From contig JACKFJ010000005.1 in NCBI GenBank assembly GCA_020632535.1, forward strand, positions 64,200 to 128,199: DNA of 64,000 nt, in the 5' to 3' direction. The position numbers and the translations under genes were made by a program. Under the pieces are notes generated by a model. That model was given only the letters and a program-made list of their open reading frames with translations, was not told the origin of the DNA and did not search any database. Of the stretch, positions 1 through 64,000 are shown piece by piece (the first letter of the stretch is position 1; the number at the start of each line of letters is the position of its first letter). This DNA comes from Candidatus Omnitrophota bacterium (GTDB lineage: Bacteria > Omnitrophota > Gorgyraeia > Zapsychrales > JANLHA01).

Positions 1-849
1 AAAAAAAACTCCCAATAGCGCAATCGTTAATATGATTTTCTCAATGACATAGTGCGCCAAGAATTGAAAACCCATAAGCGAAGCGACAACGAATAATACA
101 AAGGAAAATAATCCGCTCACAAGAAGCAAATTAAGGAAATAAACAAATGATTTTTTCCCCACCTTAGAACGACGGGTCATCACATCAGCAATCTTTCGTC
201 TCAAGAAATAAAACAAAACAAAAACTATCGCCAGTATCCCCAAAGCTGTTTTATCACTTTGCGGCAAGCGATATTGATGCGGAGTCAACAAGGCATTCTT
301 AAATTGTTCCCATCGCTTATGCTCAATGACAGCTAAATAGTCGACGTAGATATTAAGTTGAACATCCACCAATTCAATTTTCTTTGTCAATTGCGCAATT
401 TGTTCATTGATCATTCTTAATCGCTGATCTTGAGACCCAAGACTTTCGATAGCTTTCTTTTCTTCACTTTGTTCTTTTAACTCGGAAATAATTTTGCGAG
501 CCCAAATATTCTGTTCTAATAAATTTATTTCCTTCTTAAAGTTCTCTATGTTGTAAAGATATATGCTTTTGTTTGCTCGAAGCTGACTTATTTCATTCTT
601 GGCCTTAAGAATCTCTCGACCGATTTCTTCAAAAGAAATATCCGTATTTTTCAAAACTGCTAATTTTTGCTCTACTAACTCTGTGATTCTTTCATAAGCT
701 TGCATTCGATTCTCAACCAATGATTCTTCAATTAGAACATGCTTTGTCGTCAGATCTGCTCCCGCTTGCGCCACAGAGCTCACAAAACACAAAATACCTA
801 CAAAGATGACAACTCCTGTCGTCACAAATATTTGTAATTTTCTAAACAT
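1..849 (-). CDS. Partial CDS (first 283 codons; continues past window start): signal peptide, long coiled coil, then TM helices; architecture resembles the N-terminal part of MscK/MscS-type mechanosensitive channels
   Basis: Translated by hand from ATG at 849 (purine-rich RBS upstream): MFRKLQIFVTTGVVIFVGILCFVSSVAQAGADL... The frame is open down to base 1. It is absent from the ORF track because it is truncated. The family call rests on architecture only. Confidence 0.45.
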   Translation of the reverse strand, partial: MFRKLQIFVTTGVVIFVGILCFVSSVAQAGADLTTKHVLIEESLVENRMQAYERITELVEQKLAVLKNTDISFEEIGREILKAKNEISQLRANKSIYLYNIENFKKEINLLEQNIWARKIISELKEQSEEKKAIESLGSQDQRLRMINEQIAQLTKKIELVDVQLNIYVDYLAVIEHKRWEQFKNALLTPHQYRLPQSDKTALGILAIVFVLFYFLRRKIADVMTRRSKVGKKSFVYFLNLLLVSGLFSFVLFVVASLMGFQFLAHYVIEKIILTIALLGVFF

Positions 850-995
850 TCCCTCTCCCTCCTCTAAACATCTATTATAAAACATCATAATTTCATGAAA
901 TATCGACTCTAATTTCTAGCAATGGGCAATATTTGCGTTAATCATCAAGAAAAAATCAACAAAAAAGAAAATGGAGCGCTTCGTAAAGAAAAATT

Positions 996-1835
996 CTAAA
1001 CTTTATTAATATAATCCTTAAACGAATTCTTAATTTCGCGAGGAAGGTTATTATAAATATATTGACAATACAATGCGGCGTCGTGATCTTTGATCCCGCC
1101 GGGATTCTGCAGAGCAAACTTTGACCCACCATCAACCGAGCGCAAATAAACACTTTCGGACGAGCTTCGAAACCAATTCCAGAAAATGTTTTCCTTGTGT
1201 ACAACTCCTTTGCGATCAAAGAAATATTCATTCCCAACATGTTGATACGGCGGAAATGGAACTCTGGTCACAATATCCTCATCGTCCACAAAACGAAACG
1301 AGTAACGTTTCATCTTGCGATCAAAATGATCAGCAAATTCCTTATTCCCCACTCGTGGCTGACCAAATGTATACATACCACTGACATCGAGAAGTTTTTC
1401 GGTCATACGGTCGACAGCTAAAGTTGCCAACGCGCCCCCCAAACTATGGCCTGTCACCCACAGTGTCTGATTGCGGTCTTTCCAAGTACAAATCGTGTCG
1501 TATACTTCTTCCCAAACGAGATCTAAAGCCTGATTAAATCCAAAATGAACTTTGCCGACAGCTGACGGAGTTAAAACAAATTTCACATTCGTCAACCAAT
1601 CAACCAATGACGACGTTCCCCGAAACACCAGAACAACGATGTCCTTATTCGCGGCAAGAAAAGCCTGTGTGTCACCAACATCAAAGGCCTTAAATTGCGT
1701 TAATCCATATTCATTCTTTAAAATATCACCAATCTCACCCAACGGCCGATAAACCAATGAGGATAATTTTGCCAAATAATACGCATTGGTAAAATTAAAT
1801 GTAAACGTATTAGGAAGAAAATTATGCTTAGGCAT
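996..1835 (-). CDS. Class-3 (fungal-type) lipase family alpha/beta hydrolase
   Basis: 279-aa ORF with nucleophile elbow GHSLGGALA preceded by VLVFRGTSS, the typical Lipase_3 layout. Confidence 0.7.
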   Translation of the reverse strand: MPKHNFLPNTFTFNFTNAYYLAKLSSLVYRPLGEIGDILKNEYGLTQFKAFDVGDTQAFLAANKDIVVLVFRGTSSLVDWLTNVKFVLTPSAVGKVHFGFNQALDLVWEEVYDTICTWKDRNQTLWVTGHSLGGALATLAVDRMTEKLLDVSGMYTFGQPRVGNKEFADHFDRKMKRYSFRFVDDEDIVTRVPFPPYQHVGNEYFFDRKGVVHKENIFWNWFRSSSESVYLRSVDGGSKFALQNPGGIKDHDAALYCQYIYNNLPREIKNSFKDYINKV

Positions 1836-1853
1836 TGTATCCTTACCCTTTAT

Positions 1854-2864
1854 TTAAACTTGCTTAGCAATCCCACGCAAAAGTCGTCCGAGAATATCCG
1901 CGCCAGTTATAATCCGTCGAGATTTTCCCCAAAACAAGATAAGATCATGATCAATCACATCATCTTCCGGCGTTTCAGGTTTAACCTTAAACTCAGTAAT
2001 GACCTGCCCCAACTTCGTTCCCTCATCGGTAATAATGATCGGACGATGACAATAACTATGAATATTAATCGTCTTTTGACCGTACAAGACATCTTTGAGA
2101 AATTGATCCGCTTCAATGACAACAAAAGGATGATCTTGCGGATCGGTAATTATGACCCACTTTTCTCCAGACAAATAAACCTGCTGAAGAAATGGATCCG
2201 AGTGATCTCTTGTAAAATGCGGAAAAACAGGAAACCCATTCTCAACCATCAAAGAAATAACACTATTAGGATTAACCGTACTACCTTCATCCTGAATCGC
2301 GATATCATCCATCTTCATAAAATTAACCGCGCCCAAACTTTCAATCAAACTCAAATCTGATGACCCACTCTGAGCCTGCCGTGTCAGCATAATCATCAAT
2401 TCACTTTCACGAAAATAATTGACTTTTTCTTTGCCCAACCAAAGATCAAGCAAAAGAGCGCTGGGCTTAGCAATCGGGAACAAAATAAACTGATAAAACT
2501 TAACGACAGGAACAAGAAAATGACTTGCTTTCAAGGCATTCTTAGCAAAATACGCCTGCGGAATAATTTCACCAAAAAATGTGATCCCGAATGTAGAAAC
2601 AAAAAACACCGTCGCGCCCGTCAAAACCGAATTCGTCAACAACGTCAAAAGAACATTACTGCAAACATTTCCCCAAAGAATGGTGGCCAATAACAAATGC
2701 GCGTCTTTTCGCAAACTCAAAATCTGTAAAGCACCCGGAGCCTTAGCTTCAGCCTGTGTTTCCAAACGAAGCCGACTCAATCCAAAAAAACCCAAATTCA
2801 ATCCTGAGAACATCCCAGAATGCAATAAACACACAATAATCCCTAACCATTGCAAAGCAACCAT
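1854..2864 (-). CDS. CNNM/DUF21 transmembrane domain protein with CBS pair (HlyC/CorC-type divalent-cation transporter family)
   Basis: 336-aa ORF. N-terminal DUF21-like TM region (GLNLGFFGLSRLRLE...ILWGNVCSN) followed by a CBS-pair-like region. Adjacent to mgtE. Confidence 0.7.
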   Translation of the reverse strand: MVALQWLGIIVCLLHSGMFSGLNLGFFGLSRLRLETQAEAKAPGALQILSLRKDAHLLLATILWGNVCSNVLLTLLTNSVLTGATVFFVSTFGITFFGEIIPQAYFAKNALKASHFLVPVVKFYQFILFPIAKPSALLLDLWLGKEKVNYFRESELMIMLTRQAQSGSSDLSLIESLGAVNFMKMDDIAIQDEGSTVNPNSVISLMVENGFPVFPHFTRDHSDPFLQQVYLSGEKWVIITDPQDHPFVVIEADQFLKDVLYGQKTINIHSYCHRPIIITDEGTKLGQVITEFKVKPETPEDDVIDHDLILFWGKSRRIITGADILGRLLRGIAKQV

Positions 2865-2867
2865 AAA

Positions 2868-4184
2868 TCACACCAAATAATGTTGAAATAAAACAGCAAA
2901 ACCTAAAAACGCAAAAAATCCCATAACGTCCGTAATCGTCGTCAGAATAATACTCGAACATTGCGCCGGATCCATTCCCAACGCCTTCATCGAAAGCGGA
3001 ATCAACGCGCCCACAAACCCAGCAATCGTCAAATTCACGACCATGGCTAAACTAATCACAACACCCAACATATAATTGCCCTGCCAAAGCCACGCGATTA
3101 AACCCGTAACCACTCCAATCGCAAGCCCATTAATAATGCCAATTTGTAATTCTTTTGAAATCAATTGCCGCGCTTTTGACGAAGGAATTTCACGCATCAC
3201 AAGTCCGCGCATTACAACGGCTAACGATTGCGCTCCCGCATTTCCACCCTGTCCAGCCACAACAGGCAAATACACGGCAAGAATTGTTATCCGCGCGATA
3301 ATATCTTCAAAAAGTGAAACAACCCACGCCGCTAAAAAAGCAGTCATCAAATTCACATACAACCAAGGCAATCGAGTTTTTAAAGAAAAACTGATCGGCG
3401 AAAAGACATGCTCATCGCCGCTGGCCCCGAACATTTTCTGCAAATCTTCACTCGCCTCTTCCTGCACATCTCCGATCAATTGTTCAGCATGAATAATCCC
3501 GCATAGGCGGCCTTCTGAATTGACAACCGGCACCGCAAAAACATGACGGGTTGATAATTCGTGCGCGACTTTCTCACGATCATCAAAACAATTCACTTTA
3601 AAAAGATCCGTGCGCATAATTGAAGCCAAAATATCCGTCTCCTTTGCCAACAGCATGTCGCGCATATTCATGATTCCGACGAGATGGCCGCGATAATCCA
3701 AAGCATAAATATAGGAAGCCGCATTGCCTTTGCTTGCTAACTCCCGAATCTTTTGCACCGCCTCCTTGACCCTAATGTCCTGATGAAAAGCGATAAAATC
3801 AGTTTTCATAATCCGGCCCGCACTGTCCTCCGGATAAGTCAGTAATTCCTGAATCTCTTTTTTCTTTTTTTCATCAAGATTCTCTAAGAAAATCGCCCGC
3901 TTTTCCGCGCTCAACCCCAAAAACATATTCGCCGCGTCCGCGAGCTGTAAATGATTAGCGAATTTTATAAAAAGTTCATTCGACAATTTATCGGCCAATT
4001 GAGCCTTAGTACTGTCATGCAAATGTTTAAACGCCTCTAATGCAACTAACGGCGAAACTTTATTAAATACCTCAATCACCTCTTCCGCCGGCATAGTTTC
4101 CAAATGCCGCGCGACCATTCCGGGGTCAGTTTCAAAAAACTTTTTAGTAAGGGCAACGAGCGGGAGCTGATTTTTCATAAACAC
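2868..4184 (-). CDS. mgtE: Magnesium transporter MgtE
   Basis: 438-aa ORF with MgtE N-domain, CBS pair and C-terminal TM domain (…VVAGQGGNAGAQSLAVVMRGL…). Confidence 0.85.
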   Translation of the reverse strand: MFMKNQLPLVALTKKFFETDPGMVARHLETMPAEEVIEVFNKVSPLVALEAFKHLHDSTKAQLADKLSNELFIKFANHLQLADAANMFLGLSAEKRAIFLENLDEKKKKEIQELLTYPEDSAGRIMKTDFIAFHQDIRVKEAVQKIRELASKGNAASYIYALDYRGHLVGIMNMRDMLLAKETDILASIMRTDLFKVNCFDDREKVAHELSTRHVFAVPVVNSEGRLCGIIHAEQLIGDVQEEASEDLQKMFGASGDEHVFSPISFSLKTRLPWLYVNLMTAFLAAWVVSLFEDIIARITILAVYLPVVAGQGGNAGAQSLAVVMRGLVMREIPSSKARQLISKELQIGIINGLAIGVVTGLIAWLWQGNYMLGVVISLAMVVNLTIAGFVGALIPLSMKALGMDPAQCSSIILTTITDVMGFFAFLGFAVLFQHYLV

Positions 4185-4333
4185 CGTTTCTTGTATCGAT
4201 TTAGAATACGAAAATTGTAATATCTAAAACACATCATCTATTACATTTGACCCGTTTGATTGTACCTAAATTCTTAAGCATAATCTATGATTCTATTGGA
4301 TTATTAGCAATAAAAATGATAAAAAGGATCATC

Positions 4334-6613
4334 ATGAAACTCAATCTTCTGATCACTTTCTTTTTCTCCGGCATTTCCGCGTTGATCTATCAGATCACAT
4401 GGCAAAGACTTTTGACTATTTATTACGGCGTCGGCGCGATTTCGATCGCTTTAATTGTTAGTGTTTATATGTTCGGATTAGGTTTAGGGGCTTTGTGGGC
4501 AGGCCGTTTTAGCAAAACCCACAAAGATCTGATTGGATTATATTTCCTAATTGAATTGGGAATCGGTATTTTCGGAATTTTAAGTTTCCCGATCATCATG
4601 ACTATCGGCAAAAAAACAGCCGGGAGCCCTTATATCCTAGCGGCTTTTTTTGAAAGTATACTCATCTTTATTCCAACAGTATTGATGGGCATGTCATTAC
4701 CAGTGCTAATCAAAATATTCAACCAGTTTATCCCTAATCTATCAAAATCAATCAGTCGCCTTTACTTTGTAAATACACTCGGTGCCGCGGCGGGATCTCT
4801 CATCGCAAGTTACTGGTTAATTTCATTTTACGGTATTAAACAAGCCATTATTGTAGCGGCCGTAATTAATTTGCTTTTGGCGGCCAATATTTTGATGCTC
4901 CGAATACTAGGAACAAAAAAGTTAAACAATGAAGTTTTATTAGAAAAATCTTCGATGCCCCAAAAAACTGTTTTGCGTATACCAACGCTGGTTTTTGTTA
5001 CCGGTTTTTTAGCCATCGGGTATGAATTGATATGGTTTCGCATTATCGGGGTATTGGTCAAATCCTCATCATACGCCTTTGCGAGTGTTCTTGCCGTCTA
5101 TCTTTTGGGAATCGCGATCGGCAGTTATTGTATTGCCGGATTTATTAAGAAAATGTCGCTAGCGCAACGAAAGTCGCTTTTCTTTAAAATACAAATCTGG
5201 ATTGCCCTAAGTGTTGCCGTAATCTTTATTGGATACTATTACGCGACTTTAAACACTTCGTTTAAAGTTTGGACGGAAATGAGCTTTAAACAAATCGAAC
5301 ATCCCGGAATTTATTCTTTTCTTAAAACATACGGCACAAATACGTTCCTTGAATTAATCGTTCGTTTATTTCGATTAGGCGATGTCTTTATCTGGCCAGT
5401 TTTCTTTCTATTAATCCCGACAATATTAATGGGTGCTTCTTTTCCGTTGATTGTCGGTGTTGCCTGTGAAGAAAACGCCGACATAGCTCGCGCGGCGGGA
5501 AAAACTTATTTTTTCAATGTTCTTGGCAATCTCACGGGCGGGATCATGACAGGATTATTGCTACTGCCTTTATTGGGATCGGAATTAACGACGTTTCTAT
5601 TCATTTTTGTCGGGCTATTATTCGCTTATCCTCTCTTAAAAGAAGGAAAATCCCCTAAATTTTATCTTAGTCTAGTATGTATCGCTCTGCTTATTGGCTA
5701 TTTTTTTCCTAAAAAAGGTGAAATCTTTAAGGTCATTCATCCAACATTTGCAGGATTCAAGCAATATTTCTCGGAAGGCAGAGAAGGTGTTGTCATGACC
5801 TATGTAAACGATGAAGGAACTGTCCACAATTATATTAATGGTGATTCCCACGGAGGTCGGCCGGCTTATTCATTTTATGTTCAAGTTGTCGAAGGAGTCG
5901 GCGCCGCTCAAAATTTTGAAAATATTTTAGTGATCGGTTATGGTACGGGATCCATTACGGAAGGAATTCTCAAAGTCCCCGGTGTCAAAAAAGTCACGGT
6001 AGTGGAATTAAATCAAACATTGTTAAAGAATTTGGCACAAATCCCAATTTTTCAAGAATTAATGAAAGATCCCCGCCTGACATTTGTTTTGGATGATGCC
6101 AGACGATTTTTGCAGAGTCGAAAAGATCAATACGATTTGGTTTTTATGAGTCCGCTGCGATCTACCGTAGCGTACAGCAACAATATCTACTCTCAGCAAT
6201 TTTTTGAATTGGTATCGGCGCATCTTACTACCAATGGAATTTTTGTCGTTTGGTCCGACGCGCTGGATACGACTTTTCGAACCATTGATCAAGTTTTTCC
6301 ATACAAACGTCTTCACGTCGGCAACATGGATGGATTTTATTTAGCCTCCAACAAACCACTCGCCCAATATAAAAATGCCGCCGCTATAAAATCAATGTTT
6401 TTGTCCTTCAATCAAGCTTTTCAAGATAAAATCTTAGCCGCGAGTCAAGGAGTTGACATTATTATTCCGGAAACTTTGCGAGCCCACATGCACAATTATC
6501 CTCCATTACAAGACTGGCGCCCAATGTCAGAATATTATCTAGGCATTTGGTTTGCAAACCATTCGTTGAAAAAACAAGATACAAAGACAAATAAAGTATC
6601 ACCGAAACTTTAA
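4334..6613 (+). CDS. Fused polytopic membrane domain / spermidine-synthase-like SAM-fold protein
   Basis: ORF track gives 4247..6613. I moved the start to ATG 4334 (AAGGA RBS; MKLNLLITFFFSGISALIYQ). The C-terminal domain has VLVIGYGTGS…VVELN…YDLVFMSP, a Rossmann / aminopropyltransferase-like pattern. Confidence 0.6.
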   Translation: MKLNLLITFFFSGISALIYQITWQRLLTIYYGVGAISIALIVSVYMFGLGLGALWAGRFSKTHKDLIGLYFLIELGIGIFGILSFPIIMTIGKKTAGSPYILAAFFESILIFIPTVLMGMSLPVLIKIFNQFIPNLSKSISRLYFVNTLGAAAGSLIASYWLISFYGIKQAIIVAAVINLLLAANILMLRILGTKKLNNEVLLEKSSMPQKTVLRIPTLVFVTGFLAIGYELIWFRIIGVLVKSSSYAFASVLAVYLLGIAIGSYCIAGFIKKMSLAQRKSLFFKIQIWIALSVAVIFIGYYYATLNTSFKVWTEMSFKQIEHPGIYSFLKTYGTNTFLELIVRLFRLGDVFIWPVFFLLIPTILMGASFPLIVGVACEENADIARAAGKTYFFNVLGNLTGGIMTGLLLLPLLGSELTTFLFIFVGLLFAYPLLKEGKSPKFYLSLVCIALLIGYFFPKKGEIFKVIHPTFAGFKQYFSEGREGVVMTYVNDEGTVHNYINGDSHGGRPAYSFYVQVVEGVGAAQNFENILVIGYGTGSITEGILKVPGVKKVTVVELNQTLLKNLAQIPIFQELMKDPRLTFVLDDARRFLQSRKDQYDLVFMSPLRSTVAYSNNIYSQQFFELVSAHLTTNGIFVVWSDALDTTFRTIDQVFPYKRLHVGNMDGFYLASNKPLAQYKNAAAIKSMFLSFNQAFQDKILAASQGVDIIIPETLRAHMHNYPPLQDWRPMSEYYLGIWFANHSLKKQDTKTNKVSPKL

Positions 6614-6679
6614 AAGATTAAAAACAAAAATCAACCGATTTCACCGCGAGCACATTGTGCACACGTGAGAAAATATTAA

Positions 6680-9859
<3,180 letters not shown>

Positions 9860-9871
9860 TTAAAAGGTTTC

Positions 9872-10900
9872 TTAATGGTCATGAGCGTGCTCCATTTCGC
9901 TTTCTAAAAGCTTGGATTTAAGAATAAATGCTCCGCTGACAACCACGGAATCACCTTTTTTAAGTTCTCCGGAGATTGCGGCTTCTTTTGATGTTTTAGA
10001 TTTGATATCTACAACTCGTTTCTCAAACGTTTCTTTATCCGTTTTGACAAAGACAATACTCTTGCCTTCCACATTTTGAACTGCATCCGACGGCAATGTT
10101 AAATAAGAAGAATCCTCGACAACCTCAATCTCACCGCGCACAGACATCCCCAGTTTTAACAGTTGGATAGGATTATCCACAAACGCCTTAATGCGGGTAG
10201 TAAACGTCGATTCATCGACCCGCGGAGAAATAAAAACAATATCGGCGGAAAATGATCTGTCTGGATAAGTAATTGGAAAAACTTTCATCTTCTGCCCTAA
10301 TTGAATATGTGCCAAATCCTTCTCATACACATCAAAATTAGCCGAAAGACGCGTCATGTCAGCAATGGTGTACAAGGCGTTTGTCCCATCCACATGGTCG
10401 CCTTTCTTAATAAACTCTGCGATAATCGTGCCTGAAATCGGGGCTTTAATTTCAATAATCTCACCGCCGGTTTGAACGGCAATCGAACATAAGCGCATCC
10501 CCGCCTTGATAGACTGCCCCAAACTAATAAAAGCCTCTGTAACATTACCGGATTTTGTCGAATGGACATGCTTGACGTTTTCAACATCTTGGGCAATTCG
10601 ACCATTGACGAGAATTTTTTGTATCAATGGCTCTGACTCAATTGAGATAACTTTAATATTTCCAAGTTGCTGCGATTCTTCAGAAAGTTTGATCACACCT
10701 TGATCATGAGAATCCTCGCTATGATCATCGTCATGGTCATGACCATAATCCTCACCATGGTCATGATGTTTGTGATCACCATGAACTTCTTTATGCTGAT
10801 GATTTTCTGAAGCTAAAACATTCCTTAACCCATACAAAGAGATAAGGGCAAAAACCGATACCGTAAAAAAAACCAAAAAAATACCCTTAAAGTTTTTCAT
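9872..10900 (-). CDS. Efflux RND periplasmic adaptor (CusB/CzcB-like) with His/Asp-rich N-terminus
   Basis: 342-aa ORF with a signal anchor, the tract HQHKEVHGDHKHHDHGEDYGHDHDDDHSEDSHD, an MFP barrel-sandwich core and a C-terminal HAHDH. It overlaps the upstream OMF gene by 14 nt. Confidence 0.8.
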   Translation of the reverse strand: MKNFKGIFLVFFTVSVFALISLYGLRNVLASENHQHKEVHGDHKHHDHGEDYGHDHDDDHSEDSHDQGVIKLSEESQQLGNIKVISIESEPLIQKILVNGRIAQDVENVKHVHSTKSGNVTEAFISLGQSIKAGMRLCSIAVQTGGEIIEIKAPISGTIIAEFIKKGDHVDGTNALYTIADMTRLSANFDVYEKDLAHIQLGQKMKVFPITYPDRSFSADIVFISPRVDESTFTTRIKAFVDNPIQLLKLGMSVRGEIEVVEDSSYLTLPSDAVQNVEGKSIVFVKTDKETFEKRVVDIKSKTSKEAAISGELKKGDSVVVSGAFILKSKLLESEMEHAHDH

Positions 10901-12173
10901 TTAAGAAATCCTCCTGTCGTAATGACTGTGCTAAAAATACTTCGAGTTCACTAATGCTTTGGCTTAAATTAAACAAAGCCTGATAATAATTAACCTTGGA
11001 TTGAGTTGCCGTCCTAATTTGATCTAAATAATTTAGAAAATCAATTTTCCCCTCGCTATATCGTAAGTTTGCTAATCGCAATAACTCATCGGCTTCTTCA
11101 AGCGATTTCTTGCCAATATCCAATTGCTTATGATGAAGATCCGCATTCAAATAAGCCTCATAAACTTCCAATGACGCTTGATTGTGTAACGCTTTAACTT
11201 TTTGTTCTTGAATTTCCTTTTGGGCTTTGGCCTTTTTGACTTCGCCTTGATTTAAATTCCAAATCGGAATGCTGATGCCTACCAAAACGGCATAATCATC
11301 CTTATCTTCTTCATCAATGCGTTTAAACCCAAGATAATAGGAAGGCAGACGTTTTAAGTGTTCTTTAACAAGGTTCTTTCTTTTGACATCCAATTCCAAA
11401 TCCGCCATCTTAATATCCGGCCTATTCATAAAACCAATGTCCTTAATATCCTCAAAAGTCATAGAGAGTTCTTCTTCTTTTAACTCTTCTACAACTTCAA
11501 AGTCTGTTTCCATGGGGCGGCCTAACATTAAATTAAGCCGCGCCTTACCAGTCTGCAATTTCTTCTGAACGCTTAAGAAATCATTTTCAGCTTTTAACAA
11601 TTCGATTTTGGCGCGCTGAAAATCATTTTTAAGCGCCTGCCCGGAATTGTACCGCAGTTGAACACGGCTAAAGAATTGACGCATGGCTTCCAAATTCTGG
11701 GATGAGAGTTCGATTTCTTTTTTATGAAGGATGATTTCGGAATAAGACTGCCGGACGTTTAAATAAATATCCATCCATACAGACCTTAATTGTTCTTCTT
11801 GTATTTTTACTTCCCCAGAGGCAATCTTGCCTTTAAGAAACCAGACCCCTAAGGGATCAAACGGCTGTTTAATTTCGACAGCGTCCAAATTAACATCCCG
11901 CTCACCGCTCGCATCCTTTTTAAAACCGCCAAACTCTAATTCAGCTTCGGGATTGCGAAACGTCCGTACAGTCATCAAATCACCTTTTGCGAACTTAATG
12001 CTATGCCTTGCCTCAATCATTTGCGGATTATGCTCAAAAGCAATCTCGAGAGCTTCCCTAAAGTTCATTCTCTTATGATCAATCACCGCGGGAACTGAAG
12101 AACCAAACGACACCGTCGATAAAGTCAATAAAAAAGCACAGCAAATAAATAATCTTTGGAAATTCTTACCCAT
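10887..12173 (-). CDS. TolC-like outer-membrane efflux factor (CusC/CzcC-like)
   Basis: 428-aa ORF with a signal peptide and two internally repeated coiled-coil/beta halves typical of OMF proteins. Operon position supports the call. Confidence 0.75.
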   Translation of the reverse strand: MGKNFQRLFICCAFLLTLSTVSFGSSVPAVIDHKRMNFREALEIAFEHNPQMIEARHSIKFAKGDLMTVRTFRNPEAELEFGGFKKDASGERDVNLDAVEIKQPFDPLGVWFLKGKIASGEVKIQEEQLRSVWMDIYLNVRQSYSEIILHKKEIELSSQNLEAMRQFFSRVQLRYNSGQALKNDFQRAKIELLKAENDFLSVQKKLQTGKARLNLMLGRPMETDFEVVEELKEEELSMTFEDIKDIGFMNRPDIKMADLELDVKRKNLVKEHLKRLPSYYLGFKRIDEEDKDDYAVLVGISIPIWNLNQGEVKKAKAQKEIQEQKVKALHNQASLEVYEAYLNADLHHKQLDIGKKSLEEADELLRLANLRYSEGKIDFLNYLDQIRTATQSKVNYYQALFNLSQSISELEVFLAQSLRQEDFLNEKL

Positions 12174-12225
12174 AAATTTAGACTCCGTCTAGCGTATTTT
12201 CCTAAATTAAAAAACAAAACTCATT

Positions 12226-12495
12226 TTAAGAAAGATAAATCGGAGGTCTTTTTAAACGGGCAATGGTGGGATTTTGGTAGGAAAGATCTTGAGTGATCTT
12301 AAAAACAGACTCTTTATAAACCGCCTCAAATGAAGAATCAGAAAGAATCACAACATTAAAACTCGTGTGGCAAATGGACGTGCACTGATGGCTAACCGGC
12401 GATGTGTCAAAATGATCGTCACAAATAGCTTCAAGCGGCGCGATCGAGAAGACTAAGGCAGAAAGGATAACGATAAAAATAAACTTCTTAAACAT
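12226..12495 (-). CDS. Small secreted Cys/His-containing protein of unknown function upstream of the efflux operon
   Basis: ORF track gives 12226..12555. The likelier start is ATG 12495 (MFKKFIFIVILSALVFSIAPLEA signal peptide). The mature part has CDDHFDTSPVSHQCTSICH. Confidence 0.4.
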   Translation of the reverse strand: MFKKFIFIVILSALVFSIAPLEAICDDHFDTSPVSHQCTSICHTSFNVVILSDSSFEAVYKESVFKITQDLSYQNPTIARLKRPPIYLS

Positions 12496-12591
12496 ACTAG
12501 GTAGTGTACCGTAAAAAATCATTTCGTCAAGATGCTCACTGTTTACTCTCACCACACTTTATACCCAGTTGACAACATCAGCTTACTAAGA

Positions 12592-13026
12592 TCACTTTTC
12601 CATCATCTCTCTAACCCATTGATAAACCCGCGTGGTTACCTTGACTATTTCATCCGCATCAGCTCGATTAACACTGCGACATTCATACTGAACAGCGTTT
12701 TTTCGAGCGATAATCTTACGGAGCTGCTTAGCCTTTTCGGTGGCGCCTTCAATCGGTAATTTTGAAACTAGCTCACAGACATCGAGATGATCTTGCGAAA
12801 TTGAGCGCACACCTTTTTCATTCACACAAATCGCATCCGCCGAAGAAATCGCACATTGCAATGCCAACGTTGCGGCCGCGTTCCAATTATTCGCGTGAAA
12901 AGCGCTCAGCATTTGATCATAATTGTCCGACGCTTTTTTTAAATATTCTCTAGCAGCAGATTTACTCTCTTCTCTTACCTTCATTTCACGCGCTGTCACA
13001 TCACACCTCCAGAGGTTCTTTACCAT
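12592..13026 (-). CDS. HEPN domain protein, partner of the upstream nucleotidyltransferase
   Basis: 144-aa helical ORF that overlaps the MNT gene by 26 nt. The C-terminal segment RKIIARKNAVQYE occupies the position of the RX4HXY motif, but with Q in place of H. Confidence 0.6.
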   Translation of the reverse strand: MVKNLWRCDVTAREMKVREESKSAAREYLKKASDNYDQMLSAFHANNWNAAATLALQCAISSADAICVNEKGVRSISQDHLDVCELVSKLPIEGATEKAKQLRKIIARKNAVQYECRSVNRADADEIVKVTTRVYQWVREMMEK

Positions 13027-13639
13027 ATAAAACTGAATAAGACTTTATTAACGTGGAAACCGGAGGCAAATTTTTCTTAAGACGTTCGCGAAATTCTAAT
13101 ACAGACTTTACATAAAAATCCAAATAAACACCAAAATATGATTTGAACCGTTCCGCAACAGCAGAATTAAAGATTTCTGTGACCCGCTTCACATCGGCGA
13201 CTTTGGCGACAACCACAGCCACATCAACATCACTTCCTTTATTAGCAGTACCGTCTTGAACGCTTCCAAAAAGAATTAAAGAAACAATCTCTTTCTTGAT
13301 ATTGGCTTTTTTTATCTCATCCAAAAGTAAATCACGAATCTCTCCCCTATAATTATTCTCTGCTTTAAACATCGGACGAACAATCTTACAAACAGTACGG
13401 TCCTCTTCATTCAAAGAGTAAATATGTTGTTTCCCAATTGTTTCAAGATTAAGAATATTGCGGGAATAAAGGTCTTTTAAAGACTGATGTGTTGATGGCA
13501 CAGAAAATCCTGCCAATTTGGCAATCTCCCGACCAGTAGCCCTTAACCCTTTACGGGAAGAGAAAACACGCAAGATGGCTAATTTTGAAGGCGAACCAAA
13601 GACTTCACTAATTTCAAAGGGGGAATCCATAAAATACAC
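13001..13639 (-). CDS. Winged-HTH + minimal nucleotidyltransferase (MNT) protein
   Basis: 212-aa ORF. N-terminal wHTH (KLAILRVF…REIAKLAGFSVPSTHQSL) and the NTase motif LILFGSVQDGTANKGSDVDVAVVV. Confidence 0.7.
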   Translation of the reverse strand: MYFMDSPFEISEVFGSPSKLAILRVFSSRKGLRATGREIAKLAGFSVPSTHQSLKDLYSRNILNLETIGKQHIYSLNEEDRTVCKIVRPMFKAENNYRGEIRDLLLDEIKKANIKKEIVSLILFGSVQDGTANKGSDVDVAVVVAKVADVKRVTEIFNSAVAERFKSYFGVYLDFYVKSVLEFRERLKKNLPPVSTLIKSYSVLYGKEPLEV

Positions 13640-13668
13640 CTAACATGTGTAAGGTTAACCTAACATGT
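13638..13668 (-). promoter_or_regulatory. Two direct copies of ACCTAACATGT spaced 20 bp apart, abutting the MNT start codon; candidate operator
   Basis: Copies at 13638-13648 and 13658-13668, read directly from the sequence. The adjacent gene encodes a wHTH. Confidence 0.35.
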
Positions 13669-13797
13669 AAAGTATACCATTGTTTTTAACTGTGTCAACT
13701 TTGACTCACTCCACCAACAATACGTCTATCTAAAATAAAACACAAATAATCGGCGCTGTTTCTCACTTAATATTCATGATTATTTAACTTGCGCAAG

Positions 13798-13832
13798 AAT
13801 GGATCCCCGGCAAGAACTTTCGGAGATGACAT
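13798..13832. repeat. REP-like hairpin repeat, family A (copy 1)
   Basis: AATGGATCCCCGGCAAGAACTTTCGGAGATGACATT is near-identical to 56005-56040 and is related, in inverse orientation, to 59525-59555. It lies just 3' of a gene end. Confidence 0.6.
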
Positions 13833-13847
13833 TGCGCGAGAACTTTT

Positions 13848-14288
13848 TTATTTCCTTCTTCCGGAAACAATATGCCAAATCAGTGCAGGAACAATAAGAA
13901 TGCCCGCGATACCATGAATGTTTCTTAGATATAATCGCAATACTTCATCCCCGCAATAATAAAGGCCATACCCGCTTAAAATAAGCACCAAACACCACAG
14001 TATCAAAATGATCGCTGTAAATCGATTGCGATCGTGAGCCCACCCCCGCTGCATATGACGCGGGATCAGAAAACCTAAGAGGACCAAGGATGCCATCGCG
14101 GCCGCCCCATGAATGCGCAAAAGCCATAATTTAATCCAAGCAAAAGTTTCAATATTGCTGTCATTAAATTGCTCATAATAATGAATGCCCATCCAAGTCG
14201 CGCCAGACAAAAACAATATCCCAAAGATCGTGTAAAACCAAAATCTCAACTTCCAACTAAAGCGAATCCCTTTTATTCTTTTCTGCAT
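13848..14288 (-). CDS. Four-TM His-containing membrane protein (DUF4405 / cytochrome-b-like guess)
   Basis: 146-aa ORF with four hydrophobic helices carrying conserved-looking His residues (LRIHGAAAM, NIHGIAGIL). It overlaps the apbE end by 16 nt. Confidence 0.4.
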   Translation of the reverse strand: MQKRIKGIRFSWKLRFWFYTIFGILFLSGATWMGIHYYEQFNDSNIETFAWIKLWLLRIHGAAAMASLVLLGFLIPRHMQRGWAHDRNRFTAIILILWCLVLILSGYGLYYCGDEVLRLYLRNIHGIAGILIVPALIWHIVSGRRK

Positions 14289-15178
14289 TCTCCCTCCAAG
14301 GAAACCATTCGATTGTCAGGATAAATGATAAATGCAGATGCTTCAAGCTGAGATAACAATTTTATTGATTCACTTTCTAAAGCTAAAACAATCTTAGTCA
14401 ATGCGTCAGCGATCATACATGTTTTAGCACACACCGAAATGCTAAAAGGTCGTCGCAAAAACTCCCCCGTCCGTCCATTAACCTGCGCACAATTCTGGAC
14501 GACATCTCTTGATTCCTCATAAGAGTTCGCGGTTGTCGCTAAAGCCATATTTTTTAATGACGGCAACGCGACCAACTGCCCCATCGTCAAAGGATGACGC
14601 ACATAAACAGGATATTCATCATCACCAAAACAGCGCATATCGCCACCGGCATTAACTAATCCGCTCTCGACTCCATGATCTTGCAAAACTTTCATCGCCT
14701 TATCAACCGCCAGTCCTTTGGCAATTCCACCAAGATCAATACACAATGACTTTGCGAATCTTACTCTTTGATCTAACATTAAATCGATGTCGCAAGTTTT
14801 GCCGCACAAAGGTTCTACTTCTCTGAAGAATTCATGACGAGGCAATCGATCGCAATCCATCAAATGTGACGCCACCGCAATATCAAAAACCCCATTACTT
14901 AATTCATACAATTCCTGAGAACACTTTAATACCGCGTATGTTTCCTGACTGACACGAACAGGCTTTTGCTTTGCGAAACGGTTTAAATATGATATTTCGC
15001 TTTGCACGTCATGAAAACTCATTAACCGCTCAATACGTTCGATCTCAACAAATGCCGCGTTAATGGCAGAATTTGTCTTTTCTCTCGAATCACCGACAGC
15101 CGTGATTTCAACAAATGTACCCAACAGTGGTCTACAACGATGAATTTTGTTTTTTAATAATAGTGTCATATAAAGCAA
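14273..15178 (-). CDS. apbE: FAD:protein FMN transferase (ApbE family)
   Basis: 301-aa ORF with ApbE-like layout (…LLGTFVEITAV…DLGGIAKGLAVDKA…NAGGD…). Its neighbour is an FMN-binding-domain protein. Confidence 0.8.
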   Translation of the reverse strand: MLYMTLLLKNKIHRCRPLLGTFVEITAVGDSREKTNSAINAAFVEIERIERLMSFHDVQSEISYLNRFAKQKPVRVSQETYAVLKCSQELYELSNGVFDIAVASHLMDCDRLPRHEFFREVEPLCGKTCDIDLMLDQRVRFAKSLCIDLGGIAKGLAVDKAMKVLQDHGVESGLVNAGGDMRCFGDDEYPVYVRHPLTMGQLVALPSLKNMALATTANSYEESRDVVQNCAQVNGRTGEFLRRPFSISVCAKTCMIADALTKIVLALESESIKLLSQLEASAFIIYPDNRMVSLEGECRKE

Positions 15179-15683
15179 GACTTCGTTTAACGCCCTCAGT
15201 CACATGCCGACAGGACAAAGTAGCACCACTGATATTGCGAATGTCACGATTAAATTGAAATGGGGAAGAAATCGTTTTTCCAATAAATTGTTTTCGCCAT
15301 TTTTTTTGACGCACTTCATTTCCGTGCGCTTCTCGGTATTCCATAATTTCAATCTGGCGTATACTTCCATCAGGATCAATGCCGATTGCATACGTAATAA
15401 GCTCATGCTTTCCGATAACTTTGTCCATAATGAAATATTGACCTTTGTCTGTTTTCCAAATGCTTTGATTTTTGGAAACAGCAAGCCCTCCCTTTTCTTT
15501 AATTACTTTTTGCTCTTCCAAAGTCAGGCTTACCAAAACTTCCGTAAAATGTTCTCCCGGAAAAATCAATTGCTGTGCCTCGCTAACCGTTAAATAAACC
15601 ATAGCAAAGCCCGGCCCAGCCATCAAAACGATGGCTGGAACCGAGATCATTGCAATCGGAAAACTTTTATTTGAAAAAACCAT
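15132..15683 (-). CDS. Membrane-anchored FMN-binding-domain protein (RnfG/NosR-type FMN_bind)
   Basis: 183-aa ORF with an N-terminal TM anchor and the flavinylation-type motif ISGATLSCRHV. Confidence 0.65.
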   Translation of the reverse strand: MVFSNKSFPIAMISVPAIVLMAGPGFAMVYLTVSEAQQLIFPGEHFTEVLVSLTLEEQKVIKEKGGLAVSKNQSIWKTDKGQYFIMDKVIGKHELITYAIGIDPDGSIRQIEIMEYREAHGNEVRQKKWRKQFIGKTISSPFQFNRDIRNISGATLSCRHVTEGVKRSLALYDTIIKKQNSSL

Positions 15684-15706
15684 TATGTTCTGCCTTTAAG
15701 AAACTT

Positions 15707-17089
15707 TTAAAACCCAATCGCGGCGGATGATAGAAAACCATTATTATTACCGCGTTCAAGAGCTTCATTGTCCGTTTGATTCCACTGATATTCAAGTTTA
15801 AACACAAAATTATCAATGGGACGATAATTAAAGCCAAGAGTATAACGCTTCTCTTTATTATTGCCCGTTCCGGCATCGCTATCGTCGCTAATCAAAGCCC
15901 AGTCATAGCGCCCAACCAACGCTAATTTGGGATCTTTAAATCCACGTCCCAAAAACGAATAGTCTAGAAATTTGGGCCAAAATTTATAAACTAACTGTGT
16001 ATAGGCTCCTTGAAAGAAATTTGCCACGTCGACATTCTTTTGATTAACGTCAAAATAAGCATATTCATTAATCCATTCCACTGGGCCCAAGGTCATAAAG
16101 ATATCAACACCTACACCACTGATACGATTTCGCATCCCATCGTAGCGCCCTGTGTAACCGCTCACGCCAATTTCCTGATTAAGCCATGGACTGGCCGCAA
16201 GACGACCAACGATCGCCTTGTTATCATTATTATCAACCTTTAAACTTGATCGACCTCCACCTAAACCCGTATCTGAAAAACCAGAATCTAAACCATTAAC
16301 AACATAAAGCTCATAATCCCAATTTAGATCTTCATAATTGCCTAGACTCGGATTAAATTTACCAAAAATACCCGCCCCTGCTTCTGTCCAAGTCGTCGGA
16401 ACAATATCTTTAGCCATAATCGGTCGATCGGTAAGCGTTTGCAAATCCGAATCATGATAAAGATTGTATCTTCCAAACGGCACTAACAGCGCTCCAGCTC
16501 TAATATTAATTGCATCATTAATTAAATAATCCATATAAGCTTGTTCAACTTTTAGTTCTCCATCATCATTACCGGCATCGGGTCCACCATACTCGATCTC
16601 TAACTCGGAATTGAAGCGCAATCGCTCATGAGGAAAAGCACCAATATTAATAATCCATCGATGCTGAAGAACGGATGAAGTCGTATTCTCAAAATCGGAA
16701 TACTCGACATCAACATATCCACCAACAGAAACATTACCAAAGCCAAAGGGATTTTCAACAACAACACCACCCTTGCCAACCGGCGCATTACCTCGTCCAA
16801 CGTAATCGACACCTACGCCCTGCTGACTCTGTTGCTCCAATTGCGCGACTTGCCGCTCTTGACTTACGCTGATAGCTTGGACTTTTGCACTTTCTTCTTT
16901 TTGTTGATTACTCAAATCTTCTATCTTTAATTCTAGTTCTTTGATGCTGGCATCATAAGTACTTTTCATCTGACGCATCATCTCTTTAACTTCATCAATT
17001 GTCTGAGCCGCAACTGGAAAAGACAAAGAAAGAACTAGAAAACAACTTCCCCAAAAAACATTCACCATCTTCATTTCTTTCCTCCACAT
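15707..17089 (-). CDS. Outer-membrane porin-like beta-barrel with N-terminal coiled coil
   Basis: 460-aa ORF with a signal peptide (…FPVAAQ), a coiled-coil segment, then alternating beta-strand pattern rich in Gly/Asp/Asn/Tyr and a C-terminal …AAIGF (terminal aromatic residue). Confidence 0.55.
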   Translation of the reverse strand: MWRKEMKMVNVFWGSCFLVLSLSFPVAAQTIDEVKEMMRQMKSTYDASIKELELKIEDLSNQQKEESAKVQAISVSQERQVAQLEQQSQQGVGVDYVGRGNAPVGKGGVVVENPFGFGNVSVGGYVDVEYSDFENTTSSVLQHRWIINIGAFPHERLRFNSELEIEYGGPDAGNDDGELKVEQAYMDYLINDAINIRAGALLVPFGRYNLYHDSDLQTLTDRPIMAKDIVPTTWTEAGAGIFGKFNPSLGNYEDLNWDYELYVVNGLDSGFSDTGLGGGRSSLKVDNNDNKAIVGRLAASPWLNQEIGVSGYTGRYDGMRNRISGVGVDIFMTLGPVEWINEYAYFDVNQKNVDVANFFQGAYTQLVYKFWPKFLDYSFLGRGFKDPKLALVGRYDWALISDDSDAGTGNNKEKRYTLGFNYRPIDNFVFKLEYQWNQTDNEALERGNNNGFLSSAAIGF

Positions 17090-17416
17090 ATAAGTTTAAT
17101 AATGACGTATATTCACCCATCACCACAAATTTGTCAATATCTTTTTAGAAAAATGTTTTTAGATTATCCGCATAACCTTATATTCCCGTCGTAATAACAT
17201 GTTTATGGATTGTCTAGGCCAAGCTCTTTTTGTCTTTAAAATACGTTTGTTTTATACTTATTTATCCGGTGATAAGGCAATGATCCTGATCAATTCCACC
17301 ACCGCTTGACCCATCTATTGCTCGCCCTGCTGAACAATTTGAACATAAGATCCAATTCACACTGAACAACGTGCTTTTCATTAATAATATTTTTATCTTT
17401 TATCAGAGATATCCTT

Positions 17417-18568
17417 GTGGCATCATATCGTATGTTTTTTGACGTAAAAAATAAAACGTATTATCCCTTCTTAGATGGATTCCGGGCGATAGCAATTATC
17501 TGGGTTATGCTTAATCATGCTCTGGCCTTTACCCCAGATCTTCAACACATGGGCTTGGTAGGCAAGTTCATAGGACGAATAGGGGAAATCGGGTTTTTCG
17601 GTGTTGATATTTTCTTTGTCATTAGTGGATTTCTAATTACCGGGCTGTTAATCGACGACCTCCAAGATAAAATTCGCGTCAAACGGTTTTATACTCGGCG
17701 TTTCTTCAAAATTGCCCCACATTATCTTTTGCTTGTTATTGTCGGCCTACTTGTCCTTCCGCTGATCGCCCCGAACGAGCAGATAAAGCCCCTTAGTGTC
17801 ATCTCCTATTTATTTTTCTTCCAAAATTATGTACCACCGATATCCTCGTTGGCGCATTTTTGGTCACTTGCTATCGAAGAACATTTTTATCTTAGCTATC
17901 CACTCCTATTGGCCCTGATTTGCCGTTTAACGACTAATGTAAAAGCGCGCCACATCCTGCTCTTTGTCCTGCTCATTACATTGATTGTCGCGGCCAATTT
18001 TATCCGCGCCTACATGTTCAATCATCATCATGGGCCATATAAACCGCCGCTTTTGTTTCAACAAACCCATATGCGTTTTGATGCTCTAGTTTTTGGATGT
18101 CTAATCAAATTGCTCGAATCGTATTTGCTCAACATCCCGCGCTGGATGAGCCATATTTTTAAAAACCTCTTTGTCATCCTAGGGATTATTCCATTCGTTT
18201 ATTTATATTTTCATTATTTTAAGTATGGCTGGATGTATTATACGATGGTTTATTGCGCAGCTGGTTTTTTGATTATGGCCGCACTCTTAAAACAGATTCT
18301 ATTATGTTTTATCACTGAACTCAAATTCTTGCGCTGGATCGGAAAGAATTCGTATGGAATTTATCTCTGGCACTATCTCATCGCCCGTATCATTTTTAAT
18401 AATCAAAATCACATAACCGACATTTTTCACACATGGTCGATCGCTAAGCCTTTTGATATGATTTTGATGACTGTTGTTTATACTGTGCTCTCCCTTGGGC
18501 TAGGGGTTTTGACGACGGTAACGGTTGAGAAGTATTTTCTCAACGTGCGCAAGAGGGTAGCGCCTTAA
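17417..18568 (+). CDS. Acyltransferase family 3 (OafA-like O-acyltransferase) membrane protein
   Basis: 383-aa polytopic ORF with the N-terminal signature FLDGFRAIAIIWVMLNH. Confidence 0.8.
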   Translation: MASYRMFFDVKNKTYYPFLDGFRAIAIIWVMLNHALAFTPDLQHMGLVGKFIGRIGEIGFFGVDIFFVISGFLITGLLIDDLQDKIRVKRFYTRRFFKIAPHYLLLVIVGLLVLPLIAPNEQIKPLSVISYLFFFQNYVPPISSLAHFWSLAIEEHFYLSYPLLLALICRLTTNVKARHILLFVLLITLIVAANFIRAYMFNHHHGPYKPPLLFQQTHMRFDALVFGCLIKLLESYLLNIPRWMSHIFKNLFVILGIIPFVYLYFHYFKYGWMYYTMVYCAAGFLIMAALLKQILLCFITELKFLRWIGKNSYGIYLWHYLIARIIFNNQNHITDIFHTWSIAKPFDMILMTVVYTVLSLGLGVLTTVTVEKYFLNVRKRVAP

Positions 18569-18802
18569 CACGCCTACGTAAACAAGAAACAAAATTGGTT
18601 GCGGCCAATTAGGGACGTGCGGATGGAGCTAGATTCTGTTCGCCCTTTAAGCTCGAAGAACCTCATCGAAATAATGTGCGGGATTTGTGCCAAGTTCTAT
18701 TGTGCAATCTCGCCATTTTTCCAATCAATCCACACAAAATCCAACAGCTTCAATATATCATCCGAGACAAAACTTTGTTTGCACACTAGACATTCTAAGC
18801 TT

Positions 18803-19804
18803 TTACTTCCACAACGTTGCCATGCCGTCTTCGAGCGCTTTGGCATTGAAATAAATTCCCTGCGCTGCAATTTGAGCCATATCTTTTTCTTTTGGCAAAT
18901 AATAAAGATCAACCAAGTAGCGATCCCAATTATCACTTTTATACGTTTTGACGACGATATCATTGGAATCTTTAAGCAGACGTTGGGCCCAAACCTTCGC
19001 GCGCTGCCCAGCCAAAGTCGACATCTCCGGACAATCAACACCACGCAAACGCAATCTTTGCTCACTCCAGTATCCAAAGCCTTGGTCAACATTAACCAAA
19101 AAAGTATCACCGTCGATCACGCGCTTGAGCTTAGCTTGGAATGTGAATAGTTCATCGGCTCGAGCGCTTGAGACTTTTAGCTGATAACCAGACTTAAGCT
19201 TATGTGAGGTATAAATATATTTATTGTTTAATTTGGCGTCTGCTCGCGGCGCCTCACAACGACCGGCAAAACCAATGTCCACAAACCAAGGAACAACAAA
19301 CGAGTTGATCTCTTCTGCCGGCAAAAGACGATACGTAAACAATTGCCCTCTTGGCGGAGCCTTCAAGTTAAACTCCGTCGCTTTTGGCGTCGGCATCAAA
19401 GCCAGACGCATCATGTCAGCGGAAATGTTTTCTTTTAATATTCGATCCAACCAGGCAAGACGTTTCTGCTCGTCGCTAACAGATAATAAAAAACGATAAT
19501 GCGACCAGCTAATGCCTTTGCGTAATGTGTTTTTTGGAAAATATCGAAAGAACTGTTCGCATTGCTGTAAGGTGCGCTCATGAATAGCCAAGTCACGCGA
19601 AAGCTGTTGGTAAAGTACACCAATCTCACCACGAGAAACATGGTGGACACGCAGATGGGTGTTAATAAGGCGACCGACGGACCAGTAGTTGTTGACTTTT
19701 TGCTGTTCGAGAAGCGCTTGAAAGCGAATAAGCCCGCGTTCAATCTCTCGTCGAATGTTGGCTAAAAGATGCGGATATCCGGTTTGTTTTGCGGGGATGG
19801 TCAT
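18803..19804 (-). CDS. DUF1016_N (YhcG N-terminal helical domain) fused to a staphylococcal-nuclease (SNase/thermonuclease) domain
   Basis: The N-terminal half has NYWSVGRLI…LSRDL…ISWSHYRFLL…, the DUF1016_N pattern. The C-terminal half has VIDGDTFLV…LRLRGVDCPE…WDRYLVDLYY, the SNase pattern. Confidence 0.65.
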   Translation of the reverse strand: MTIPAKQTGYPHLLANIRREIERGLIRFQALLEQQKVNNYWSVGRLINTHLRVHHVSRGEIGVLYQQLSRDLAIHERTLQQCEQFFRYFPKNTLRKGISWSHYRFLLSVSDEQKRLAWLDRILKENISADMMRLALMPTPKATEFNLKAPPRGQLFTYRLLPAEEINSFVVPWFVDIGFAGRCEAPRADAKLNNKYIYTSHKLKSGYQLKVSSARADELFTFQAKLKRVIDGDTFLVNVDQGFGYWSEQRLRLRGVDCPEMSTLAGQRAKVWAQRLLKDSNDIVVKTYKSDNWDRYLVDLYYLPKEKDMAQIAAQGIYFNAKALEDGMATLWK

Positions 19805-19944
19805 GGGTTAATTATAACATTTGAACAATGCCCGACTAAATAACTTTGATTAGTTATTAGATTAAGTTGCTCTTTTTTGATGTTGGCTGGCCTTCTGGTT
19901 ATGAGAGAACTAGGCTCAAATTTTAAGCATTGCAATTAAATAAC

Positions 19945-22068
19945 TTACACTAAGCTCTCAAAATAATGTGCCGGATTTGTGCCAATTTTTCTTCTTCCGC
20001 TACAATATGGACATCCTCTCCCAATGCTACGTTTAGATACTACAGCTTGCCATTCATGACCCCTTGTGCAGACCCACCATACTTTTTTATTTGAACCCAA
20101 TGTAACATCAGATGGATTTAAATTCTGATTTTTAGCATAATTCCATTCCTTGGCTAATCTTGGATTTAGATTTGCTAAACATGTCTCCAATGTTGGTCTA
20201 TTCCCAGAACAATATGGGCATCCCGTCCCCGTGCTTCTGTGATTGACTGATGCTTCCCATTCATGCCCTCTCTTACAGATCCACCATACCCTTTTATTTG
20301 ATGAAGGCCAAACATCGCTTGACTCTAATTTACCATTCTTAGTGGGATGCCATTCTTTTGCTAATTCTGGATTCTTTATAAATAAACTGTTCTCAAAAAT
20401 TGGTCCGGGCAACATATCCCACAGTTTAATGAACTCTGAATGATTAGCTATTTTGCCTTTTTGAATATATTCCTTTATTTGTAGACTCTTATCCGAGTCT
20501 AATTTCATTTTATCGAGCAAAAAAGTATAGATTTTTTCAACTAAATGGAATATGCTCGGCCTAGCTGAATGAACAATATCATTTTCCGTAATGATTTCCA
20601 ATCCCTTCTCCCGTAGCCTAATCAATTTAATCCCTTTATCCTGCAAAAAATGTGTTTTTTGCTTATCCTGGGCATATTTTCTTTTGTGCCAATATATTCC
20701 ATCAACCTCAATCCCGAAATTAAGGCTCGGAATATAAATATCAACTTCGTTGCCTTCTATTTTTATTTTTAACTTAGCGTCGCCAAACATGAACTTTATT
20801 TCAGAAAAAATTTGCAACTCTAATTTAGAACACATTGAATTACAATGCGGACAATTGCTCCCGTCACTTCTAATGTAGGGTGCAGTTTGCCACTCATGTC
20901 CCTTTTTACATATCCACCATACTTTCCTATGTGTGCCTAGCTTTACATCTCTCGGCGTAAGATTTCCATTCTTTGTGGGATGCCATTCTTTTGCTAATCT
21001 CGGATTTAGTATTGCCAGACAAGTTTCTGCTGTTGCCTTTCTTCCAGAGCAATATGGACATCCTGAGCCCTTCGTGCTCCTATGATAAACTTTTGCTATC
21101 CACTCATGACCTTTCTTGCATATCCACCATACTTTCTTATTTGAACTTAATGAAAAATTTTCTGGTTTAAGATTTCCATTCTTACCTTGATTCCATTCTT
21201 TCGCAATTTCGGGTTTTAAGTAAGCCAAACTATTCTCAATTGAAGTTTTTTGACCACAACAATATGGACATCCTTTTCCTTTATTCCTATCATAAACTTG
21301 AGCTTCCCATTCGTGCCCTTTCTTACATAGCCACCATATTTTCTTAGCGGATCCAGAAGTGACATTATCTGGTGTTTTCTTTCCATTTTTTAAGGGATGC
21401 CATTGGTTTGCTAATTCTGGACTGGTAGTGCGCAAACAATTTCCCTCATTAACTTTCTTCCCCGCACAATAAGGGCATCCTCTTCCTACATTTCTAGCGC
21501 TGACTGTAGACTCCCATTCATGACCTTTCGCGCATATCCACCATACTTTTTTATTGGAACCGGGCTTAACGTCCGCTGGGGTCAGTTTGCCATTTTTAAT
21601 TAGATGCCATTGGTTTGCCACTTTGGGATTAACCCAAAGCAAACTAGCACAAAAAGGGCAACCCATATTTCTAATCGCTCTATAATGCACACTCGCCAAC
21701 CATTCATGTCCTTCAATACATTTCCACCACACTTTTCTCCCTGATCCAATCGTGACATCTTTAGGCGTTAAATTAACATTTAGTGTGGGGTGCCACTCTT
21801 TTGCAATTTCTGGCTCCAAAGCATTCAAACAATTATCCATTGAAGCTTTATTACCACTGCAATATGGACATCCCGTCCCTCTATTTCTACTAGCTATTAT
21901 CGCCTCCCACTCATGGCCCCGACGACATAGCCACCAAACTTTCCTGCCAGAATTTGAAGTAACATCGGCGGATTTTAAGTCACCATTCTTGGCAGGATGC
22001 CATTCCTGCGCTAAAGTAGGATTGCAAATCTCAAGATTATATTTATTGGACAGTTTTTTATGAATCAT
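19945..22068 (-). CDS. Array of eight DUF4379-type zinc-ribbon repeats interrupted by a Vsr/DUF559-like PD-(D/E)xK endonuclease domain
   Basis: 707-aa ORF. The unit (A/L)xEW(H/N)PxKNGxLxPxDVxxGSxKKVWWxCxxGHEWxAxVxxRxxGxGCPYCxG occurs 6 times, then ELQIFSEIK…EVDIYIP…GIEVDGIYWH…DKGIKLIRLRE, then 2 more units. Confidence 0.7.
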   Translation of the reverse strand: MIHKKLSNKYNLEICNPTLAQEWHPAKNGDLKSADVTSNSGRKVWWLCRRGHEWEAIIASRNRGTGCPYCSGNKASMDNCLNALEPEIAKEWHPTLNVNLTPKDVTIGSGRKVWWKCIEGHEWLASVHYRAIRNMGCPFCASLLWVNPKVANQWHLIKNGKLTPADVKPGSNKKVWWICAKGHEWESTVSARNVGRGCPYCAGKKVNEGNCLRTTSPELANQWHPLKNGKKTPDNVTSGSAKKIWWLCKKGHEWEAQVYDRNKGKGCPYCCGQKTSIENSLAYLKPEIAKEWNQGKNGNLKPENFSLSSNKKVWWICKKGHEWIAKVYHRSTKGSGCPYCSGRKATAETCLAILNPRLAKEWHPTKNGNLTPRDVKLGTHRKVWWICKKGHEWQTAPYIRSDGSNCPHCNSMCSKLELQIFSEIKFMFGDAKLKIKIEGNEVDIYIPSLNFGIEVDGIYWHKRKYAQDKQKTHFLQDKGIKLIRLREKGLEIITENDIVHSARPSIFHLVEKIYTFLLDKMKLDSDKSLQIKEYIQKGKIANHSEFIKLWDMLPGPIFENSLFIKNPELAKEWHPTKNGKLESSDVWPSSNKRVWWICKRGHEWEASVNHRSTGTGCPYCSGNRPTLETCLANLNPRLAKEWNYAKNQNLNPSDVTLGSNKKVWWVCTRGHEWQAVVSKRSIGRGCPYCSGRRKIGTNPAHYFESLV

Positions 22069-22100
22069 GGTGCTAAATCATCGGTCTTATTACAAAGAAA

Positions 22101-22883
22101 TCATTTTGTTGTATATTCAGCAGAAGCTATAAAACTCTTCCACTTTATTGTTATTTCGTTTTCTAATTCCTTTAGGCCAAGTCTTTTAGAAATAGATAAA
22201 AACGCAGAGAATATTGGGACAAGTGTTCTAAATACACCGCCTACCATTTCCGCCTGTCGAATCGTATCTTTCAAATTATTCATGGAAAAACGCTCCGTGC
22301 GGCCTTCATATGTTTCCATGATTGAACTATAAAATCCATGAACGTAACCAGTGTAAATATCATAAACCGCTTTTGCCATCTTCATAAATCCATGAGAATC
22401 TTTCGCTTTTGTGTTCTTAACGATGCTTTTAGCATAGGCAGAGTGGATACTATCCATGCTTACCCACCATTTCTGATTATTAAACAAATCTTCCTCGCAT
22501 GTTATGTCATGTTGAAAATACTCCTTTTCTAATTTAGTTCTCATCGTCCCTAAATCCTTATTCTCATATGCTTCCTCGGCACATAATATTTTTGCCGTTA
22601 ATTCAGTGATTACTCGAACTAAAACCCCGGCTTCCTGACAATGTCCTTCTTTTAAAAGACAGACTGACGCATGAAGAGTGCTAACGATTTTGACTGCCAT
22701 CAACATTTGAAAATGCTCTAAAGTGGGATTCTTATATCTAAAGCCTGCATTTTCATTTTTGATAACCCAATTCGGTTTCTCAAGTTTATTACAGAAAATA
22801 TTTACGCAGTATTCAAAGAAATCTGCTGAATCTTTAATTTTAGCGAGCTTCTGTATATCTAGGGGCTTCATTGAGAAAACCAA
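22101..22883 (-). CDS. Hypothetical all-helical protein, co-directional and 33 nt upstream of the zinc-ribbon nuclease
   Basis: 260-aa ORF with its own sigma70-like promoter (see 22921-22950). I could not confirm any motif. Confidence 0.5.
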   Translation of the reverse strand: MVFSMKPLDIQKLAKIKDSADFFEYCVNIFCNKLEKPNWVIKNENAGFRYKNPTLEHFQMLMAVKIVSTLHASVCLLKEGHCQEAGVLVRVITELTAKILCAEEAYENKDLGTMRTKLEKEYFQHDITCEEDLFNNQKWWVSMDSIHSAYAKSIVKNTKAKDSHGFMKMAKAVYDIYTGYVHGFYSSIMETYEGRTERFSMNNLKDTIRQAEMVGGVFRTLVPIFSAFLSISKRLGLKELENEITIKWKSFIASAEYTTK

Positions 22884-22920
22884 TATGAATCGGCTAAGAA
22901 ATGTGCCGGAATTGTGACAA

Positions 22921-22950
22921 GATTATATCAAAAATGACCTAAATTGGTCA
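22921..22950 (-). promoter_or_regulatory. Sigma70-like promoter for the 22883 gene
   Basis: Minus strand reads TTGACC-18 nt-TATAAT, ending ~38 nt upstream of the ATG at 22883. Confidence 0.5.
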
Positions 22951-22980
22951 AAATTGGTAGTAATTGGAGATTTGCAGAAG

Positions 22981-23016
22981 GCAAACAAAAACCCAGAATC
23001 CTCGTCGGAAACTGGG
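22981..23016 (-). terminator. Intrinsic terminator closing the orphan structured region
   Basis: Minus strand: ACCCAGTTTCC-GACGA-GGATTCTGGGT imperfect hairpin followed by TTTTTGTTTG. Confidence 0.55.
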
Positions 23017-23029
23017 TTTTTATTTGGTC

Positions 23030-23175
23030 CCGCGGTGCGGGATCTCTTTGCCTTACGGCAAAAATTGTGGGGACAGGATTTGAACTCCCGCATCTGCCCT
23101 CTGGGCAAGCGGGACTTCCTCGCCCCTTTGGGGCTCGGTCGCTGTTAGCTCCGCTACACAATTCCGGCATTCTAT
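23030..23175 (-). ncRNA. Candidate orphan structured RNA, or a decayed att relic; identity unknown
   Basis: GC-rich segment between two terminators with no credible ORF (the four overlapping track ORFs here are mutually exclusive). It contains the hairpin GCCCC-AAA-GGGGC, four CCCGC/GCGGG segments able to pair in alternative ways, and a closing helix AATTGTG…CACAATT. It also contains a 17-nt exact copy of the tRNA-fMet T-arm/acceptor at 23068-23084. Confidence 0.25.
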
Positions 23176-23188
23176 CCCAGTCAGTCAA

Positions 23189-23218
23189 ATAAAAAAGCCC
23201 CGATAAAGGGGCTTTTTT
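23189..23218. terminator. Native terminator hairpin downstream of the displaced tRNA 3' fragment (bidirectional A-run/T-run)
   Basis: AAAAAAGCCCC-GATAAA-GGGGCTTTTTT, read directly. Confidence 0.7.
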
Positions 23219-23220
23219 AT

Positions 23221-23267
23221 TTGGTTGCGGGGACAGGATTTGAACCTGTGACCTTCAGGTTATGAGC
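23221..23267 (-). repeat. Distal att site of the island: duplicated 3' 46 nt of tRNA-fMet (+1 nt)
   Basis: TTGGTTGCGGGGACAGGATTTGAACCTGTGACCTTCAGGTTATGAGC is identical to 51329-51375. Confidence 0.9.
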
Positions 23268-23391
23268 TGGTTTAGGGGGTTTTCATGGTTTTTCGTGTTG
23301 TTTCCTGTTGGTCATTAATAGTATATATTGGAAAGACTTACGTATTTTTGTTTTTCTTCCTGTTTCCTGTTATTTCGCCTTAGGCTGCATG

Positions 23392-23415
23392 AAAGTGTAT
23401 CCCAGCGGTATCCAA
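23392..23415. repeat. 24-nt exact direct repeat, left copy (candidate integrase arm-type site)
   Basis: AAAGTGTATCCCAGCGGTATCCAA is identical to 51247-51270. Internally it is GTATCC-N5-GTATCC. It lies 124 nt inside the left att core. Confidence 0.6.
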
Positions 23416-23508
23416 AGTTAACAATAAAAGTCTCGCAATCGCTTCAGATTTTGAGGCGGTTAACATGCCTAATTGCTTCATTAATATCACCGCAGAAACA
23501 TGCCGTCA

Positions 23509-24519
23509 TTATTCCTCAAATGGTGGATATTGAGGCGGAGCAACACCGGCACGGCTTAGAACTCTTGGCAACTTTCCGATGGAGTTTTCCTGGATCTCTT
23601 TGAATTCAACAATGAACCGCCAGTCGTCGCCATAATCAAACACAAAGAGCATCTTCTTGCCAACATCCTTAAAGACGGATGAAATCTTTGTTTCCTCGAC
23701 ACTCTGGGCCTGATCGTTTGTCGGTTCGGCACCGGCATCAACAAAGGCCTCGTACGCTTCTGTTTGCTCCCGTCCAGGATGTTTATTAATGTCCCCGTAA
23801 AACCCAAAACAATGATCACAATCAAAATCAAAGGCGTCTAAAATAACCTGCGCCAAGTGCACAAGGTTCTTATTACCAGAAACCGCGATCCGGCGCACAA
23901 TATCCGCACCTTCAGCATACTGAATCATTCGTGCTTCAAACACATACGCCGATTGAGTTGGTACCGACCCACGCCGCTTCGATTGCGGTTTCTCTCCGGT
24001 AACCATTTCCCTAAAACATTCAATGGGCACTCCATAATCATGACGGCCTTCGCCTATGGCGCTGCGAAACATTGTGTTTAGCTCCCGGTTAGCGGCCACC
24101 ATAGCTTCGTCACTCGCAAGGTGCGCGAACCTTGATATAATATAGGGAAACTCGAAGAGAATCTGATTCATAGATGCAAGGACGCTGCGGCTGATTGTTT
24201 TGGCAATCGTGATTTCCTGGGCGCGTTTCATAAACTCTTCGATCTGTCCGGCTGAGAACTCCTCATAAAACAGCGCCTTGGACAATTCCTTGCGAAAAAG
24301 CTCCGGCAGACCCTGAATATTTTTACGAGTAACACCCGCCACCACGAAAGAAAACAGCGTTCCGGCATGGGTGAACAGCAAACACTTGCGCCGGTCGATA
24401 TAAAACAAATTGGCATACCATTCCTGCAATGCCCGCGTCTGATCGGAATAGTCCTTAATTTGAGCTTTAGGGATTCCTAACTCTTTCAAGACCTTAGTTG
24501 TACACCGGATAATAATCAT
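23509..24519 (-). CDS. pRiA4b ORF-3-like family protein
   Basis: 336-aa ORF. The C-terminal domain has …FGFYGD…MLFVFDYGDDWRFIVEFKEI…, the DYGDxW signature of PRiA4_ORF3. Confidence 0.55.
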   Translation of the reverse strand: MIIIRCTTKVLKELGIPKAQIKDYSDQTRALQEWYANLFYIDRRKCLLFTHAGTLFSFVVAGVTRKNIQGLPELFRKELSKALFYEEFSAGQIEEFMKRAQEITIAKTISRSVLASMNQILFEFPYIISRFAHLASDEAMVAANRELNTMFRSAIGEGRHDYGVPIECFREMVTGEKPQSKRRGSVPTQSAYVFEARMIQYAEGADIVRRIAVSGNKNLVHLAQVILDAFDFDCDHCFGFYGDINKHPGREQTEAYEAFVDAGAEPTNDQAQSVEETKISSVFKDVGKKMLFVFDYGDDWRFIVEFKEIQENSIGKLPRVLSRAGVAPPQYPPFEE

Positions 24520-24547
24520 ATGAAAATTTTACCGCTTAATATTGCTA

Positions 24548-25060
24548 TTACAACTTTTCTTTTCGCAAGAACGCTGCGACACACGCCTTGATTTGATTGA
24601 ACGCTACAGGGTAAAAATCCCATGCATCCACAGAAACATTGACTATCAAAGAATCCTCATTTAGCCTTCTGACTTTATAACGCTCATGCACATGTCCGCA
24701 AAGATTCAATGGGACCGCCGGATCAGCATGTTCCGGTCGATGCGTCATACAGATATTTTGGGAACCATAATATAGATACATTTTGGTTATTATTGTCTTA
24801 AGGCTATTGCTGTTGTCGTGATTGCCTTTGATAAAGACAAACTTTCCGTTAAGCTTGTTTTCAAGCTCTCCAGCTATCTTGTTCCCGCCCTTAAAGACAA
24901 AGTCACCCAGAAAGAAAACAGTGTCTCCAGGTTTCACCCGTTCATTGTGTCGATGTATGATTGCCTCATTCATTTCCTCAACATTCTTAAATGGGCGACC
25001 ACAATAGCGTATGATATTATGATGCGAAAAATGATAATCTGAAGTCCACCAATAGTTCAT
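24548..25060 (-). CDS. Small calcineurin-like metallophosphoesterase (phage/plasmid type)
   Basis: 170-aa ORF with the motifs SDYHFSH, GDFVF, GNHD and GHVH in canonical order. Confidence 0.75.
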   Translation of the reverse strand: MNYWWTSDYHFSHHNIIRYCGRPFKNVEEMNEAIIHRHNERVKPGDTVFFLGDFVFKGGNKIAGELENKLNGKFVFIKGNHDNSNSLKTIITKMYLYYGSQNICMTHRPEHADPAVPLNLCGHVHERYKVRRLNEDSLIVNVSVDAWDFYPVAFNQIKACVAAFLRKEKL

Positions 25061-25155
25061 CTTTAAAACTCCATTACAAATAGAAAGCCCGCCGATTTGA
25101 GCATTATTAAGAGGCTTGGCGGGCAGATTAGTTTAAATGAATAAACGACTTACTT

Positions 25156-25491
25156 CTAAGCTGAAGCCATCGCTTTCACTATTTGCCTTTTTACAGTTGC
25201 GTTCAACTCTACAACTTTCATCCTGACTGTCATACCAATGTGAAGCAAAACTTTTTCTAATGTCACAATACTACTAAACTCACCATTTTCTATTTTTGAG
25301 ATATGCTGCTGTGAAACACCTACTTCTCTAGCCAAGTCCGCTTGTGTTATTTTCTTTTTAATTCGATAATCAATAATCTTTCGGACAATATTGTATTTCT
25401 GTTGTTCCAATTCATACAACTCCTTAAAGTAAGGATTCTTCAGCTTTTCCTCTAAATGCTCATTAACGGTTATTTCTTTCATTTTTATCAC
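25156..25491 (-). CDS. higA: XRE-family HTH antitoxin (HigA-like)
   Basis: 111-aa ORF with the HTH KKITQADLAREVGVSQQHISKIENG. It lies downstream of a RelE/Gp49-like toxin, which is the HigBA gene order. Confidence 0.7.
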   Translation of the reverse strand: MIKMKEITVNEHLEEKLKNPYFKELYELEQQKYNIVRKIIDYRIKKKITQADLAREVGVSQQHISKIENGEFSSIVTLEKVLLHIGMTVRMKVVELNATVKRQIVKAMASA

Positions 25492-25507
25492 CTCTTCTAT
25501 TTAATTC

Positions 25508-25864
25508 TCACTTCTTCATATTTTGTTCTATATAAATTTTCATTCTTCCTTTAGCCGTTTTAATTTCCTTCTTTGGCACCGGCCCTTTTTTCTTTACCAA
25601 CCCATTTGTTAATACTGCTTTTCCTTCATGATAAAAGAAATATAAAATCCGTACCCGGCCTTCAATACCAAAAAATCTTAACTCATAAATCTCATCTTCT
25701 AAATGTTTCGCGTGCGGCTCTGGCAAACTCTTCCCATAATCACTTAATAAGTTTATAACTTCAAAATATTTCTGTTGAGATCGCTCATCCAATGAATCAA
25801 TAAATTCCTTAGCGGGCATCCTTCCAGAAGCTGTCTGGAAATAAACGCATTTAATTTTCTTCAT
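25508..25864 (-). CDS. higB: RelE/ParE-superfamily toxin, phage Gp49-like (HigB-like)
   Basis: 118-aa ORF (…HLEDEIYELRF…RILYFFYHEGKAVLTNGLVKK…), toxin-first arrangement. Confidence 0.7.
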   Translation of the reverse strand: MKKIKCVYFQTASGRMPAKEFIDSLDERSQQKYFEVINLLSDYGKSLPEPHAKHLEDEIYELRFFGIEGRVRILYFFYHEGKAVLTNGLVKKKGPVPKKEIKTAKGRMKIYIEQNMKK

Positions 25865-25892
25865 AGAGATCTCTTTCTTTCATTTCAAGTAT

Positions 25893-25908
25893 ACAACTAT
25901 ATAGTTGT
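25893..25908. promoter_or_regulatory. Perfect 16-bp palindrome ACAACTATATAGTTGT upstream of higB; candidate HigA operator
   Basis: Read directly. The 10-bp core palindrome ACTATATAGT recurs at 25965-25974, 69 bp away. Confidence 0.5.
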
Positions 25909-26128
25909 TAAGTCAAGGGCCAATTATTACCTATTATTCAAGCGATATAATGATGGATCATTAAACTATATAGTCAATAATATTATACAACTCAATATTT
26001 TGTAATATGTTACGTGTTTTATTATATAATACATGCTACAATAATTCAATTAATCGTTCGTACTCAAATAAAATATCCACTGCAAAACAAAACTAGCAAA
26101 AACAAGGCAACTGTAGTAATCTAAACTA

Positions 26129-27031
26129 ATGAAAAGCATAAATTCATTTGGGATCTATCACAACCCACCCCTCATTATCGACCACACCCGCGACATATTA
26201 ATAGATCCAAACAATACGAAAATCCTAAGCCAAAAAGTTGCTACCACCAAAATTAAACCTGGTTATAAAATTGATGTATTTGTTGATGGCCTTTTTAAAT
26301 TCACACCTAAACAGCCCGTGAGTTATTCTGATATAGAACAAATGACAAACATCTTTTTCTTTTGTCTTTATGCAAAATTAAGATTCTTCTTGCCGAAAAT
26401 GAATGCCTCTCTTTATGAAGTTATTCATTACAACAAAAATAATAAAATAAAAAATTACGGCATCAACCCTCTGAATAAGATATTCTTTGAAGCCAGAGAT
26501 CCGAGCACATACAAAGCACATCCTATACTTGATTGGCGCAACAAATTTAGATACGAAATCAAATCATCATCAATTAAGAATGCTGCACAACTTGCTGAGA
26601 AACTGTTAAATCTAGACATAGATCTAACGATATTTAATCTAATCAATAAAAGTCATGTTGCTTACCAAAACTATGATTTCAACATGACACTGGCGTTCAA
26701 TTGGTTAGCCGCAGAATATTTCCTAAGTAAGCTTTTTGACAATTTCATTTCTAAAAACCGGAAGACTATTAACCGTGACCGGAAATCAACTCTTGAACAT
26801 TACATGGTGTCGGAGAAAATTGAAATAATGAATTTGTCTGGCCTAATTGACTTCAACCTCTATCAAGAAATTTCACATATACGAAAAAAAAGGAATAAAT
26901 ATTTTCACGATTTAAGACCCATCAATAAGGAAGATGCGGTGAGAAGCATTGAACTCACGCAATCCTTCTTGAAAATCTTTTATAACTTACAATTAAATTT
27001 CCGATATGGCCTTTTTATCGCAGGGATTTAA
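26129..27031 (+). CDS. AT-rich orphan protein with a C-terminal HEPN-type RNxxxH motif (possible Abi-like effector)
   Basis: 300-aa ORF and the only plus-strand gene in the island. Visibly very AT-rich. Motif …ISHIRKKRNKYFHDL… (R-x4-H with N after R) sits near the C-terminus. Confidence 0.35.
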   Translation: MKSINSFGIYHNPPLIIDHTRDILIDPNNTKILSQKVATTKIKPGYKIDVFVDGLFKFTPKQPVSYSDIEQMTNIFFFCLYAKLRFFLPKMNASLYEVIHYNKNNKIKNYGINPLNKIFFEARDPSTYKAHPILDWRNKFRYEIKSSSIKNAAQLAEKLLNLDIDLTIFNLINKSHVAYQNYDFNMTLAFNWLAAEYFLSKLFDNFISKNRKTINRDRKSTLEHYMVSEKIEIMNLSGLIDFNLYQEISHIRKKRNKYFHDLRPINKEDAVRSIELTQSFLKIFYNLQLNFRYGLFIAGI

Positions 27032-27040
27032 TTAAACGCC

Positions 27041-28279
27041 TCAGTCTTTGTTCACCTCTTCAATTTTTCCTTCGTCCTTCGCCGCAAATACTTTCTCATC
27101 CAACCTTACCCCCACATCCGCATAGTGGCCCAGGTGCATCATGTGGCCGTAGCGGTCGATGGTCGTCTGAATCGAGGCGTGGCCCAACTGACTTTGGATA
27201 AACTTGAGGTTTTCGCCCTGGTCAATAAGCAAGCTGGCGTAGGAATGGCGTAGGTCATGGAAGCGCACCTTTCTCAGGCCTGCCGCTTCTAATGCCGGAT
27301 GAAACCCGCGCTTAATCAAATTATCCGGATCAATGGGCTGCCCGGCTCCATTGGTAAAAATCAAATCGCTTTTATTGGGCTCATTCTTCTTCTCTGCCAA
27401 TTCGGCTAGCCTAACCGTTTCATTAAACTTGTGATCTTCCAAAGCCTTCTTCAATGATGGCGGCAAGATAATGGTCCGCATTGAAGTTTTTGTTTTTGGT
27501 GTATCGAATCGCCATCTCGGGACATCCTCTCCCTTCTTGGGCCGATTGTCCCATTTCAAACTTCGCTGCACACGAATGGTATTGCTGTTCCAATCAATGT
27601 CACCCCATTGCAAGCCCAACAGTTCGCCTTTGCGCATTCCCGTCATGACAGCGGTATGAATCATGGTTTTGTATGGCTCGACGCTATGTTGTAAGACCAA
27701 TTGAATTTCCGCAGGATTAAGATAATCCATTTCTAAATGCTCTTCGCGGTAGCAATCAATATCCCATGCCGGATTGTCTTTGATATATTTCCAGCGCCGG
27801 GCATATTTGAAAAGCGTCTTAAGCATCTTGAGCATTTTATTAACTGTATTTGCGCACAACTTATCCAACTTGCCGGACAAATACCCTTCAAGTTCCTCTT
27901 GGGTAATCTCTGAAATATCCTTCTCGCCGAACACCGGAATCAAATGATTGCGAATATATCCACGATACGTTATATACGTGCTTCGCTTGACGCGGCACTC
28001 CGCATAATCCTTCAGCCATTTTTCAGAAAAAACCTTAAATGGCATTTCCGGCTCATCCTTTTGGAAAAAGGTCCCATCATGGACCTGAGCATACAATTCA
28101 GCTAACCGGGCATCTGCATTTCTCTTACTGAAACCAATGGTTTCCCGGTATCGCTTACCATCGACACGATAGTCCACAATATATTTTCGTTTACTTTTAC
28201 ACGCACACGGGCCAAACCCGCTCAATCCTTTACCCCGGCAGTCATCACACCGGCTAATGACTTTCCCTGATATTTTCAT
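27041..28279 (-). CDS. int: Tyrosine site-specific integrase with N-terminal Cys-rich/arm-binding-type extension
   Basis: ORF track gives 27041..28432. I moved the start to ATG 28279 (AAGGAGG RBS 8 nt upstream; MKISGKVISRCDDCRGKG…). The catalytic region has …RFHDLRHSYASLL…LGHASIQTTIDRYGHM. Confidence 0.9.
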   Translation of the reverse strand: MKISGKVISRCDDCRGKGLSGFGPCACKSKRKYIVDYRVDGKRYRETIGFSKRNADARLAELYAQVHDGTFFQKDEPEMPFKVFSEKWLKDYAECRVKRSTYITYRGYIRNHLIPVFGEKDISEITQEELEGYLSGKLDKLCANTVNKMLKMLKTLFKYARRWKYIKDNPAWDIDCYREEHLEMDYLNPAEIQLVLQHSVEPYKTMIHTAVMTGMRKGELLGLQWGDIDWNSNTIRVQRSLKWDNRPKKGEDVPRWRFDTPKTKTSMRTIILPPSLKKALEDHKFNETVRLAELAEKKNEPNKSDLIFTNGAGQPIDPDNLIKRGFHPALEAAGLRKVRFHDLRHSYASLLIDQGENLKFIQSQLGHASIQTTIDRYGHMMHLGHYADVGVRLDEKVFAAKDEGKIEEVNKD

Positions 28280-28450
28280 GAAAAATACCTCCTTGAAAAA
28301 AGTAATTACTTTTTTGTAAATTATTGCCCTACAATGGTTAAAGTATAATACAAGCTGCCCCGAAATGCCAACTTCATGACACCCGGGACAGCTCATATTT
28401 TTTAAAAACTTCTTATAATTATCAACGTCCATTGCCTTGTTCTTGTTGAG

Positions 28451-28630
28451 TTATTTATCTTGATTCTCAAAGAACCGAAGCACTTCCTCAACCCGAAACC
28501 GAACATACTTCCCAATCTTCACGTGCGGGATCGCATCCGGCCCCATAGAGGTTCGCGCATAAATCCAGCTCTTTGGAACTCGCAATATTTCGGCAATTTC
28601 CGAAACAGTTACTAATCGATTTTGTTCCAT
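28451..28630 (-). CDS. xis: Excisionase/AlpA-type HTH DNA-binding protein
   Basis: 59-aa ORF below the track cutoff, translated by hand: MEQNRLVTVSEIAEILRVPKSWIYARTSMGPDAIPHVKIGKYVRFRVEEVLRFFENQDK. It lies directly upstream of int. Confidence 0.7.
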   Translation of the reverse strand: MEQNRLVTVSEIAEILRVPKSWIYARTSMGPDAIPHVKIGKYVRFRVEEVLRFFENQDK

Positions 28631-28632
28631 TT

Positions 28633-29034
28633 TTACGAATTTAATTCATCAACACATTTATCATGAATAAGAAACGTGCTATGACCGTTCCATTCTGACG
28701 GTATAGTGGTTTTAAAATCATGCTTTTTCGGATCGCTCTTCATGATATAATTTGCCACACTCATCCTTCCCACATGATACACCTGTCCGTTCCTGACAGG
28801 CTTTCCACATTTGCCACACACGCCAATAATCGTGCCTTCTCGGATAGCCTCTTCTCCTTCCAACAATCTTTTGTACTCCTGCCAGCACTTACCAGCGTGG
28901 ACCAAACACTTAACCCCACTCTCATAGACATGTACTAAAACATGTCGAGAATACATCGGGATTTCCTTAAGGCAAATGACACATGTTTCAGGACTATTTA
29001 CTGACTCTTTAAAAAGAGACTCGAAATTTAACAT
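28633..29034 (-). CDS. Hypothetical Cys-rich (zinc-finger-like) protein
   Basis: 133-aa ORF with the CxxC pairs CVIC…CLVHAGKC…CGKCGK. Tightly packed in the mobility module. Confidence 0.45.
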   Translation of the reverse strand: MLNFESLFKESVNSPETCVICLKEIPMYSRHVLVHVYESGVKCLVHAGKCWQEYKRLLEGEEAIREGTIIGVCGKCGKPVRNGQVYHVGRMSVANYIMKSDPKKHDFKTTIPSEWNGHSTFLIHDKCVDELNS

Positions 29035-29036
29035 TT

Positions 29037-29399
29037 TTAGTCCTCCTTATTTTTTAACTCCGGCCTATACGGAATAATCCGATGGGCCAGACGTTTTTCT
29101 TTATCTTTTAACCACGCGCTGTTTTGAGCAAAACGTTTGCGCGGGGACCAGGCCTTAATAACTTTGTATAAATCTGCTTTATCTATGTCGGCAAGATATA
29201 GCTTGTCATCCGTCGACCATTCGTTAAAGATAGGGCAAACTTTCTTCAAGTTATTGAAGGCTTTTTGACTGAAACAATGGATTCTAAGGATGCCTTCTTC
29301 ATACCGGAAGACTTCCCCGAATTTGAGCAACAAAAAGTAGTCACCCAGCTCATCCTTCCAAAGAAGGTGTCTGTGCTGCTCCGTTATTAGTTCTTTCAT
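29037..29399 (-). CDS. Hypothetical protein
   Basis: 120-aa ORF, 2 nt from the next gene. No motif recognised. Confidence 0.45.
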   Translation of the reverse strand: MKELITEQHRHLLWKDELGDYFLLLKFGEVFRYEEGILRIHCFSQKAFNNLKKVCPIFNEWSTDDKLYLADIDKADLYKVIKAWSPRKRFAQNSAWLKDKEKRLAHRIIPYRPELKNKED

Positions 29400-29497
29400 T
29401 TCGATTTTCCTTGTTTGAAAAGATTACCTCTCCCGGGGTCAACGAAATAGGAGACACAAGGAAACAATAGGCAGGTTCACAGAATTTTTTATTTAGC

Positions 29498-30262
29498 TCA
29501 TAATCGATCCTCCTTTTCATTCCGCAGAAATATAGCAACTCCATCCCTGCACACATATGAGTTATTATGGGTTGGGGATGTCCACGGCAGAAAACGATAA
29601 CCGTTTGATAGCTTGCTGAACATTCCCTTTTTACCGACTACAACCTTTTCAATTACTCCTTCGAGAATGAGTATTTGAATTTTTCTGTATACATCCTTTG
29701 GGTCTGGTCTGCTGTTATATCGCTCCAGAATAAGCGAACATATTTTTCGATAACTGATATAAATCAGCTCTCCTTTCGCCTGTTCCTTCTGAAACCACAA
29801 CAAAGTATCCAATACCATATTGATTCCATACCCTTGGGCTTTGTAACGTTCTTCCAGGAACGCCCTCAGTTCCTGATAATTAAACGGCAACTGCTGCACC
29901 CTCTGGTATTTTGTACGATTTTGATGTATACAGTAACGACACCGTTCTTTGCCAAGGCAATAATCAAACATCGCCCTGCACCCAACCTTACAATCATGTT
30001 GGAATACCCAATCAACGTACCCGCACAATTGAATTTTTTGCTCACTTAATCCTAAGGGCCGTTCACAACGCTCATTCCATTCAATGAGTTTTTGTTTTAT
30101 TTCTGCCTTTTCGTAGCCAAGCCTTTTTAACTCGACAACAATGGCATGTCGCATCTTATGAAACTCATCTCCACGCTGTGAACCATTCAAGAAGGCCTCT
30201 TTGACACAATCCATCATGCGGTCCAATTCAATATAAGTTTGTTTAATCATTTGTTTTTTCAA
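29498..30262 (-). CDS. PriCT-like helical domain + wHTH protein; candidate replication initiator of the element
   Basis: 254-aa ORF. …MRHAIVVELKRLGYEKAEIKQKLIEWNERCERPLGLSEQKI… resembles primase-C-terminal (PriCT) domains. Three iterons lie in its upstream region. Confidence 0.4.
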   Translation of the reverse strand: MKKQMIKQTYIELDRMMDCVKEAFLNGSQRGDEFHKMRHAIVVELKRLGYEKAEIKQKLIEWNERCERPLGLSEQKIQLCGYVDWVFQHDCKVGCRAMFDYCLGKERCRYCIHQNRTKYQRVQQLPFNYQELRAFLEERYKAQGYGINMVLDTLLWFQKEQAKGELIYISYRKICSLILERYNSRPDPKDVYRKIQILILEGVIEKVVVGKKGMFSKLSNGYRFLPWTSPTHNNSYVCRDGVAIFLRNEKEDRL

Positions 30263-30368
30263 AGCACATCGTTCACCTCCTATTCATAACTTATTTATTC
30301 CCAAATACTTAAATTAGATAAATCACCTCCTTAAAAGATTCCCAAAACAAGCACCCCCCGTATTACAA

Positions 30369-30528
30369 GAGTATCCGAAACCCTAGGACAACTCTTCTCC
30401 TCAGGGAAAAGGACACATTTGCTCCCGCTTTAAAGGAGTATCAGAAACCCTGGGACAGAGTTAATTCTTGGGGGAAATACTTTTGCAGGATGCTTCTAAT
30501 GTATATGAGTATCAGAAAGGGTAGGACA
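30369..30528. repeat. Three 22-bp iteron-like direct repeats GAGTATC(C/A)GAAA(CCC/GGG)T(A/G)GGACA
   Basis: Copies at 30369-30390, 30436-30457 and 30507-30528 (spacing 67 and 71 bp) in a 287-bp non-coding gap. Confidence 0.65.
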
Positions 30529-30549
30529 AATGCAGATGGCCTAACTAAA

Positions 30550-31716
30550 CTACGAGGATTTATTTTTTAAAATAGTTTTTAAAGTCTCAACGTCTTGCTT
30601 CACATAAATTCTATAACCTTGAGTGTTTCTCTGAGGCTTAGGGAAAATGTTTGATTTTTCGTATCGATCTAACGTCTTTTTAGAAATACTTAGCAACTTT
30701 GCCATCTCAGCGGCTGTTATTTCCCCAACGTTAACACCCTTTTGCTTGCGATTCTGGCCTAGCTTAATCTGACGCAGCCTATCAAGATTTTCAAGACTAT
30801 ACGTTCGATATTCTTTCCCGTTTTTTTCAATTCTCCCGGCCTTAAATAAATTGTTATTATCCCAGTCTCTTAATGTTTGTGCAGACACGCCAAGAAGCGT
30901 AGCCATTTGATCGATAAAGATAGGGCCCTCATACTTCCTGCCAGCAACTTCCAACGCCCTCATCTCATCTTGAAGAAACATATCAAATTTCTTAGGAGAA
31001 ACATTTACTTCTTGTTCTCTCCCTCGAATAATATCATTTCTTATGTTTCTCAGATTTGTATGAAGAACAGTCTTGATCCACTCAATATAATTAAGATATT
31101 TATTATTCTTCCAATTCTGAACGGCAACGACCATTCCAAGAAAAATATCTCCGTCATCAAGATTTATTCTATACTTCCACCGAAAATGCTTCTTCAACCC
31201 TGTGCCGAAATTCTTTATTTCATTTAATATGTACTCATATGCTGCCGTCTCTTTTAACCCCGCTTTAATAATCTTTTCAAAAATCCCGGTAAAATAATCA
31301 TCTATTTGATTCGCCATCCCAAACATCAACTTGGCCAAGTTATCCATCAAATCAGGATTTTCTCGAAGAACCTCTTTTTCTAAATCATTCAAGTTGTCCT
31401 CGTCGGCTAAGTGACTATATTTTTCAAAGAATCCATCTCTTACCTTATTGATTTGGTTATAATAGAATCCTTTTTCATCCAAAGTGTCATCCAATTTATT
31501 ACATATGTCGACTGCCTTTTTTATATTCCCAGATGCTTTTTCCTTATTCATTTCTGCCTCTAGTTTACGGGCGCGTTCATTTGCCTCCATAAACTTCAAC
31601 AAAGATTCGACAAAGGCTTTCCGGTCAAACTCTGAAAGAATCCTGGCAATAACCATCTCTTTAGAATCCTGGCTGTATTCACTTCTTATAATATTTTTTG
31701 TTAATTTATGTTTCAT
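30550..31716 (-). CDS. Hypothetical protein ending in two tandem MerR/excisionase-type HTH domains
   Basis: 388-aa ORF. The C-terminus has MATLLGVSAQTLRDWDNNNLFKAGR…YRTYSLENLDRL and AAEMAKLLSISKKTLDRYEKSNIFPKPQR…YRIYVKQDVETL. Confidence 0.5.
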   Translation of the reverse strand: MKHKLTKNIIRSEYSQDSKEMVIARILSEFDRKAFVESLLKFMEANERARKLEAEMNKEKASGNIKKAVDICNKLDDTLDEKGFYYNQINKVRDGFFEKYSHLADEDNLNDLEKEVLRENPDLMDNLAKLMFGMANQIDDYFTGIFEKIIKAGLKETAAYEYILNEIKNFGTGLKKHFRWKYRINLDDGDIFLGMVVAVQNWKNNKYLNYIEWIKTVLHTNLRNIRNDIIRGREQEVNVSPKKFDMFLQDEMRALEVAGRKYEGPIFIDQMATLLGVSAQTLRDWDNNNLFKAGRIEKNGKEYRTYSLENLDRLRQIKLGQNRKQKGVNVGEITAAEMAKLLSISKKTLDRYEKSNIFPKPQRNTQGYRIYVKQDVETLKTILKNKSS

Positions 31717-32090
31717 AGATTTATATTATTATTTTACTTTTTTACCTTACTAATGTCTTCCGATTCATGATATTTTTTGTTTTTCAAAGCTTTCCCCAAC
31801 CTAAATATTTTTCCCGGGGAATTTTGCGTTTCCACTGAAAAATATTAACTGGCAGGTCGCAAATTGGATAGGATGGCAAAACGAAGTTGAGATTTGAGAG
31901 GTTTCAAAAACTGCTCAGATCCTCGAGTCTAAACAAGTGCTTGGGAACAGGGTTTTGCTTCTCAACTCGCATACTTCTTTCATCTCATTACATATCAATA
32001 TGTTATGATTATTCCTCGTCCTCTTCGCCCAAAATCACGTCGAGAAAAATAATCATGACCAACAGCGCTAAAAAACTCATTCCTTTAACC

Positions 32091-32291
32091 TCATTCCCAA
32101 ATTGATAAAAGCATTTGATAATCTTTCGCGCTTTTAACGTCCAGCGTCTGAATGAACCCGCTTAAGAGCTCTTCACCTTCCAGACTATCAAAGCGGATAA
32201 ACTCTAATCCCTTCTTAGGATCTGCTTTTCTGAATTCATTTAGCCTGACATCGACGGTATAGCCCTTAAAGACGGGCAAGCATGTTGACAT
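32091..32291 (-). CDS. Hypothetical small protein
   Basis: 66-aa ORF co-directional with its neighbours. No motif recognised. Confidence 0.3.
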   Translation of the reverse strand: MSTCLPVFKGYTVDVRLNEFRKADPKKGLEFIRFDSLEGEELLSGFIQTLDVKSAKDYQMLLSIWE

Positions 32292-32484
32292 TGTCTTTCC
32301 CTCCTCCCTCAGGGTTTGATTTTACTGCCCTATAACAGGCCATAAATGGGCCATCAGAGCGACGATGACCGCCATTCCGCCCATTGGACCAGGGGGTAAA
32401 TAAACGGTCGATTATTTCTTGCCTTTTTTCGTCTGTTTTTCTATTCATTCTCAAAGGGCTAAACGGCACAAACACCGGGGAGGA

Positions 32485-33009
32485 TTATTTACTCTTTTTT
32501 TGCCAGCGGGCATAATAACCAGACTTCCGGCGTCTTTTTCCGTCCTTACTACCGAACGGACGGCCCAGCTTCTTCCCCTGCTTGCGGGCCCGCTCTAATC
32601 CAGATTTTGTCCTAGAAACAATAAGGCCCCTTTCGTACTCGCTGAATACACCTAAGAGCTGCAAAAACATTTGTCCTTCAGGTGTCGAGGTGTTTATATT
32701 CTGCGTGATAGAAACAAACTCAATGCCTCGATTCTTGAACTCCTCGAACAGATTTAAAAGATGCTTTAAGGATCGCCCTATTCTATCCAGCTTCCAGCAG
32801 ATTAGGCAATCCACCCGACCGGCCCGAATATCGGCAAGCAATCGCTCAAAAGCGGGCCTGTTTTGGTCTTTTCCTGAAAACCCGTCGTCTACATACTCCC
32901 GCGCGTTCTGATAGCCCATCCGTTGACAATATTCGCGCAAGGCGACTAATTGCGTTTCGGTGTTCTGTTCCGCGCTACTCACGCGGCAATACAGCGCATA
33001 TTTTTTCAT
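32485..33009 (-). CDS. Small serine recombinase (resolvase/invertase catalytic domain, basic tail instead of a canonical HTH)
   Basis: 174-aa ORF. MKKYALYCRVSSAEQ (catalytic Ser), …RLDRIGRS…, and a C-terminal GRPFGSKDGKRRRKSGYYARWQKKSK. Confidence 0.85.
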   Translation of the reverse strand: MKKYALYCRVSSAEQNTETQLVALREYCQRMGYQNAREYVDDGFSGKDQNRPAFERLLADIRAGRVDCLICWKLDRIGRSLKHLLNLFEEFKNRGIEFVSITQNINTSTPEGQMFLQLLGVFSEYERGLIVSRTKSGLERARKQGKKLGRPFGSKDGKRRRKSGYYARWQKKSK

Positions 33010-33081
33010 TTACTTTTCACCTCCTGACAAGAAGGCGGAAGAGAAAAACAAACATATCCCTTCCGCCGGTTATTGTTCATC

Positions 33082-33879
33082 TTAAACATGGGCCAATTCG
33101 GTAAACACGTCGCCGACCCGCTCAATATGATTAAATGAAGTTACTTTTTGTTTGTCTCTTAATTCAACGTTTAACGGTTCGGTGATGGCATTAAAGAGCG
33201 ACCAAAAGTTTCTTGGCTCGTCTTCTTTACGTATTGGATTTTCGAAAAGCTCTTGCGCCTGTTTTTGAATCTTCTCCGGGATGATTTTCTTTTCATACAG
33301 ATTATTAAGAAACTCAATTCCCTGGGCGGTCGTGCAAGGATGGTCAATTAACTGTTGCGCGATTTCAAGCTGCCCCTCGATGAGGTTATACACCTCATAA
33401 ACAAGCTTTAAGTCTTTTCGGAAACGTTGAAAGCCGGTTTTTGTGTGCTTTTGACGTATTTCAATGAAGGCCTTCCGACGATTCAAAACAAATTGATTAA
33501 CACAGGTCACGCGCAAGGGCGAAACAATGAGCCCAATAGGAAAACTTCCGTCGAGGGAATTAATCAGATTAATATACGTTTTGATTTCTTGCCCTTGAAT
33601 ATCAAATACTTTCGGAAGCTCAATGGTCAAGATGGCCTTTGAATAATGCATCCCTCCCGTCGCGCATCCGACAATCTTCCCTTCGGGCAGCCATTCCATA
33701 ACCTGTGCGTGCAGGTCTCCATAACCGACCGGCTGATAATTGCGCCCCATTACACCGTAAAGGTCGCCGGTGTCGTCCGTAATAACCCGCTTGCGCGTGT
33801 CTCGTCCGTTCCAATACAATTTTTCTAACCGGACATTTTTAATGCTTAATAACTTACTGATTCTTTGTTCAATTCTCAT
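33082..33879 (-). CDS. DUF932/DUF945-like phage/plasmid-associated protein (tentative)
   Basis: 265-aa ORF. …DDTGDLYGVMGRNYQPVGYGDL… is reminiscent of DUF932. This is from memory only. Confidence 0.35.
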   Translation of the reverse strand: MRIEQRISKLLSIKNVRLEKLYWNGRDTRKRVITDDTGDLYGVMGRNYQPVGYGDLHAQVMEWLPEGKIVGCATGGMHYSKAILTIELPKVFDIQGQEIKTYINLINSLDGSFPIGLIVSPLRVTCVNQFVLNRRKAFIEIRQKHTKTGFQRFRKDLKLVYEVYNLIEGQLEIAQQLIDHPCTTAQGIEFLNNLYEKKIIPEKIQKQAQELFENPIRKEDEPRNFWSLFNAITEPLNVELRDKQKVTSFNHIERVGDVFTELAHV

Positions 33880-34330
33880 GGTTTTAACCTCCTGCTTTTT
33901 GTTTAATACTTTTCAACTACCTGGTTAAATAACTGATCTATGTCAAGCACCACATCCAGCCGGATAAGACGGTTATACAGCGCTTCGATGATGTCACAGT
34001 GAAGGAAGCACGTCCGGCTCAATGTGGCGCGGTGTTTTCGTCCGTTTATGGTCCGCTCTAAAATGACGGTCTTTCTGTACATGGTTAAAGCCTCCCTTCC
34101 AAATACTTCCGGATTATTTCGTTTTCATTTTTCTGGAATCTGGCGGACAGCGGAATCACGATCAGCCCGCACACCAGAAAACCAACAAAAAAATATGTAA
34201 AAATCAGGTCAAATTCGCTCATAGTTTATATACACTTGATATGATATTTGTAATATTTTAGATAAAAAAATTCCCTATTAATTACATATAATTTGTTACT
34301 TGTAAGTTTTTGGACTAAAAAAAAGAATTT

Positions 34331-34510
34331 ATCATTCATTGAATTTTAACCTTTGTTTAATAAGCTCTTGCCAGGCCTTGCTTATTTTATGCTTACCGTT
34401 TAACCATCGGCTAACATTAGCCTCCGTCGTGCCAAGCTCCCGGGCAAGCTCATATTTCTTCATGCCCTTTTCGGCGATGTAATCATTCAGTTTTTTGGCC
34501 AGGTCTTCCA
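34331..34510 (-). CDS. Cro/XRE-type small HTH repressor
   Basis: 59-aa ORF below the track cutoff, translated by hand: MEDLAKKLNDYIAEKGMKKYELARELGTTEANVSRWLNGKHKISKAWQELIKQRLKFNE. Confidence 0.6.
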
Positions 34511-34519
34511 TTTCGATTC

Positions 34520-34549
34520 AAGCATAACACTTGACAAACTGTTTGTCAA
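34520..34549 (-). promoter_or_regulatory. Promoter (TTGACA-17-TATGCT, near-leaderless) overlapped by the palindromic operator CTTGACAAA-CTG-TTTGTCAAG
   Basis: Palindrome at 34529-34549 with 9-bp arms. The -10 element ends 9 nt before the ATG at 34510. Confidence 0.5.
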
Positions 34550-34993
34550 GGCACTTGAAAGAAAATCCCAAAAAATTTCAAGGCCCATCCTTACCGACCT
34601 ATTGAAAATTTATTACCCACCTCCCTTCCCCTGCCTTTTTCTATTTACTTTTTTAATGCATACTAACAAGATATTGCAAGCTTCAGTAATCGCCCCCGAG
34701 AAAAGTAGTTACTTTTGATTTTTTCATTTCAGCACCCCCAGAAAAACCAGTAATAGGCTCAATCGTGCGCATTATCATATTTCCACATTCAAATCCGTGC
34801 CCGCTCTCCCTCCGGGGACTCTGCTATTGCCAAATAAACCCCCTATAAATATATTTTTATCTGAGTGTTTTTGTTATAGGTTTTCATAACCTAACGCGAT
34901 TTGCGAAATTGACGGGATTCGATATAGTTTGGGCGGTCTTTTTGACAAAAAAGGGCGATTTTTGTTCAGTTTAAAAACCAGGGAGCTTGACGC

Positions 34994-35386
34994 CTATAAC
35001 GAGGCTTTTAGACGGTTGATTTTGTCCGCAATCTGTCGAGGATTAGGGATATAATTCAGCAGTATTTCATACCCGGCGGTCCCGGAAGTTCCGATCAAAA
35101 TATCCCCGCAACGAAAGAGCCGCTGAAGCAGACTCTGGCTGGTGTTGATGGTTCGAATGTTGGCAATGTCTATTTCGTCTTTATTCCGGCCAAGGATGCC
35201 ATATTCAACAATAATCCGCCTGCTGGTAATCGTATACTTACGGGTTTTCTTATCCAAATAGACATACAAGAAAATAAATAATCCGATGACCAATACGCTC
35301 AAAACCGCGCCCCAAAATAAATAAGATATGTAACCGATTAAAACAGGATGCACTTCTTCAATTACTTTTTCATCCGTATGGTCCAT
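34994..35386 (-). CDS. Membrane-anchored bacterial PH domain protein (bPH_2/YdbT-like)
   Basis: 130-aa ORF with two TM helices followed by …YTITSRRIIVEYGILGRNKDEIDIANIRTINTSQSLLQRLFRCGDILIGT…. Confidence 0.65.
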   Translation of the reverse strand: MDHTDEKVIEEVHPVLIGYISYLFWGAVLSVLVIGLFIFLYVYLDKKTRKYTITSRRIIVEYGILGRNKDEIDIANIRTINTSQSLLQRLFRCGDILIGTSGTAGYEILLNYIPNPRQIADKINRLKASL

Positions 35387-35399
35387 TGATTCCCCTTTC

Positions 35400-35966
35400 T
35401 TAATTTTGAAAAATCTTCCTTAGGTATTCTTTTCGGAAATATTCTTTCGCTAATTCAGGCCGGTCATAATCGCGCTTCCCGGCAATCACACTAAGATGCA
35501 CGGCATTATCTTGCAGCTTTTTAATCGCCACCAATCCCGCATCGAGACTTAACAAAAACTGGCATTCCGCTGACACCTCTTCGAACTTGCCATTTTCCAA
35601 CTTATCCTTCAAAGCCAAGACAATTTCGTCGAGGACAAGCTTCTTCAGATCCTCTTTTACCTCGGACACATATTTGCCATTGGGATAACGATCAAGATAT
35701 GATTCTAACCGTTTCCGCGCCTCCTGCCGTGAATTGACCCTCAAATAACTTCTTGCCAAACCAAATTCAGCCGCTTCAAAACATTCCGGGCTTATCGGCT
35801 GAGTGGACATTGTCGAAAAAACTTGCTGATAACCGATGATGGCCAACTCATATTGACGGTTCTGAAAATATGCATCTGCTTTTCTTACGTTAGCCGTCAA
35901 CTCATCCGCAAAAGCCACGTCACACAAGAGGCCCAATATTACAAAACCCGTAAGAATTATTTTCAT
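35400..35966 (-). CDS. Secreted TPR-like helical-repeat protein
   Basis: 188-aa ORF with a signal peptide and TPR-like helices (…ADAYFQNRQYELAIIGYQQV…ARSYLRVNSRQEARKRLESYL…). 4-nt overlap with the REC gene. Confidence 0.45.
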   Translation of the reverse strand: MKIILTGFVILGLLCDVAFADELTANVRKADAYFQNRQYELAIIGYQQVFSTMSTQPISPECFEAAEFGLARSYLRVNSRQEARKRLESYLDRYPNGKYVSEVKEDLKKLVLDEIVLALKDKLENGKFEEVSAECQFLLSLDAGLVAIKKLQDNAVHLSVIAGKRDYDRPELAKEYFRKEYLRKIFQN

Positions 35967-36391
35967 AAGGGATCTTCTCCTTTCTCGCGAAACGCTTTTT
36001 CAATCTCAGAAATAAGCACACCAGCTTTCACCGGCTTGACCAGATAACTATTCGCTCCGGCATCGTAACATTGGAGCAGATTAAATCCGTCTTCAACAAC
36101 CGTTAAGAAAATCACCGGGATATGTCTTGTTGCGCCATCTTCTTTTAAGCGTCGACAAACATCAATCCCGGGCATATCCGGCATCACACAATCCAGCAAA
36201 ATAACATGAATGACTTCTTCTCTGGCCAGCTTCAAGCCTGTCTCACCATTCTGCGCAAGAAAGACCTGATATTTTCGTTTGCACAGCATATTCTCTATGA
36301 GCCTCAGATCGCCAAGGTTGTCATCAATAACCAAAACAACCAGCCTGGGTTGATTACGCTTCCTATCAAATCTTTTAAATATTTCTATCAT
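35963..36391 (-). CDS. Stand-alone response-regulator receiver (CheY-like REC) protein
   Basis: 142-aa ORF with VLVIDDN, ILLDCVMPDMPG (acceptor Asp), IFLT and YLVKP. Confidence 0.85.
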   Translation of the reverse strand: MIEIFKRFDRKRNQPRLVVLVIDDNLGDLRLIENMLCKRKYQVFLAQNGETGLKLAREEVIHVILLDCVMPDMPGIDVCRRLKEDGATRHIPVIFLTVVEDGFNLLQCYDAGANSYLVKPVKAGVLISEIEKAFREKGEDPL

Positions 36392-36582
36392 CCTCTTCTC
36401 TTCTCCGGGTTTTCAAATCGAGATAATAGTTCCTGAATCGTTTCCAACTCTTCCAATCCGGCCTTAGCAAATATCACCGGCAGGCTTCGCCCTTCTGCTA
36501 AACGCTCCAAGGCGATCATGGGAGCCTTGAGTTTTAAATTAATTTCTTTAGCAATATCCCTCTCTGCCTTACTCTTTTTCAT
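36388..36582 (-). CDS. Hypothetical small protein (third of three motif-preceded small genes)
   Basis: 64-aa ORF with a 4-nt overlap with the REC gene. The conserved TTTGAAAAGCACAA motif starts 36 nt upstream of its ATG. Confidence 0.4.
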   Translation of the reverse strand: MKKSKAERDIAKEINLKLKAPMIALERLAEGRSLPVIFAKAGLEELETIQELLSRFENPEKRRG

Positions 36583-36604
36583 GCTCTTTTCTTGTTATGC
36601 TGTC

Positions 36605-36618
36605 TTGTGCTTTTCAAA
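36605..36618 (-). promoter_or_regulatory. Conserved motif TTTGAAAAGCACAA, copy 1
   Basis: Exact 14-mer (minus-strand sense), followed after 5 nt by CATAAC. The motif starts 36 nt before the ATG, the same geometry as copy 2. Confidence 0.5.
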
Positions 36619-36625
36619 GATATAA

Positions 36626-36850
36626 TTAATATTTCTTAAACGCTGATAAAATCCGCACCTTCAATTCATCTTCACTCTTTATACGATCAAGATTAATTTC
36701 AAGCCCTTTGCACGCTGTCAGCAACGAACGAATAATAGATGTCCGACGCATCTTTCCACCTCCGCTAAATTTGCAATCCTTTGAAACTTTATCCAGAAAA
36801 CAAATCTGTTCTTTCGTAAGATTCCCGCAGGTCCATTTCTTTTGACTCAT
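36626..36850 (-). CDS. Small protein, paralogue of 36907..37161 (RHH-like C-terminal helices)
   Basis: 74-aa ORF. SGGGKMRRTSIIRSLLTACKGLEINLDRIKSEDELKVRILSAFKKY aligns with the neighbour. Confidence 0.5.
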   Translation of the reverse strand: MSQKKWTCGNLTKEQICFLDKVSKDCKFSGGGKMRRTSIIRSLLTACKGLEINLDRIKSEDELKVRILSAFKKY

Positions 36851-36872
36851 TTTATCACCTCGTTATGTTCAA

Positions 36873-36886
36873 TTGTGCTTTTCAAA
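36873..36886 (-). promoter_or_regulatory. Conserved motif TTTGAAAAGCACAA, copy 2
   Basis: Exact 14-mer + N5 + CATAAC, starting 36 nt before the ATG at 36850. Confidence 0.5.
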
Positions 36887-36906
36887 AGTAAAAAAATAAA
36901 AACCCT

Positions 36907-37161
36907 CTACTTTTTATAATTCTTTATAGCCGACAAAAATCTTGCTGCCAATTCTTCCTCTGTCTTCACCTCGGAAACATCAACTTTCAAATGCATAGCA
37001 GCATCAATGAGAGCTCTTAAAATATACGACTTCGGCAACTTATACCCACCAGAAGCTTTCATCTCACTGGCAAGTTCCTGAAGCCAAGCATCCATTTCCT
37101 TAGTAATTGAAATAGGCACCCGGAATAATCCCTTCGGCACCTCGCTTCTAAACCGTGACAT
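36907..37161 (-). CDS. Small ribbon-helix-helix-like protein, paralogue of 36626..36850
   Basis: 84-aa ORF. RVPISITKEMDAWLQELASEM… (beta-strand + helix) then SGGYKLPKSYILRALIDAAMHLKVDVSEVKTEEELAARFLSAIKNYKK. Confidence 0.5.
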   Translation of the reverse strand: MSRFRSEVPKGLFRVPISITKEMDAWLQELASEMKASGGYKLPKSYILRALIDAAMHLKVDVSEVKTEEELAARFLSAIKNYKK

Positions 37162-37197
37162 ATGACTCCCTTTTATTGTTTATCTCTTCTATTTCAA

Positions 37198-37225
37198 AGA
37201 ATACCACATTCTTTCAAGAAGTCAA
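37198..37225 (-). promoter_or_regulatory. Sigma70-like promoter for the small-gene cluster
   Basis: Minus strand reads TTGACT-16 nt-TATTCT, ~37 nt upstream of the ATG at 37161. Confidence 0.4.
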
Positions 37226-37233
37226 CGGCATAA

Positions 37234-37247
37234 TTGTGCTTTTCAAA
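37234..37247 (-). promoter_or_regulatory. Conserved motif TTTGAAAAGCACAA, copy 3
   Basis: Exact 14-mer immediately after the RT-operon terminator and just upstream of the promoter at 37198-37225. Confidence 0.5.
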
Positions 37248-37256
37248 ATATATTTT

Positions 37257-37286
37257 TAAAAAGGGGTAGCCCGTCCCCGCTACCCC
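37257..37286 (-). terminator. Intrinsic terminator ending the RM-nuclease-RT array
   Basis: Minus strand: GGGGTAGC-GGGGACGG-GCTACCCC followed by TTTTTAAAAA. Confidence 0.7.
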
Positions 37287-37359
37287 ATGTCTTATTCCCA
37301 GTGTATTTGAGAATAAAACCATGCATGTGTGTGAGTTTGTTTGGACGGAGCATGATATA
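37287..37359 (-). ncRNA. Candidate RT-associated non-coding RNA / structured 3' tail
   Basis: 73 nt between the RT stop codon and the terminator. Contains the hairpin UUUAUUC-13 nt-GAAUAAG. CCGUCC, 12 nt after the stop codon, is complementary to GGACGG in the terminator loop. The position matches my recollection that DRT type 3 loci carry a ncRNA downstream of the RT pair. Confidence 0.25.
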
Positions 37360-39447
37360 TTAGTATACTTCTTGGCTTCTCTTAGCTTCAAGTTCTTTTC
37401 CAAAATCAAAATCAGACCACTTGGTGAACCAATATCCTTTTCTTGAAAGCAAATTGTTCTGCTGAGAAGCATCGGTTATGTCATAATAAACTAATAAATT
37501 TTTCTTAAACGCTTCATCTAAATATGGACAGGATAAAAGATCAAACAACAAAAAGACCAACTCAGTCGTAATTATCCTTTTATTTAAAGGAACTTTCTCA
37601 AATTTATGTGTAATATGCGTCTTTATAATTTCACGAATTTTATTGTATCTCGACTTACCTTCAATATAAAAAAGCAATACAGTTATTGTGAAATAATTCA
37701 AATCATAAAGGCATTTCTCTTCTTTAATATTTATATCGAAATACTTTCCTAATAGGAATTCTTCAAGTCTATACTCTCTCCCCAATTCTTTTAACGCAAT
37801 TAACAAATACAGCGTCTCAACTTGAGTATGCTTCGAACTTCTATTCTTCCGTAGGACCAAGAAGACATCATCATATATTTGTTTATATATCAAGTGCCGA
37901 AGATCGCTGTTAAAATTTCCTTTAATCCTAGTAAATTTTGTTAATTTACTCAGAATCATACAAAGCTTAATAGTTGTGTTTACCCTTGGAGAAACGCTAT
38001 AAAGAAAAAACGTGAAATCCAACAACTCCAAGATAGCCTTCGCCACTTTTAGTTCATATGCATTTTTATCTTCGATGCCAGCATATATTTTGATAATCTT
38101 TGCGACTTTTCTGTCAATGCAAGCAAGTGTATAATTTAAAATGTCTTTATAAGAAATTCCTGTCTCTTTAATTATCGTTTTAAACCTTGTTATCAGCTTA
38201 TTTGAACTCACATAAAAAGAGTATTCCCTATCACCCTCCTCCTCATCCCCCTCATCATCTTGCGGCATCTCCTTCTCTGATTCCTTCTTTAAAATTTTAA
38301 AGCTGAGATTATCATTTAGCAATTTCGCTATATTTTGCTTCGCGATTGTGATTCCAGTAATAATAGGCTTTTCAAATAAAACAGTTTTTGAGTCATTTAT
38401 GTATAATTTGTATTCCTTTAGCTGCAATCGATAGGTATCCAGTATTTTTTCTTTATCAGAATCTTCGTTATAAAAAACAAAAAAATCATCTACATACCGA
38501 AAAATCTCATAATGGGTTTTGAATTCCAAACCCTCTGCCTTAAGACAATTTAAAACGTTTAAATCTATCCTTTGCAAAATTAATTCTGCGAATATCCTGG
38601 AGAATTCTGGACCAATAACAATACCGTTAGTTTCAGCGTAATTTAAATTCTGCATCAAAGCATCAAATCGACCTGCAAATGTTTTATTTGACAATTTAAT
38701 ATTATCCTTAACCACATCCTTTGTTAATAAGGCCCAAGCAATCGTGTGAGAATAAATGCTGTCAAAACACTTTGATATATCAAATTTAAACATTCGATTA
38801 TATTTCTTCTCGCTCCTATGATATTTATAGGATTCATAAAATTTATACACATTACTAATATCTTTATAAGAAAAAAATGTTTTTAAGTTCTCATATTCTT
38901 TATCAAATTCTTCTGCCGACTTATGCTCATGGTCATGGGCCAAGTTTTTTAGATGAGTCCTATCTTGGAAATATGTGAATTTAGCGACTTTATGCGGCCT
39001 TCTTATAGAGAAAGGGCTAATATTACAGTAATAAAGAATTACTTCCTTGTACTTGTCGTAAAACTCAATTAACTGCAACTGACTTTTGGGGTGTACGATT
39101 ACTAATTCCCGATAATCCTTTTCTTTATGTGAAATCTTATAATTAAACGGAATGGTTTTGAATTCATCGTTATGTGCTTCGATTTTAATTTGCCGATTCC
39201 TAACTTCTTTACCCTGACAAAACCCAAATAGCAGTTTAATGATTACATCTAAAAACGGGTCATCTCTCTCCCATTTAATTATTTTTCCATCAACTGAAAT
39301 CTTGTTTGTTACTAAAAAATTATAAAAATGTCTATTTGAAAAAGTAGCGGGCAATTCAAATGGGAGAATATCCGACAAAACTACTTTTTCTTTTGAAATT
39401 TTAATTTGTTTCTTTTTACGTTTCAAACTAAGCCACCTTATTTCCAA
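37360..39447 (-). CDS. Reverse transcriptase, large (UG8/Drt3b-like): RT core + ~330-aa helical C-terminal domain
   Basis: 695-aa ORF (track start is TTG). A better start may be TTG 39426, preceded by AAGGTGG. RT motif A FDISKCFDSI, motif B NGIVIGPEFSRIFAEL, motif C FRYVDDFFVFY. N-terminus has LPFELPATFSNRHFY. Confidence 0.85.
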   Translation of the reverse strand: MEIRWLSLKRKKKQIKISKEKVVLSDILPFELPATFSNRHFYNFLVTNKISVDGKIIKWERDDPFLDVIIKLLFGFCQGKEVRNRQIKIEAHNDEFKTIPFNYKISHKEKDYRELVIVHPKSQLQLIEFYDKYKEVILYYCNISPFSIRRPHKVAKFTYFQDRTHLKNLAHDHEHKSAEEFDKEYENLKTFFSYKDISNVYKFYESYKYHRSEKKYNRMFKFDISKCFDSIYSHTIAWALLTKDVVKDNIKLSNKTFAGRFDALMQNLNYAETNGIVIGPEFSRIFAELILQRIDLNVLNCLKAEGLEFKTHYEIFRYVDDFFVFYNEDSDKEKILDTYRLQLKEYKLYINDSKTVLFEKPIITGITIAKQNIAKLLNDNLSFKILKKESEKEMPQDDEGDEEEGDREYSFYVSSNKLITRFKTIIKETGISYKDILNYTLACIDRKVAKIIKIYAGIEDKNAYELKVAKAILELLDFTFFLYSVSPRVNTTIKLCMILSKLTKFTRIKGNFNSDLRHLIYKQIYDDVFLVLRKNRSSKHTQVETLYLLIALKELGREYRLEEFLLGKYFDINIKEEKCLYDLNYFTITVLLFYIEGKSRYNKIREIIKTHITHKFEKVPLNKRIITTELVFLLFDLLSCPYLDEAFKKNLLVYYDITDASQQNNLLSRKGYWFTKWSDFDFGKELEAKRSQEVY

Positions 39448-40778
39448 ATCTTCATAATTTTCTGAAGCTCATGCGTCTTAAATGGAGAAAATCTTTTTGC
39501 ATTAAACCCTTCCAAAAACTTATATTTTCTCAACCTATCTCGCAATCGAACGTTCCTGAGAGTTTTGATCTTCTTTCTTAAATAACTATCAAGGTCAGCC
39601 AAATCATCCATTTCGGTTAACTGACGATTCGTATAAAAAATCCCAACAAGCACATTATTCTTATTATTCTTAAGACGAGTGTTGCCAGTTAAAAATCGCA
39701 CTCTTTTTACAAGCAAATCTCTTGCTTCTCTCGTATCAACCTTACTCAAATTAAAATAATTACTAAAAGCCGAATCAATTCTAGTTTTATATTTTAAAAC
39801 TTTCTTATCTGTTAATTTTGTTTTGATCTGGTTATCCCCAAAGAATATTTTGTAGCCTAGATATTCCATTTCACATGCTTGTTTAACACTACTTAAATCA
39901 AAGATTAGCGTTTTATTATTCGTGCCGCTATCATTTAGTTTTAAATGAAAGTCCTGCTCAACAATATTTTTTATCTCTAGCTTGTAATCTCCGACTCTCC
40001 CGCTGGCATACGGCGAAAATATGATAATAATATCATCAACATACCGCGCATAATACCTTACATCCGTGTGCGACAAAATAGCCTTATCAAGATCCCTCAT
40101 ATAAAGCTCAGCTAAATAAGCGCTAACGCCAATCCCTCGCGGAACCCCTTTATCGCAAGAAGCCAATTTCTTATATTGGGCCAATATTTGCCTCAAAATT
40201 CTTCGAGAAAATGGACTCAAAAGATTATTACCATCAATCTTTTCCAACAATTTCCCATGAGGAATACTCTCATAAAAATCATCAATATCTGTTTTTAAAA
40301 CAACCTTCGGAAAATCATCATCCAATAATGCTTTGACCTGACTTACGATTTCAAAACGATTTGATTGCTTAACACCAAACAGCCGGGATACATTTCTTTG
40401 TATTTGCTTCATAACAAAATAACACTCCGGCGAATTCCTAACTGTATAAAGAGATTTTTGACCTTCTAAATCTTTTTTGTCCAATTCCAAACTAAAACTT
40501 GCGGCCCCAACATTTTGGCTAACTTTCTTAAGCTCCTCGTTCAAAACTTCATCTTTTTTAGTTTTAAGTTCCCGCCTTTTTTCATACATTTTCTTCAAGT
40601 CATCACTTGAACAATTTTTGCTCTTTTTCTTCGCCCTAATTTCCTTATTGCATTGCTTCACTTCTTCTGTAGCATCCTTAACATTTGGAAAAAATAGGCC
40701 TTCCAAGAAAACACCTTTTCTATTTTCTAAATCTAATATTTTTCTAAAATTTTCCGCTGAAAATGATTGATCTAACAT
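39438..40778 (-). CDS. Reverse transcriptase, small (UG3/Drt3a-like)
   Basis: 446-aa ORF. Motif A TDIDDFYESIPH, motif B GVPRGIGVSAYLAELY, motif C YARYVDDIIIIFS. …RFLTGNTRL… in the C-terminal part. Confidence 0.85.
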   Translation of the reverse strand: MLDQSFSAENFRKILDLENRKGVFLEGLFFPNVKDATEEVKQCNKEIRAKKKSKNCSSDDLKKMYEKRRELKTKKDEVLNEELKKVSQNVGAASFSLELDKKDLEGQKSLYTVRNSPECYFVMKQIQRNVSRLFGVKQSNRFEIVSQVKALLDDDFPKVVLKTDIDDFYESIPHGKLLEKIDGNNLLSPFSRRILRQILAQYKKLASCDKGVPRGIGVSAYLAELYMRDLDKAILSHTDVRYYARYVDDIIIIFSPYASGRVGDYKLEIKNIVEQDFHLKLNDSGTNNKTLIFDLSSVKQACEMEYLGYKIFFGDNQIKTKLTDKKVLKYKTRIDSAFSNYFNLSKVDTREARDLLVKRVRFLTGNTRLKNNKNNVLVGIFYTNRQLTEMDDLADLDSYLRKKIKTLRNVRLRDRLRKYKFLEGFNAKRFSPFKTHELQKIMKIWK

Positions 40779-40780
40779 AA

Positions 40781-42265
40781 TTATTCCACAGCTAATTTTT
40801 CCAAAGCATTTAACAAATCTATCATTCCATAAGTATCTAAATCACAATACTCCTGCAATTGCGAATACACCCGTTGTCGCTCCTCTTCTTGTGCATCGCA
40901 ATAAGTAACCCTAAAGTATTCTAAACTCGCCACATCGCCTTGGGAAATATCCAAAGCTTCATAATTCTTTCCAGTTAAGATCGGAAGAACTGCTTTAATA
41001 GATGCACTTCCCTGTTGAGCGGGATGATAATAATCTAAATTTCTAAATGGCTCGTATAAGTCAACAAAACTAGGTTTTATATCTTTGAACCAATCCAAAT
41101 AATTCGACAGTGTTTCGCAAACTCCTTCTAGGACACTAATTTCAAAAGCTGCATTATATGCAACAATCGAACCAGGTGTTCCCAACTCACTGCTTAATTG
41201 TTTAATAAAATCTGTTCGAGGATCACTTTTCTCTCTCCACAAGAATGAAAAATGTTGCGGCGACGAATTTCGGCTCAAAACAACAAACATTGAATATTGA
41301 AACGGAATCCTTTCATACGGTCGAGATAAATCAAATAACGGGACCGCTGAAGAAATCGTTTCAAAATCCAAAAAATAAAGCGGATATTTTAATGTTTGGA
41401 GAAATTCTCTTAACGCCACACGATTTATGTAAGGAGTCCCCGTTTTATGTATCTTCAATTGCTTTCTTTGAGAATCAGTCAATTCGGCGTCATCTGGAAT
41501 ATCCAACAACCTCAACAATCCCTTCTTCATGAAATTAAATGCTATTTTCTTTCCCCGCATTAAAACAAAAATATTATCCTTCGTCGGAAGAAATGCCCAA
41601 CAAGCTTCCTTTAAGGGACATTCATAAGGTGAATCACATTGGGGTCCAATATTAATATCTGGAAGGGAGCCTTGGATAACTTGCAACATATTTTCAATTC
41701 TTTTAGGTAATAATGGAATCAAATCTTTTATTAAATCTGTAATATCAACTTTTAGGAAAAGCGCTTCAGGATCTATTTCTCCTTGTCTAATATACTCATT
41801 ATTGATGTGATAAAGATAGCAGCGCCTAATCTTTAGGCCCGCGCCCTCGTAAACATATTTTTGAAATGCCACATCTTCGTAATGTTCTTCCTTCACCTGA
41901 GTTGAACTTTTCACCTCAATCAAATCCCACTCATCGTGTCCAACGGGATTTAAAATATCTGCTAAAGCATAAGTATTAGAAAAAACAAACCCTGCTTCAA
42001 ATATTGGCCTTCTATCTTTCAACACCTCTGTTGATTTCTTTGAATGTTCAAACGGAGAAGCGTCTCTTTCAAGTTTAATTCCATCGGGAAATAGCCTCTG
42101 TGCCAACAACCCAATCTGGATACCTTGTCTGAAAATCGCCTGGGTAGCAACATCTATTGGTGGGATTTCTTCTTTACGATTATAAGCAAACCAGAGTAAT
42201 TTAGAGCATTGTACGCCCTGCATATATCTACTTTTTGTTAAAATCGGTTTAAATTTACTTTCCAT
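40781..42265 (-). CDS. DUF2779 protein: Cas4/RecB-like PD-(D/E)xK nuclease with Cys cluster + C-terminal DUF2779 domain
   Basis: Track start 42277 is TTG; I prefer ATG 42265. N-terminus is LTKSRYMQGVQCSKLLWF. Nuclease motif is WDLIEVKSST. Cys cluster is CDSPYECPLKEAC. DUF2779 signature is YFLDFETISSAVP…RPYERIPFQYSMFV. Confidence 0.75.
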   Translation of the reverse strand: MESKFKPILTKSRYMQGVQCSKLLWFAYNRKEEIPPIDVATQAIFRQGIQIGLLAQRLFPDGIKLERDASPFEHSKKSTEVLKDRRPIFEAGFVFSNTYALADILNPVGHDEWDLIEVKSSTQVKEEHYEDVAFQKYVYEGAGLKIRRCYLYHINNEYIRQGEIDPEALFLKVDITDLIKDLIPLLPKRIENMLQVIQGSLPDINIGPQCDSPYECPLKEACWAFLPTKDNIFVLMRGKKIAFNFMKKGLLRLLDIPDDAELTDSQRKQLKIHKTGTPYINRVALREFLQTLKYPLYFLDFETISSAVPLFDLSRPYERIPFQYSMFVVLSRNSSPQHFSFLWREKSDPRTDFIKQLSSELGTPGSIVAYNAAFEISVLEGVCETLSNYLDWFKDIKPSFVDLYEPFRNLDYYHPAQQGSASIKAVLPILTGKNYEALDISQGDVASLEYFRVTYCDAQEEERQRVYSQLQEYCDLDTYGMIDLLNALEKLAVE

Positions 42266-42267
42266 AA

Positions 42268-43671
42268 TTACAGCCAAACATCATCCAGGGACCTTGCTTT
42301 TAATATCTTATCCAAAGATGCATATTTCGGCCCCTGGGGTTTTAGATGCGGTCTGGCGCCCAGACCAACCGGAGTTTTTAATTTAATGGGATCACCTTTG
42401 AGATAGAGCTTATATTTATTCTCACCCCATTCCTTTCCTTCGTAGGGCTCAATGCGGTCCACTTCGCCGTAATACGTAATTTGCGAAACTGGCGCAACCT
42501 GATACATAGCCAAATACTTTATGAAAGGAATCGTGTTAGGATTTAACCGAACAGCCCACCACGCCTTTTGCTCCAGGAATGCAATCTTAAAGCCGTCCTC
42601 TTTCGCCGCACAAACCAAGGTATCCCAATCAGGCTTTGCAATTTTCTTCTTGCCACTTGGAAGTGACGCCAAGTCCAAATCAAGAATGCGATCCCCTGCC
42701 CCTGGAATTTCAAATTGCTCCTCTATATTAAAATCCTTCTTTCTCCTAATGTTAAATCGCGACTTATATTCATCTGACAGTTCATCGAAATGACGCAATA
42801 TCAATGTTGAAAGATCATTCCCATCAATTAATTTAATGTGAAGCTTTCCTTTTGCTTCAGCCTCTTCGATGGCTTGTGACGTAAAACCGGAAGTTGTGAT
42901 AAAACAACCATGCTCACCCTGCCCCAATGCCCCACGTAAAGCCAGAATATCTTTATTCCCTATAGAAGAACGGACACGTTTGACCTGAACTCTCAAGGTT
43001 ATGTCGGCAAGCCCTTCAGCATCGAGGACACCATTTACATCAATCCCTTTATCGCTAACATATTGTGTCGTTTCTGATGAGAAACCTACGACTTCCAACA
43101 CGTGACGGATGAACTGCTCAAATTCACGGCCATCCATTTCCAGAAGACCTTCCAATATGACATCACGGACACGCTGAGGCTTCTCTGCTGGCGTATACTT
43201 ATCTCCTTGTATTAACGCATTAATTTCATCTGAATATTTATCTAAAGAAAAGACTGTTAAAAGGCCCCCCAGAGAATACCCCAAACTCGTTGACATATCC
43301 TCCTTCAGAAGCACTTTATTCATCCATTTTACTTTTCGACGATGAGGATACGGACATCCCACCCTTGAGGTCTTCTGAAAATAATAATCACCTGCTTCAC
43401 CGGCGATGTACTCTCCTTTACCCAGCGGTGACAAAATAATATCACCGGGCTGGATTTCTAATCCAAACCGATAGACCTGTCCGGCATTAATAGCTAATTG
43501 CGTAGGGGTATAATTATACGAAGTCTCTTGGAGGGCTTTCTTGATTTGGCCGACATTCTTAAATTTGCTTAAATCGTCAACCTCCTCCCAGCCGATAGCC
43601 ACGAATCCTTCTTTCCGCGCCTCATCGATATACTTCGAACCTTCCCCAACTCGGATTAAATAGAATGACAT
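42268..43671 (-). CDS. Three-domain Mrr-family (type IV-like) restriction endonuclease
   Basis: 467-aa ORF. The central Mrr_cat region is REFEQFIRHVLEVVGF…DKGIDVNGVL…ITLRVQVKR…GCFITTSGFTSQA. It is flanked by an uncharacterised N-terminal domain (MSFYLIRVGEGSKYIDEARKEGFVAIGWEEV) and an uncharacterised C-terminal domain. Confidence 0.8.
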   Translation of the reverse strand: MSFYLIRVGEGSKYIDEARKEGFVAIGWEEVDDLSKFKNVGQIKKALQETSYNYTPTQLAINAGQVYRFGLEIQPGDIILSPLGKGEYIAGEAGDYYFQKTSRVGCPYPHRRKVKWMNKVLLKEDMSTSLGYSLGGLLTVFSLDKYSDEINALIQGDKYTPAEKPQRVRDVILEGLLEMDGREFEQFIRHVLEVVGFSSETTQYVSDKGIDVNGVLDAEGLADITLRVQVKRVRSSIGNKDILALRGALGQGEHGCFITTSGFTSQAIEEAEAKGKLHIKLIDGNDLSTLILRHFDELSDEYKSRFNIRRKKDFNIEEQFEIPGAGDRILDLDLASLPSGKKKIAKPDWDTLVCAAKEDGFKIAFLEQKAWWAVRLNPNTIPFIKYLAMYQVAPVSQITYYGEVDRIEPYEGKEWGENKYKLYLKGDPIKLKTPVGLGARPHLKPQGPKYASLDKILKARSLDDVWL

Positions 43672-45410
43672 AATCTTTTATCCCAATCCCAATATTTAAT
43701 TCTCTTTATGGCATCTTCGACATCAAACAATGTATATTTGTTTGGTTTCCATTCTGAAAGCTTTTTGTAAATGTCTTCCACTTCAATCGACTCTTCATCT
43801 TGAATAACCTTGCAAATACTGGCAATAAGCTCAATCTTATCACTGCCTAACTTACCAATCCGCATCAATAAATCTTCCATTGATTTTTGGCTGTTTATTA
43901 AAATATCTGAACTGTATTTCAGTAATCGTTCAGAATTTGGTCCAAGATCATAAACCTGTTTACCTTTTACTTGTATAGCCCTGAAAGCTTTATCTTTTCT
44001 TAGATCACTTTGAATAACTCGCTTTATTTTGGAATCATATGGACCAAAGTTTTGTTTTACAAAATTCAGACCAAAGGGAACCTTATAAATTTCCTGCAAA
44101 AAATAAAGCATTTTCGCAATAACCATTTCTCCACGCTGGTATGGTGTCGCGCGCAAACCTTCTAAAACGGCTCCAATCCCTAGCTTTAAATTAAACCAAA
44201 AATTTTTATTAGTTTGAGTAATCGGAACCGTTTCTTCCTGCTTAGAAAAATCAAACGCCTCCTGCAAGACAGCTTGTATAATACTTTCTACTTTATTTTG
44301 CGCAGATAAAATTTGTCCTTCTAACTCCTGACTTTTCTCAATCGCAGTATTAACTCTTTCGATCAACATCTTCTGATCTTTCAATGAAACCATTGGAATT
44401 TCTACGCCCATCACTATTCTTTGATTAATTTTTGGCATACTCCCAGACGTACCAGAAGCGTTCTCACGGAAATAATTGCGTATCTTTTCTGACATAAGCA
44501 TAATATGTAAGAATTCGGGGATTACTCCTTCCTTAGGATGAATTTTCATCATTAAATCGGGATATATAAATTCGTGTGGCTCTCCTCTATAAACTGCACT
44601 TACACCCACGTAATCAAGAGAATTACTCCTTTGGATCAAAATATCGCCATCTTTTAACCATAAATAGGAAATGGGCTCCAAATTAACATCAACATATTTT
44701 ATACATTCCTTTTTAAAAACTCCTGAAGTTGTCGCCGTCAACGTTAGGGTCTTAATTTTAGTTTCATCACTAACAGGCTTAGGGGAGTAACCGTTTCTGG
44801 GCTTTTCAACAATAAGCTCATCCAACTTCTTAATTTGTCCATTTTTACATGCCTGACTATATGCTTCACTAAATATTGAGCGCTTCAGGTGAGAAAGGTT
44901 TTTTACAATTTTTCTGTTCAAATCGCCAAACATTTTTGTTCTTTCAAAAGCAAAATCAATCCTATCAGCAATCTTTTTTTGATCTTTTAATGAGTCGTGG
45001 ATATTGATTTCTAAAGGAAGAAAATGTTTCGGTTTTATTTCTGTTTTTATTCCTCCCCTGACTTGTTCTTTTACGGCTTCTTTAAATGCTTCACTTTTAA
45101 TGAGCCATTTAAAATAAGGAATATAAATTTTGCTTGGATCAAAGTGATAAGCTGAATAATGAATAGTCGCCAAACACTCTTCTTCCCCATCATGAACAGC
45201 TACGGCACCTTTTGAAAAATTAATACCAGAAATGACCAGATCACCTTTTTTAAAACTAATCATATTCGTTTTTGTCGTTCTTCCTAGACTAAAGTGCATC
45301 TCTCCATTGAAGTCAATTTTATCCAACCGACTTAACTTTAAGGCGTTCGCGTCCTTCGGCTTGATACGCCCTTCTCGCTCTTTTAGAAATTGTGAAATTC
45401 TGGTTTTCAT
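43656..45410 (-). CDS. hsdS: Type I R-M specificity subunit HsdS with an extra ~190-aa C-terminal DUF4065/SocA ('Panacea')-like domain
   Basis: 584-aa ORF. Two TRD/conserved-region halves (…NGYSPKP…LIQRSNSLDYVG…SGSMPKINQ…), then …EMVIAKMLYFLQEIYKVPFGLNFVKQNFGPYDSKI… (KLLY…F…GP pattern). ATGA overlap with hsdM and a 16-nt overlap with the Mrr gene. Confidence 0.8.
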   Translation of the reverse strand: MKTRISQFLKEREGRIKPKDANALKLSRLDKIDFNGEMHFSLGRTTKTNMISFKKGDLVISGINFSKGAVAVHDGEEECLATIHYSAYHFDPSKIYIPYFKWLIKSEAFKEAVKEQVRGGIKTEIKPKHFLPLEINIHDSLKDQKKIADRIDFAFERTKMFGDLNRKIVKNLSHLKRSIFSEAYSQACKNGQIKKLDELIVEKPRNGYSPKPVSDETKIKTLTLTATTSGVFKKECIKYVDVNLEPISYLWLKDGDILIQRSNSLDYVGVSAVYRGEPHEFIYPDLMMKIHPKEGVIPEFLHIMLMSEKIRNYFRENASGTSGSMPKINQRIVMGVEIPMVSLKDQKMLIERVNTAIEKSQELEGQILSAQNKVESIIQAVLQEAFDFSKQEETVPITQTNKNFWFNLKLGIGAVLEGLRATPYQRGEMVIAKMLYFLQEIYKVPFGLNFVKQNFGPYDSKIKRVIQSDLRKDKAFRAIQVKGKQVYDLGPNSERLLKYSSDILINSQKSMEDLLMRIGKLGSDKIELIASICKVIQDEESIEVEDIYKKLSEWKPNKYTLFDVEDAIKRIKYWDWDKRLCHSI

Positions 45411-46846
45411 TTTAATAACGTTTTCTCTATCTCAGCTAATAACCTTGTCGATTCCTTTAAGTCTTCTGTTACTTCTTCAATTATTTCATGAGTTGAATAC
45501 TGTTTCTTGCTTTGTAAAGCATTCGGATTTCGCAAGTCCAAATTAAAACCATTATCTGCGATTTCTTTAATACTGACTTTCCAAGCAAACTCATTTTCTT
45601 TGCGATTTTTCCACCATCGTTTTTCTAATTCAAATTCGGAATATCTAATCGGTTTCGTTTTTGTATAAACCTTGCCTTTACGTTCTTCCGGAAGTGGGTG
45701 CTCAAAAAACCAAATGGACTTCGTTGCTTCACCTTTAGTTAAAAATATTAAATTGGTCTCTATATCCGTATAAGGAGAGAAAACACCTCTCGGAAGACGG
45801 ATAATTGTATGCAGATTACATTCATTTAGTATTTTTTCTTTAATTCTTGTTTTAACCCCATCACCGGATAAAGAACCATCTGGTAAAATCAAAGCACATC
45901 TTCCTTGATTTTTTAATAACTGTACTATCAAGACTAAAAATAAATCGGCAGTTTCGCGAGTTCGAAAAGAAGATGGAAAATTATTAGGAATACCGACTTC
46001 TTCCTCTCCCCCAAATGGCGGATTGGTTACGATCACATCAACACGATCTTTCTGGGTGTAATTTCTTAACGGACTGGAGAGAAGGTTGTCTCGTCGGATG
46101 TTGTTAGGAATTTCAATACCATGCAAGATCATATTGGTGATCGCCAAAAGGTGGGGCAAAGGTTTCTTCTCGACGCCGAATATGTTGTCCTGCCATTTGG
46201 TACGGTCTTTGATGCTTTTTTCTTGCTTCTTAAGATGTTCAATGGCGCATGTTAAAAATCCACCAGTCCCGCAAGCGGGGTCTAAAATCTTTTCGCCAAG
46301 TTTGGGATTGACCATTTCGACCATGAATTGTGTGACGGGTCGAGGTGTGTAATATTCCCCTGCATTGCCTGCGCTTTGCAGGTCTTTAAGGATAGACTCG
46401 TAAAGATCATTAAAAATATGCCGATCCTCGGCTTTGTTGAAATCGAATTCCTGATTGATTTTATTGATGACCTGCCGAAGAAGAGTCCCTGACTTCATGT
46501 AGTTGTAGGTATCTTCGAAAACAGACTGGATCAAATATTCTCTGGGGCTTTCCTTAGGATTGACATTGAGCTCCTTCAGCATCTTGAAAAGCTTATTGTT
46601 TACGAAATCTAAAAGCTCTTCGCCTGTGATGCCTTCTTCATCCAACGCCCAATTTCGCCAGCGAAGCTCTTCGGGTAAAGGCGATTTATATTTTTGATCC
46701 ATCAATTCGTATTCCCGTTCCTTGTCATCAAAAATCTTCAGAAATACCAGCCAAACAAGCTGTGAAATACGCTGAGCGTCGCCATCGACACCTGTATCCT
46801 TACGCATAATGTCCTGAACTGTTTTAATTGTTGCTGGGGAAACCAT
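45407..46846 (-). CDS. hsdM: Type I R-M N6-adenine DNA methyltransferase HsdM
   Basis: 479-aa ORF. Motif I ILDPACGTGGFL, motif IV TNPPFGG, HsdM N-terminal helical domain. Confidence 0.9.
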   Translation of the reverse strand: MVSPATIKTVQDIMRKDTGVDGDAQRISQLVWLVFLKIFDDKEREYELMDQKYKSPLPEELRWRNWALDEEGITGEELLDFVNNKLFKMLKELNVNPKESPREYLIQSVFEDTYNYMKSGTLLRQVINKINQEFDFNKAEDRHIFNDLYESILKDLQSAGNAGEYYTPRPVTQFMVEMVNPKLGEKILDPACGTGGFLTCAIEHLKKQEKSIKDRTKWQDNIFGVEKKPLPHLLAITNMILHGIEIPNNIRRDNLLSSPLRNYTQKDRVDVIVTNPPFGGEEEVGIPNNFPSSFRTRETADLFLVLIVQLLKNQGRCALILPDGSLSGDGVKTRIKEKILNECNLHTIIRLPRGVFSPYTDIETNLIFLTKGEATKSIWFFEHPLPEERKGKVYTKTKPIRYSEFELEKRWWKNRKENEFAWKVSIKEIADNGFNLDLRNPNALQSKKQYSTHEIIEEVTEDLKESTRLLAEIEKTLLK

Positions 46847-46848
46847 TC

Positions 46849-49236
46849 CTATACCTTACTTTCTATTTGATAAATTTCCTTTTCTAATTCCTTCAACGCT
46901 TCGAGATATTGATCCCGACCGCCGAAGAAGTTAACAATTTCAATCGGCGAACCGAATTGCGGAAACGGCTGAACGTTGAGAATTTCAAGCTCTTCCAGAT
47001 TCTCAATTCCTTCGTCGGCATATTTTTCAAGAAGCATGTCAATTACAGTTCTGGCTTTGTCTCCATACTTCGTAAAATAATTCCGCTTTTTAACGTTCTC
47101 CGCTCTTTCCCGACGAGTTAAAGCGGGCTGTTCAAACGCAATATGACAGACAATATCAAAAGGGTCTAAATCCTGCCCTATCTCTTCACACAGATCATCA
47201 AAAAAGATACCCTGTTTTTCCAACTGATCGATAATCGCATATTTCTTTTCCGCATGACTCCACAGTTGGAGGAATTCATCTATTGAAGAAAATTCTTTAA
47301 GCAGTGTCTTTTTTGTGTAGTCCTTTAGAGATTCTGTAATCAATTTGCCATCATGGCCATAATATTGCACCCGCTCATGAATCACAGTGACGGGGACATC
47401 ACCCACAACATACTTGCGTGGCTTCGGGTCTCCATCCCCTCCGCCTGTGGGATCAATAGGATCGACGATAACAGTTTCACCTCCATTTTCGCCACCTTCA
47501 TCCGGCGGTTCTGGTTCGACAATCACATCATCAGGAGGTGCAATCGGATCATCGCCTTTAGGTTCATAAATCATCACCGGATCACCGTCAAAATCTGGAT
47601 CGGCGAATAAATTAGTTGCCTGCCGAAAATCCATAATCGTAAAATAATATTTATCAAAATCGGTTCGTATACGTGTACCCCGTCCGATGATCTGTTTAAA
47701 TTCAGTCATAGAGTTGATATTCTTATCCAAAACAACCAATTTACACGTTTGAGCATCCACGCCTGTAGACATAAGTTTCGAAGTAGTCGCGATGACAGGA
47801 TAGGGACTTTCTGGATCGATAAAATTATCCAACTCTTTCTTACCCAAATCATGATCGCCCGTGATCCTCATTACGTACTTATGATTCTTTTGAACAAGAT
47901 CCGCATTTTCATTGGCTATTGCCTGACGCATCCCTTCGGCATGGTCGATGTCCACGCAAAAGACAATGGTTTTATCGAAACGGTTTGTCTTGGTCAAATA
48001 CTCTGACACCTTCTTGGCTACGACTTCCCGGCGGCGTTTCAATATTAATTCCCGATCATAATCTTTACTGTTGTATATCCGATCTGGGACTTCAAAACCG
48101 TTGTCATCGACCTTCCCTTCCTCTGGTCGCCAACCCAAATCACGGTCAATGGCTACACGGACCACTTTATATGGAGCCAAAAAGCCGTCTTCGATTCCCT
48201 GTTTCAAAGAATATGTGTAAATCGGTTCGCCGAAATAATTAATATTGGAAACGTATTTTGTTTCTTTGGGCGTTGCTGTCATGCCGATTTGGGTTGCGGA
48301 AAAAAAATACTTCAAAATTTCATGCCAGATGGAATCTTCTTTGGCACTTCCTCTGTGACATTCATCCACCACGATAAGGTCAAAGAAGTCGGGAGAAAAT
48401 TCTTTATAAATATTTTTGATCTCTTCATTACCTGTGACGCCCTGATAAAGAGCCAAGTATATTTCATAAGATTTATCTACCTGACGGTTTCGGATCTTCG
48501 TCATTTTATCGCCGAAATGCTTAAAGTCATTGGTCATGGTCTGATCGACCAAAACATTGCGGTCTGCCAAGAACAAAATACGCTTTTTCTTTCGTGCTTT
48601 CCATAGACGCCAGATGATCTGTGATGCCACAAATGTCTTGCCTGTTCCTGTTGCCATGACAAGAAGAATACGGTCTTGACCTCGGGCAATGGCTTCTGTT
48701 GTTCGATTGATCGCAATCTGCTGATAATAGCGGGGAGACTTTCCACCCTGATCGTAATAATAATCATTCAGGACGACTTCTTCTTGGGATGGCGCTTTAA
48801 TACCCTTAAAAATTTTGTATTTCTGCCAGAGTTCATCCGGGGAGGGAAATCCCTCCAAAGAGAGCTCTTCCTCAATCTGCCCTTCTTTGACCGTTCGATC
48901 ATGTTTCAGAAATCCATCGCCGTTTGAACTAAAGACAAACGGAATATCGAGAATGTCGGCATAATCGAGGGCTTGTTGCATCCCGTCACCAACCGAATGA
49001 TTATTATCTTTGGCTTCGATGATAGCTATCGGAATGTTGGCCTTATAGTAAAGGATATAATCGGCTCGTTTGGGCTGGGCTCGGGTGATCTTCTTGCCTC
49101 GGACATGAATCCGACCATCGGTAAAGCTGACTTCTTCCCGAATCTGCTTTTGAATATCCCATCCTGAACCGACAAGGGCAGGGGTGATAAATTTAGTACA
49201 AATATCTCTCTCGGAAAATTCTTTTTTATTAATCAT
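46849..49236 (-). CDS. hsdR: Type I R-M restriction/translocase subunit HsdR (with EcoEI-R C-terminal-type domain)
   Basis: 795-aa ORF. N-terminal nuclease region (…ADYILYY…IIEAK…), helicase motifs MATGTGKT and VVDECHR, and a C-terminal …FDIVCHIAFEQPALTRRERA… domain. Confidence 0.9.
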   Translation of the reverse strand: MINKKEFSERDICTKFITPALVGSGWDIQKQIREEVSFTDGRIHVRGKKITRAQPKRADYILYYKANIPIAIIEAKDNNHSVGDGMQQALDYADILDIPFVFSSNGDGFLKHDRTVKEGQIEEELSLEGFPSPDELWQKYKIFKGIKAPSQEEVVLNDYYYDQGGKSPRYYQQIAINRTTEAIARGQDRILLVMATGTGKTFVASQIIWRLWKARKKKRILFLADRNVLVDQTMTNDFKHFGDKMTKIRNRQVDKSYEIYLALYQGVTGNEEIKNIYKEFSPDFFDLIVVDECHRGSAKEDSIWHEILKYFFSATQIGMTATPKETKYVSNINYFGEPIYTYSLKQGIEDGFLAPYKVVRVAIDRDLGWRPEEGKVDDNGFEVPDRIYNSKDYDRELILKRRREVVAKKVSEYLTKTNRFDKTIVFCVDIDHAEGMRQAIANENADLVQKNHKYVMRITGDHDLGKKELDNFIDPESPYPVIATTSKLMSTGVDAQTCKLVVLDKNINSMTEFKQIIGRGTRIRTDFDKYYFTIMDFRQATNLFADPDFDGDPVMIYEPKGDDPIAPPDDVIVEPEPPDEGGENGGETVIVDPIDPTGGGDGDPKPRKYVVGDVPVTVIHERVQYYGHDGKLITESLKDYTKKTLLKEFSSIDEFLQLWSHAEKKYAIIDQLEKQGIFFDDLCEEIGQDLDPFDIVCHIAFEQPALTRRERAENVKKRNYFTKYGDKARTVIDMLLEKYADEGIENLEELEILNVQPFPQFGSPIEIVNFFGGRDQYLEALKELEKEIYQIESKV

Positions 49237-49287
49237 ACCTATTCAATTTTGAGGAGTTTCCCCACTGCTTAAAATTACTATTAATGA

Positions 49288-49315
49288 ATACCCCACGCCG
49301 CAAGTCGTGGGGTAT
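49288..49315 (-). terminator. Hairpin between the 180-aa gene and hsdR (weak T-run)
   Basis: ATACCCCACG-8 nt-CGTGGGGTAT, a perfect 10-bp stem. On the minus strand it is followed by TCATTAAT. Confidence 0.4.
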
Positions 49316-49333
49316 CAACTCACTTTAATTAAA

Positions 49334-49876
49334 TTATCCGCATATAAAACCCTTGGAAATTCCATCACTAATAAATCCTTCAAGTATCTGAACATATTTC
49401 TGGCCTAACTGTAAAATGTCCTCTTCCCCATTCCAATCGTCAAACTTATATGTTGTGTCCGTGCTCACTGATGTTGGTTCCACTTCGTATTTAGTCTTAT
49501 CTTTATCCTCTGATCGTGATTCAGATATTACATTGCCTTTTTTATCAACACTTTGAATAACCCACGATTCTGATAAATGAATTGTTTCGCTAATTGTGAC
49601 ATTATGTTGAACTTTTGGATTAACAGGCTCGGCATGTATATTAATATCCCGTTTCCCTTTGAAAAATCTAAGAATATCGCTGTTACTCATAAAAGTGTCA
49701 TACCATTGTTGTCCGCCGGATTTTTGTTTAGCCTCCTCACAAGCATATTGTAGAACTGAACGGGCGGACGAAAGAAAAGCGCTTAAATCATTAATAAAGT
49801 ATTCCGGCTTATCTTTTCCTTCTTGCATCCTTTTATAAAAATATTTTGCTTCTTTTAATTTTTTCTTCTCGTGCAT
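49334..49876 (-). CDS. Hypothetical protein: N-terminal helical domain with R-x4-H (HEPN-like?) + C-terminal beta-rich domain
   Basis: 180-aa ORF. …FLSSARSVLQYACEEAK… and …FFKGKRDINIHAEP…. It starts 6 nt after the HTH gene. Confidence 0.3.
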   Translation of the reverse strand: MHEKKKLKEAKYFYKRMQEGKDKPEYFINDLSAFLSSARSVLQYACEEAKQKSGGQQWYDTFMSNSDILRFFKGKRDINIHAEPVNPKVQHNVTISETIHLSESWVIQSVDKKGNVISESRSEDKDKTKYEVEPTSVSTDTTYKFDDWNGEEDILQLGQKYVQILEGFISDGISKGFICG

Positions 49877-49882
49877 GATATT

Positions 49883-50059
49883 TTATAAATTGCTCCTACT
49901 CTTGATAAAATTCTCTAAATCGTCTGGGTGGATTCGCCACTTGCCAACCTTGATAGCTTTGATTTCTTTCAGGTTGATAAGTTCACGCACCCGTTCTTCT
50001 GTCAGGCCTAAACGCTTTGCGGCTTCCCTAACTGTCAAATATTTAGTTAAGTCGGTCAT
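49883..50059 (-). CDS. Second excisionase-family HTH DNA-binding protein
   Basis: 58-aa ORF below the track cutoff, translated by hand: MTDLTKYLTVREAAKRLGLTEERVRELINLKEIKAIKVGKWRIHPDDLENFIKSRSNL. Confidence 0.6.
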   Translation of the reverse strand: MTDLTKYLTVREAAKRLGLTEERVRELINLKEIKAIKVGKWRIHPDDLENFIKSRSNL

Positions 50060-50125
50060 TCTTCTCTATTCCTTATTGTTCCAGATTATTCCATATTCTA
50101 CTATAAAAAGAAACATAACCCAACC

Positions 50126-51208
50126 TTATTCTTCCTCCTTAACCATTTCAACCAATTCATCTTCTTGATCTGCTCCTCTGAGCCTTCCCCACAAGTACCC
50201 AAGACGATAACTCATCCCCTCACTCATGAGATGCCAGTTTGTGCCCGCTAAAGTCTTCTTTATAAGCCTCCGAAGCTTACGAACACTATCGTTTTCTTTT
50301 CTCGAGGAATCGGCATCCTGAACGCTAAAGGGGATAATAAAATGTCTGCTTATTTCCGGCTTCTCGAAGGATAGCTTAACGTATTTCTCTTTCTTTAAGG
50401 ATTTAGAAAGAACCCTCTCGAGTTGAACCGTTGTAAGTTTCTCCAACTGGGCTGCTTTTTTATAAACAGGGTTCGTTTCTCTCTGCTCTATCCGGTCAAG
50501 CAGCTCAGATAATCTTTTCACACGATTATAGCCTTCAATATATTCAAAGCCTTCTTTCTCGGATAAACAAAATTCAGCCCTATGCTTTTTCAACAATGCC
50601 TTCTCCTGTCGCTCTCGTTTATTATTCTCAACTTTTTTCTTATCTAAATCAACGACCTCGGTCTCCAGAAACCCACAGAAAGAACATCTCGTCGTCCATG
50701 TTTCAATATGATTTTTCTCAGCATACGAAATCTTAATTTCCTTATTACACTTCGGGCAACAATGTGGCTTTGGGACATAAAACTGCCCGTCTTCCCAGAC
50801 ACCCTTTTTCTTTTTGCATGAAGGGCATTCGAATGTAAAAAGAACTCGAAGAGGCTCATCTGAGTTATACAGCATTTTATAAATGCTTTGCATTAGTGCA
50901 GCGCAATTGGAGCAATGGACATCCTTAGGCTCCTGGGCAGCGTCTAATTTCTCATCCAGCCGACGATCTCGCTCAATCCACTCATTTATCATAGAGCGTC
51001 TTCGGCGATAATTCTCGCCCTTAATAAAGTAAAGTTCTGATTTTAAACCGAAAGAAGCAGCCTGAGCTTGTGTCAGACCCTTAGGAAGGTCTTTTCTCTT
51101 CTGCTCACATAATATTCGCTTCCAGTTTTCAATAACTCGAAGGCATTCCTGGATGGTTAACAGATCATAAAGATCCTGATAATAAGCTTCTTCTTTCAGA
51201 TATTTCAT
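50126..51208 (-). CDS. Hypothetical protein with two zinc-ribbon-like CxxC pairs, first gene inside the tRNA-proximal island end
   Basis: 360-aa ORF with CSNC…CPSC and CPKC…CSFC. No family recognised. Confidence 0.45.
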   Translation of the reverse strand: MKYLKEEAYYQDLYDLLTIQECLRVIENWKRILCEQKRKDLPKGLTQAQAASFGLKSELYFIKGENYRRRRSMINEWIERDRRLDEKLDAAQEPKDVHCSNCAALMQSIYKMLYNSDEPLRVLFTFECPSCKKKKGVWEDGQFYVPKPHCCPKCNKEIKISYAEKNHIETWTTRCSFCGFLETEVVDLDKKKVENNKRERQEKALLKKHRAEFCLSEKEGFEYIEGYNRVKRLSELLDRIEQRETNPVYKKAAQLEKLTTVQLERVLSKSLKKEKYVKLSFEKPEISRHFIIPFSVQDADSSRKENDSVRKLRRLIKKTLAGTNWHLMSEGMSYRLGYLWGRLRGADQEDELVEMVKEEE

Positions 51209-51246
51209 GATGAATATTATAGCGGGACCAAGGGCGGGAAGGGAAA

Positions 51247-51270
51247 AAAGTGTATCCCAGCGGTATCCAA
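51247..51270. repeat. 24-nt exact direct repeat, right copy (candidate integrase arm-type site)
   Basis: Identical to 23392-23415. Lies 58 nt inside the right att core. Confidence 0.6.
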
Positions 51271-51283
51271 GGGGATTTTGGGG

Positions 51284-51324
51284 GATAAAAAAAGGGCCAT
51301 AGAATAATCGTAACCCTATGGCCC
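51284..51324 (-). terminator. Island-borne intrinsic terminator for the reconstituted tRNA
   Basis: Minus strand: GGGCCATAG-13 nt-CTATGGCCC followed by TTTTTTTAT, starting 6 nt after the tRNA 3' end. Confidence 0.65.
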
Positions 51325-51329
51325 TAAGT

Positions 51330-51406
<77 letters not shown>

Positions 51407-51432
51407 GCTATTTTTTTGGTACTTTTCTTTAT

Positions 51433-51465
51433 GAGATTGCTTCGTCGCTAACGCTCCTCGCAATG
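51433..51465. repeat. REP-like repeat, family B (copy 1)
   Basis: GAGATTGCTTCGTCGC-TAA-CGCTCCTCGCAAT. The 16-mer GAGATTGCTTCGTCGC recurs at 53193-53208. Confidence 0.6.
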
Positions 51466-51547
51466 GAAAAAACTATGCCCTCTTACTTACGGGACTCCTC
51501 GCAATGGGTATAACTATGTCGTTCCACTTCCAGACTTCTCGCAATGG
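51455..51547. repeat. Three copies of CT(C/T)CTCGCAATGG at an exact 40-nt period upstream of tRNA-fMet
   Basis: Copies start at 51455, 51495 and 51535. Each is followed by an AACTATG-like or AT-rich tail. Confidence 0.6.
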
Positions 51548-51553
51548 AAATTA

Positions 51554-51838
51554 TTATTTCTTCTCCGCATTGTGAACTGCTGGGGTTAACTTATAAACGA
51601 CTTCCCCTTTACGAATCAAACCCATTTTTTCACGTCCAACTTTTTCTAAATAAGCTGGGTCAGTCTCTAACAAACGCTTCTCTTCCAATAACTTAATCTT
51701 ACGTTGTTTTAACGCTTCGATTTGCTTACTGTAATCAACATTCTTTTGCCGAAGATCCTGCAACCGAGTATACGACGGCAAGAAAATAAAAAGCGCAAAA
51801 AGTGTAAGAGCAAAAAGCCAAAGAGCGTTTTTTATCAT
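51554..51838 (-). CDS. ftsB: Cell-division protein FtsB/DivIC (septum formation initiator)
   Basis: 94-aa ORF with an N-terminal TM helix and coiled coil (…QIEALKQRKIKLLEEKRLLETDPAYLEKVGREKMGLIRKGEVVY). Conserved position downstream of eno. Confidence 0.8.
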   Translation of the reverse strand: MIKNALWLFALTLFALFIFLPSYTRLQDLRQKNVDYSKQIEALKQRKIKLLEEKRLLETDPAYLEKVGREKMGLIRKGEVVYKLTPAVHNAEKK

Positions 51839-51856
51839 GTGACGGGTTATTCAAGA

Positions 51857-53137
51857 TTAATAAATCTTGCCCCAAAGCGAGCCAGCATAAATCGCTTTCT
51901 TACCGAGCTCTTCTTCGATGCGTAAAAGTTCATTGTACTTGCAAAGACGATCCGTGCGCGATAAAGAACCTGTCTTGATCTGTCCGACACCCGTCGCAAC
52001 CGCCAAATGCGCGATCGTCGTGTCTTCCGTTTCGCCAGAGCGATGCGACATAATCGAAGTGTATTTATTTTTCTTCGCGAGGTTGACCGCGTCTAATGTT
52101 TCGGACAAACTGCCGATTTGATTGACTTTGATCAAAATCGAATTGCCGACGCCTTTTTTGATCCCATCCTTAAGACGTTTTACATTGGTGACAAATAGAT
52201 CATCACCGACGAGCTGAACCTTGGCGCCCAATTTGTCGGTCAAAACTTTCCAGCCATCCCAATCATTTTCATCCAAGCCATCTTCGATTGAAATAAGCGG
52301 ATAATACTTAATCATATTAGCATAAACCGCGATCATTTCTTCGGCGGTGTTGATCTTGCCATTATAATTGTATCCACCTTTTTTATTGTAAAAAGATGAC
52401 GCGGCGCAATCAAGGGCGATAAAAATATCTTTGCCCGGTTTATAACCCGCCTTGGTTATGGCATCGATAATAAGCGTCAAAGCTTGTTCATTCTTGCCTA
52501 AATTCGGTGCAAAACCACCTTCGTCACCGACGGAAGTAGAAAGCTTCTTGTCATGCAAAATTTTCTTTAAGTGATGAAAGACTTCTGTCGCCATGCGCAT
52601 GGCTTCCGAAAAAGTCGGAGCACCAACCGGCGCGATCATAAATTCTTGAATGTCGAGATTATTATCCGCGTGCATGCCACCGTTTAAAATGTTCATCAGC
52701 GGAACCGGCAAAATACTCGCGCGGCTGCCACCAATATAACGATAAAGCGGTTCGCACTTGTCATCAGCTGCGGCTTTCGCGACGGCCATCGAAACGCCTA
52801 AGATCGCATTGGCACCCAACTTGGATTTGTTTTCTGTGCCGTCAAGTTCAAGAAGAACTTTATCAATGTTTTCAAAATCTGCTTTTTGTCCTTTGATCTT
52901 TTTGGCGACGAGGGTGTTGACATTATTAACCGCTTTGCTAACGCCTTTGCCCATCCAGCGGCTTTTGTCGCCGTCACGCAATTCGATCGCTTCGTATTCG
53001 CCGGTAGACGCGCCTGATGGAACAGCCGCACGGCCGAAAGCGCCGCTGCCTAAATAGATGTCAACTTCGACGGTGGGATTCCCGCGGGAATCGATGATTT
53101 GACGAGCTTTAACTTCTTTAATTTTTGCCATGTTCAA
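51857..53137 (-). CDS. eno: Enolase
   Basis: 426-aa ORF, full-length enolase signature (…[16 protein letters not shown]…[13 protein letters not shown]…). Confidence 0.97.
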
Positions 53138-53172
53138 TATCCTTTTTGCAATTCATTCTTGTACATTACAAA

Positions 53173-53226
53173 CGAGGAAGCAATCCCAACTTGAGATTGC
53201 TTCGTCGCAAAAAACGCTACTCGCAA
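53173..53226. repeat. REP-like repeat, family B (copy 2, with extra hairpin arm)
   Basis: CGAGGAAGCAATC-9 nt-GATTGCTTCGTCG hairpin, then …CGCTACTCGCAAT. Lies in the eno/ftsH divergent intergenic region. Confidence 0.55.
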
Positions 53227-53350
53227 TAAACATATTCCAAAATTTGTACGGTCAAATTAACATAGTTCTATTTTAAAGTCAAGGTTTGTGAGCGTAACAC
53301 TTTGTGTTATACTTCATCTTGGATTAATTAACATAAATAAAGGACACTGC

Positions 53351-55033
53351 ATGAAACGTCTCATCGTCTTTATCCGGCTCTATTGGCTGCGCCTTATTTT
53401 TGCCGCCGTTCTTCTTGCCGCATTTTACTTTACCATACAATTTCTCATCTACTGCGTCGGCAATTACAATCAACTCGAAGATTTTAGCAAGCGCCAAATT
53501 TCGGGACAAATGGCTCTTCTTTTGCCCATGTTTGTTCTCGTTAATCTCATTGCCCTACCAATCATGCTCGGCTTGCAGTATTACTTTATGCAAGGCGGTT
53601 TAGCGGGTTCGATCGGCAAGAATAAAACTGATTTAGCCAAAGTCAATGTCAAATGGGATCAAGTCATTGGGATGGAAGGCGCTAAAAAAGAAGCGTGGGA
53701 ACTTGTCAAACTTCTTAAAGATCGTCATCTTCTTAAAATGATCGGCGGCAGAATTATTAAAGGGACACTTATGATCGGCCCGCCGGGCTGTGGAAAAACG
53801 TATCTTGCCAAAGCGATTGCGACCGAATGCGGACTGCCTTTTCTCTCCGCTGTCGGAAGTGATTTCGTCGGGATTTTTGTCGGACAAGGCGCGGCACAGA
53901 TCAAAACACTTTTTAAACAAGCTCGCGCGCTTGCCTCTCTTGAAGGCGGATGTCTGGTATTTATCGACGAAATTGATTCTTTCGCGCGTCCCCGTCAAGC
54001 AGATCGCGGCTTTGGTGGAGGCGTGGTCAGCCACAATGCTACAATCAATCAATTTTTGACCGAACTCGACGGATTACGCAAAGCGGAAAACAATATCGTC
54101 GTCATTGCCGCGACCAATGTCCCCGAATATGATCTTGACTCTGCGCTGATGCGCGCGGGACGATTTGAACGAAAAATTTATATTACCAAGCCTAATCTCA
54201 AGGAACGTAAAGAGCTTTTTGATTTTTATCTTAAAAGCGTTAAAGTTGAAACAAATGTCAACTCGGCCATGCTTGCGCGCAAGTCGCTATGGTTTACACC
54301 TGCGGATATTGACGCCATGGTTCGTGAAGCGGGATTGATCGCGCTGCGCAGTCATCGTGATGTGTTGACGATGAAAGATCTCTCTGAAGCGTATGATCGC
54401 GTTATTTTTGGCGACAAGTCCAATATCATTTTGACCGAAGACGATAAAAAATGGACCGCGTATCACGAAGCAGGTCACGCGATTTTGACGTATCTGATCC
54501 ATCCCAAAGACGATGTAATCAAAGCGACAATCATTCCGCGTAAAGGCGCTTTGGGTTTTGTCGCGCACAGTCCGACGGAAGAACACTACTCCTACAATCG
54601 CGAGTATCATCTGTCGCAAATCAAAATCGCCTTGGCTGGTTATGCCGCGGAAAGATTGATTTTTAATTCATCAAGCAGCGGGGTTACGAGCGACTTTGAC
54701 AAAGCCCTGCACACCGCGCAAAGCATGGTGTGGAGTTATGGGATGGGCAAAAGCGGCTTGGTTGGACAGTTCCGTGAATATCGGTCGCATTACATGGGAT
54801 CGGAAAGAATGATTTCGGAAAAAACCGTTGAGGTTTTGGATAATGACGTGCAGGCGATCTTAAAAGAATGTATTGATGATGTAACCAAGATCCTCGCGGA
54901 GAAAAAAGATCTCCTTGAATATTTTGCACAAGAACTGCTCAAAAAAGAAGAATTGGAATACGAAGAAATTCAGGCTATTTTTGACAAATTCGGATTAAAA
55001 CCGATTTCTGGCCGCGCGCCCATTCAAATCTAA
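53351..55033 (+). CDS. ftsH: FtsH-family AAA+ zinc metalloprotease
   Basis: The track start 53288 is an upstream extension; I prefer ATG 53351 (MKRLIVF…). Two TM helices, Walker A GPPGCGKT, Walker B LVFIDEID, zinc site HEAGHA. Confidence 0.85.
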   Translation: MKRLIVFIRLYWLRLIFAAVLLAAFYFTIQFLIYCVGNYNQLEDFSKRQISGQMALLLPMFVLVNLIALPIMLGLQYYFMQGGLAGSIGKNKTDLAKVNVKWDQVIGMEGAKKEAWELVKLLKDRHLLKMIGGRIIKGTLMIGPPGCGKTYLAKAIATECGLPFLSAVGSDFVGIFVGQGAAQIKTLFKQARALASLEGGCLVFIDEIDSFARPRQADRGFGGGVVSHNATINQFLTELDGLRKAENNIVVIAATNVPEYDLDSALMRAGRFERKIYITKPNLKERKELFDFYLKSVKVETNVNSAMLARKSLWFTPADIDAMVREAGLIALRSHRDVLTMKDLSEAYDRVIFGDKSNIILTEDDKKWTAYHEAGHAILTYLIHPKDDVIKATIIPRKGALGFVAHSPTEEHYSYNREYHLSQIKIALAGYAAERLIFNSSSSGVTSDFDKALHTAQSMVWSYGMGKSGLVGQFREYRSHYMGSERMISEKTVEVLDNDVQAILKECIDDVTKILAEKKDLLEYFAQELLKKEELEYEEIQAIFDKFGLKPISGRAPIQI

Positions 55034-56005
55034 ATGTCTTTCATCAAACAGTACCTAGCCCTGCTTTTGACCGCGGCCGTGTTAACTGGCTGTGGCAAAC
55101 CTGCTACTTTCGCCCGACCCCTCACGTTAACGCAGGCACAGGAGCAATTTCTTAAAATCTGCCGCGAAGAACTCAAATATGATGTCAAAGTTATTCCCGT
55201 CGGAAAAACGATGTGGGTTTATGTGCCGTTAACGGATGGCATTTTTGAGTTTCGCGCCGCGAGCAAAGATCAATCCCCTCCTGCTCCAACCAATAAAAGC
55301 TGGTCGATCACTTTTTTGGAATCCACATTTAGTGATAAAACTTTTACAGTCCGTTATGACATCGCGATGACAAAAAAATATGATAAAAAGCAATCCTATC
55401 AGAATAAATATTCTGACGAATACAGCAAAAAGCAACGTGAAGTCTTAACCGCTTTGACGCGCGCGTATTTTGATGTCGGGCAAACAACGATCACAGTGCC
55501 TGTGACCGTCGGCAATGATCAAAAAGTCAATCCCACCGTTGAAGTGATGAAGAGCAATCCCCTTGCGCTGACAAAAGAAGAACCGCCGGATTTTTTTGTG
55601 ATGGTTTTTGCGGATACCAAGCACGGCGTGGGTATCCAAGCGATCAATAACTTTGAAGACATGCGCATGGCGCTTTCGAATCCGCCGGGAATATCAAATG
55701 ACGAGTATGTTAAACGCTACGTGTATGAACTTTTTGGTGATGAGGATTTGATCGGGGACACTACCGGAGAACATTTAAAAACGCAGGACATTACCATGGG
55801 CTATTTTCTTGCCAAACAAATTGAAAACCGCATCAACACCCAATTTGTCCGCAGTGCCTTCCCACCGACGGGTCAAGTACAAGATGAAATCTGGCACATC
55901 ATTTCCGAAACATGCCGCTTGTATCAATTCAAGGATTTTGAAAAGATCAAATTAATCGACCTGCAGACCGAAAAAGAATCGACGTACGATAAGAGTCAAT
56001 TATAA
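55034..56005 (+). CDS. Hypothetical lipoprotein
   Basis: 323-aa ORF with the lipobox LTGC after a signal peptide. The start abuts the ftsH stop (TAAATG). Confidence 0.6.
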   Translation: MSFIKQYLALLLTAAVLTGCGKPATFARPLTLTQAQEQFLKICREELKYDVKVIPVGKTMWVYVPLTDGIFEFRAASKDQSPPAPTNKSWSITFLESTFSDKTFTVRYDIAMTKKYDKKQSYQNKYSDEYSKKQREVLTALTRAYFDVGQTTITVPVTVGNDQKVNPTVEVMKSNPLALTKEEPPDFFVMVFADTKHGVGIQAINNFEDMRMALSNPPGISNDEYVKRYVYELFGDEDLIGDTTGEHLKTQDITMGYFLAKQIENRINTQFVRSAFPPTGQVQDEIWHIISETCRLYQFKDFEKIKLIDLQTEKESTYDKSQL

Positions 56006-56040
56006 ATGGATCCCCGACAAGAACATTCGGGGATGACATT
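56005..56040. repeat. REP-like hairpin repeat, family A (copy 2), between convergent genes
   Basis: AATGGATCCCCGACAAGAACATTCGGGGATGACATT, with stem TCCCCG/CGGGGA. Confidence 0.6.
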
Positions 56041-56900
56041 TAAAACTCTACGCCGACTTTCATGCCGATTTCGGTCGCGGTATTCTTAGGTTCATAAACC
56101 GTTGCCGTGACGACTCCAGAATATTTTACGATCGTTAAATCCGAATCATCGATATTCCAATAACTCACGTAAGGTTCAAAAAGATAATTTTTATCTTCCA
56201 TCGCTTTGCGAACTTTGATCGAAGCCTTAAAGCCATATCCATTGCTTTGATCATTCGTTACGTCGGAATAACGCGGGTCCAAATCACTCAAATAGGTCAT
56301 TTGACGCCCCAGCCAAAAAATATCGTATTCCATATTCAACCCAGCTGACCAGCCCTGACTCATCGGCGTACTGGTTTCAAAACCAATAGGTGTATACAAA
56401 TAATTGGAAATGCGTCGATATCCAGCATTATCCTTCGACAAATCGTCCTTCAAATAACGAAAACCTAAACCAATAAAAGGGGTAATCGTCGTGTCAGAAA
56501 AAATCTTAAAATCATATCCGGCCAAGCCGCGAAATTCGCTTAAGATATCGCGAACATTATCAATTTTGTAAGCATTGCCATCAAAAAGATGACCATCATA
56601 ATCCACACGCCCAAAGATGATACGGCCTTCGATTTTAAACATGGATTGAGATAAACTTTCTATAAAAGCTTCTCCCCGATAGGTATACGCGCCGCTTAAA
56701 CCGTACAAAAATCCGGTTTCTTTCATCTGGTCTTCTTTGTAAGTAAAATAATTGATTTCCGGCGCCAATGTAATCGTGTGCATCTTAGGCTCCATCGCGT
56801 GGGCCACAACAGGACACAAAGTAAAAACCAAAAGCAAAACAACAGCTTTAACGCGTTGAACGGTAACAAACATAAAACCTCCTCGAATTAATAAGAACAT
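56040..56900 (-). CDS. Outer-membrane beta-barrel protein (hypothetical)
   Basis: 286-aa ORF with a signal peptide (…VVAHA), alternating aromatic/Gly strand pattern and a C-terminal …VGVEF. Confidence 0.55.
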   Translation of the reverse strand: MFLLIRGGFMFVTVQRVKAVVLLLVFTLCPVVAHAMEPKMHTITLAPEINYFTYKEDQMKETGFLYGLSGAYTYRGEAFIESLSQSMFKIEGRIIFGRVDYDGHLFDGNAYKIDNVRDILSEFRGLAGYDFKIFSDTTITPFIGLGFRYLKDDLSKDNAGYRRISNYLYTPIGFETSTPMSQGWSAGLNMEYDIFWLGRQMTYLSDLDPRYSDVTNDQSNGYGFKASIKVRKAMEDKNYLFEPYVSYWNIDDSDLTIVKYSGVVTATVYEPKNTATEIGMKVGVEF

Positions 56901-56982
56901 GGGGGAATAGGGGATGCCGTAAGGGTAAGAACACTTTATAGCATGAAGCGTTTTTTATGGCAAGGAGATTGTCGAGGGGCGC

Positions 56983-57702
56983 CTAAATCTTTAATTTATC
57001 ATACAATGCCGCGCCAGTCTCAACGAGCTGGCTCACTTTTTGCATGTCTAATGACTTTTTGACCATCATATCAGATTTGAAATGAATATCTGATAATATT
57101 AACGCGTTGCCCTTTGCGTCTAAACTAATCCCGCCCTTGTCAGCAATCACGGAACCAACTTCGGACTTGATTGAAATGAGTTGATCCCTTTGTTCTGGGG
57201 CGACATAAACTCGAAAATTTTTATTCAACCCAAAAAGTTGTGAGTCAATTTGTTTAATATCTGGATAAGGCAAACTGTCCGAAAGGGTCTCGAACATTTT
57301 AGATATAAAAGCCGGACTGTCTTCTGGATAACTATCAACTGTAAAGCGCGGCAGTTGCAATTGACCTGAAATCAAACAAACCAAAAAAGCATTTCCTCCT
57401 CGACCTCTGCCACTTGCGCTGGCAAAGTGATAATCACAAAAATAAAGATCACATTCGTTTTGGGAAGAAGATTTTTTGTACAAATTTAGAAGAAGCCGCT
57501 TGCCGGGAACACGGGTATTAACGATTTGCAGATGTTGCAATAAAGAATCTTTGATCGATTGATCAACACAACGCGCAAATCCGAGTGAACCTAACTGATC
57601 ATTGAGTTTCTTTTCCGCAACTTTGGAACTTAAAACGGTCAGATACACTAAAAGTCCAGCAAAAGCAGCAAAGCCAAGTAGAATCAATAACGTTGTATTC
57701 AT
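56983..57702 (-). CDS. Hypothetical membrane-anchored protein
   Basis: 239-aa ORF with a single N-terminal TM helix. No motif recognised. Confidence 0.45.
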   Translation of the reverse strand: MNTTLLILLGFAAFAGLLVYLTVLSSKVAEKKLNDQLGSLGFARCVDQSIKDSLLQHLQIVNTRVPGKRLLLNLYKKSSSQNECDLYFCDYHFASASGRGRGGNAFLVCLISGQLQLPRFTVDSYPEDSPAFISKMFETLSDSLPYPDIKQIDSQLFGLNKNFRVYVAPEQRDQLISIKSEVGSVIADKGGISLDAKGNALILSDIHFKSDMMVKKSLDMQKVSQLVETGAALYDKLKI

Positions 57703-57736
57703 TTTATAACCCTTTCTTTAAATTCTTCCACGCGAA

Positions 57737-58249
57737 TTATATCCCCTCATAAAATCCTGAGCCAATGATTTTAATGGAGGTTTCGGTAACACAAAGGGCA
57801 ATTTGACTTTTGAATGTACCAGATCCATATCCATTGGGACAAACAAGAAGATTCAGTGTACCTGGATCTGGGATTAACAATTCATGATCATTTCGCCCAA
57901 CCATAAAATGATATTGCTGTGCCGGAAGCAGCGCTGCTCCATATCCACTGATATAAAAATGACTATTAGGCGCCGAGGCTGGATTATCAATACCCAAAGG
58001 GCTAAAATCAAAATTAGGCCCGGATCCTAATCCTTGTATACATGCACTGTAACTGCGCGTCATCAAATAGCAGCGATCCATTGCTCCTCGAATCATCGAC
58101 AACATGGCAATGCCTTCCGTACCACGCGCACGCTCAATGACTTTAGCAAACTTAGGAATAGCTAAACTTGTTAAAACTCAAACAATAACAACCACAATGA
58201 TCAACTCGAGAATCGTAAAGCCGCGATAATTAGATTTTTGTATCGACAT
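57737..58249 (-). pseudogene. Type IV pilin/pseudopilin-like gene interrupted by one in-frame TGA (58178-58180) at the conserved Gly14 position
   Basis: Translated by hand from ATG 58249: MSIQKSNYRG|FTILELIIVVVIV*VLTSLAIPKFAKVIERARGTEGIAMLSMIRG… It continues in the same frame into the track ORF 57737..58105. Confidence 0.6.
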
Positions 58250-58319
58250 TGCTTCGCATTTTCCTCTTTATAAGAAATAGCACGTTTGAAATATACAAAA
58301 TAGAAAAAACTTACAAATT

Positions 58320-59000
58320 TTATTTACGAACTAAATTGGCAGGGGTCGACGTCTTCTCTTTTTTGACTTCTTTAACTTCACTCTCTAACGGTTTGTCGAG
58401 AATGGTCACGCGACGGCCTTTGATTTTGAGGCGATTCTCCGCCAAGAGGGCAACTGCTTGTGGATACAGGCGATGCTCGACGCGATGAATCTTCTCCGCA
58501 AGAGTTTCGAGAGTATCTTCTTCATTGATTTTGACGCTGTCTTGCAAGATGATCGGGCCATTATCGAGCTTTTCATTAACGAAATGAATCGTCACACCCG
58601 TCTGCTTAACGCCGTATGTAAACGCGTCCTTGATGCCATTGGCACCCTTAAAAGATGGCAACAGCGACGGATGAACATTGAGGATCTTATTAGGATAATT
58701 TTTAATAAAGTAGGGTGTCAAAAGCCGCATGTATCCGGCCAAAACAATAAAATCAATTTTGTGGTTCTTAAGTTCAATAACAATGTCACGGTCAACACTT
58801 TGACGATTGGTATAATTATGCGGATCAAAAACGAGAGTTTTGATGCCAGCTTTTTCAGCGCGTTTAAGGCCAAAAGCTTTTTGATTGCTGGAAATAACTA
58901 AAGCAAGCTGTGCTTTGATCTCGCCTTTGGTATGACTATCAATGATGGCTTGTAAATTGCTGCCATTGCCGGAAATAAATACTGCAAATTTTTGTGTCAT
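58320..59000 (-). CDS. purN: Phosphoribosylglycinamide formyltransferase PurN with a short C-terminal extension
   Basis: The track ORF 58320..59135 is an upstream over-extension. The start is ATG 59000 (GAGGA RBS; MTQKFAVFISGNGSNLQAII…NVHPSLLP…). Confidence 0.85.
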   Translation of the reverse strand: MTQKFAVFISGNGSNLQAIIDSHTKGEIKAQLALVISSNQKAFGLKRAEKAGIKTLVFDPHNYTNRQSVDRDIVIELKNHKIDFIVLAGYMRLLTPYFIKNYPNKILNVHPSLLPSFKGANGIKDAFTYGVKQTGVTIHFVNEKLDNGPIILQDSVKINEEDTLETLAEKIHRVEHRLYPQAVALLAENRLKIKGRRVTILDKPLESEVKEVKKEKTSTPANLVRK

Positions 59001-59016
59001 ATTATTCCTCAAAAGT

Positions 59017-59508
59017 TTATCCACAAGGTTGTTGAGCGTCCTGACAAATGACGGCTTCAAAATTAACTGTTTGCGATGGCTGATCTTCAAATGTAAATTG
59101 TAATTCACCTGTGAGCTTATTCGTGACATCATCACGCGATTGAATGGTCAAAATCGCATTGTGGGGTACTTGAAATTTTCCTTCCGCATACGCAAAGCTG
59201 ATTTGATTAACCATTTGATTCGTTAAATCAATGTGGTAAACACCCGTGTCGAGTTGTGTCATGGAACGGTCATTAATCGCGATCCGCAAAAACGGATACG
59301 GTGCTTTAAATATATCGCATTCCATTTTTTGGGGCGTCAAAATGATTTCAGTAGCCTCGCCATCCCAAGGGGCACACGCACCGCGGACAACGCCAAAAGT
59401 AAGACCGGAAATGCTAGGAATAGTATCTTCTGCTTGAATGGGAGCAATCAATGACAAAGCTATTGCCAAAAAAATAAAGAATTTAATCGTAAATTTAGAT
59501 TTTTGCAT
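59017..59508 (-). CDS. Hypothetical secreted protein
   Basis: 163-aa ORF with a signal peptide (…LIAPIQA). No motif recognised. Confidence 0.45.
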   Translation of the reverse strand: MQKSKFTIKFFIFLAIALSLIAPIQAEDTIPSISGLTFGVVRGACAPWDGEATEIILTPQKMECDIFKAPYPFLRIAINDRSMTQLDTGVYHIDLTNQMVNQISFAYAEGKFQVPHNAILTIQSRDDVTNKLTGELQFTFEDQPSQTVNFEAVICQDAQQPCG

Positions 59509-59524
59509 AAAACCTCTGAAAATT

Positions 59525-59555
59525 TGTCATTCCCGCAATCTTTTGGCAGGAACCC
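59525..59555. repeat. REP-like hairpin repeat, family A (copy 3, inverted, diverged)
   Basis: TGTCATTCCCGCAATCTTTTGGCAGGAACCC aligns (~75% by eye) with the reverse complement of the 56005-56040 copy. It lies just 3' of the MFS gene. Confidence 0.45.
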
Positions 59556-59633
59556 ACAATACACGAACACAAATCCTCAATAAAGACATTTGACGATGAC
59601 ATATAAGTAGGGGCTGTCCCGACTTTCATACCA

Positions 59634-60923
59634 CTAACTATGCATCTTTTCGGTCAAAAAGGCAAGATCACCGCCATGACGATAGCGCACAATGCCCGCG
59701 ATTCCAACAATGGTAAAAATGGCTCCGACCGAAACCAAAATCCAAAACACATCCACCCGTTCTGCCAGCCATGAACTAAGCAACATCGACACCAAAAACG
59801 CGAAATGGATGACAATTTCGAGCGCGCTAAAAACCTTGCCTTGCATTTTCGCGTCACTGGCCACATGGATAATGGTATTCGAAGCAATAAAAATCGGACC
59901 AATCACAACGCCTAAAAGAAAAGCCAAAGCTCCCGCAAGAGCAACACTAGGATAGCGCTGCACCACCGTCGCAAAAATAATCACCATTAATCCACCTGCA
60001 ATTAAACTAAAGAATATCGTGCGCGACCAAAGAACTTTCTTTCCCCAGCGCCCATACATGAGCGCCCCTAAAAAAAGTCCAGCACCAAGAAGAACCGCGA
60101 GCACACCCAGATCACGCGTCACAGTATTAAATGCCCTCTGAATAAAGACAATAATGACAACATAGATCGCGCCCGCCGCAGAAAGCAGAATAAAAAACAT
60201 ATTCATAACAAAACGAATTTGCCTCTGGCTAATCAGATAGAGAAATCCTTCTTTGATTTCCGCGAAAAAAGATTTTTCGATCTCAAGGATTTCTTTGCCC
60301 TTTTCGATGATTTTTACCTTGCTGATATCAATATTAAATTTAGGTTTCATAGACATGATGATCAAAGCTGACACAAGATATGTGATGGCATCCCCAATAA
60401 ATCCGGCCTTCGCGCCAACTTTATCGACGAGAAACCCACCAAACGCGCAGCCCATCACAAAAGCCAACATCCCGGTTGTCGTTAACAAGGAGTTGGCCAT
60501 CATAATATTTTCGGCGGGAACAATTTCGGGGACAATCGACATCTTGGCCGGAACATAAAAGCGGCTAAAACAAAAAATCAGAAAAACAACAATATAAATT
60601 TCGATGATGGATGGTTTGTGGAAAAATATAAATGGAATTGCTAAAACCAAAAACCCACGCAGTAAATCACAAACAAAAAGGGTTTTGCGTTTATCCCAGC
60701 GATCGATGTACACCCCAGCTATCGGCCCGACGATAAAAACAGGAATGATTGTAAAAGACAATAGTTTGGCAAGACTGTACGCGGACGTAGCGCCATTGGC
60801 ACGTTCAGCAATCAGACCGATCAAGGCCATTTGATTTAAACGATCGCCGAACTGCGAGATAAGCTGCGCCCACCAGAAGCGCATAAATTGCTGATTTTTG
60901 CTGTCGGTAAAGAATCGGAACAT
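59634..60923 (-). CDS. MFS transporter
   Basis: 429-aa ORF with ~12 TM helices. A DRWDKRK-type loop after TM2 is typical of MFS_1. Confidence 0.75.
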   Translation of the reverse strand: MFRFFTDSKNQQFMRFWWAQLISQFGDRLNQMALIGLIAERANGATSAYSLAKLLSFTIIPVFIVGPIAGVYIDRWDKRKTLFVCDLLRGFLVLAIPFIFFHKPSIIEIYIVVFLIFCFSRFYVPAKMSIVPEIVPAENIMMANSLLTTTGMLAFVMGCAFGGFLVDKVGAKAGFIGDAITYLVSALIIMSMKPKFNIDISKVKIIEKGKEILEIEKSFFAEIKEGFLYLISQRQIRFVMNMFFILLSAAGAIYVVIIVFIQRAFNTVTRDLGVLAVLLGAGLFLGALMYGRWGKKVLWSRTIFFSLIAGGLMVIIFATVVQRYPSVALAGALAFLLGVVIGPIFIASNTIIHVASDAKMQGKVFSALEIVIHFAFLVSMLLSSWLAERVDVFWILVSVGAIFTIVGIAGIVRYRHGGDLAFLTEKMHS

Positions 60924-60929
60924 GAAGTT

Positions 60930-62735
60930 TTACGGTGCTATACTGCGTCGAGCCATGCTACCCAAATGCTTTGCGGCAAGACGATCCAGGTCATCTGGAC
61001 CCGACTTTAAGGCCAAAACGCGCTCATATAAAGTGATCGCCTTATCACGCTCGCCAGTCATCGCGTATGTTGATGCCAGATTAAAAATTGCTTCTTTCAA
61101 ATTGCCATCGAGTAAAATAGCTTTTTCATAATAATTGATCGCATCATTGGGCTTGCCCAATTTTGAAAAAATCACGCCCAAGCTGTAATATGCCCGCGCA
61201 TTGTCCGGCTGACTACGCACGATCCGATCATATTTCGATACCATAAAAAGCAATGTCGAACGAATATTCTCGTCGAGAAGAGCCTTATGCTCGCCCGAAT
61301 CAGTAATTTTTTCGTATTCACGCAAGCCATCCCAAAATTTTCCCTGATCGCATAGCGCCTTACCATAACCGATGCGCGCCCGCACATTAAACGGCTCCAC
61401 ATCCAAAACTTTTTTAAAATTAATCTCCGCCTCTTGAAAGCGATTTCGCTTCGCGTACGACAAAGCCAAAGAACTGCGGATGCGGGTATTGGCGGGATTG
61501 ATCTTTAACGTGCGTTCAAACATCGCGATTTCATTACTTGAATAAATATTGTACTGAATGGTCATAAGAATTAAGAAAACAAACATCCCCATGGTTCCAA
61601 AACGAACAATATTAGGCGAAATGCTCTTACGTTGCAAATTCCATGTTTTAAAATGCTCATACGACATGACGGCTATGACAAAAAACCCCACACTGGGCGT
61701 ATAAAGAAAATGTTCGGCGCTCGAAATATATCCGGGCTGAACTCCGACGGTGCTGATGATTTGTGAGACAGGAAATAATTCGATAAAAAACCAGCTGATA
61801 AAAAATGCCTGCAAGCCAGAGATTTCTTTTCGCTTTTTCCACAAAACGACGACCACAAAGCTCCAAAATAATAACGTCCCTATGGCTTCAGGATTTAGAA
61901 GGGAAATAAAAATCTGCTGTGAACGATCAAAGTAAAGATCCAGAGGAAAAACCAAAAGCCGTAAATCCGTCATAACGCTTCTTAAAAAAGTCGTAAATCC
62001 CAATATCATTTCATTAACAGAGCGCCACGGAAAAGTCTTGGTTATCCCCAGCGTAAAGCGAACCATGATGTACGCACCAACGATCATGGCATACGGCATA
62101 AATATTGTTACCAGACGGGAAAAATTAAAACTTTCTTTCCGTTTCATAAAGAAAATATAACTAAAGAGCAAAAGCGGTAAAACACCCGCTGATTCCTTGC
62201 AAAGCAGTGCAAAAGCAAAAAATACCAGTGAAAGGTACGAAAAATATTTCTTACGATCCACAAGCAAAAAACAATAAAACGACGCGAAATAATAACACGC
62301 AGACAAAAGGATCGCGCGGCCTGAAATATTAGAAATCGCTTCCCAGTGAATCGGATGCAAAGCAAAAAGAAACGCGACACCCATCGCGATTTTCCGACGA
62401 TCAGTCAAATGAAAAACAATTCCAAAAATCAAAAAGGTATTGATGACATGAATCAGGATATTATCAATATAGTAAGGAACAGGATTGAGCTTAAAAAGAA
62501 AATATTCCTTCATAAAGCTCACGGTCACAAACGGACGATAATACGAATCACCGCCAAAAAATGAGCTTGTCATGACATCCGGCAAATTCTTAAAACTGCG
62601 AATTTTTTCATTACGGACAATTGAATAATCATCGTCCATGGTTTTAAACGCGTCGTTAACACCGAACGAATATACAGCAAATGTCATCACCGCTAATAAG
62701 ATTAACCCGACGATTGTTTTACGTTGTTCGCTCAT
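60930..62735 (-). CDS. Polytopic membrane protein with C-terminal TPR repeats (PMT/GT39-like architecture)
   Basis: 601-aa ORF with ~11 TM helices followed by TPR motifs (…ARAYYSLGVIFSKLGKPNDAINYYEKAILLD…). Confidence 0.6.
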   Translation of the reverse strand: MSEQRKTIVGLILLAVMTFAVYSFGVNDAFKTMDDDYSIVRNEKIRSFKNLPDVMTSSFFGGDSYYRPFVTVSFMKEYFLFKLNPVPYYIDNILIHVINTFLIFGIVFHLTDRRKIAMGVAFLFALHPIHWEAISNISGRAILLSACYYFASFYCFLLVDRKKYFSYLSLVFFAFALLCKESAGVLPLLLFSYIFFMKRKESFNFSRLVTIFMPYAMIVGAYIMVRFTLGITKTFPWRSVNEMILGFTTFLRSVMTDLRLLVFPLDLYFDRSQQIFISLLNPEAIGTLLFWSFVVVVLWKKRKEISGLQAFFISWFFIELFPVSQIISTVGVQPGYISSAEHFLYTPSVGFFVIAVMSYEHFKTWNLQRKSISPNIVRFGTMGMFVFLILMTIQYNIYSSNEIAMFERTLKINPANTRIRSSLALSYAKRNRFQEAEINFKKVLDVEPFNVRARIGYGKALCDQGKFWDGLREYEKITDSGEHKALLDENIRSTLLFMVSKYDRIVRSQPDNARAYYSLGVIFSKLGKPNDAINYYEKAILLDGNLKEAIFNLASTYAMTGERDKAITLYERVLALKSGPDDLDRLAAKHLGSMARRSIAP

Positions 62736-64000
62736 TTTGCCTGCTCTTTTTGGTTGAGATATTTTTCTACCGCTCTTAAATTGATATTGTTACCGAACAT
62801 CTGCACTGCTTGCGTCAAAATTGCCCTTGCCTGCACCAAGTCGCCGGATTCAATATAAATATGAATCATATACACGTAAGCCGACGACAAACCTGAATCA
62901 AACTTGAGAGCTTGTCGCGCGTAAGCAAGGGCTGTAGGGTAATCCTTCTTCGTAATATAGTTTTTCGAAAGGTCAAGATAGATAATCGCAAGCCCCGGAC
63001 TAAGATCGCGGGCCTTTTCCAAATAGCCGATGGCGACGTCGGGGTCTTCAACCAATCTACCTAAAAGATGATATGTCATAAATTTTTCTTTGTCACCAGA
63101 AATAAAGGGATTATTAATCGCTACCTTTAGGTGCATCCGCAAATACTTGGCAGCTTCTTCATAATTTCCAGCACGATAATAATCATGCCCTAAAATCCAG
63201 GAGGGACGAGAACTATCCGGATACCGGCGCAGCATTTCTTGGCAAGCGACAAAATTATTTTTAAAAAACGCATTGTTCGCGATCGTTAAAGCCATAAGAA
63301 GTCCAATCAAAGTCGCCTGAAACAGCGCGCTAATATTGGAAGCATCATTTTTACGATTGAGCCACGCGGCAATGGCCTTAACGGCAATGGCGACAAGCAA
63401 GAAAAACCCGATCGACGGCAAATATAAAAAACGAAATGCTAATGGATTAAGAAGCGGCACAAACCCAGAAACAAGCACATACTGAATATAAAACCAAACC
63501 AAGCCAAATGTGATCAATTTATTCCGACGATAAAAATAAAACCCCAAAGCCGCGGAAAGCAAAGTCACGCAAACAGGGACAAATAATTCCATCGGATACA
63601 ACGGAAATATCGGCGGAGCGTACAGCGGTGGAAGAACCGTGACTTTAAAAGGTAAAATCAAAACACTCACATAGGCGGTAAAGATTTTGAGCATCAACAC
63701 AAATTTTGCGATGCCGATTTGTGCCCGTGGCGTAAATTGTGGATAAAACGCGTTGGGCATTAAAACAAAATACACGTACATATAAAACAACGTAATTAAT
63801 CCCAGCATGACATAAATCCACACTTTATTACGAATGATATCAATGGTTTTACGGGTATTTTTCTGATTTAGGAAAAATCGGTCGATTATCAAAACAACAA
63901 ACGGAAACGTTAAGGCCGTTTCCTTGGAAAACAAAGCACAAAAATAAGAAAGACATGCCACAATCAACCATTTGCCCTTTTTTTCGACCGCGTTGTAACG
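62732..64000 (-). CDS. Paralogous TPR-tailed polytopic membrane protein, partial (N-terminus beyond window end)
   Basis: The track start 63967 is TTG. The frame stays open to base 64000 (…RYNAVEKKGKW-LIVACLSYF…) and aligns with an internal region of the 601-aa paralogue. 4-nt overlap with the downstream gene. Confidence 0.6.
   Translation of the reverse strand, partial: RYNAVEKKGKWLIVACLSYFCALFSKETALTFPFVVLIIDRFFLNQKNTRKTIDIIRNKVWIYVMLGLITLFYMYVYFVLMPNAFYPQFTPRAQIGIAKFVLMLKIFTAYVSVLILPFKVTVLPPLYAPPIFPLYPMELFVPVCVTLLSAALGFYFYRRNKLITFGLVWFYIQYVLVSGFVPLLNPLAFRFLYLPSIGFFLLVAIAVKAIAAWLNRKNDASNISALFQATLIGLLMALTIANNAFFKNNFVACQEMLRRYPDSSRPSWILGHDYYRAGNYEEAAKYLRMHLKVAINNPFISGDKEKFMTYHLLGRLVEDPDVAIGYLEKARDLSPGLAIIYLDLSKNYITKKDYPTALAYARQALKFDSGLSSAYVYMIHIYIESGDLVQARAILTQAVQMFGNNINLRAVEKYLNQKEQAK

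Follow-up and report, generated by a model that had tools for sequence, protein, structure and literature searches.

A type I restriction specificity subunit with a C-terminal domain homologous to the DarT-binding domain of DarG, encoded beside an Mrr-family endonuclease

Introduction

The specificity subunit (HsdS) of type I restriction-modification (R-M) enzymes is seen as a pure DNA-recognition scaffold. There is a precedent for a type I R-M complex that keeps an effector latent: EcoprrI masks the embedded anticodon nuclease PrrC. Defence genes cluster beside and inside type I loci generally (PMC12255303), and DarTG is often inserted between hsdS and hsdR (PMC5179494, PMC12255303). [quoted passage not shown] DUF4065 proteins (SocA/Panacea, PF13274) are homologous to this domain (PMC13621843), and Panacea domains are known partners of a wide range of unrelated toxins (bioRxiv 10.1101/2021.05.07.442387).

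The DNA analyzed here, a 64,000-nucleotide stretch from a Candidatus Omnitrophota bacterium (the window), encodes an HsdS with a tail related to these domains, followed by an Mrr-family endonuclease. The initial annotation proposed that this tail is the antitoxin of the nuclease. With a probability of roughly 60%, we read the protein as an HsdS variant whose tail works in the R-M complex, beside an autonomous Mrr-family enzyme, on an element integrated at tRNA-Met.

Results and Discussion

The complete type I R-M system (hsdR-hsdM-hsdS) is cargo of a ~28-kb element at a tRNA-Met gene (51330-51406, minus strand). One copy of an att-like 47-bp repeat lies over the 3' part of tRNA-Met (51328..51374), and the second copy (23220..23266) forms the distal boundary. 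The element contains a seven-gene array, hsdR-hsdM-hsdS-mrr-DUF2779-drt3a-drt3b, all on the minus strand. The restriction subunit gene hsdR (46849..49236) encodes 795 residues with an EcoEI_R_C-type C-terminus (Pfam ResIII, E 1.4e-43; EcoEI_R_C, E 3.5e-36; HSDR_N; PADLOC REase_I, 1184 bits). It is separated by a 2-nt gap from the methyltransferase gene hsdM (45407..46846; 479 residues; Pfam N6_Mtase, E 1.5e-73; HsdM_N, E 2.3e-13; PADLOC MTase_I, E 4.5e-209), which overlaps hsdS by 4 nt.

The hsdS open reading frame (43656..45410, minus strand) encodes 584 residues. Its core (residues 1 to ~390; 44241..45410) comprises two target-recognition domains (TRDs) and conserved helices. Both TRDs were recognized by profile models, and hsdR and hsdM lie directly upstream, as in a type I system. 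The best PADLOC Specificity_I match (E 4.3e-54) covered residues 99-387, and at least 60 further models matched within residues 39-390. NCBIfam PRK09737 aligned with residues 37-386 (E 3.5e-24, under its equivalog cut-off). Pfam PF01420 had no match on the HsdS of the window, but it does match homologues. The Specificity_I models reach their own C-termini near residue 390 (position 388 of 392 for PDLC03100 and 386 of 392 for PDLC03107), and therefore ~195 residues of HsdS are extra. This agrees with the earlier estimate that the protein exceeds the need of a two-TRD subunit by ~190 residues.

In both sequence and fold, the tail (residues ~391-584; 43656..44240, minus strand) is a homologue of the DarT-binding CTD of DarG. 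It matched positions 175-329 of the 338-position NCBIfam model NF048014 (antitoxin_DarG) with E 1.8e-10 and 39-41 bits; the cut-off of this model is 250 bits, and the match covers only its C-terminal part. A profile of the tail family matched chain B of PDB 7YK3, the Mycobacterium tuberculosis DarTG2 structure (E 1.2e-8), as did a profile built from fusion tails only (E 1.8e-4). AlphaFold2 (AF2) predicted a well-folded domain for the tail alone (pLDDT 94.6, pTM 0.89), spanning residues ~400-580 (43671-44213). The only significant PDB fold matches of this model in Foldseek were 7yk3_B and 7yk3_D (E 3e-6, probability 1.00, TM 0.67-0.71, 188 columns). The likeness to DarG-CTD thus extends over sequence, the whole-domain fold, and the K..LY...F..GPY core, and DarTG, too, is often found in a type I R-M setting. 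In contrast to DarG, the tail is fused to HsdS, which takes the place of the ADP-ribosyl glycohydrolase macrodomain at the N-terminal side; the identity is ~20%, the tail is basic, and Pfam and PADLOC found no DarT (DUF4433) among the seven array genes.

YwgA and SocA/Panacea proteins are more remote relatives of the tail. The assignment of the tail to DUF4065/Panacea in the initial annotation was right at the superfamily level, through the homology to DarG-CTD, but not at the family level, as PF13274 did not match the window tail even at E≤10. Among 48 members of the tail family, 12 gave sub-threshold matches to PF13274 (best E 3.5e-4, 21.9 bits; gathering score 25.7 bits), while no other family gave more than three. 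Standalone relatives carry the source names YwgA or SocA/Panacea, and some of them carry PF13274. Unlike SocA/Panacea proteins, the tail is the C-terminal domain of an R-M subunit and not a small antitoxin. The closest standalone relatives are of the YwgA type (phmmer E 1e-7 to 1e-5, profile E about 1e-45). Their genes likewise adjoin an enzyme gene (HD-domain, YwfO-like), with a 4-nt overlap. In contrast to the tail, they are acidic to neutral proteins of ~185 residues with an HD phosphohydrolase partner and no R-M context.

The motif EMVIAKMLYFLQEIYKVPFGLNFVKQNFGPYD, already highlighted in the initial annotation, does occur in the tail, and no other part of the tail family is as strongly conserved. 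Residues K46 and G69 never vary, and conservation reaches at least 90% at G40, F63, and P70. Fusion tails are basic (medians: net charge +9, pI 9.5), whereas the standalone relatives have a pI of ~6.

Tail-bearing HsdS proteins, in which a globular domain of ~185 residues follows the usual two-TRD core, apparently form a widespread and undescribed subfamily. Relatives of the tail (E<1e-3) numbered at least 184 when clustered at 50% identity, mostly HsdS fusions of 550-640 residues. Among the matches listed (150 clusters), most were at least 500 residues long and matched at their C-terminal end; Methylase_S was found in all five long relatives scanned. Six of the eight loci from the genome collection came from Patescibacteria/CPR MAGs. 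We found no description in the literature of an HsdS subfamily with a DarG-CTD-like tail. A whole subfamily of a supposed scaffold carries a well-folded domain of the antitoxin type. It offers a testable handle on how type I enzymes are regulated or protected from anti-restriction, and on why DarTG and other effectors so often adjoin hsdS.

We surveyed the genes downstream of hsdS at 40 distinct loci, all of them with tail-bearing hsdS. The next gene was hsdR in 20 loci, an Mrr-like gene in 2, another nuclease or defence gene in 12, and another gene or none in 6. The 20 loci with hsdR consisted only of hsdM, hsdS-tail, and hsdR, in this order, and three others had no same-strand neighbour. Only hsdM and hsdR accompanied the tail throughout. 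Of the 20 loci without a following hsdR, 14 had a nuclease or defence gene next, often overlapping or within 10 nt. The nucleases were Mrr, a FokI-cleavage-domain protein, GmrSD, Cas4/RNase H-like, HARE-HTH-PDDEXK, and T5orf172 proteins. An extra gene lay between hsdS-tail and hsdM in L039, L041, L042, and L010.

The Mrr-like gene followed hsdS only in the window and in L002, which share a mobile-element backbone. In L002/L016, the tail and the Mrr-like protein are 54% and 68% identical to those of the window. The block TRD2-tail-Mrr of L002 is much closer to the window than are hsdR, hsdM, and TRD1, which hints at some linkage between the 3' half of hsdS and mrr. The closest tail (P0003; 81% identical to the window tail, 82-92% over residues 401-560) belongs to an hsdS followed by DUF6978 and DUF1828 genes, with no Mrr-like gene. 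In L008, which has the R and M subunits closest to those of the window (E 0 and 5e-205), the S subunit also bears a tail, and no same-strand gene follows it. A specific pairing of the tail with the Mrr-type nuclease is therefore not supported.

The Mrr-family endonuclease gene (42268..43671, minus strand) encodes 467 residues. As first noted, its ATG lies within the last hsdS codons, in a 16-nt overlap (43656..43671) where the junction reads ...GATAAAAGATTATGTCATTCTATTTAA. This start is backed by homologues with the same initial Met and by a PADLOC PDC-S02 alignment from residue 2 (E 1.4e-79, residues 2-309). The early description of an Mrr-type nuclease centre between two other domains also proved accurate. 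Mrr_cat (PF04471), the PD-(D/E)xK catalytic domain of the Mrr family and type IV enzymes, was matched over its full model length at residues 177-291 (E 2e-23). It is preceded by a PUA-like domain (residues 1-158), which is DUF8426 (PF28530) in precomputed annotation, and followed by a beta-rich domain (residues ~345-467); AF2 likewise modelled three domains. PADLOC mREase_IV also matched (E 5e-14). The best fold matches of the model were MspJI (E 7.4e-8) and AspBHI (E 2.8e-6), followed by ASCH and YTH domains (E about 2e-3). Like MspJI and AspBHI, the protein combines a PUA-like reader with a PD-(D/E)xK nuclease, and it is therefore probably modification-dependent and type IV-like. Unlike them, it has the DUF8426 N-terminal domain and the additional C-terminal beta-rich domain.

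The family of this protein comprises 172 sequences that are 47-74% identical over their full length and are named 'restriction endonuclease' or 'Mrr-cat superfamily'. Orthologues with 60-64% identity occur in loci without the tail: after a gene for a 688-residue N6_Mtase protein and an unannotated 465-residue ORF, after Hypoth_Ymh, and, in one case, alone among housekeeping genes. A six-frame hmmsearch found no tail-like ORF in these loci. Most likely, the Mrr-like protein is an autonomous enzyme and not a toxin neutralized by the tail. Its annotation should be that of a stand-alone restriction enzyme that is probably modification-dependent.

Because hsdM and hsdR alone always accompany the tail, it most likely acts within the R-M complex, where it would serve as a partner-binding or gating module. 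We infer the partner from co-occurrence: the tail would bind HsdR, the sole nuclease always present, and would control assembly or restriction. This is our preferred, though tentative, assignment. DNA or an acidic protein would be an alternative ligand, given the consistently basic charge. An inhibitor that mimics nucleic acid, such as DarG-CTD, would not be expected to carry such a charge, so the mechanism of the tail may differ from that of DarG. Could the basic tail itself be a nucleic-acid-binding appendage, with a winged-helix-like first half, that contacts flanking DNA or RNA or autoregulates the operon? The difference in charge between fusion tails and standalone relatives points this way, as do low-ranked Foldseek matches to the winged-helix proteins PadR, MarR, F-93, and Sso10a. 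However, these matches fall short of significance (E>0.3), neither Pfam nor NCBIfam gave a DNA-binding motif family for the tail, and all characterized relatives (DarG-CTD, SocA/Panacea) work by protein-protein binding (PMC7003065; bioRxiv 10.1101/2021.05.07.442387). We consider such an appendage unlikely. A promiscuous hub, in which a Panacea-like, partner-swapping tail tethers or masks any accessory nuclease with a gene beside or within the R-M operon, be it Mrr, FokI-like, GmrSD, Cas4-like, or another, and makes this second-line effector dependent on an intact R-M complex, appears similarly doubtful. The high share of nucleases next to hsdS-tail in loci without a following hsdR is consistent with promiscuous docking. 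The extra genes between hsdS-tail and hsdM, the frequent position of DarTG between hsdS and hsdR, and the partner promiscuity of Panacea domains, which the variable genes downstream of the tail recall, speak for it as well. On the other hand, half of the tail loci, in contrast to SocA/Panacea loci, have no candidate toxin besides HsdR. With these 20 loci holding only R-M genes and three more being neighbourless, the tail is maintained without an accessory nuclease partner. In addition, defence genes cluster at type I loci anyway, and the survey covered tail-bearing hsdS only. The binding of such unrelated folds by one domain, at 40-90% identity, is also a strong demand.

That the tail is a partner-swapping docking module, which holds the adjacent nuclease latent, be it Mrr-like as in the window or FokI-like, GmrSD, Cas4/RNase H-like, or HARE-HTH-PDDEXK as in other loci, and releases it once phage anti-restriction proteins disable or dismantle the R-M complex, we regard as improbable. 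If true, it would generalize the EcoprrI-PrrC guard principle in modular form, and would possibly explain why DarTG is so frequently placed between hsdS and hsdR. The extra nuclease genes embedded between R-M genes in L039, L041, and L042 resemble the EcoprrI-PrrC arrangement. Unlike in that system, the present locus has no PrrC homologue, and its Mrr-like gene follows the R-M genes instead of lying inside them. The initial annotation proposed the tail as the cognate antitoxin of an Mrr-like nuclease that the R-M complex would keep latent and free upon titration of HsdS or anti-restriction attack. The EcoprrI-PrrC precedent, the 16-nt overlap of the genes, the recurrence of the pair in L002/L016, and the homology of the tail to a proven toxin-sequestering domain (PMC7003065) are in its favour. 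Yet this reading failed the comparative test and is very improbable: unlike the two parts of a type II toxin-antitoxin pair, tail and Mrr-like protein do not co-vary across genomes, since the latter is present in only 2 of the 40 tail loci, both on the same element backbone, and the closest tail has other neighbours. Orthologues of the Mrr-like protein occur without a nearby tail-like domain, once solitarily. Moreover, its architecture is that of self-contained modification-dependent enzymes, and PDC-S02 is a single-gene candidate in PADLOC. Nor is the hsdS/mrr overlap tighter than the other junctions of the array.

These junctions, from hsdR to drt3b, are +2, −4, −16, −10, +2, and −10 nt, i.e., each is an overlap or a 2-nt gap, so that the 16-nt overlap is not exceptional. 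After mrr follows the gene for a 498-residue DUF2779 protein (40781..42277, minus strand; Pfam DUF2779, E 9.8e-35) with a Cas4-like PD-(D/E)xK N-terminal part (PADLOC Cas4, E 1.9e-6, residues 22-228). The array ends with a type 3 DRT defence system (DRT3; 37360..40778, minus strand), in which the reverse transcriptase Drt3a (UG3; 39438-40778; PADLOC E 9.5e-114; Pfam RVT_1) adjoins the reverse transcriptase Drt3b (UG8; 37360-39447; PADLOC E 1.2e-207; Pfam RVT_1), with a 10-nt overlap of their genes. The Mrr-like gene is probably co-transcribed with the R-M, DUF2779, and DRT3 genes, a co-location that is usual for defence islands. Just after drt3b, a G+C-rich hairpin (37263..37286, minus strand; 8 pairs, of which 6 are G-C) is followed by a T run. 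Among terminator-like sites on the minus strand, it ranks first and is the sole strong one; two weak 5-pair matches on this strand both lie inside hsdM.

Fold and family of the HsdS tail

As the initial annotation had noted, the 584-aa HsdS carries an extra C-terminal part: profile models cover aa ~40–390 and stop there, with ~195 residues (the tail) beyond. The single tail sequence matched nothing in Pfam at E ≤ 10, PF13274 (DUF4065) included, and had no significant match in PHROGs or the PDB. Its sole family match, in NCBIfam, was to the C-terminal part of the antitoxin DarG (model positions 175–329 of 338, E 1.8e-10). When searched against the PDB, the tail-family profile matched 7yk3_B (M. 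tuberculosis DarG C-terminal domain, or DarG-CTD, complexed with DarT) at E 1.2e-8 (all members) or 1.8e-4 (fusion tails only). The AlphaFold2 model of the tail was confident (pLDDT 94.6, pTM 0.89), and its only significant fold matches in the PDB were 7yk3_B and 7yk3_D (E 3e-6, TM 0.67–0.71, 188 columns). A Foldseek search against viral predicted structures gave no significant match. Sub-threshold matches to PF13274 were seen in 12 of 48 family members, and to any other Pfam family in at most three. DarG-CTD sequesters DarT (PMC7003065), and DUF4065 proteins are homologous to this domain (PMC13621843). Together, the profile matches and the predicted fold show that the tail is a DarG-CTD-like domain within the wider Panacea/YwgA superfamily. 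The earlier motif-based DUF4065/Panacea call thus holds at the superfamily level, through homology to DarG-CTD, and fails for PF13274 itself. As an accessory domain of a classical enzyme, the tail is genuine, recurs across loci and is well defined in structure. No description of HsdS fused to a DarG-CTD/Panacea-like domain was found in the searchable literature, in which YwgA and the combination of DUF4065 with restriction-modification (R-M) systems were also looked up.

Starting from the single sequence, a word-indexed search reached only two proteins, and exhaustive phmmer searching was needed to collect the family. It retrieved 184 clusters at E < 1e-3. Most of these relatives have 550–640 aa, with Methylase_S at the N-terminus and the match at the C-terminus. 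The second group comprises standalone proteins of ~175–195 aa, labelled YwgA by their sources and SocA/Panacea in a few cases. At loci L044–L048 (3679–5570), the genes of the YwgA-type relatives directly follow one for an HD + HD_assoc_2 phosphohydrolase, which they overlap by 4 nt, and the two genes form a conserved, uncharacterized unit. Fusion-type tails that seemed to stand alone were fragments; P0066 is cut off where its contig ends. The family was not found in plasmid and phage collections by tblastn. Of the eight genome-collection loci gathered with the closer tail alignment A3, six were from Patescibacteria/CPR MAGs, one from a gammaproteobacterial MAG and one from an Ignavibacteriae MAG.

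The tail was also present on half-size HsdS with a single target-recognition domain (TRD; ORFs of 371–378 aa in L022, L025, L026 and L029) and on apparent HsdM-like + HsdS-like + tail ORFs of 614–864 aa (L005/L031, L019 and L040), so it is kept across different HsdS architectures. The closest tail of all, that of P0003 (locus L055), was 82–92% identical over aa 401–560, with a TRD2 only ~20% identical to that of the window. The TRD2 of P0004 (locus L002) was highly similar to the window's, and its TRD1, hsdM and hsdR were distant. The tail and the TRDs therefore reassort independently. EcoEI_R_C-type HsdR was detected by local jackhmmer in 23 of the 37 HsdR ORFs of tail loci, a count that includes duplicate loci and several truncated HsdR and misses at least one positive of the precomputed Pfam annotation, L002. 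A correlation of the tail with this HsdR type is at most suggestive.

Genes downstream of tail-bearing hsdS

The survey of next genes covered 40 distinct loci at which sequence was available beyond a tail-bearing hsdS. The next gene was hsdR in half of them (20/40; order hsdM-hsdS-hsdR), another nuclease or defence gene in 12, an Mrr-like gene in two (the window and L002/L016), and another gene or none in six, three of which had no same-strand neighbour. Among the 12 nuclease or defence neighbours, five were GmrSD/HEC-05 and HEC-06. The others, one locus each, were a FokI-cleavage-domain protein, HARE-HTH+PDDEXK_5, T5orf172 (PDC-S57) followed by a KAP NTPase, Cas4+RNase_H_2, PDC-M36A, a UDG-family protein and a DUF262-like protein recognized by eye only.

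The tail had been proposed to act as the antitoxin of the Mrr-like nuclease encoded just 3' of hsdS, releasing it upon attack on the R-M complex. Comparison of loci refuted a conserved pairing of the two. The window and L002 have a common element backbone (response regulator, bPH_2, resolvase and DUF932), and their Mrr-like cases are therefore not independent. Elsewhere the gene following the tail was variable: in P0003, genes for DUF6978 and DUF1828 come after hsdS, and at L008, where R and M are the nearest to those of the window (E 0 and 5e-205) and S bears the tail, only opposite-strand genes lie downstream. Nor is the Mrr-like gene tied to the tail. Its orthologues at 60–64% identity were located 3' of a 688-aa N6_Mtase protein and an unannotated 465-aa ORF, 3' of a Hypoth_Ymh gene, or solitary amid housekeeping genes, and a six-frame hmmsearch of all these loci found no tail-like ORF.

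The 16-nt overlap of hsdS and the Mrr-like gene was confirmed at the junction, but it does not mark a special pair, because tight packing is the norm of the whole minus-strand array. This array consists of hsdR (49236..46849, 795 aa), hsdM (46846..45407, 479 aa), hsdS (45410..43656), the Mrr-family gene (43671..42268, 467 aa), a DUF2779 gene (42277..40781, 498 aa), Drt3a (40778..39438, 446 aa) and Drt3b (39447..37360, 695 aa). All were identified by Pfam and PADLOC, except hsdS, by PADLOC. The successive junctions from hsdR to Drt3b are +2, −4, −16, −10, +2 and −10 nt. One point in favour of a coupling is the TRD2-tail-Mrr block of L002, which is far closer to the window than are hsdR, hsdM and TRD1. 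We consider it very unlikely that the tail is a specific antitoxin of the Mrr-like protein, and a toxin–antitoxin account of this window is not supported.

A looser coupling, with the tail as a promiscuous hub for varied neighbouring nucleases, would fit the nuclease-type neighbours at 14 of the 20 loci without hsdR next, which often overlap hsdS or lie ≤10 nt away, and the extra gene between hsdS-tail and hsdM at four loci. However, defence genes are known to be embedded preferentially at type I loci (PMC12255303), and these counts come from tail-bearing loci alone. This reading appears improbable, if somewhat less so than a specific antitoxin.

At L039 and L041 (also L058), a 162-aa predicted membrane protein and GmrSD (HEC-06) are encoded between hsdS-tail and hsdM. 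The gene order at L039/L041 is hsdS-tail, 162-aa ORF, GmrSD and hsdM, with an 8-nt overlap with hsdS; a type IV module is here enclosed in an R-M operon. DUF2779/Cas4-like + RNase H-like proteins also recur near tail-bearing type I systems: in the window (40781–42277, minus), directly 3' of hsdS-tail at L038 (6534–8009) and two genes after hsdR at L009 (12291–13904).

Probable role of the tail

Two genes alone, hsdM and hsdR, are invariably found with the tail. Because these are its sole constant companions, the most parsimonious and most likely reading is that the tail works inside the R-M complex. There it could serve as a partner-binding or gating module, with HsdR as the most plausible target. 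A partner-binding role is favoured because relatives of the tail bind partner enzymes: DarG-CTD binds DarT, and Panacea domains are paired with diverse toxins (bioRxiv 10.1101/2021.05.07.442387). The gene overlap of the uncharacterized YwgA-type relatives with an HD-domain protein is in keeping with this. A basic character is consistent among the fusion tails (median net charge +9, pI 9.5); the standalone relatives range from acidic to neutral. The basic charge argues against simple nucleic-acid mimicry, and a DNA mimic akin to DarG-CTD is accordingly disfavoured. Alternative ligands are possibly DNA or an acidic protein, even a phage DNA-mimic. DarTG insertions between hsdS and hsdR are frequent (PMC5179494, PMC12255303); there DarTG is embedded in type I loci, whereas here the DarG-CTD-like domain is fused to HsdS. 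This intriguing parallel may stem from a shared ancestry or a shared interface.

The Mrr-like protein

The Mrr-like family is conserved over its full length (172 matches, 47–74% identity), and the window protein is 100% identical to one named from a Candidatus Omnitrophica MAG. It matches Mrr_cat and, in PADLOC, the mREase_IV models and the single-gene candidate PDC-S02; the family profile had no significant match among PDB sequences. The AF2 model consists of three domains with flexible linkers between them. Its best fold matches were MspJI (E 7.4e-8) and AspBHI (2.8e-6), both modification-dependent enzymes, and weaker matches were to ASCH and YTH reader domains (E about 2e-3). These sequence and fold matches indicate that the protein is probably a self-contained type IV-like restriction enzyme, which would be harmless where the host lacks the cognate modification. 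The beta-rich C-terminal domain (aa ~345–467; 42268–42639, minus) is conserved family-wide without a sequence-family match and may be a second reader domain.

The mobile element carrying the array

A perfect 47-bp direct repeat at 23220–23266 and 51328–51374 bounds a ~28-kb segment. Since the array lies inside this segment, it is cargo of an integrated mobile element, which also contains resolvase, DUF932 and MerR-type genes. The 51328–51374 copy is the 3' part of a tRNA-Met (51330–51406, minus). The 360-aa gene beside it (50126–51208) matched no family and may encode a divergent integrase.

The DRT type 3 pair (Drt3a + Drt3b; 37360–40778, minus) is complete and adjoins the DUF2779 gene. Just 3' of drt3b, within 37162–37359, is a G+C-rich terminator-like hairpin with a T run (37286–37263, minus), the sole strong one on this strand; the two weak, 5-pair matches both lie within hsdM. 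At L002, a QueC-like gene and a weak SMODS-domain gene, amid unannotated ORFs (11294–15028), occupy the position 3' of the Mrr-like gene that is held by DUF2779+DRT3 in the window, which suggests that this slot is a cargo-swapping hotspot.
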